In this document: positions 1 to 20,000 of the stretch, in pieces
Position numbering within the stretch: position 1 is the first letter of the stretch
Layout of the letters: the number at the start of each line of letters is the position of its first letter
Source of the DNA: an uncultured virus (IMG/VR IMGVR_UViG_3300027801_000017)
Lineage: Duplodnaviria; Heunggongvirae; Uroviricota; Caudoviricetes; Crassvirales
IMG/VR virus record: IMGVR_UViG_3300027801_000017
Reading direction: 5' to 3' (one strand)
DNA length: 20,000 nucleotides
Position numbers and translations under genes: made by a program
The notes under the pieces: generated by a model
What the model was told of the DNA's origin: nothing
The model's input: only the letters and a program-made list of their open reading frames with translations
Databases searched by the model: none

Positions 1-1593
1 GTATATGTAGAAATATATAGACCTGCTCCTGAAGGTGAAGATATGTATCATGAATTTAATCATGCTAATAGACTGAATTGGGATAGTACTGGGACTATTA
101 GGGGGCATAGAGCAAATACATGGGCATGTGGCCTTAATGAAGGGCAATTAACTACAATGGGGTATTCTAGTGTTTATGTTGATGATACAGGTGCTAATAC
201 TCCAGCAGTATTTTCTTATGACCAGTATGACCCAACTAATCCAGACCCCAATCTACCAGCTGAAGGTACATTTCTAAATGGAGATGTATATATAAGAGAC
301 AGAATTATTATGACTGCATTTATGCTTGTAATAGTGGCAGAAGATTTTTCAGCATCTGATTTCTGGCCTTCAAAAGCGTGGGATTTAGGAAGACCGAATG
401 CATATTTGCCTGATTTTAAACAAACAAGAAGAGATGCTACAATATTTTTCTCAGAACCATTTATTCCAAATACAGCTATTAATGGTTTAGGAACTTTTTA
501 TCCAGATGTTTCTTTTCAAGAATATGATAAATCATATAATTCTATACAGAAATTATTTTCTATAAACGATAGTTTAATTATATTACAAGAAGATAAAGTG
601 TCAAAAGCAATGGTAAGCAGGTCTGTACTTTTTGATGCTACTGCAAAACAAAATGTTGCTATTAGTCAAAATGTACTTTCCTCTTCCCTCCCTTATGTTG
701 GAGATTTTGGAATATCTAGGAATCCTGAATCATTTGCTAATTTCGGATTTAGAAGTTATTTTGTTGATATAAAAAGACGTGTTGTATTAAGGTTGTCTCA
801 AGATGGTCTTACTCCTATATCTGAACATAAGATGAAGAATTTCTTTACAGATTATTTTCAAGAAGTAATTGATGAAAACCGACATATAGGTAGTTCTTTT
901 AAAGCTTATGGAGCTTATGATAATAAATTTGACGAATATGTTGTATCTATTGCGGATATAAGTTGGTCAACATTAGATATGCAGGGGAACACAATTAAAC
1001 ATGGAATACCTGGGTTTACGATAGGATTCAACGAACCTTCAAAAAAATGGAACTCATTTTATAGTTATAATAATAATATAGCAACATATAATGCAGAATT
1101 ACATAGTTTTAGGAAAGGAATTGTATATCAACATAATGCAGCAAAAGATAGCAATGATGTATCAATATATAATAACTTTTATGGAGTAGACCATCCTTCT
1201 GTATTAGAATTTCCTGTTAATAGTATGCCTGATGTAACTAAAGTGTTTCATACTATATCTGAACATGCAAATAATATTTGGGAAGTAGATGCTTTTTATA
1301 CTAGAAATGGTCAAATGACAGATATTTCTCGTATAGAATTTACAGGAGGGAATACATACACATGGGAAGAAGGTCATGGAACAAAAGAAAATATACATAA
1401 TGCTACAATTAGATGTGATGTATTAACCCCTGGGATTGTAAATCCTAAGATAGAGGGGGATAGAATGAGAGATACGTCTGTTATGTGTAGATTGGCTTTA
1501 CCTATTCCTCAAGCGCAAGAACAGAATGTTTTATTTGCAATTAGATTTGGATTTATAGCTTCTAGTAGTCCTAGTTTAATTGGAAATCAATAA
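1..1593 (+). CDS. Tail tubular/stabilization protein (P22 gp10 / T7 gp12-like role), C-terminal part; gene starts upstream of the window
   Basis: The frame is open from base 1 (VYVEIYRPAPEGEDM...), so ATG 43 is probably internal. The protein is beta-rich, with segments 'GDFGISRNPESFANFGFRSYFVD', 'VLRLSQDGLTPIS', 'YGAYDNKFDEYVVS' and 'FNE...WNSFYSY' that I recognise from Bacteroidota phage stabilization proteins. Its position before the ejection genes fits. Confidence 0.75.
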   Translation, partial: VYVEIYRPAPEGEDMYHEFNHANRLNWDSTGTIRGHRANTWACGLNEGQLTTMGYSSVYVDDTGANTPAVFSYDQYDPTNPDPNLPAEGTFLNGDVYIRDRIIMTAFMLVIVAEDFSASDFWPSKAWDLGRPNAYLPDFKQTRRDATIFFSEPFIPNTAINGLGTFYPDVSFQEYDKSYNSIQKLFSINDSLIILQEDKVSKAMVSRSVLFDATAKQNVAISQNVLSSSLPYVGDFGISRNPESFANFGFRSYFVDIKRRVVLRLSQDGLTPISEHKMKNFFTDYFQEVIDENRHIGSSFKAYGAYDNKFDEYVVSIADISWSTLDMQGNTIKHGIPGFTIGFNEPSKKWNSFYSYNNNIATYNAELHSFRKGIVYQHNAAKDSNDVSIYNNFYGVDHPSVLEFPVNSMPDVTKVFHTISEHANNIWEVDAFYTRNGQMTDISRIEFTGGNTYTWEEGHGTKENIHNATIRCDVLTPGIVNPKIEGDRMRDTSVMCRLALPIPQAQEQNVLFAIRFGFIASSSPSLIGNQ

Positions 1594-1610
1594 AAAATAG
1601 TATCTTTGTA
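1584..1610 (+). promoter_or_regulatory. Conserved intergenic motif copy 1 (AAATCAATAAAAAATAGTATCTTTGTA); putative promoter
   Basis: Contains TATCTTTG (1601-1608), matching the Bacteroidota -7 element TAnnTTTG, with TTG at 1580-1582 (18-nt spacer). The first 22 bp are identical to 3094-3115. Confidence 0.7.
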
Positions 1611-1613
1611 AAT

Positions 1614-2144
1614 ATGTTATCAGAATTAAAAACATTAGAGAAAAGAAAAAAGTTAAGAAAAAAGATATTTTCTATTGAAGATACAATAAGAAATACCACT
1701 AACCCTAACTATAAAACATATATTGGGGATAATGAGGCTTGTCCAGTTAAGCATACGTTTTCTGATGGGGTATATGTAAGAGAGATGTTTATCCCTAAAG
1801 GCATGATGCTTGTAGGTAAAATAATCAAACAGACACATCATATATTTTTAATGTCTGGGAAGATAGCTATAATTACTGAAGATGGAGAAAAGATAATGCA
1901 AGGGCCTTGTTCAATAGTGGCTAAAGGAGGAACTAAGAGAGTTGGGTATGCACTTACAGATGTTGTGTGGATAAATGTACATCCTAATATAACGGACACA
2001 CAAGATTTAGATAGATTAGAGCAGGATGTAATTGCAGAAGATTATGATGCATATAATAGATATATTGAATTAAAGAATGCTAATTTATTTACTAAAACTT
2101 TAAAAAAAATAAAACAAATGATAATTAAAACAATACAACTATGA
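1614..2144 (+). CDS. Cupin-fold (double-stranded beta-helix) phage protein, 176 aa
   Basis: Contains 'CPVKHTFSDGVYVREMFIPKG..LVGKI.K..H..FLMSG' and 'GTKRVGYALTDVVWINVH'. This pattern is typical of cupin-like genes next to podovirus tail and internal-protein genes. ATGA overlap with the next gene. Confidence 0.75.
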   Translation: MLSELKTLEKRKKLRKKIFSIEDTIRNTTNPNYKTYIGDNEACPVKHTFSDGVYVREMFIPKGMMLVGKIIKQTHHIFLMSGKIAIITEDGEKIMQGPCSIVAKGGTKRVGYALTDVVWINVHPNITDTQDLDRLEQDVIAEDYDAYNRYIELKNANLFTKTLKKIKQMIIKTIQL

Positions 2145-3094
2145 GTTGGGCAGCCGTAGCCGCATCAGCAATATCAGCTGGTGTAGGTATATATCAAACA
2201 CAGAAAGGAAAAAAACTAGCAGAACAAGCTGGAGAAAGACCTGAATTTGAAATTCCAGGAGCAGTGAAATCTGCATTAGGGACATCTCAATTAAAATCTT
2301 TACAAGGAATCCCTGGAGCGGTAAAGTCTGAAATGCTTCAAGAGATGGATAGGTCTAGAATGGCTTCTTTAAAACAAGTTAATGAAAGAAGGGGAGGTTT
2401 GGGAGTTGTGTCTCAACTTGACCAAAACCAACAAGATTCTATACGTAAGATGGGTATAATGGATATTCAGCAAAGAGAAAAGAATGTTCAAGGACTTCAG
2501 GATATGAGAATGAAAATGGCTGGTTATCAAGAGAAACAACAAGCAGATACATTAGCGGCATGGGGACAAGAATCTCAAGCAGCAGCAGCTATGCAGGGTG
2601 CTGGTATGCAAAACATAGCTGGAGCTGTTACATCTTTAGGTATGGCTGCAGCGTCTCGTACAGGAGGAGGAGGTAGTAAGCAAAGACAAGCAAATCAAGC
2701 TGATATAGATACCCCTGCATTAGATACAACTATAGGGGGTCAACAGGGTAGAATGATAGGAGGAACAGGCTTTGAAGGTGGTGCATTAAATGCTAAAAAT
2801 TATTCTGGAGGTCAATTCACTGCACCTACATCTGCTTTTGCTACAGGAGGAGGATTAAATATGCAAGGACAACAAGGGTCTCTTACTAATAAAATAAATC
2901 CATCTAGTTTAAAAACTATGGGTTTTGGAGGGGGGCCAGGATATAATGAAGGTATGTTTTCTAATATAGGGTTAGCATCAGAATTGAATACATTTGAATT
3001 AAATTCTCCTAGTGTACAAAATCAATTATTTGGAGTTAATAATACAGAGGTCGGAAGCGATGACTGGAAAAGTGAATATCCATCATTATATTAA
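2141..3094 (+). CDS. Probable internal virion / DNA ejection protein (small), 317 aa
   Basis: Ala/Gly-rich hydrophobic N-terminus (MSWAAVAASAISAGVGIY), Gln/Met-rich helical middle, a second Gly/Ala hydrophobic segment and a Gly-rich low-complexity tail. It is the first of three genes of increasing size. Confidence 0.65.
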   Translation: MSWAAVAASAISAGVGIYQTQKGKKLAEQAGERPEFEIPGAVKSALGTSQLKSLQGIPGAVKSEMLQEMDRSRMASLKQVNERRGGLGVVSQLDQNQQDSIRKMGIMDIQQREKNVQGLQDMRMKMAGYQEKQQADTLAAWGQESQAAAAMQGAGMQNIAGAVTSLGMAAASRTGGGGSKQRQANQADIDTPALDTTIGGQQGRMIGGTGFEGGALNAKNYSGGQFTAPTSAFATGGGLNMQGQQGSLTNKINPSSLKTMGFGGGPGYNEGMFSNIGLASELNTFELNSPSVQNQLFGVNNTEVGSDDWKSEYPSLY

Positions 3095-3115
3095 AATCAA
3101 TAAAAAATAGTATCT
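3094..3115 (+). promoter_or_regulatory. Conserved intergenic motif copy 2 (AAATCAATAAAAAATAGTATCT)
   Basis: 22/22 identical to 1584-1605, but followed by AAATA rather than TTGTA, so it lacks the TTTG of the -7 element. Confidence 0.6.
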
Positions 3116-3131
3116 AAATAAATAAATAAGC

Positions 3132-4592
3132 ATGGCAAAATATATAAATCCAGTAGCAACAGGTCAGGCAATAAATCAGGGGGAGGCTCAAGTTTTTGAT
3201 ACCACTGGTTTAATGAAGTATTCTCTTGACCGAAAAGATAAGGCCAAGGCTGCGGCTCAAGCCGATAAAGAAAAGAAAGAAAAGGCATTATTAGATTCTC
3301 TTGTAGATGTAAATACTTCAAATTTATGGAGTAGGGATTTAGACATGTATAATGGTAAATGGAATGATTATAAAGACTTTATAAAAGATAATAATATTGC
3401 CCTACAGAACCCCTCAAAGAATGTAGACCTTTATACGCAGAAAAAAAGAATGGAACAAGAGATGTTACAATTTGTCAGTTCTTCTGGGAAGGCGGAGAAG
3501 ATAGATATAGAAATTCAAAAAATGCTATTACAAGATAAAAGTAAAGAGCTTCAAGATGTAGATGGTCTTTATGAAAAATCCAGAACAGAGGCAGGTAACT
3601 TTAATAATGCAATGGAATATATAACAAGAGTACCAGAAATAGTTCCTCTTGCTACTTTGATAGGGGAATATAAAGACGCAGAGGGAGCTGGGAAAGATGC
3701 TAATTTTGAAGTCTATAATGAATCTACTAACTCAATGGTTACTAGAAAAGGCCCCTCACGAGAATCTTGGCAAATGCATATGAAAAATAATTACAGGGAC
3801 GATAAAAAACTTCAAATGAGTGCTCAAAGTTCTTTTGATGAAGCTGGTGGTGCACAAGAAAGTGGGTTTAATACTGCTGAAGAATTGTATATGGATATGA
3901 TTAACCAACAATATGATGACCCATATACTAAAGTAAGACCTATGGGTAAAGGTGGCAAAGGGTTTGAGTTTACTTTAGGAGGAGGAGGTACATTTAATAA
4001 TCATGTTTTTACTCCAGATGAGATAACATCAACAGGGTATAACTCTACTGACATTGGAGGGACAATTCAAAAAGATAAAAGAATTGCTTTATCTAAATAT
4101 GGTAAGGATATAGGTATGTTTACTATGGATTTACAAGGGCCTGTTTACCAAGATGGTAAGCTAACTAAAATTACAGGAAGTCATGAAGTGTCATTTCAAG
4201 ATGTTATTGAGAAGGGGGATGGTTCATATACGCTTAGATTAAATAAGGGAAAGATGAGTGATTCTGAGTATAAAAATAAGAAAACTGCAATGGAAAAAAC
4301 TGTGTTGGTGGGTAAATATGAACCCTATGCGATTGATGATTATTTAACTATGGAAAAACTAGAAAAAAACGGAAAGGGTTCTGATGCTTATCATAAATAT
4401 ATAGAAAAGGAAAATGAACTAGAAAACAGTAGGAATAAAGTCCAGGTTATAGAAGTAAATTTAGATGATAAGACAAATTCATCAGAGCTGAATTCTAACA
4501 TAAGAATTCCAGATTTTTATGAGAGCTTGCCTAAATTATTTCATGGGGAGAGTGGTAAAGCTAACAAATCAAAAAAGAAATTAAACGGATAA
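3132..4592 (+). CDS. Probable internal virion / ejection protein (medium), 486 aa
   Basis: Long ORF with a charged helical N-terminal half, lying between the small ejection-like gene and the giant gene. Function is inferred from synteny only. Confidence 0.55.
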   Translation: MAKYINPVATGQAINQGEAQVFDTTGLMKYSLDRKDKAKAAAQADKEKKEKALLDSLVDVNTSNLWSRDLDMYNGKWNDYKDFIKDNNIALQNPSKNVDLYTQKKRMEQEMLQFVSSSGKAEKIDIEIQKMLLQDKSKELQDVDGLYEKSRTEAGNFNNAMEYITRVPEIVPLATLIGEYKDAEGAGKDANFEVYNESTNSMVTRKGPSRESWQMHMKNNYRDDKKLQMSAQSSFDEAGGAQESGFNTAEELYMDMINQQYDDPYTKVRPMGKGGKGFEFTLGGGGTFNNHVFTPDEITSTGYNSTDIGGTIQKDKRIALSKYGKDIGMFTMDLQGPVYQDGKLTKITGSHEVSFQDVIEKGDGSYTLRLNKGKMSDSEYKNKKTAMEKTVLVGKYEPYAIDDYLTMEKLEKNGKGSDAYHKYIEKENELENSRNKVQVIEVNLDDKTNSSELNSNIRIPDFYESLPKLFHGESGKANKSKKKLNG

Positions 4593-4596
4593 AAAG

Positions 4597-7500
4597 ATGA
4601 ATGAAAAATTCTTAGAACTATATGAATATTTAAAATCTGAAGGAATCACTGACTTATCTCCTGAAGATTTCTATAACGCATATAAAGACCCCAATAAAGC
4701 AAAAGATGTTTATGACTTTGTTTCTAGTGAAGAAATGACGGATTTAAATGAGAATGACTTTTTCTCTGCTTATTTCGGAACTGAAGTAAAAAAAAAAGAC
4801 GATTCAGAAGTTGTTACAGATACCTCAGAAGTTGTTACAGATACTTCAGAAGTATCAGAATCCGAAGTCCTTTCTACAGGAGCTGACGAGACTAGCGAGA
4901 CTGAAGAAGCTGTTACGCCACCTATAAACTTTGATGAATTAACATATTTTGATTTTTCCTCAATAAATAGAGCAGTTAATGGGGTGGAATTTTCGGATGA
5001 TAATATAGGGCATCTTTCAGAATCAAAAGAAGAAGAATTATTAGATTTAAATATCAATCCTCATATTCAGTCTTTAGTATCTATAGGTGCGAATATGCCA
5101 GAGGATGCTAATGTTGCTGTGACAGAATTAAGTCCATCTGAGAAGAAAACGTATGATTTTAATTTTTCTAGATACCAGAAAGTACTTGATAATCAAAATA
5201 AAGTAAAAGAAGTTAATGTACAAAAAGGAACTAATACTGGACAGTATGGTTTTAATTTAGCAGATGCTTCGTTACCAGGTCTAATACCAAGTCTTGAAGG
5301 TTTTGGCCCTTTTGGTGGAGAGACAACCTACAATCCCGTACCAGGAGAAGATAATTATTCAAATGACCCTGAAGTTATTGCTAAAGCTAAAGTTATTTTA
5401 GATACAGACCTTCCTAGAGCAAGAAATAAAATTATTAGGATATTTAAGAATAAGAAAAAAAGCTATGGTTTACCTTCCGATATAACTACCGCTACTGATG
5501 AGCAGTTAGCAGAAGCTTTTAAGAAATTTAATAAAGAAAATACTTATGCTAAAACTGGGAAGTCTATAACCACTACTATGCCTATAAGCGGAGGAACTTC
5601 TACAGAGCCGACTTATGAAAAAGACTATATAAATATTAATAAGAAGTATTTAGAAAAAATATTTAATAATCAATTTCTAGTAGCAAAGAATAACGCTCAG
5701 ATAGAACTAGACAAAAAGGTAGATGAAGAAAAAAGAACAGCGATTCAAAATGCAGATTCTTCTATTTTATCTAGAGATGTTATAGGTAAGAGAATATATG
5801 ATTTTCATAAAGACTATGATTATAATAATAATATGAGTACAGAGGAGCAAAGGTACTCAGATGCTGAAACTGTATTAGAAGGTCTGGAAGTTCAATTAAA
5901 AAAATTAACAGCAGAAGAAAAGACTCCAGATGATGAACTTATAACAGAATGGGAAAAAGCAAAAGCCGAACTTGCATCAGCTCAAAAAGGATTAGGGGAC
6001 GATATACATCCTTTATATGACCCACTTACTGGAGAGAGAACAGATAAACTTGAAGGGGCTTTAGACTTAACTGAGCAAATAAAAAGACATGAAAAAGATG
6101 CTTTAACTTTTAAAGGAAATATAAAAAATAGATACGTAACGGTATCTAATAGAGAAGAAGACCATAGGATAATGGGGGGTCTCATGACAAGAGATTTAAT
6201 AGTTAAAGACCCTCGTAGGTGGCAGAAAAGAGCTAATCAAGAAGGATTTATAATAGAGCCCTCTGATGATGGGAAAAGCTTTATAATAAAAGGAGTCCCA
6301 TTAAGTAAAATCGGGTTGTATACTAGTGATATTTTAAATAAAGAGGTAAAAAATGAAGCAGAAGAGTGGAATGATAAAAATGCAGAGAATATAGCTTCTA
6401 GAAAAGTTTGGATGAAGATGGCTTTAACAAATATAGACCCAGGTAAGGTTGATAAAAGTAAGACCGCTAGATTTTTTGAGGTTCTTGCTGGAGATGGAGC
6501 TTTGGCGGCTAGTTTTGGAATGTCTGACCAAAAGTTTGTTGATTTCTCTGTAGATGAATTTACAAAGGCAGGTATTCCTTTATCCCCATCTCTAATTAAG
6601 AATATGAAAAGAACATGGGGAATGGAGCTAACTGAACAGGGTGCTGGTTTTCTTCCTATAGCAGCTCAAATGTGGTTAGGTAATAAAGTTTTAGGGGCTG
6701 TGGGTTTTGCAGGGTGGCTTAAAAATACAGTACAGGGATTAAATACAGCAAAGAAGTTTCAAAGGTGGAATAAGTTTAGAGGGTTTATCTTAGAGGCTAG
6801 TGTTGAGGAGGTAAAGATGCAAACTTATGGCTTTCATGATGGTACTGGATTTGGGTTTACTATGGCTGGCCGTTTTATGCCTGCTGCTGGGATATTTAAA
6901 TTTAAAGGGGAATTGGCTAGATTAAATACTGTAGGAAATGTGGTTTTTGATAGCGGATTGAAGGGTGCGTTTGCTTTAGAGTTTGCTGGTCATGTAGAGG
7001 CTATTGTTGAGGATGTAAAGGGAGGTTCAGCATATGGAACTTTTATGGAAGAACAATACCCTGATGTATCCACTGTTGGGAGAAGGGTAATTTTAAGTGG
7101 TGCTCTATTTTCTATCTATGGAGGTATGGGTCTATTTGGTAAAGGTAGGTCAGGTATGAATATTAAAAACATGGAGAGTGTTGTAAAGGAGTTAAAGCAA
7201 AAAGGATATAATGAGGAAGCTTTAAAAATACAAAAGAATGTAGATTTATATTATGAAGGTAAAAAGAAATTATCTAAAGAAGAGCAGGATATACTTACTG
7301 AGAATGAAAACGGAAAAGGAAAAGAATATAATACTGATTTAACAGAAGCAGAATTAAAGCAAAGGTTAAAAGATATGGGAGGCAGGGAAGTTAAACCTGA
7401 AGCTGAAGTTAAAGCAGAAGAAGTTAAAGCAGAAGAGGTAAAAGTAGAAGAGGTTAAAACAACTTCTGAAACAAGAGAAAGCTTAGAAAGAGAAGTGCAG

Positions 7501-10500
7501 AAAACATGGGAAGAGTTAGAAAACACCCCTGAAACTAAATTTAAAAAGAGAAGAGAACTTAATAAAAAGTTAGATGAGCTTATTCCAAAATATGAGAAAC
7601 TTGAAGCAGAGGTTAAACCTGAAGCTGAAGTTAAAGAAGTAGAAATACCGTCTTCTTACAATGAGAAGATGAAAGTTTATAAACAAAGTGATTTAGGAGG
7701 AGGTAAAGGAGGTAAGGTTAATGAAAAATCTGATTTAGTTAAAGAGGCTGAAACTCCAGAAGGTAAAGAATATGTAAAACAAGAAGTAGAAAAATTAGAA
7801 AAAAATGAAGATGGCACTATAACAGTTTATAGAGTAGGTAATCTAAATGAAGGTCATAATCCTACAACTACTAGTAAAAAGACGGCTGAGACGATAGCTA
7901 AAGAGAGAAAGGCTCAAGGATTAAGTTCTCAAATAATAGAAACTAATGTAAAAGCAGAAGATATATCTGTTGTTGTCCCTGGGGTAGAAGCTGAGATTTT
8001 CGTAAAGGTAACTAAAGAGAACCAAAGTAGGATTAATGAAAATAGTAATACTCTACAAGAAGGTCAATCATTAAAATCTTTACAACAAAGAATAAATGAA
8101 TTACAAAAAGATGTTGAGAAAACAGAAAAAGATTTAACAAGTGGAAAAATAAAAGGAGATATTTATACTAATAGTATAAAAAAGAAAAAGACGGAGATAA
8201 GTAATCTTGAAAAACAAATTAATAAAAAGAAGTCAGATTCTAAATCTGAAAAATTAACAAAGTTAAGAGAGGAAGCTGCGAAATCATTAAATTTTAAACC
8301 TGAAGTAAAAGAGGTGAAAGTAGAGGAAACTACTGGAAAGGAAGTGAAAGTAGAGGAAACTACTGGAAAGGAAGTGAAAGAACCTGAAAAAGAAGTGGTA
8401 GTACCTGAAAAAGAAGTGGTAGAAATATTATTAAATAAGAAAGATGGAGTATTTGCAGGTATATGGAATAGAGGTGGTTTTAGTGCAAGCAATAAAGCAG
8501 GGGATAAGGACGCTCATAGCGCCAATACACGAAAAGTACAAGAGAAATCAGAAGAATTACAAAAATTAGAATCTAATAATCCAAAAGTAAATGAAGGGGA
8601 GTTTAGTGTTTCTGGAACTTTTGAAGGTAGTGGTTATAGAGCTATTGTTGGAAAAGAAAGAGGGGAGTTATCAGATATTAGAGAGAAGGCATCTCAAACA
8701 GAGAAAATGTTTTTTAATGAGCAAACTCTTGAAAATGGAGATGTAGTATATTCTTTAATAAACGGAAAACATAGAGTTCGTAATAGAGAAGGTTATTATG
8801 CTGTAAATCTTACATATAAGAAGGGTACAGAAGTGAAGTTAAATGATGTAAAAAATCTTTTGACTACAAAAATGAATGATATAACCACTATTATTACAGG
8901 GGTAAAATCCACAGTTAAGCCTAAAGTAGAACCTAAAGTAGAGCCTACAGTAAAAGAAGTTACAGAAAGCATAGAAGAGGTTAAGGTTGAAGACAGTAAG
9001 AGCACCAATCCTTCATTTGAAAAAGGCAGTATGCGTAATTTTTCTGTAGACGGTGGAGTATTAGAAATAGGAAGGGTAAATAATGCAAGTTTATCGTCAA
9101 TTTTAAAATTAGAGGTTGAAAAAGACTCAAGAAGACAAGGCAAGGCTGAAGTGTTATTAAAACGAGCATTAAACGAAACTAAAGGGGAATTATCAGGACA
9201 AGCATCTAACGATGCTGCTGTAGCGTTAAATTACAAATTAGGTATGAGAGTAAATGGCAACGAAACCCTCTCCTTAAAAGAATCCCAAAGCGAAAGAGCT
9301 CAAAGTGCAGGAGAAAGTGTTAGTATGGTTTTACCTAAAAATAAAAGAGGTGATAATTACAAGCCTTTTAAAGTAGAGCCTACAGTTAAAGAAAAAGTTA
9401 TTGAACCTACAGTTGAACCTGAATATACTAAAAATAACATAATTAATATAAAAGACCCTACTGATGTATTAATACAGGCAAAACAAAAAAGAAAGTTAGC
9501 CAATCAGAAATACAATAAGATGAAAGACTCTCTAACTGAAAAACAAAAGAATCAATTTAGAGAAGAGTCTTTGAAAATAAATAACCTCATTAAAAATTTA
9601 GAAGCTGAGATAGTAGAAAAAGGAGTAACGGGAGAAAAAGGAGAAAAAGAAATACAGCAGTATGCAGATAAAGTCATAGAAGGATTAGAGTCCGCTAAAA
9701 AAACTTTAAAGGAGAGTGGATTAACTTATTCCTTTATCCTACCTGGGGTTAACGCTAAGACACTTTCCGTAGCTTTAGATATAGGGATAGCATCCGTTAA
9801 AGCTACAAAGTCTGCTGTTATTGGGTTAAATAAATTTAAGAATAGTATATTAACACAATTAAACATAAAAAAATTAACTAAAGCTCAAGAAAAACAACTT
9901 AATGATTTCTTTAATAGAAACTATGATTTATCTAAGCAAAAAGTTTTGAGTTATACTAGAGAGATTATAAAAGAAAATAAATTAGATAATGTAGATTCAT
10001 TTATAAAAGAAATGGAGTCAGACCCTATGTTTAAGAAGTATGATAAACAAGATTTAATATTATTGTATAATAATTCTATTAAAGGTAGTACGCTTCAACT
10101 TACCAACATTAAAGAAAAAACTGAAAACCTAAAAAAAGGATTCTTTAAAGGTAAGACTGAGGAGTATAAATTCACTAAACAATCCAAAATAGAAATGGAT
10201 AATGTGATTACAGAGTTTAATCAGTTTGTGGAAACATTAGACGGGAGTATTACCGCTAGTAAGGAGACTATGAGGATAATTGGTAATATTAAAAATAAAG
10301 AAACTTTACAGACAGCTATAAATAGAATAGAAGAGCTAATGTCTGATAAAAAAGTTGTAGAACAAGTGCAGGAAAAAGAGAATGTTATAAATAAAATAAC
10401 TTCTTTGACTAATATTAAAGAGGGTGAAGGAAAGGTAAAAAAATCTCTTAGTGGGGGAATAAATATTAATCCTACAACAAAATTAACAAAAGAACAGAGT

Positions 10501-13500
10501 GCAAAACTTTCTACTATAAATACCAAATTAGACAATATAAATAAAATAATTAAAGACGTAAGTAATAAAAAAACGGGTATTGAAAGTGAGATAAAATATT
10601 CTCAAGAGATGGTTAAGGTACTTGAAAGTATAGAAAGATATGAAACGTCAACAAGTGAGGGATTCGTTAGCGTCTCTAAAGGGGGTATCAAAAATGATAA
10701 ACAGTTAGAAAATGCATATTTAAGATTAGAAGAATTAGAATTTTATAATATATACAATTTAGAGGTTAAATCTGGAAACAACTCTTCTTTAACAAATCTG
10801 ATGACTAAAGTAGAGCAATTCCAAACTGAGGGTAAGTCATTATCCACTATACTTAGAAAAGAAAGAGCCATAGAAAAGGCAAAAATAAAAGAGGGGGCAG
10901 TAGTAGCTCTCAAGTGGGATGGGTCTAACTTTGCTAAGTGGTGGAAGAAAAAGTTTAAGACTAAAGAGACGTTTACAGAAGATTTTAACAAAGGAAGAAC
11001 ATGGTATGATGTGTCTGGAGAAAAATCACACTATAATATTATTAGGACTATAGACATGTTTAATAATAAGGATGGTAAGGGAGTGGATTATTACAAAAAG
11101 AATGTTTATGAATCTTATTTTGATGCCAATAGAAATAAAATGAAAGACGAGATGGCTCTTACAAATGAAATGAATGCGGAAATATCAAAGATTTATGGTA
11201 TTACAAAAGGGAAGGGGAATATATTCACAACAAAATCAACCTATATAACAGCAGAAGTAGGTGCGAAACTTACTGAGTTAGGTATCTCAAAAAAACAGCC
11301 TTTTACACAAATCAACTTTGAAGGAAAAACAGAGACAGTATTTAAAAGTGATTTTGGAATGTTAGAGTTATGGCTAATAGCAAAAAATCCTCTAGAGAAA
11401 GCTCCATTAGAGAGAATGGGATGGACTCCTGAAAAATTAAAAGACTTAGATAATCATTTAAGCCCTAAATTAAAAAAACTAGGAGAATTTATGATGGAAA
11501 AGTTAAACGGGGAAAGATATGATAAATATAGTGCTCGTTATCAGGAAAATAAGGGGATAGGCTTACCTAGGGAGGCAAGTGCTCCTTATTACTGGCCTAG
11601 GCGACCAGATGAGGCATGGTCTAATATAGGTAAATCAGAACCTTCTTGGGATAATTCAAGTTGGAATAATTTTTCTTCTACTATTCAAGTTGGTCATCAT
11701 AAATCAAGAACGAGTACTGCTCCTTTTAAATATGATAATGCTATAGCTACTTATATGGGTTATATAAATAAAATGGAACATTATCATCATTTCCAGAAAC
11801 CAGTTGAAATTTATTCCACTGTATTTAAAGACCCTGCTGTAAGACAATCGCTAAATAAAAATTTTGGAACGTCTTATACTCAAGCCATGGATAGGCATAT
11901 AGATAAAATGAAAGGAGAGTTCTCTGCGAAAGGTTGGGAGGTCTTTGATGCATTTTCATTGCAGTTTTCAAAGAACGTATTGTCTGCCAGCCCAGCTATT
12001 GCTGTAAAACAAGCAGCCTCTAGTGTGATATTTGCGTCTGTAACTCCTTTATCTTATACTATCAAATCCGCCCTATCAGGAGGGCAGTATGTAAAAAATA
12101 TAGATGCTAAAACAACTAGCGCTTATATGATGCGGAAATATAGGAGATATGAACTTGGTTATAATGAGCTTAGTCAGCAAAATATTTTCTTTAATGAAAG
12201 CTTTCTTGTTAAGAAATCAATTAAAGGGCAAGAAACATTCAATAGAGCTTTTGGTAGTAATGTTGATTTATCTAAACCTGCCCGCAAGTTTTCTTCATTT
12301 AACAAGAAGTATGTTGAACCTGCAGCTGGATTTCTTTCTCAACGTGGAGATAAGGTTGGAATGACTTGGTTAGGTCAGGGGTATTTAGATTATAAATATG
12401 ATTATTATGCTAGTCGTAAAAATGAGACTACAGGGAAATTGTATACTAAAAAAGAAGCTACAATTGAGGCGGTTAGAGATTATGAGATGCTTGCTCTTAG
12501 TACTCAGCAAACAGATATGGCTATGGAGACATCTAGGTGGAGACAAGATATGGGGTCGTTTGGTAAGCTTCTGACTACATTTACAACATCTATGTCTGCT
12601 GTACGAGAATTTACTGTCCTTAGTCAACAAGAAATGATTAACGGAAAAAATGTAAAGCAAAATGCTAAAAAAGTAGCTGTTTCTTCTGTACTTTTGGGAA
12701 CGATATTTGCTTTTTTAAATAATGGAACATTATCTGATGAAAAAGATGTTGCTTACGCTATAGCAAAAACTAATATTCAAGGATTTATGTTTGCAGGTAA
12801 AGTGATTGATAATATGAAAGGTATGGATAGATATAAGCCATCATCCCAAGTCCCTTTTGAGTCGCATGTCTACAAAATTAGGGGGTTATATTTAAATAAT
12901 AAGAAGAGTAATGATAAGTGGGAAAAACAGATAGATGACTACGCATTAGGTAAAATTAACCTCACAGAGAAGGAATTAAATGTGCTTCGTCTAGAGAATA
13001 AGCAGAGGAAAGATAAATACTTGAAGAGTCTAGGGTTAGAGTTATCAGTTTTCGGTTTACCTATTAGCTTAAAGAATATAAATAAAATTGCAACTAATGC
13101 GGAAAGTGCTTATTACAATGAGATGAAACTTCAACATTTAAATAAACAATTATTATTATTAACGAGCAAGAGCAAAGAGAACATCTCGGCTGAAGATATT
13201 GTAGAAACTAGTTTAGCAAAAAAAGTTTTACTTTTAAATCCCTCTAAATACCAAGAAGGAAAAACAGTGCTAGAATTATTTACGGGTCAAGAAAAACATC
13301 CAGATGAATGGTTTACATTAAGAAATACTTTAAATGATAACTGGGAGCAAGTGATGGCGATTGAAAAATTTAAGAAAAATAACGCTGAACCATACGATAC
13401 CGATAAATTTCTAGAATATTATATTTTAAATAAAAATTACAAAACATCAGAGGAAAAAATAAGAAAAGAACAGATGGAGCTTTTAAAAATTCTAGAATTA

Positions 13501-13590
13501 AGGGATATGAAGAATAAGGAAGAGAAGGAAGAGAAGGTAAACCCAGTAGAAGAGATGAGAAGGCAAAAAATATTAAAACCAGTTAAGTAG
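4597..13590 (+). CDS. Giant internal virion / polyvalent protein (2997 aa) with putative ADP-ribosyltransferase and GNAT domains
   Basis: 9-kb ORF. It has an acidic N-terminus and a Gly/Ala-rich hydrophobic region (~6480-7150). ART-like motifs VYR / TTTS / EAE lie at 7810-8010. GNAT motifs RRQGKA and 'NDAAVALNYKLG' lie at 9031-9252. K/E/V/P linkers separate these, followed by a long helical C-terminal region. Confidence 0.8.
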   Translation: MNEKFLELYEYLKSEGITDLSPEDFYNAYKDPNKAKDVYDFVSSEEMTDLNENDFFSAYFGTEVKKKDDSEVVTDTSEVVTDTSEVSESEVLSTGADETSETEEAVTPPINFDELTYFDFSSINRAVNGVEFSDDNIGHLSESKEEELLDLNINPHIQSLVSIGANMPEDANVAVTELSPSEKKTYDFNFSRYQKVLDNQNKVKEVNVQKGTNTGQYGFNLADASLPGLIPSLEGFGPFGGETTYNPVPGEDNYSNDPEVIAKAKVILDTDLPRARNKIIRIFKNKKKSYGLPSDITTATDEQLAEAFKKFNKENTYAKTGKSITTTMPISGGTSTEPTYEKDYININKKYLEKIFNNQFLVAKNNAQIELDKKVDEEKRTAIQNADSSILSRDVIGKRIYDFHKDYDYNNNMSTEEQRYSDAETVLEGLEVQLKKLTAEEKTPDDELITEWEKAKAELASAQKGLGDDIHPLYDPLTGERTDKLEGALDLTEQIKRHEKDALTFKGNIKNRYVTVSNREEDHRIMGGLMTRDLIVKDPRRWQKRANQEGFIIEPSDDGKSFIIKGVPLSKIGLYTSDILNKEVKNEAEEWNDKNAENIASRKVWMKMALTNIDPGKVDKSKTARFFEVLAGDGALAASFGMSDQKFVDFSVDEFTKAGIPLSPSLIKNMKRTWGMELTEQGAGFLPIAAQMWLGNKVLGAVGFAGWLKNTVQGLNTAKKFQRWNKFRGFILEASVEEVKMQTYGFHDGTGFGFTMAGRFMPAAGIFKFKGELARLNTVGNVVFDSGLKGAFALEFAGHVEAIVEDVKGGSAYGTFMEEQYPDVSTVGRRVILSGALFSIYGGMGLFGKGRSGMNIKNMESVVKELKQKGYNEEALKIQKNVDLYYEGKKKLSKEEQDILTENENGKGKEYNTDLTEAELKQRLKDMGGREVKPEAEVKAEEVKAEEVKVEEVKTTSETRESLEREVQKTWEELENTPETKFKKRRELNKKLDELIPKYEKLEAEVKPEAEVKEVEIPSSYNEKMKVYKQSDLGGGKGGKVNEKSDLVKEAETPEGKEYVKQEVEKLEKNEDGTITVYRVGNLNEGHNPTTTSKKTAETIAKERKAQGLSSQIIETNVKAEDISVVVPGVEAEIFVKVTKENQSRINENSNTLQEGQSLKSLQQRINELQKDVEKTEKDLTSGKIKGDIYTNSIKKKKTEISNLEKQINKKKSDSKSEKLTKLREEAAKSLNFKPEVKEVKVEETTGKEVKVEETTGKEVKEPEKEVVVPEKEVVEILLNKKDGVFAGIWNRGGFSASNKAGDKDAHSANTRKVQEKSEELQKLESNNPKVNEGEFSVSGTFEGSGYRAIVGKERGELSDIREKASQTEKMFFNEQTLENGDVVYSLINGKHRVRNREGYYAVNLTYKKGTEVKLNDVKNLLTTKMNDITTIITGVKSTVKPKVEPKVEPTVKEVTESIEEVKVEDSKSTNPSFEKGSMRNFSVDGGVLEIGRVNNASLSSILKLEVEKDSRRQGKAEVLLKRALNETKGELSGQASNDAAVALNYKLGMRVNGNETLSLKESQSERAQSAGESVSMVLPKNKRGDNYKPFKVEPTVKEKVIEPTVEPEYTKNNIINIKDPTDVLIQAKQKRKLANQKYNKMKDSLTEKQKNQFREESLKINNLIKNLEAEIVEKGVTGEKGEKEIQQYADKVIEGLESAKKTLKESGLTYSFILPGVNAKTLSVALDIGIASVKATKSAVIGLNKFKNSILTQLNIKKLTKAQEKQLNDFFNRNYDLSKQKVLSYTREIIKENKLDNVDSFIKEMESDPMFKKYDKQDLILLYNNSIKGSTLQLTNIKEKTENLKKGFFKGKTEEYKFTKQSKIEMDNVITEFNQFVETLDGSITASKETMRIIGNIKNKETLQTAINRIEELMSDKKVVEQVQEKENVINKITSLTNIKEGEGKVKKSLSGGININPTTKLTKEQSAKLSTINTKLDNINKIIKDVSNKKTGIESEIKYSQEMVKVLESIERYETSTSEGFVSVSKGGIKNDKQLENAYLRLEELEFYNIYNLEVKSGNNSSLTNLMTKVEQFQTEGKSLSTILRKERAIEKAKIKEGAVVALKWDGSNFAKWWKKKFKTKETFTEDFNKGRTWYDVSGEKSHYNIIRTIDMFNNKDGKGVDYYKKNVYESYFDANRNKMKDEMALTNEMNAEISKIYGITKGKGNIFTTKSTYITAEVGAKLTELGISKKQPFTQINFEGKTETVFKSDFGMLELWLIAKNPLEKAPLERMGWTPEKLKDLDNHLSPKLKKLGEFMMEKLNGERYDKYSARYQENKGIGLPREASAPYYWPRRPDEAWSNIGKSEPSWDNSSWNNFSSTIQVGHHKSRTSTAPFKYDNAIATYMGYINKMEHYHHFQKPVEIYSTVFKDPAVRQSLNKNFGTSYTQAMDRHIDKMKGEFSAKGWEVFDAFSLQFSKNVLSASPAIAVKQAASSVIFASVTPLSYTIKSALSGGQYVKNIDAKTTSAYMMRKYRRYELGYNELSQQNIFFNESFLVKKSIKGQETFNRAFGSNVDLSKPARKFSSFNKKYVEPAAGFLSQRGDKVGMTWLGQGYLDYKYDYYASRKNETTGKLYTKKEATIEAVRDYEMLALSTQQTDMAMETSRWRQDMGSFGKLLTTFTTSMSAVREFTVLSQQEMINGKNVKQNAKKVAVSSVLLGTIFAFLNNGTLSDEKDVAYAIAKTNIQGFMFAGKVIDNMKGMDRYKPSSQVPFESHVYKIRGLYLNNKKSNDKWEKQIDDYALGKINLTEKELNVLRLENKQRKDKYLKSLGLELSVFGLPISLKNINKIATNAESAYYNEMKLQHLNKQLLLLTSKSKENISAEDIVETSLAKKVLLLNPSKYQEGKTVLELFTGQEKHPDEWFTLRNTLNDNWEQVMAIEKFKKNNAEPYDTDKFLEYYILNKNYKTSEEKIRKEQMELLKILELRDMKNKEEKEEKVNPVEEMRRQKILKPVK
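4804..4853 (+). repeat. 21-bp in-frame tandem repeat (SEVVTDT x2 plus partial)
   Basis: tcagaagttgttacagatacc / tcagaagttgttacagatact / tcagaagt. Confidence 0.9.
7390..7636 (+). repeat. 25-bp exact direct repeat (7390-7414 and 7612-7636), encoding VKPEAEVK
   Basis: gttaaacctgaagctgaagttaaag occurs at both positions. The first copy is followed by degenerate 15-bp EEVKA units. Confidence 0.9.
8311..8422 (+). repeat. Tandem repeats: 30-bp unit (EVKVEETTGK) x2.3, then 21-bp unit (PEKEVVV) x2
   Basis: 8311-8340 and 8341-8370 differ at one base. acctgaaaaagaagtggtag occurs at 8382 and 8403. Confidence 0.9.
8934..9393 (+). repeat. Direct repeat flanking the GNAT module (8934-8958 and 9369-9393), encoding KVEPTVKE
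   Basis: taaagtagagcctacagt is exact over 18 bp and extends to 25 bp with one mismatch. Confidence 0.85.
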
Positions 13591-13636
13591 GGAAAGAAAT
13601 ACAAAAGCTAATTATAAACAAGTAAATTACTAGGTT

Positions 13637-13663
13637 AAATCAAGAAAATTTAGTATTTTTGTA
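13637..13663 (+). promoter_or_regulatory. Conserved intergenic motif copy 3 (AAATCAAGAAAATTTAGTATTTTTGTA); putative promoter
   Basis: Ungapped 23/27 match to copy 1. Contains TATTTTTG (13654-13661), matching TAnnTTTG. Lies in the largest intergenic gap, upstream of ATG 13686. Confidence 0.7.
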
Positions 13664-13685
13664 GAATTAAAAAAAATAAAAAATT

Positions 13686-14408
13686 ATGTCGTATACAGAT
13701 TATTTAGGACTAGGAATGGGAGGCCCTTCTATTTTAATGTCAGATGGAGATATTGCTCTTAATATTAGAGGATATGCTATTCAAGCATTAGAAACCTGCA
13801 CATTTGCACAATTTGATTTAGACCAAACGCCTGCTTGTGGAATTGAAAAGAAATTACAAATTACAGCTGTTACTATTGCTAGTGAAGAATTTACATTATC
13901 AGCAGCAGATGTAGCAACACTTAAAGTAGGAGATAAAGTTCTTTTGAATTGGGGGGGTGTAAATATACCTTTAGGTACTGTTAAGGATTCAGAGGGGAGA
14001 CCAACTGAATTTAAAGATAGCTCTATATATTTCATCAAAACTATTGACACTGCTAGTTATGAGGTTACTTTAGAAGAAACTTTAGGGGCTGGAGTGATTA
14101 CACTAGATGATGTTGGTGCTTTATATGGAGCAAATACTTGGATAGGAAAATTATCAGACCAAGATTATTCTTATGGAACATTCACAAGAAATGCTTCTGC
14201 TAATGATAAAACTCATGAGATTGCAGGGGCTGTAGATGGTCGTATATTTAGAACTGATGATGACTCAGGATTACAGGTAAATATGTTTGATACCACAGGT
14301 ACATCAACAGTAGGAGATGTCACTATAAAAGAAGGTATGACTGTATATCTTCCAGTAACAGATATTACACTTACTACTGGGGCTTGTATAGTTTATACTA
14401 GAAGGTAA
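13686..14408 (+). CDS. Beta-rich putative virion structural protein, 240 aa
   Basis: Thr/Gly/Asp-rich with an A-rich leader. The C-terminus 'TIKEGMTVYLPVTDITLTTGACIVY' and the internal 'LKVGDKV...YFIKTID...TLEETLGAGVITLDDVG' resemble beta-domains of phage tail/decoration proteins. Confidence 0.55.
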   Translation: MSYTDYLGLGMGGPSILMSDGDIALNIRGYAIQALETCTFAQFDLDQTPACGIEKKLQITAVTIASEEFTLSAADVATLKVGDKVLLNWGGVNIPLGTVKDSEGRPTEFKDSSIYFIKTIDTASYEVTLEETLGAGVITLDDVGALYGANTWIGKLSDQDYSYGTFTRNASANDKTHEIAGAVDGRIFRTDDDSGLQVNMFDTTGTSTVGDVTIKEGMTVYLPVTDITLTTGACIVYTRR

Positions 14409-14441
14409 GTATATGTCTTTATGCTTAGGATTAGATTTAAT

Positions 14442-15554
14442 ATGAAAAATATATTAATTGTGTTTTTAATGTGCTTGTCCTTTATCTCTAAAGGGCAATT
14501 TGATTATAGCACCTATCTTAAAGATTTTGATTTAAAGAGTAATTTAAAAAAGCATTTAAAGTTTTCCACTGTTTATGCAGCTGTTAATGGCGGTACATCT
14601 ATATATGACGTTAAAGCTTTTTCAGTTACAACAGGAATACTAGAAGAAGAGCTTATCAATACTCCTTACGATTACTCTATTACCCTAGGTATACGTAAGA
14701 TAGCTAGATTTGGTTACGAAAATAAAGCTAATACATTTTATGATGGTACTGAAACCTCTTGGTCAGATAATGCCACGATAGGTAAAGTAAGAGGGTTTGA
14801 GTACTTATTTGAAGTGGACTACTCTAGGCAACAAGGTATAAATTATATAGACCAACATCATTTTATTAGATACAGTTCAGATGATGATTGTGAAGGCCCT
14901 TTTTGTATAAACCACTTAGCAGCAAAGATAGAATACTTACAAGATGGCTTTGCAGATATAGAGTATTTTGAAGCATCAGAAAGATATAGATATAAAAAAG
15001 ATAAAAATTTAGCATTTAGTATAGGAGCCGTACAACGGCTTTCAGAGCCTTATGGGTATAACCCTCTAGAAGAGTGGTTGCTTTCAAATGGCAGCCTGCA
15101 TTATACGTATTTAGCTATAATGGAAGGATATACAGTAGATGTATATGCAAATGAATATAAAGACCCTAGCGGAAATGTAGTAGCTACTTCAGCTGAAGTT
15201 TGGGAAGAGGTAGTAATACCACAAGTTCTTTCTACCTATAGTGAAAAGAAAAGAAGTGAATTAAAAAATCAAATCCAACATTCTATAGTTATAGGTGCGG
15301 ACTATTATAAGTATACTAAAAAAACTTGGTTACATGCTTGGGCTAATTTAATGCCTTATCACTACGATGACGGAAATGAATTTTCCTACCACAAATACAA
15401 TGATAGTGAACAATGGTATGACTACTCAGGCGGTGTAATATATGGAGTGAAAGTTGATAAACATCTAGGTTATTTTGTAGAAGGAAAGTACAATAAGTAC
15501 TGGAACCGAGAATGGTATGATTTTAAATTAGGAATTAATTATATAATCTTTTAA
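14442..15554 (+). CDS. Signal-peptide-bearing outer-membrane beta-barrel protein (370 aa; start reassigned from 14421 to 14442)
   Basis: MKNILIVFLMCLSFISKG|Q is a Sec signal followed by Gln, as is typical in Bacteroidota. It has many amphipathic aromatic-rich strands and a C-terminal beta-signal-like 'FKLGINYIIF' ending in Phe. Confidence 0.75.
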   Translation: MKNILIVFLMCLSFISKGQFDYSTYLKDFDLKSNLKKHLKFSTVYAAVNGGTSIYDVKAFSVTTGILEEELINTPYDYSITLGIRKIARFGYENKANTFYDGTETSWSDNATIGKVRGFEYLFEVDYSRQQGINYIDQHHFIRYSSDDDCEGPFCINHLAAKIEYLQDGFADIEYFEASERYRYKKDKNLAFSIGAVQRLSEPYGYNPLEEWLLSNGSLHYTYLAIMEGYTVDVYANEYKDPSGNVVATSAEVWEEVVIPQVLSTYSEKKRSELKNQIQHSIVIGADYYKYTKKTWLHAWANLMPYHYDDGNEFSYHKYNDSEQWYDYSGGVIYGVKVDKHLGYFVEGKYNKYWNREWYDFKLGINYIIF

Positions 15555-15564
15555 ACATAAAAAA

Positions 15565-15729
15565 ATGAATTTTATAAACAGCTGGAAACAAGGAAATAAA
15601 CAAGCTAAGTATAATGTAGAAATAAGGATTGGGAGAATAACAGTATTAGAGATAAAAGTATGTCTATGTGGTATTAAGAAATGCTCTAAATTTAGATTTA
15701 TGGTCTTTAATTTTGGATTTGAATTATAA
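15565..15729 (+). CDS. Small basic hypothetical protein, 54 aa (not in the ORF track)
   Basis: MNFINSWKQGNKQAKYNVEIRIGRITVLEIKVCLCGIKKCSKFRFMVFNFGFEL*. It has an A-rich leader, fills the gap between genes, and its stop overlaps the next ATG (TAATG). Confidence 0.75.
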   Translation: MNFINSWKQGNKQAKYNVEIRIGRITVLEIKVCLCGIKKCSKFRFMVFNFGFEL

Positions 15730-16010
15730 TGGAAAAAGAACTAAGTGAAGATACGGCAGTCAAATTAAGTATAAAGACTTTAGGTGGAATAGCCACCTTA
15801 ATAACAATATTAGTAGGGATGTGGTTTACACTGCAAGCTGATATTACGGAAGCAAAAGAGTTGCCTGTTGCGCCAGCTCCTGATGTTACAAGAATGGAGT
15901 TTGATATGAAAGACAAAATGATTAGACAGACTATTATTACAACACAAGAAGATGTTAAGGAGATGCAAAAGACTCTTGAGAGAATAGAGGATAAACTTTA
16001 CGACAGATGA
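15729..16010 (+). CDS. Single-pass membrane protein with C-terminal coiled coil, 93 aa
   Basis: Hydrophobic 'LGGIATLITILVGMWFTL', a Pro-rich hinge and the heptad-like 'TQEDVKEMQKTLERIEDKLY'. Overlaps both neighbouring genes. Confidence 0.75.
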   Translation: MEKELSEDTAVKLSIKTLGGIATLITILVGMWFTLQADITEAKELPVAPAPDVTRMEFDMKDKMIRQTIITTQEDVKEMQKTLERIEDKLYDR

Positions 16011-16369
16011 AAGAAGATGGTATTACCTGGAGAGTGTTCGCTATATATTTAGGAATAATACTCTTGATGCTAATTGGAGGAGGTATTAAAGGACAGGTCA
16101 GTATATCAGTATTTAATGCAGAATGGAACGATGCTAATAAAGTAGATTGGGCATATGACCTTGAGGATGTTCAGACAGCCGCCTATATAGATGTGAGTAA
16201 AGACACAGAGTTGCAAAAGAAACATAAGATAGCGGTTATACCTACTATTATAATATTTAAAGATAATGTAGAGGTTGCTAGGTTTCAAGCTGATTTAAGT
16301 TTTAAGATGGTAGCAACAAGAGAAGAAGTGCAAGAAGAGATTGATAACCAATTAATGAGTGATTTTTAA
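16007..16369 (+). CDS. Exported/membrane-anchored thioredoxin-fold protein lacking CxxC, 120 aa
   Basis: N-terminal hydrophobic segment ending G|Q. 'VFNAEWNDAN' sits at the F.A.WCxxC position. 'YIDVSKDTELQKKHKIAVIPTIIIFKDNVEVARF' matches the thioredoxin C-terminal half with its cis-Pro. The protein contains no Cys. Confidence 0.75.
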   Translation: MKEDGITWRVFAIYLGIILLMLIGGGIKGQVSISVFNAEWNDANKVDWAYDLEDVQTAAYIDVSKDTELQKKHKIAVIPTIIIFKDNVEVARFQADLSFKMVATREEVQEEIDNQLMSDF

Positions 16370-16370
16370 G

Positions 16371-19274
16371 ATGAAAAGAATATTATTTATATTATTATTA
16401 CCACTAACTTTATTTGGACAAAAAGAAGTTATCATACATATTACTACCGATGCTTATCCGTTAGAAACTAAATGGACTTTATATAAAGATGCTTATCAGG
16501 GTGATACTATAGGGTATGTTCCGTATGGTCACTATACTCAGGCTAATACGTCTTACATGGATACGTTATATATACCAGACAGTATAGCTAATATTTCTTG
16601 GGCTATATGGGATGATTGGGGGGACGGAATGCCTGGTGGTAGTTATTATGTTTCTGTATGTAGTGATACTATAATAAGTTACCCTGTACCTACATTTACA
16701 AATGGATTAATACATAACAGAGTCATTCCTCAATGTATGCCAAACCCTCCTCCCTGTGTTCCAGCAACTGTTATAATAAATTTAGACCAATACCAAGGTG
16801 AGACTTCTTGGGATATTAAAGATACAAGTGGCTTTACTTATGCCTCTTCAGTGGCTTATAATGGGCATCCTGATTATGCTACAATAATAATACCAGTATG
16901 TATACCTAAAGGGCCTTTAGAATTTACTATATACGATACTTACGGAGATGGATTAAATGGAGCTTTATGGCAAGGACAAGATGGTTCTTACTATGTAGTA
17001 CAATGTAATGATACATTAATATATGGTACAAATCCTGCATTTGATTATGATACGTCACATGTATTTGTATCTGATTCTTGTCCTCCTATATTGGGATGTA
17101 TGGATATTAATTATGTAGAATTTAATCCTTTTTCAAATGTAGATGATGGTTCTTGCTCTATATTAAAAGTATTTGGATGTATTGATACGTCTATGTATAA
17201 TTTTAACCCTACAGCTAATACAATGAATATGATTGATAGTTGTGATTATACATTAGTATTACATGATTTGATGGGGAATGGATGGGTAGGGTCTTCTTTA
17301 AAAATATATGCTGATGATACTACCGAGTACTATAATACTGGTGGGTTTGATGATATTTATAATGTTAGTTTAAGAGCTCCAGCATTAATAGATATGCAAT
17401 TCTTTATTAGTGCTCAAGCTTCTTTAACAACAATAGAATGTGGATTTACTTTAATTAATCCAGAAGGAGATACATTAATAAGTATTCAACCTCCATTTAT
17501 ACAACCATTATTTGTTTATAGTGCAATAACAAATTGTGGCAACACTTGTATAGAAAAAGTATTTGGGTGTACAGATATATTGGCTGTTAATTACGATAAC
17601 TTGGCAAATACAGATAATAATACGTGTTACTATAATCCAGGTTGCTCTAATTCTTCTTTTTTAGAATATTACACTCAAGGATTTGTAGCTGATTATAATG
17701 ATGGAAGTTGTTTAACTCAAGCCGTTTGGGGATGTATAGATAGTTCGGCTTTTAATTACGATTCCCTAGCTAATCTAGATAATGGTGGATGTGTACCTAT
17801 TGTAATAGGGTGCATGCAACCTTTGGCTTTTAACTATAATCCTCAAGCTAATACGCCTGCTACTTGTGTGGCCATAGTATATGGTTGTATGAGCCAAATA
17901 GCTTTCAATTACGACCCATTAGCAAATGTAGATGATGGTTCTTGCATTGCAATTGTACTTGGTTGTACAAATTCAAATGCCTTTAACTATAATCCTTTGG
18001 CAAACGTAAATAACGGTTCATGTATTGCTATTGTTTATGGGTGTATGAATGCTACGATGTTTAATTATAATCCGCAAGCAAATACAAGTAATGGTTCATG
18101 TATTCCTTATGTTTATGGATGTACAGATAATACTGCTTTCAATTATAATCCACTAGCCAACGCTAGTAATAGTAGTTGTATTCCATTTATCTATGGCTGT
18201 ACTGACCCAACTGCATTGAACTACGACCCACTAGCAAATACTAATGATAATTCCTGTATGCCTTATATTTATGGCTGTACTGATTCTACAATGTTTAATT
18301 ATGACCCTTTAGCTAATAGTGATAATAATACATGTATTGAGTTTATTTATGGATGTACGAATCCTATAGCATTAAATTATAATCCTTTAGCTAATACTGA
18401 TAATTTCTCTTGCATTATCCCTATATATGGATGTATGGATAGTTTAGCATTTAATTACAATCCTTTAGCTAATGTTGATAATGGAAGCTGTGTACCTATT
18501 ATATTAGGATGTACTGACCCTATCGCCTTAAACTATTGTGATTCATGTAATACGGATGATTTTTCCTGTATATTACCAATATATGGATGCACAGATAGTA
18601 TAATGTTTAACTTTAATCCTTTAGCCAATGTTGATAATAATACTTGCATCCCTTATATTTATGGTTGTACTGACCCTACCGCTCTTAACTATAACTCCAA
18701 TGCCAATACAGAAGATTTTACTTGTCTACCTTATATGTACGGTTGTACCGATAGTACTGCTCTTAATTATGATTCAACAGCTAATACTGATAATGGTTCG
18801 TGTGTGGCTGTGGTTGAAGGGTGTATGGATGCGAGTGCTTGGAATTATGAACCGTTAGCCAACACTCATGATAGTATTACATGCTTATACGATGCAGGAT
18901 GTGTGGGGGAGACTGGAACCCCTTATTGGTTAAATGACCCTTGCTATGCTTGGGTTATTGAAGTGGATGAATATTGTTGTGAAAACGAATGGGACACTAT
19001 ATGTCAATTAACATATAATCATTGTGCAGTCGGTTTGCCAGAAGATGTGCAGTTAATGAAAAGAGGTTATAATATAAAATTATATCCTAATCCAACTAAC
19101 AGCATAGTTCATATAAATAATTTTGTAGACATACAAGTTTATGATAGAATTGGAAGGTTAATTATAAGTGGTAAGGGTAATTTTGTAGATTTATCTGATT
19201 ACAGTGATGGTGTTTATAATATTATAACTATATTTGAAGGAAAGAAAAATAATTTTAAAATTATAAAAAATTAA
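16371..19274 (+). CDS. Secreted Cys-rich repeat protein with T9SS type A C-terminal sorting domain (967 aa; start reassigned from GTG 16359 to ATG 16371)
   Basis: Signal peptide MKRILFILLLPLTLFG|Q, N-terminal 'D.(W/Y)GDG' beta-domains, 19 GC(T/M)D..A.NY.P.AN.D.GSC repeats, and a 'V..VD.YCC...WD..C' module. The C-terminus 'IKLYPNPT...IQVYDRIGR...DLSDYSDGVY...FKIIKN' has the YPNP, YD..G, G.Y and K..K motifs of the Por secretion tail. Confidence 0.88.
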   Translation: MKRILFILLLPLTLFGQKEVIIHITTDAYPLETKWTLYKDAYQGDTIGYVPYGHYTQANTSYMDTLYIPDSIANISWAIWDDWGDGMPGGSYYVSVCSDTIISYPVPTFTNGLIHNRVIPQCMPNPPPCVPATVIINLDQYQGETSWDIKDTSGFTYASSVAYNGHPDYATIIIPVCIPKGPLEFTIYDTYGDGLNGALWQGQDGSYYVVQCNDTLIYGTNPAFDYDTSHVFVSDSCPPILGCMDINYVEFNPFSNVDDGSCSILKVFGCIDTSMYNFNPTANTMNMIDSCDYTLVLHDLMGNGWVGSSLKIYADDTTEYYNTGGFDDIYNVSLRAPALIDMQFFISAQASLTTIECGFTLINPEGDTLISIQPPFIQPLFVYSAITNCGNTCIEKVFGCTDILAVNYDNLANTDNNTCYYNPGCSNSSFLEYYTQGFVADYNDGSCLTQAVWGCIDSSAFNYDSLANLDNGGCVPIVIGCMQPLAFNYNPQANTPATCVAIVYGCMSQIAFNYDPLANVDDGSCIAIVLGCTNSNAFNYNPLANVNNGSCIAIVYGCMNATMFNYNPQANTSNGSCIPYVYGCTDNTAFNYNPLANASNSSCIPFIYGCTDPTALNYDPLANTNDNSCMPYIYGCTDSTMFNYDPLANSDNNTCIEFIYGCTNPIALNYNPLANTDNFSCIIPIYGCMDSLAFNYNPLANVDNGSCVPIILGCTDPIALNYCDSCNTDDFSCILPIYGCTDSIMFNFNPLANVDNNTCIPYIYGCTDPTALNYNSNANTEDFTCLPYMYGCTDSTALNYDSTANTDNGSCVAVVEGCMDASAWNYEPLANTHDSITCLYDAGCVGETGTPYWLNDPCYAWVIEVDEYCCENEWDTICQLTYNHCAVGLPEDVQLMKRGYNIKLYPNPTNSIVHINNFVDIQVYDRIGRLIISGKGNFVDLSDYSDGVYNIITIFEGKKNNFKIIKN
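17559..18884 (+). repeat. Intragenic tandem array of 17 degenerate ~78-bp (26-aa) Cys-bracketed repeats; two more copies at ~17088-17243
   Basis: Counted in the translation from VFGCTDILAVNY to VEGCMDASAWNY...TC. DNA copies are diverged at synonymous sites. Confidence 0.92.
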
Positions 19275-19277
19275 ACT

Positions 19278-20000
19278 TTGAAATGGTTAGGACAACATAT
19301 TGTAGATTTCATTGCACGCTTTAGAAGTGATGTCTATTTAGAAGATTTAACTACAGATTCATCTACAGATATTCTTGTAGTTGATACAGATGGTAAGATA
19401 TGTAAAAATTCTGGTGCTGGTGATGATACAAGGTTTACTCTAACAGCAGACAGTGGTGTTAACCAAGTTATAGCAGATGGAAATACTTTAGATATAGCTG
19501 GGGGTAATGCGATAACTACAGTAGTTAGTGCTACTGATACTGTAACTATTAATCACAGTGATACATCTACCTTAGTAGATATAGATAATTCTGGTAATAC
19601 TGTTATACAAGATATAGGTTTTGATACATATGGGCATGTTACTTCCCTAGGAACAGCAGACATTCAATCTGTAGAAACTGCTAATAATGCTACATCAGCA
19701 GAATCAGCTGGAGTTGCGACTAATGTTACAGCATCAGCAAATAATACAGCAGATGAAACAGTATACCCAACTTTTGTAGATGGAGCAACTGGGACTCAAG
19801 GAATAGAAACAGATACAGGGTTAACATATAATCCAGGTACAAATATATTATCATCAGTCAATTTTGAAGGAGCATTAGATGGTGATGCAAGTGGAAGTTC
19901 TGGAAGTTGTACAGGTAACGCAGCAACTGCAACGGCTTTAGCTACATCTAGAAATTTTCAAGCAGATTTAGCTAGTACATCAACAGCTGGTTTTACTGGT
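19278..20000 (+). CDS. Tail fibre-like structural protein, N-terminal part (TTG start, runs off the window; not in the ORF track)
   Basis: 241 open codons: MKWLGQHIVDFIARFRSDVYLEDL...FTLTADSGVNQVIADGNTLDIAGG...FDTYGHVTS...TGNAATATALATSRNF. The sequence is Thr/Ala/Gly/Asp-rich with motifs typical of phage fibre shafts. Confidence 0.75.
   Translation, partial: MKWLGQHIVDFIARFRSDVYLEDLTTDSSTDILVVDTDGKICKNSGAGDDTRFTLTADSGVNQVIADGNTLDIAGGNAITTVVSATDTVTINHSDTSTLVDIDNSGNTVIQDIGFDTYGHVTSLGTADIQSVETANNATSAESAGVATNVTASANNTADETVYPTFVDGATGTQGIETDTGLTYNPGTNILSSVNFEGALDGDASGSSGSCTGNAATATALATSRNFQADLASTSTAGFTG

Follow-up and report, generated by a model that had tools for sequence, protein, structure and literature searches.

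What do five tightly packed genes of an uncultured virus do at the bacterial envelope, and do they work as one system? The window, the whole stretch of 20,000 nucleotides that was analysed, belongs to a marine crAss-like phage, uncultured, whose host lies in Bacteroidota and probably in Flavobacteriia. The original prediction treated the genes as a single surface-remodelling system that uses host Sec, BAM and type IX secretion (T9SS). We give about an even chance to another reading, in which a late operon holds two modules: an envelope trio belonging to the lysis apparatus and a variable cargo addressed to Sec and T9SS. The trio comprises a barrel, a helix protein and a thioredoxin fold, with a 54-aa peptide sometimes added, and is most readily taken for a lysis-associated envelope device that possibly replaces spanins.

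Gene layout

The open reading frames (ORFs) and features have these coordinates:
13686..14408, + strand: upstream gene, 240 aa, family unknown (context)
14442..15554, + strand: outer-membrane beta-barrel protein, 370 aa (signal peptide, beta-signal, AlphaFold2)
15565..15729, + strand: conserved 54-aa peptide with 3 Cys and a net charge of +7 (homologues)
15729..16010, + strand: bitopic inner-membrane protein ("helix protein"), 93 aa (one transmembrane helix)
16007..16369, + strand: periplasmic thioredoxin-fold protein, 120 aa, 0 Cys, no CxxC (profiles, PDB)
16371..19274, + strand: Sec- and T9SS-addressed cysteine-rich repeat protein ("cargo"), 967 aa, 55 Cys
19080..19271, + strand: type A T9SS C-terminal sorting domain (CTD) of the cargo, residues 904-967 (PF18962, TIGR04183)
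19278..20000, + strand: fibre-like gene, first part only, cut by the window's end (context, outside both modules)

The five genes are co-oriented, and the junctions described for them (a 10-nt gap, TAATG, ATGA and a 1-nt gap) match the sequence exactly; at ATGA, the stop of the helix protein overlaps the start of the thioredoxin gene. The mechanical ORF list has earlier starts for two genes, at 14421 and 16359, but homologue starts agree with the MK... codons chosen in the original prediction. For each of the five, between 45 and 149 of 160 related viral loci contain a homologue, which indicates real genes and not chance ORFs.

The flanks had been called structural and tail-fibre-like. Searches of Pfam, PHROG and NCBIfam match the upstream gene (240 aa) to no family, and it has a homologue in 1 of the 160 related loci. 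The downstream ORF matches phrog_34255 (E 5.4e-9, function unknown) and shares 69.7% DNA identity over 142 nt with a gene annotated as tail fibre in Flavobacterium phage immuto. A chimeric assembly had been considered at ~14440 or ~19275; public runs of two studies yield contigs that span both positions, the assembly is chimeric at neither, and a 6365-nt public contig with zero differences links the upstream gene to the barrel gene. No lysis gene is seen in the window, in which the cassette is followed by the fibre-like gene and the window's end.

Predicted envelope proteins

Export or membrane signals had been proposed for four of the five proteins, and a hydrophobic N-terminal stretch is indeed present in the barrel (residues 4-20), the helix protein (13-29), the thioredoxin fold (11-27) and the cargo (6-22), with no export signal in the N-terminal hydropathy of the 54-aa peptide. 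The proposed spread over envelope layers is likewise upheld at the level of prediction, with the helix protein in the inner membrane, the thioredoxin fold in the periplasm, the barrel in the outer membrane and the cargo carrying Sec and type A CTD addresses.

The signal peptide of the barrel is followed at +1 by Gln (Q19), a residue that is invariant after the predicted cleavage site in 18/18 sequences, and the protein ends in a beta-signal, ...GINYIIF. The most conserved motif of its family is RKIARFGYENKANTFYDGTE (residues 85-104), and near-invariant polar residues include E120, S281, H298, D327 and E347. Its AlphaFold2 model (pLDDT 73.5) has a helical insertion at 208-273; the strand number is 12-14, about 14 in the model. 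In VIA-align the best match is Tsx (Z 15.4, rmsd 3.8, 200 aligned), and EstA and KdgM (both Z 14.0), NanC (13.9), OMPLA (11.4), LpxR (10.8) and PagL (8.0) are also listed, all 50 listed chains having 14% sequence identity or less; Foldseek returns generic outer-membrane barrels. The barrel has no match in Pfam, PHROG or NCBIfam or among GenBank phages, and Pfam at E<=0.1 finds nothing for any of 35 family members. At E<=0.001, homologues fill 3542 clusters (90% identity). ENA, JGI or Tara are the sources of the best 120 of these (five are in NCBI as well, and one is in NCBI only), the longest contig among them being about 90 kb.

Homologues of the 54-aa peptide occur in 45/160 related and 28/80 distant loci, at places that differ relative to the trio; its ends are conserved (N-terminal NWINSWxxGNKK, C-terminal RFxxLNFGFE), and Pfam, PHROG and NCBIfam hold no family match. 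After its transmembrane helix at about 16-35, the helix protein has a Pro-rich linker and then a C-terminal part that is conserved and probably helical. Since K12 and K16 precede the helix, it would lie N-in/C-out, and its periplasmic part is only about 58 residues long. Family matches are weak only (phrog_1009, E 0.005), and mean column identity is 68% over 43 aligned sequences.

The thioredoxin fold has a predicted cleavage site before Q30, with Gln kept there in at least 90% of 42 sequences, which average 61% column identity. It scores 19.8 bits against PF00085, below the Pfam cut-off of 23.5, a match supported by PDB thioredoxins (best E 5.4e-4); TIGR01068 gives E 1.3e-4. N-D-A-N stands at the CGPC position, with N41 and N44 invariant across the 42 sequences, and the C-terminal 45 residues, which end in MSDF, are almost invariant. 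Neither this protein nor the helix protein contains cysteine.

The cargo begins with a signal peptide (1-19) and three beta-sandwich domains (about 20-390), followed by about 15 copies of a 26-aa repeat, GCxDxxAxNYxxxANxDxxSC (about 454-840), a conserved Cys-rich module and the type A CTD. AlphaFold2 renders residues 20-420 as three beta-sandwiches (pLDDT 70.7), which Foldseek pairs, at low TM, with modules of C2, LG and galectin-like type, and profile searches reveal no catalytic family. The expected sorting tail is at threshold for the whole protein and clearer on the last 150 residues, with 27.2 and 30.1 bits, respectively, for PF18962 (cut-off 27) and 23.9 and 27.3 bits for TIGR04183 (cut-off 23). 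Among 95 homologous cargo C-termini, 15 have a canonical type A CTD and the remaining 80 a 42-aa short tail. Secretion of the cargo by T9SS would follow from these signals.

Two separable modules

The genes co-occur in many viral contigs, in keeping with the original prediction. Specifically, barrel, helix protein and thioredoxin fold are each found in 148-149 of the 160 related loci (helix protein 149, thioredoxin fold 148). In 123 of 125 cases among 139 non-redundant relatives, no more than 60 nt lie between the helix-protein gene and the thioredoxin gene, the barrel comes before this pair or after the cargo, and 85 relatives carry the three together with the cargo, with inserts of up to 3.1 kb between the thioredoxin and cargo genes. 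In a distant branch of the barrel family, the whole trio is present in 66 of 80 loci and the cargo C-terminal region in only 14. This persistence of the trio without cargo marks two separable modules.

An ordinary chromosomal operon is not among 185,579 species genomes, which yield only seven loci, all in metagenome-assembled genomes of mixed taxonomy; six of these have the trio. The trio is also present in a 155-kb genome with tail-sheath genes. It is thus phage-only and widespread, and a literature search found no description of it.

Lysis genes beside the trio in relatives

In the distant branch, a holin or M15 endolysin gene lies <=1.5 kb from the thioredoxin gene in 34 of the 66 trio loci, abutting it in 16; 26 have no lysis gene nearby, 13 of them with >=3 kb of room. 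Among 147 loci of the window's close relatives, a lysis gene is that near in only one, within 5 kb in 49 and further off in 26; the other 71 showed none, and in 35 of these there was too little room. The arrangement is illustrated by locus L184, in which the helix protein (8416-8694), thioredoxin (8697-9038), endolysin (9035-9532; PF08291 Peptidase_M15_3, phrog_894) and holin (9529-9906; phrog_3427) form one run with 4-nt overlaps at the thioredoxin/endolysin and endolysin/holin junctions. In G003, a 99%-complete relative, the virion genes come first, then the barrel, the helix protein, the thioredoxin and the cargo, and after a 76-aa ORF the holin and an M15-like protein. The cargo would have been inserted between trio and lysis genes in the window's lineage.

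A lysis role is proposed for the trio because holin and endolysin genes adjoin it in relatives and no o-spanin candidate lies nearby. A crude regular expression for lipoboxes, which recovers lambda Rz1 and Bor, found no lipoprotein o-spanin in the window and candidates in 3 of 40 distant loci, none convincing. According to parts of Kongari et al. 2018 (PMC6139136), phages without spanins include Bacteroides and Croceibacter phages, and an o-spanin role is possible for an outer-membrane protein. A section of PMC10136315 places structural and lysis genes of crAss-like phages together in one late transcription unit; the late-operon placement of both modules is suggested by their position, and no promoter signal for it was found.

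Around the observed export signals, folds, conservation, phage-only spread, separability from the cargo and holin/endolysin adjacency in relatives, we infer a lysis role and contacts among the three trio proteins. The trio would most likely act last: once holin and endolysin have done their part, it would rupture the outer membrane or detach it. The helix protein, a putative type II inner-membrane protein whose periplasmic helical domain is short, would stand in for the i-spanin, the barrel would be the outer-membrane anchor (o-spanin), and the redox-dead thioredoxin fold may be the periplasmic connector. The cargo, in turn, would be an adhesin-like, Sec-exported protein handed to the host T9SS through its type A CTD.

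Gene adjacency links the trio to lysis by association only. Besides the window without a lysis gene, the close relatives in which one is seldom near and the distant trio loci that have none nearby, features of the proteins argue against the lysis reading. The helix protein extends into the periplasm much less far than lambda Rz does; helix protein and thioredoxin fold lack cysteine, whereas most two-component spanins use disulfides (part of PMC6139136); and the trio (68%, 61%) is far more conserved than is usual for spanins, a conservation that could instead come from binding a conserved host target.

Alternative explanations

That conservation, which would suit a conserved host or phage target, also favours a trio that acts as envelope guard or timer, through superinfection exclusion, receptor masking or control of lysis timing. 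Such guards are known, with T4 Imm and Sp and T5 Llp, and the periplasmic T4 antiholin RI acts on a one-helix holin. Periplasmic and membrane proteins beside holin genes, the fibre-like genes that adjoin the trio in the window's lineage and the presence of a separate holin fit this role. However, exclusion genes are usually early and the trio appears, from its position, to be late; known exclusion and antiholin mechanisms need no integral outer-membrane barrel, and Pfam, PHROG and NCBIfam show no homology to their proteins. We regard this role as unlikely. A stand-alone barrel with two accessory small proteins is less probable again: either a Tsx-like nucleoside or nutrient channel, or a lipid hydrolase like OMPLA, PagL or LpxR. 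The Tsx match, the listed hydrolases, the nearly invariant polar residues and the commonness of porin-like phage-encoded barrels in BFVD speak for it, but the matches are generic for 12-strand barrels, and a metabolic channel leaves both the strict helix-protein/thioredoxin coupling and the lysis-gene context unexplained.

The original five-gene system, in which barrel and periplasmic proteins serve cargo export or display for exclusion, adhesion or T9SS jamming, now looks very improbable. In its favour are the tight co-oriented packing, the four-gene co-occurrence in 85/139 relatives, the signal peptide and type A CTD of the cargo, and 55 cysteines that suggest a possible need for a periplasmic folding helper. 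T9SS type B cargo, moreover, pairs with PorP/SprF barrels. Against it, the trio persists without cargo in the distant branch (66/80 versus 14/80), then in a single run with endolysin and holin genes, and inserts part thioredoxin from cargo in relatives. A recognisable T9SS tail marks only 15/95 cargo homologues, and the barrel family, without Pfam matches, resembles generic 12-strand barrels, the best folds being Tsx, NanC, KdgM and autotransporter barrels.

Comparison with known systems

T9SS cargoes with cognate barrels (the PorV shuttle; PorP/SprF with type B CTD) resemble the window in that a barrel gene adjoins a cargo gene in a Bacteroidota context. They differ in that type A is the CTD class here, the barrel matches no Pfam family and finds Tsx, NanC and autotransporter-type barrels at the head of its structure lists, and its family occurs without any cargo. 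The claim that no phage system of such composition had been characterised needs correction for the cargo, as phage-encoded T9SS cargo is already published: the sections of Bellas et al. 2020 (PMC7468147) on Cryophage describe phage genes with signal peptide and type A sorting domain that vary between related phages and presumably hijack the host T9SS. Those cargoes are enzymes and a PA14 protein; the present one is a Cys-repeat, beta-sandwich protein with no enzyme domain, and a recognisable CTD is missing from the majority of its homologues. PF00085 thioredoxins match the phage protein weakly but consistently in the C-terminal half, where the cis-Pro motif (IPT) is part of the match, and are unlike it in that all 42 phage members have NxxN for CxxC, and in its export to the periplasm and its nearly invariant C-terminal extension with the MSDF end.

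Another way of disrupting the outer membrane is used by a podophage that lacks spanins, phiKT, whose disruptin gp28 (56 aa; Holt et al. 2019 preprint, 10.1101/515445) is similar in size to the 54-aa peptide. The peptide is cationic (+7), missing from most trio-bearing loci and variable in position. Two-component spanins of the lambda Rz/Rz1 type, as treated in part of Kongari et al. 2018 (PMC6139136), share with the trio the position beside endolysin and holin genes (in relatives), an inner-membrane protein with N-terminal helix and helical periplasmic part, an outer-membrane partner and translationally coupled genes. The trio, without sequence similarity to spanins, departs from them in an integral beta-barrel in place of a lipoprotein, a third, thioredoxin-fold component, small proteins without periplasmic cysteines and a much shorter periplasmic helix. 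If the lysis reading is true, outer-membrane rupture by such a trio may be a mechanism not described so far.

Organization and integrity of the cassette

All genes of the window lie on one strand of a late region with about 33% G+C, and the cassette itself consists of five ORFs:

14442-15554, +, predicted outer-membrane barrel (370 aa)
15565-15729, +, peptide (54 aa)
15729-16010, +, helix protein (93 aa)
16007-16369, +, thioredoxin fold (120 aa)
16371-19274, +, cargo with a type IX secretion (T9SS) tail (967 aa)

Their junctions are, in order, a 10-nt gap, TAATG, ATGA and a 1-nt gap, identical to those of the original prediction. The barrel, helix protein and thioredoxin fold are referred to here as the trio.

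On the 5' side of the cassette lie genes for a muzzle protein and a short-tail-fibre-like protein (phrog_12032), two genes without known function and a 2997-aa ORF. The muzzle protein matches phrog_14478 (E 1.6e-43), and its C-terminal domain scores 34.9 bits with PF25729 (cut-off 27). Its nearest cultured counterparts, at about 31% identity, come from the Cellulophaga phages phi38:1 and Calle; a search of five near-complete relatives yielded no counterpart. The portal of G003, a 99%-complete relative of 67 kb, is about 30% identical to those of crAss-like gut phages. Judged by these hallmark virion proteins, the window belongs to a crAss-like (Crassvirales-type) phage. Glutamine at position +1 after the leader is a Bacteroidota trait (PMC5837995) that was noted earlier in Porphyromonas phage proteins (PMC10367356), and its presence in cassette products points to a Bacteroidota host. 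The 2997-aa ORF (4597-13590) has no cysteine and no family match, ORFs of 3872 and 2249 aa take its place in G003, and it may be one of the virion-packed giant proteins typical of crAss-like phages.

Scans of positions 13400-20000 for sigma-70-type promoters and terminators gave counts at or under shuffle expectation, and the Bacteroidota -7 motif TAnnTTTG occurred 31 times against 27 expected, with one intergenic copy at 13654, 5' of the 240-aa upstream gene. These scans define no transcription unit around the cassette.

The concern that the window might be a chimeric assembly at ~14440 or ~19275 is dispelled by public contigs that bridge both joints. Five sequencing runs from two studies (X1-X5), one of which may be the window's own source sample, contain 76-92% of its sampled words. 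Specifically, the ~14440 joint is spanned by a 6365-nt contig of X1 that shows no difference (13000-14715) and also by a 524-nt contig of X3 (13947-14470), and the ~19275 joint by contigs of X1 (18926-19385), X2 (18951-19317) and X5 (18997-19411). In a variant from X5, 715 additional letters stand immediately in front of the barrel start, after the upstream gene (14439-14441). Between 17900 and 18900, within the Cys-repeat array of the cargo, many of the contig joints leave out 107 to 481 letters, which could be either strain variation in repeat number or assembly collapse. Summed contig depth, a poor measure, is roughly ten to thirty times higher over the conserved barrel, helix-protein and thioredoxin segments, which fits many co-occurring genotypes that share them.

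The trio and the peptide

The barrel has a leader that ends before Q19 and a C-terminus, ...GINYIIF, whose terminal motif is conserved in the family. Its AlphaFold2 model (pLDDT 73.5) shows about 14 strands, with residues 208-273 forming a helical insertion; in VIA-align, 200 residues align with Tsx at rmsd 3.8 and Z 15.4, EstA and KdgM score 14.0 and NanC 13.9, and in Foldseek it retrieves generic outer-membrane barrels with TM <=0.37. With a signal peptide, a closed antiparallel barrel and an aromatic beta-signal all present, the modelled protein is an outer-membrane beta-barrel. It has no match in Pfam, PHROG or NCBIfam, and 35 family members searched against Pfam at E<=0.1 gave nothing beyond five chance-level single matches, and no PorV or PorP-SprF profile; PorV and PorP/SprF are also missing among the Foldseek and VIA-align matches listed. 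A language-model atlas suggested PF24653, a cyanophage outer-membrane-protein-like barrel (0.92), which Pfam did not bear out. Among the viral structures of BFVD, A0A516LKJ4 matches best (E 7e-22, 22% identity, TM 0.55-0.59), and therefore at least one family member is already in UniProt, unannotated. More generally, porin- and autotransporter-like barrels are common among uncultured phages, as BFVD matches indicate. In six barrels of the family (P0034, P0048, P0065, P0084, P0098 and P0115) a lipoprotein-like leader, ...(I/L)(I/A/V)SC..PKKCC(A/S/G)Q, replaces the plain one; the cargo homologues of loci L073, L108 and L136 have the same leader, and in phages that carry it barrel and cargo may both be lipid-anchored.

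The helix protein has one transmembrane helix at about 16-35 with K12 and K16 on its N side, which suggests an N-in/C-out orientation, and a periplasmic part of about 58 aa whose C-terminal helical character was judged by eye; mean column identity is 68% across 43 sequences. The thioredoxin fold, with predicted leader cleavage before Q30, scores 19.8 bits against PF00085, under the gathering score of 23.5, and reaches a best E of 5.4e-4 with PDB thioredoxins. It contains no cysteine at all and thus no CxxC active site: NDAN (in WNDAN) occupies the position of CGPC, and N41 and N44 are invariant in 42/42 sequences. The peptide, conserved at both ends, has a net charge of +7, three cysteines and no export signal, and many of its homologues have a conserved Cys cluster.

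The helix protein has a 108-aa paralogue (phrog_20984, function unknown) at L220:9799-10125 and in L221-L223 and L240; in some loci of the distant branch this paralogue lies directly 5' of the endolysin gene. Other small membrane proteins accompany the trio in G003 (L162) and many further loci; three of them, of 78, 77 and 136 aa, have no family match:

L162:4840-5076, -, two-helix protein (78 aa), found in many loci
L162:5721-5954, -, tail-anchored helical protein (77 aa)
L162:6598-7008, -, small barrel-like protein (136 aa)

The cargo as a separable passenger

The cargo begins with a predicted Sec signal peptide, MKRILFILLLPLTLFG|QKE (hydrophobic maximum at residues 6-22), and its homologues show, by eye, the same leader followed by Q; among the 94 homologues of <=1200 aa, nearly all begin, again by eye, with a typical leader. 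Three beta-sandwiches follow (model pLDDT 70.7; low-TM matches to C2, LG and galectin-like folds), then about 15 repeats of 26 aa with two cysteines per copy, a conserved Cys-rich module and a type A C-terminal domain (CTD), for a total of 55 cysteines. The predicted T9SS tail held up when the HMMs were run, and both exceed their curated cut-offs: PF18962 at 27.2 bits for the whole protein and 30.1 for the C-terminal part (cut-off 27), and TIGR04183 at 23.9 and 27.3 bits (cut-off 23). Type A CTD models match 15/95 cargo C-termini, including the window's; in the other 80 the terminus is a 42-aa tail, ITDLLGRP...LFYIYDDGTVEKK, similar to just the final strands of a CTD. The N-terminal modules vary between homologues; searches of PDB sequences with the cargo, and of the language-model atlas with its N-terminal part (best 0.89, unnamed), gave nothing informative. 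Leaderless large proteins of relatives share the Cys repeat, as does a virion protein of Synechococcus phage S-CAM3. The reading of the exported proteins as virion parts was rejected in view of their cleavable Sec leaders, and for the cargo also of its 55 cysteines against none in the neighbouring 2997-aa gene. A phage T9SS cargo has already been published for 'Cryophage' (PMC7468147), and the cargo is a separate and variable passenger of this reported kind.

Distribution and gene order

IMG/VR searches confirmed 433 relatives of the barrel and 85 of the thioredoxin fold, with 80 loci kept per search. Among the resulting 160 close-relative loci (139 non-redundant), tblastn found the barrel in 148, the helix protein in 149, the thioredoxin fold in 148, the cargo in 139, the peptide in 45 and the fibre-like gene that follows the cassette in 35; the 2997-aa gene was found in two, the upstream 240-aa gene in one and the window's four leftmost genes in none. 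Barrel, helix protein, thioredoxin fold and cargo occur together in 85/139 non-redundant loci, in the order barrel-(peptide)-helix-thioredoxin-cargo or helix-thioredoxin-cargo-barrel-(peptide). The helix and thioredoxin genes form a tight unit (gap <=60 nt in 123/125), and an HNH nuclease gene (phrog_452) lies between the barrel and helix-protein genes of G003; with the X5 variant also in view, insertions seem to concentrate at the trio's borders.

The barrel family comprises 3542 clusters at 90% identity, with 305 representatives at 50%. The best 120 of the 3542 clusters come from ENA, JGI, Tara and NCBI sources, the longest contig among them measures about 90 kb, and Pfam domains are absent from all 120. 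Neither barrel nor thioredoxin fold matched any of 50,697 GenBank phage records. A scan of one genome per species across 185,579 species gave seven loci, all in MAGs, labelled Parvibaculum, Sphingobacteriales, Winogradskyella, Flavobacteriales, Nitrosopelagicus, Rickettsiales and 'uncultured'. Six of them have the trio, the seventh is cut at a contig end, and all are read as mis-binned phage contigs; on this reading the trio is confined to phages. Compared with the G003 portal, those of three trio-bearing genomes show 31-33% identity and that of a fourth 23%; a 155-kb trio-bearing record has no portal match to G003 and two tail-sheath matches. The trio is thus present both in a sheath-bearing record and in genomes with G003-like portals, and therefore crosses morphotypes.

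Association with lysis genes

The gene order of G003 runs from terminase and portal, by way of further genes, to the 2249-aa ORF, the 3872-aa ORF, a virion protein, the barrel, small barrel-like protein, HNH nuclease, peptide, helix protein, thioredoxin and two-TM protein; then follow cargo, a 76-aa ORF and a holin (phrog_3427, E 8.6e-31), and after three more small ORFs comes an M15-like protein. The window ends before any lysis gene. In close relatives (n=147), the lysis gene lies <=1.5 kb from the thioredoxin gene in one locus, up to 5 kb away in 49 more and further in 26, with cargo and other genes in between; the remaining 71 showed none, and 35 of these had too little room for one.

The distant branch, 80 loci whose barrels are 31-44% identical to the close group, was retrieved from IMG/VR with an alignment of distant barrel members (the single barrels P0200 and P0141 had found no match as queries) and annotated with HMMs made from close relatives. 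The trio is present in 66/80 loci and the cargo C-terminal region in 14/80. Among the 66, a holin or M15 endolysin gene lies <=1.5 kb from the thioredoxin gene in 34 and <=100 nt in 16, and 26 have no lysis gene near the trio. The endolysin is PF08291 (E 2.5e-17; phrog_894) and the holin phrog_3427, as in locus L184, where thioredoxin, endolysin and holin genes overlap:

8416-8694, helix protein
8697-9038, thioredoxin
9035-9532, endolysin, 4-nt overlap with the thioredoxin gene
9529-9906, holin, 4-nt overlap with the endolysin gene

A lipobox screen for o-spanins, which recovered the controls lambda Rz1 and Bor, found none in the window and candidates in three of 40 distant loci, none of them convincing. 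Complex prediction with alignments of mature barrel, periplasmic helix-protein part and mature thioredoxin, run without controls, yielded no verdict for or against a complex (score 0.00).

Interpretation

To lyse a host with two membranes, a cassette must supply a holin, an endolysin and a step that acts on the outer membrane. We know of no mechanism by which phages of Bacteroidota cross the outer membrane when they lyse the cell. The trio of the distant branch would occupy the third, outer-membrane place of such a cassette, and its integral barrel would stand in for the lipoprotein o-spanin. A survey of spanins names Bacteroides phage B124-14 and Croceibacter phages as being without them, and proposes, as an untested possibility, that the o-spanin role might fall to an outer-membrane protein (PMC6139136). 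Given the lysis-gene context, the lack of a convincing o-spanin candidate in the loci screened and this proposal, a lysis-associated envelope bridge is favoured.

The original prediction had joined all five genes into one T9SS-based display system for remodelling the cell surface. The compact junctions and the confirmed CTD speak for this appealing five-part machine, but it over-unified the cassette, as the cargo is separable, present in 14/80 distant loci against 66/80 for the trio, and a single system now appears very improbable. The T9SS cargo is not its centre. Two modules, of which the trio is linked to lysis, have about an even chance of being the right description. Gene adjacency is the one line of evidence for this role, and the short periplasmic helix of the helix protein, the lack of cysteines in the small trio proteins and the unusually high conservation of the trio speak against a lysis bridge. 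That the trio itself disrupts the outer membrane is a tentative proposal, less likely than not. An exclusion or lysis-timing device, for which the same neighbourhood of lysis genes could be read, is unlikely, and a barrel that works by itself as a channel or lipid hydrolase is less probable still. The likeness of its model to Tsx speaks for this last reading, and its company of two partners across the family against it.

No description of the trio was found in the full-text literature searched, where coverage of subscription journals is thin. With 3542 barrel clusters and a span from crAss-like to sheath-bearing phages, it is a concrete candidate for the outer-membrane step, both very abundant and strongly conserved, and it is open to clear genetic tests. 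It might, somewhat speculatively, constitute a third kind of outer-membrane disruption after spanins and disruptins, namely a three-part envelope bridge specific to Bacteroidota phages of podovirus and myovirus type and carried by thousands of ocean genotypes. The peptide resembles the phiKT disruptin in charge (cationic, +7) and length (54 against 56 aa), with no other tie to that family. In two-component spanins, the i-spanin is an inner-membrane protein of type II whose periplasmic part forms a coiled coil; the helix protein has a single N-terminal TM and a periplasmic part of about 58 aa that looks helical by eye. The o-spanin is a small lipobox lipoprotein, for which the screen of the window and of 40 distant loci gave no convincing counterpart.

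Follow-up and report, generated by a model that had tools for sequence, protein, structure and literature searches.

Analyzing a 20,000-nucleotide window of DNA from an uncultured virus, we found a 967-residue protein that is, with a probability of about 0.65, a phage-borne cargo of its host's type IX secretion system (T9SS). This reading is supported because the C-terminal sorting domain (CTD) of the protein passes both models for such domains, the window is phage DNA, the phages related to it through a muzzle-like gene infect Flavobacteriia, and the protein has no enzyme domain. Since it ends in what would be a T9SS tag read by the host, the protein, referred to here as the target, is probably displayed on infected cells.

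The open reading frame (ORF) of the target spans 16359-19274 on the + strand, and the ATG at 16371, supported by MKK or MKR at the equivalent position in homologues, gives a gene of 16371-19274 with its stop codon at 19272-19274. A scan for promoters and terminators found no more sites than in shuffled sequences. The encoded protein is laid out as follows:

16371..16418, + strand: signal peptide, residues 1-16, from sequence inspection and a pattern kept across the family
16419..16724, + strand: D1, residues 17-118, a beta-sandwich with WDDWGDGM, from AF2 blocks at pLDDT ~90
16758..17072, + strand: D2, residues 130-234, a beta-sandwich with YDTYGDGL, from AF2, the relation to D1 and bacterial relatives
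17094..17243, + strand: two 26-aa two-Cys units between D2 and D3, residues 242-291, from sequence and AF2
17244..17546, + strand: D3, residues 292-392 (290-386 as delimited in the AF2 model), a beta-sandwich starting with HDLMGNGW, from AF2
17565..18890, + strand: stalk, 17 repeats of GC[TM]D..A.NYNPLAN.DN.SC, each 26 aa with two Cys, from a register table and TRF
18891..19025, + strand: Cys-rich module, residues 841-885, ...PCYAWVI.VD.YCCENEWDTICQLTYNHC, from an alignment of four CTD-type C-termini
19080..19271, + strand: type A T9SS CTD, residues 904-967, from TIGR04183 and PF18962

The N-terminus, MKRILFILLLPLTLFG/QKEV with the slash at the predicted cleavage site, has by eye a basic n-region and a hydrophobic core followed by G-Q, so that cleavage between these two residues would leave Gln17 at +1. 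An earlier, sequence-only reading of this DNA had recognized such a Sec signal with Gln at +1, and the family bears it out: of 149 distinct N-termini in the family, 127 fit a strict pattern of hydrophobic core plus [AGST]Q, and the remaining 22 are mostly gene calls cut short or sequences that the pattern misses although they have [AGS]Q. The 55 Cys of the target protein fit folding outside the cytoplasm.

The AF2 model of the head (mean pLDDT 83.1) has three beta-sandwiches, with WDDWGDGM at residues 80-87, YDTYGDGL at 188-195 and HDLMGNGW at 298-305. The sequence-only reading had called these three domains related, which holds for two only, since D1 and D2 are 32% identical (E 1e-7), whereas no significant similarity between D3 and D2 is detectable by sequence (E 0.48). 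Structure comparison singled out no fold family: Foldseek of the three-domain head model against the PDB returned multi-C2 or multi-sandwich proteins only, at TM below 0.2, and every VIA-align match of the head stayed below Z 8, so we describe a generic beta-sandwich and claim no specific fold family for it. The best VIA match of D1 was 2xhh_A, a Ca-dependent carbohydrate-binding module (Z 7.3, rmsd 3.4, 96 aligned).

D2 has relatives in 3062 representative proteins, and it was D2, not the target CTD, that matched PDB entries 8GLK and 8GL6, whose titles name the NucA and RemA CTDs of F. johnsoniae. PF18962 is present in 32 of 40 distant relatives scanned, and bacterial copies of D2, 29-40% identical and covering D2 alone, occur in metagenome-assembled genomes (MAGs) of Crocinitomicaceae, Cryomorphaceae, Saprospiraceae and Flavobacterium. 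These relatives support the view that the phage protein shares its head domains, as modules, with Bacteroidota T9SS cargo. The heads are binding-type modules; in Bacteroidota, secreted proteases and adhesins carry such modules as accessory domains. No enzyme family was matched by the target protein in Pfam, NCBIfam or PHROGs, in agreement with the earlier statement that no catalytic motif is evident.

The repeat stalk reported from the letters alone amounts to 17 units plus the two between D2 and D3, each with 26 residues and two Cys. Fifteen units are in perfect register over residues 451-840 and two further ones over 399-450, and at the DNA level TRF found a 78-nt period in 4.9-6 copies. The number of stalk units differs between orthologues, which are 611-1028 aa long. 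Repeat-number variation read from contig joints within 17774-18660 was discarded as unreliable, the sides of these joints being 20-33 letters at 90% likeness. A search of PDB sequences with residues 395-967 gave nothing below E 0.26. The earlier proposals that the protein is an adhesin or a decoy and that its stalk is rigid or Ca-binding may apply. The YCC...WD..C module, also noticed before, lies at residues 858-885; its core is largely invariant in the four aligned CTD-type C-termini, and the pattern recurs in 169 family sequences. This Cys module is the last segment common to two tail variants of the family, and the point at which the tails are swapped is just downstream of it.

The CTDs of T9SS cargo have conserved motifs, namely a PNP-type motif, a G.Y motif and a Lys-rich end. 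In the four CTD-type tails aligned, YPNPT, G.YN and a K..I.K ending are invariant, and in the target the CTD occupies the extreme C-terminus, residues 904-967 of 967. The earlier remark that it looks intact stands narrowly: it scores 23.9 bits against TIGR04183 (cut-off 23; profile 1-72 of 72, E 2.9e-5) and 27.2 bits against PF18962 (cut-off 27; E 4.8e-6), in both cases less than 1 bit above the curated cut-off. Orthologues from related phages score 33.0, 32.5 and 26.8 bits. A type B CTD was not found, since TIGR04131 gave no match and the NCBIfam models matching at E<=1 were TIGR04183 and, weakly, one for a T9SS DNase. Moreover, an HMM built from the CTD tails of the family matches, with E down to 5.8e-31, the C-terminal ends of many long relatives in a set of 150 representatives, and these long relatives are bacterial-type cargo.

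The viral origin proposed earlier for the window holds as well. The ORF at 1-1593 carries the C-terminal domain of the crAss muzzle protein, PF25729, at 34.9 bits (cut-off 27), and the window has tail-fibre PHROG matches; among five related near-complete phage records, PF25729 matches three, one of them above the cut-off. The target gene belongs to the late structural region: upstream of it is a giant ORF, and the ORF downstream resembles a fibre gene when its sequence is inspected and hits phrog_34255, a PHROG without an assigned function. The window does not extend to crAss-type capsid, portal and terminase genes. The giant ORF, of 2997 aa, has no PHROG, Pfam or PDB match that would mark it as a virion RNA polymerase, and megablast of the window against GenBank phages gave no match. 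The muzzle-like gene, in turn, matches 87 GenBank phage records, and all 86 that are named infect Flavobacterium, Cellulophaga, Tenacibaculum or Maribacter; the isolates closest in this gene, at ~30% identity, are phages of flavobacteria, phi38:1, Calle, Gundel and 'elemo' among them. Because of these hosts, the bacterial D2 copies and genomes rich in TIGR04183 matches (36-97 per genome in five genomes from the order of the Crocinitomicaceae MAG G001), we reasonably infer a flavobacterial host bearing a T9SS.

The export route, surface display and biological role that we infer would take the following course. In a marine flavobacterium at a late stage of infection, Sec would export the target, and its signal peptide would be cleaved before Gln17. 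In the periplasm the protein would fold and form its disulfides, the 26-aa two-Cys repeats making a stalk for the three beta-sandwich heads, and the type A CTD would then carry it through the T9SS translocon, after which the infected cell would display or shed it. Its most likely task would be to bind something or to mask the surface of the cell, which might, for instance, guard against superinfection or keep progeny from being lost on cell debris.

Most of the family, however, lacks a recognizable CTD, so that export by the T9SS belongs to a minority of orthologues only and the core role of the family must be independent of a canonical type A signal. In 131 of 156 distinct family heads, the CTD is replaced by a tail of ~40 aa with the consensus ..KKLI.ITDLLGRP.K..KN.LLF.IY.DGTVEKK.IK, which matches no Pfam or NCBIfam model; among the 61 IMG/VR loci, a CTD is not recognized in 44. 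Two proteins of the family, P0110 with the CTD and P0108 with the short tail, agree at ~96% identity as far as the Cys module, beyond which they are unrelated, and a tree of the 156 heads requires at least 15 tail changes (shuffles: mean 23.6, minimum 20). The C-terminal address is an exchangeable cassette. We considered whether the short tail is a shortened CTD and did not accept this as demonstrated homology, as the hhalign probability of 91.7% obtained with the shared linker included fell to 8.4% (local E 0.004, global E 0.084) once the linker was removed.

The short tail also occurs in bacteria. Of 301 genomes sampled from the order to which the Crocinitomicaceae MAG belongs, 131 have secreted proteins ending in it. 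At the bacterial loci inspected, the tail is at the extreme C-terminus in 16 of 16 and a Gln+1 signal is visible in 12 of 16, the other four being cut at the locus edge. If the short tail is a secretion signal, present annotation misses a class of cargo in those 131 genomes, and the tail would serve as a minimal tag for secretion assays. The phage family itself supplies natural chimeras, near-identical proteins in which only the C-terminal tag differs, type A CTD or short tail.

Upstream of the target gene are three further genes with which it forms a conserved cassette:

14421..15554, + strand: exported 377-aa outer-membrane beta-barrel, with signal ...SKG/Q and end ...NYIIF, from AF2 and PDB matches
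15729..16010, + strand: 93-aa protein with one hydrophobic segment and then a charged, probably helical tail, from sequence, the coiled coil being called by eye
16007..16369, + strand: 120-aa thioredoxin-like fold, exported or membrane-anchored, without CxxC, from thioredoxin models below cut-off

The AF2 model of the barrel (pLDDT 72.3, pTM 0.66) has 12 long strands and a helical insert, with 179 PDB matches at E<=1e-3, headed by NanC, PorB, DcaP, NalP and FapF; no Pfam or NCBIfam match was obtained at E<=5 and no tblastn match among GenBank phages. The thioredoxin-like protein scores below the cut-offs of PF00085 (19.8 against 23.5) and TIGR01068 (22.1 against 96.8), FNA.WN..N is conserved where CxxC would be, and 14 of its 51 homologues are wholly without Cys. 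Both proteins have signal peptides of the same kind as the target, and some barrel homologues have lipobox-like N-termini, the barrel of the window having a type I signal.

The strongest alternative to T9SS cargo builds on this cassette. The target, the barrel, the coiled-coil protein and the Cys-less thioredoxin-like protein would form a phage envelope device that acts at the envelope around lysis in the manner of spanins or anchors the target in the barrel of the phage, the tail docking or anchoring it and the CTD being an interchangeable add-on. We regard this as unlikely, although several observations favor it. The four genes travel together: of 80 loci retrieved with the barrel, 72 have the coiled-coil gene, 68 the thioredoxin-like gene and 65 the target head, and the missing genes mostly reflect loci cut short. 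The barrel adjoins the target gene in related loci and its fold is well supported, the thioredoxin-like gene stops 1 nt before the target ATG, and most orthologues are without the CTD. At one locus, L001, and only there, an endolysin-like gene (phrog_3000, 1.3e-30; phrog_33083, 2.3e-13) is directly downstream. Two-component spanins pair an inner-membrane coiled-coil subunit with an outer-membrane lipoprotein next to lysis genes; by eye, the topology of the 93-aa protein would suit the former, whereas the outer-membrane partner in the window is a barrel with a type I signal. However, no spanin or PorP/SprF family model matches the cassette partners, and two loci (L136 and L169) have the barrel with flanking room but none of the other three genes. 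Moreover, the short tail also ends ordinary secreted bacterial enzymes with no cassette nearby, which points to a general sorting signal rather than a barrel-specific dock. A complex prediction for barrel residues 25-377 with the C-terminal 128 aa of the target scored 0.00 and is evidence neither way.

A broader, tentative proposal, which we hold possible at best, is that marine Flavobacteriales use the short tail as a compact, so far uncatalogued signal for sorting or anchoring: it would be functionally interchangeable with the type A CTD, the phage lineage would swap these address labels on an otherwise near-identical protein to suit the secretion or anchoring system of its current host, and the protein would be the displayed part of the four-gene envelope device.

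A second alternative, that the target is a fibre, whisker or decoration of the virion, is quite improbable. The supposed CTD would here be an Ig-like beta-sandwich of the type that phage fibres commonly bear, and the hydrophobic stretch at the N-terminus would stay uncleaved. The gene does lie between structural genes, the giant and the fibre-like ORF; the 26-aa repeat occurs in gp232 of Synechococcus phage S-CAM3, a protein annotated as virion structural and without a signal peptide; and weak BFVD matches lead to tail and adhesin proteins. Against this, the Gln+1 signal peptide is conserved among orthologues that are 41-86% identical, the neighboring barrel and thioredoxin-like proteins have like signals, both alternative tails are extreme C-terminal modules of bacterial secreted proteins, the Cys are arranged in paired repeats, and the target has no PHROG match. 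The idea that the target is a recently captured host gene, a passenger without a role in infection, is highly improbable, for although bacteria have clear relatives of both D2 and the CTD, their closest copies are the distant ones of D2 alone, the whole head architecture is common to 2592 protein clusters (E<=1e-3), all 61 IMG/VR loci are on viral contigs of up to 95 kb, the gene keeps a fixed place in a conserved cassette, and its G+C is similar to that of the remainder of the window.

As T9SS cargo, the target resembles bacterial type A cargo recognized by TIGR04183 and PF18962 in its Sec signal, passenger and CTD of ~70 aa with YPNP, G.Y and a Lys-rich end, and it shares D2 with such cargo, but it is phage-encoded, its secretion is predicted, and it scores barely above the cut-offs. 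In the SprB-SprF system, a cargo with a type B CTD has a PorP/SprF-like outer-membrane partner. The target, too, is encoded beside its own outer-membrane barrel, but it has no TIGR04131 match, and the barrel is 12-stranded with a helical insert in the model and without a Pfam match.

To our knowledge, phage-encoded T9SS cargo has appeared in print twice (Bellas 2020; de Jonge 2019) and has never been tested. 'Cryophage', an uncultured glacier phage, encodes proteins with T9SS type A sorting domains that vary between phage variants, and the accessible part of its description proposes secretion by the host, possibly with a role in superinfection or competition (Bellas et al. 2020, PMC7468147). 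The target likewise is type A sorting-domain cargo from an uncultured phage, but the cargos described in that part carry enzyme or PA14 passengers (endoglucanase, GH39), whereas the target is enzyme-free, repeat-rich and marine, is part of a four-gene envelope cassette, and has a tail that alternates with a non-CTD module. CrAss-like cluster 2 phages have T9SS sorting-domain ORFs near structural genes, a function for which is left open in the accessible text (de Jonge et al. 2019, PMC6949934). These, too, are sorting-domain ORFs in crAss-featured phages of Bacteroidota, but they belong to gut phages and have BACON-repeat passengers, and tail swapping or an envelope cassette is not mentioned in the same portion of that article. 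New here are the alternation of CTD and short tail, the uncatalogued tail itself and the conserved cassette. Keyword searches of the open-access literature, in which motifs cannot be searched, found no description of the target family, the short tail or the cassette, so absence is unproven.

The target family is very common in ocean viromes, and its 2592 clusters, with related viral contigs of up to 95 kb, therefore provide ample natural material for learning how phages remodel the surfaces of abundant marine flavobacteria. In the ESM Atlas, the target met only its own viral clusters and weak leads (barrel families at 0.92-0.93, MAM at 0.80), and its homologues from NCBI sources are in clusters named only 'hypothetical protein'. 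Two BFVD entries from uncultured viruses, for which a keyword search of the open-access literature found no describing paper beyond the database records, come closer: A0A7S9XDT1, from Virus NIOZ-UU157, is 52% identical to the target over 299 columns (E 2.6e-40), and A0A218MM41, from an uncultured virus, is a structural look-alike (E 1e-32) with the database name 'Secretion system C-terminal sorting domain-containing protein'.

The 967-aa open reading frame (ORF) at 16371-19274 has the anatomy of a type IX secretion system (T9SS) cargo protein, from an export signal at its start to a C-terminal sorting domain (CTD) at its end. Its frame is open from 16359, and the ATG at 16371 aligns with the starts of its homologues. 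All ORFs of the window lie in a single co-directional block on the + strand, with a G+C content of 30-38%. The target, its head domains (D1 to D3) and the three genes that accompany it are as follows.

14421-15554, +, barrel protein, 377 aa, own signal ending ...SKG with Gln at +1, C-terminus ...NYIIF
upstream of the target, +, 93-aa protein, a single hydrophobic segment, then a charged tail, in its sequence
16007-16369, +, thioredoxin-like protein without CxxC, 120 aa, exported or anchored
16371-19274, +, target
target residues 17-118, D1, predicted beta-sandwich (AlphaFold2)
target residues 130-234, D2, predicted beta-sandwich (AlphaFold2)
target residues 290-386, D3, predicted beta-sandwich (AlphaFold2)

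By inspection, the N-terminus (MKRILFILLLPLTLFG, then QKEV) opens with a basic n-region, continues with a hydrophobic core and has a small residue just ahead of Gln, and Gln at +1 is typical for signal-peptidase substrates in Bacteroidota. The Sec signal proposed in the sequence-only reading appears to be present and kept through the family: 127 of 149 distinct N-termini fit a strict signal pattern, and most of the other 22 either come from truncated gene calls or miss the pattern while retaining [AGS]Q. At the opposite end, residues 904-967 cover the whole TIGR04183 profile (23.9 bits against a cut-off of 23, E 2.9e-5) and match PF18962 (27.2 bits against 27, E 4.8e-6), so that the CTD that had looked intact does belong to both models, by thin margins. 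This assignment is backed by the CTDs of orthologues from related phages (33.0, 32.5, and 26.8 bits), by the invariant YPNPT, G.YN, and K..I.K ending of four aligned CTD-type C-termini, and by an HMM made from CTD tails of the family itself, which among 150 representative hits recognises dozens of long relatives by their C-termini, with E down to 5.8e-31.

Between these ends, the AlphaFold2 model of the head (alignment of 49 sequences, mean pLDDT 83.1) has two small Cys repeats separating D2 from D3, and its pTM of 0.42 is expected because the domains are laid out as beads on a string. Three related domains had been claimed here; D1 and D2 are indeed paralogous (32% identity, E 1e-7), whereas D3 has the D..G.GW motif alone in common with them and is otherwise not significantly similar (E 0.48). 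Fold matches of the model suggest a generic sandwich only: Foldseek against the PDB returned multi-C2 proteins at TM <0.2, and the best VIA-align match, the calcium-dependent carbohydrate-binding module 2xhh_A (Z 7.3, rmsd 3.4, 96 residues), is followed by PLAT/C2, DUF3244, and T9SS CTD folds, all at Z <8. In agreement with the earlier remark that no catalytic motif is evident, no enzyme family of Pfam, NCBIfam, or PHROG matched the target.

The stalk (residues 399-840) is built of 17 units of 26 aa with two Cys each, 15 of them (451-840) in perfect register with a DNA period of 78 nt, and the protein as a whole has 55 Cys and is very acidic and Asn-rich. The Cys module that follows (residues 841-885, ...PCYAWVI.VD.YCCENEWDTICQLTYNHC) has a core largely invariant across the four aligned C-termini; neither it nor the stalk has a solved-structure relative by sequence. 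Two copies of the 26-aa two-Cys repeat are also present in gp232 of Synechococcus phage S-CAM3 (L089:2857-4407), a protein that lacks a signal peptide and carries a virion-structural annotation, so the repeat is not confined to secreted proteins or Bacteroidota phages. The triplet D-[ST]-[AILVMT], the O-glycosylation sequon of Bacteroidota, is found 15 times in the target, a count that none of 2000 residue shuffles reaches (3.9 +/- 1.9); the excess is partly due to the repeat motif CTDST. The binding-type heads and the triplet excess fit passage of the protein through the periplasm.

We consider the target to be cargo of the host T9SS, with a probability of roughly 0.65. The protein would be exported by Sec, would fold in the periplasm with disulfide formation, and would be carried by its CTD through the host T9SS, to be displayed on, or released from, the infected-cell surface. 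There it may bind a ligand, shield receptors to prevent superinfection, or keep progeny from being lost to debris. Phage-encoded T9SS cargo has been published before: a paper on a glacier phage terms such cargo a "unique occurrence" (Bellas et al. 2020, PMC7468147), and T9SS sorting-domain ORFs are mentioned for crAss-like gut phages (de Jonge et al. 2019, PMC6949934). BFVD holds both a protein of "Virus NIOZ-UU157" that is 52% identical to the target and an uncultured-virus look-alike to which UniProt already gives the name of a secretion-system sorting-domain protein.

The family around the target is large. At E<=1e-3 its head (residues 1-420) matches 2592 protein clusters, with identities of 62-86% and lengths of 611-1028 aa among the best 120. 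Searching 1.8 billion representatives without a profile gave 3062 hits, and 61 IMG/VR loci on contigs up to 95 kb contain the head. Among distant relatives, 32 of the 40 scanned carry PF18962 and several of these 40 have peptidase domains (M4, M12, M43, or trypsin), so that the heads are accessory modules in Bacteroidota secreted proteins. A full head (57% identical) also occurs in a 7254-bp contig (L062, NZQM01000097.1) of a Parvibaculum (Alphaproteobacteria) MAG, most likely a misbinned phage contig.

The CTD is the ending of a minority of this family. In the 61 IMG/VR loci, 44 targets end in a short tail of ~40 aa (..KKLI.ITDLLGRP.K..KN.LLF.IY.DGTVEKK.IK) and 6 in a CTD, contig ends truncate 10 more, and 1 is unclear; in a set of 156 distinct heads, the short tail follows 131 and the CTD 25, leaving out P0022, P0039, P0080, P0105, L050, and L061, whose ends are unclassifiable. 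Swapping of the two is recent and recurrent. A CTD protein (P0110) and a short-tail protein (P0108) are ~96% identical over ~700 columns to ...TYNHC and unrelated beyond, and for 9 of the 25 CTD-type heads the nearest head, at 87.5-96.7% identity, belongs to a short-tail protein. A FastTree phylogeny of the heads requires at least 15 changes of tail type, a figure that tree error may inflate; with shuffled labels (500 shuffles) the mean is 23.6 and the lowest value 20. The tail is a module that acts like an address label.

The short tail, for which no Pfam or NCBIfam model was found in 3 phage and 14 bacterial proteins scanned, is not peculiar to phages. Among 150 representatives, its HMM picks out 7 long, unrelated proteins at their extreme C-terminus, and one of the 7 has a trypsin domain. 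It also matches four ORFs of a Crocinitomicaceae MAG (G001) and, in the order to which this MAG belongs, 131 of the 301 genomes sampled (E<=1e-4). The bacterial version (..LVKIVDLLGRE......N..LFYIYSDGT.EK....) ends secreted enzymes of Flavobacteriales. In 16 of 16 inspected bacterial loci (L073-L088) the match lies at the very frame end with no preceding YPNP motif, and 12 have Gln+1 signal peptides, the remaining 4 being truncated by the boundary of the locus. Extracellular proteins of typical kinds serve as passengers (PHA depolymerase, multicopper oxidase, GH16, arylsulfotransferase, LRR, choice-of-anchor J). Short tails occur at 1-12 per genome, alongside 36-97 type A CTDs (TIGR04183 matches) in the five genomes of this order that were checked. 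Derivation of the short tail from a shortened CTD is not demonstrated by hhalign, whose probability is 91.7% only with the shared linker left in and 8.4% without it.

The target shares a cassette with its three accompanying genes, all for exported or membrane proteins. The barrel model has 12 strands and a helical insert (pLDDT 72.3, pTM 0.66), and every leading one of its 179 PDB matches at E<=1e-3 is an outer-membrane barrel, which supports a phage-encoded outer-membrane beta-barrel. With 73% mean column identity (39 sequences), the barrel is more conserved than the target; it has at least 587 relatives in IMG/VR, with no GenBank phage relative and no family model match. In thioredoxin-like homologues, FNA.WN..N replaces CxxC and 14 of 51 are without any Cys; the stop of this gene lies 1 nt before the target ATG, and it is probably coupled to the adjoining 55-Cys target gene. 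All of the 61 target-fetched loci that reach far enough have the partner genes, with the barrel upstream or just downstream of the target. Of 80 barrel-fetched loci, 72 have the 93-aa gene, 68 the thioredoxin-like gene, and 65 the target head, partners being missing mostly where loci are cut short; L136 and L169 have a barrel with several kb of flank and none of the other three genes. Flanking genes showed no detectable similarity between cassette-bearing phages. A keyword-level search of the open-access literature found no description of the tail alternation, of the short tail's wide occurrence as a module at C-termini, or of the four-gene cassette. In some phages, one unusual lipobox-like N-terminus (...SC....KKCC[GAS]Q) is shared by two different cassette proteins, replacing the plain signal in some targets (L033, L035, L036) and occurring on barrels too (L003, L004, L006, L007, L015, L029-L032, and others). 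The main rival to the T9SS-cargo reading, and an unlikely one, treats the four cassette products as a single device at the envelope, with the tail serving to dock the target.

The window is of phage origin. The first ORF of the window (1-1593) matches the crAss muzzle C-terminal domain at 34.9 bits (cut-off 27) and phrog_14478 (E 1.6e-43), and the second matches a tail-fibre PHROG. It is unlikely that the target is itself a virion component: this structural-gene neighbourhood and the repeat in the signal-less cyanophage protein favour such a role, but the signal peptides are conserved and both tails are of bacterial pedigree. The muzzle domain was matched in 3 of 5 related near-complete viral records (68-95 kb), once above the cut-off. 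A tblastn search with the first ORF gave matches in 87 GenBank phage records (~30% identity), and no GenBank phage is close to the window at the DNA level. The hosts of the 86 named muzzle-matching phages (Flavobacterium, 68; Cellulophaga, 15; Tenacibaculum, 2; Maribacter, 1), the bacterial relatives of D2 (29-40% identity, in Crocinitomicaceae, Cryomorphaceae, Saprospiraceae, and Flavobacterium MAGs), and the TIGR04183 counts per genome allow us to infer soundly a flavobacterial host with a T9SS. Five marine metagenome runs from two studies contain at least 0.73 of the sampled cassette words, and four of them cover the cassette throughout.

Two further ORFs of the window deserve mention. A giant ORF of 2997 aa (4597-13590) has no PHROG, Pfam, or PDB sequence match; related loci have giant ORFs of 1428+ to 2481 aa at the equivalent relative position, with no tblastn similarity at E 1e-5, and it may be a fast-evolving virion protein, e.g., a crAss-type virion RNA polymerase. 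The ORF 3' of the target (19278-20000), fibre-like in appearance, has a TTG start, is open at the window end, and matches phrog_34255 (function unknown, E 5.4e-9); a related locus, L001, has an endolysin-like gene in its place.
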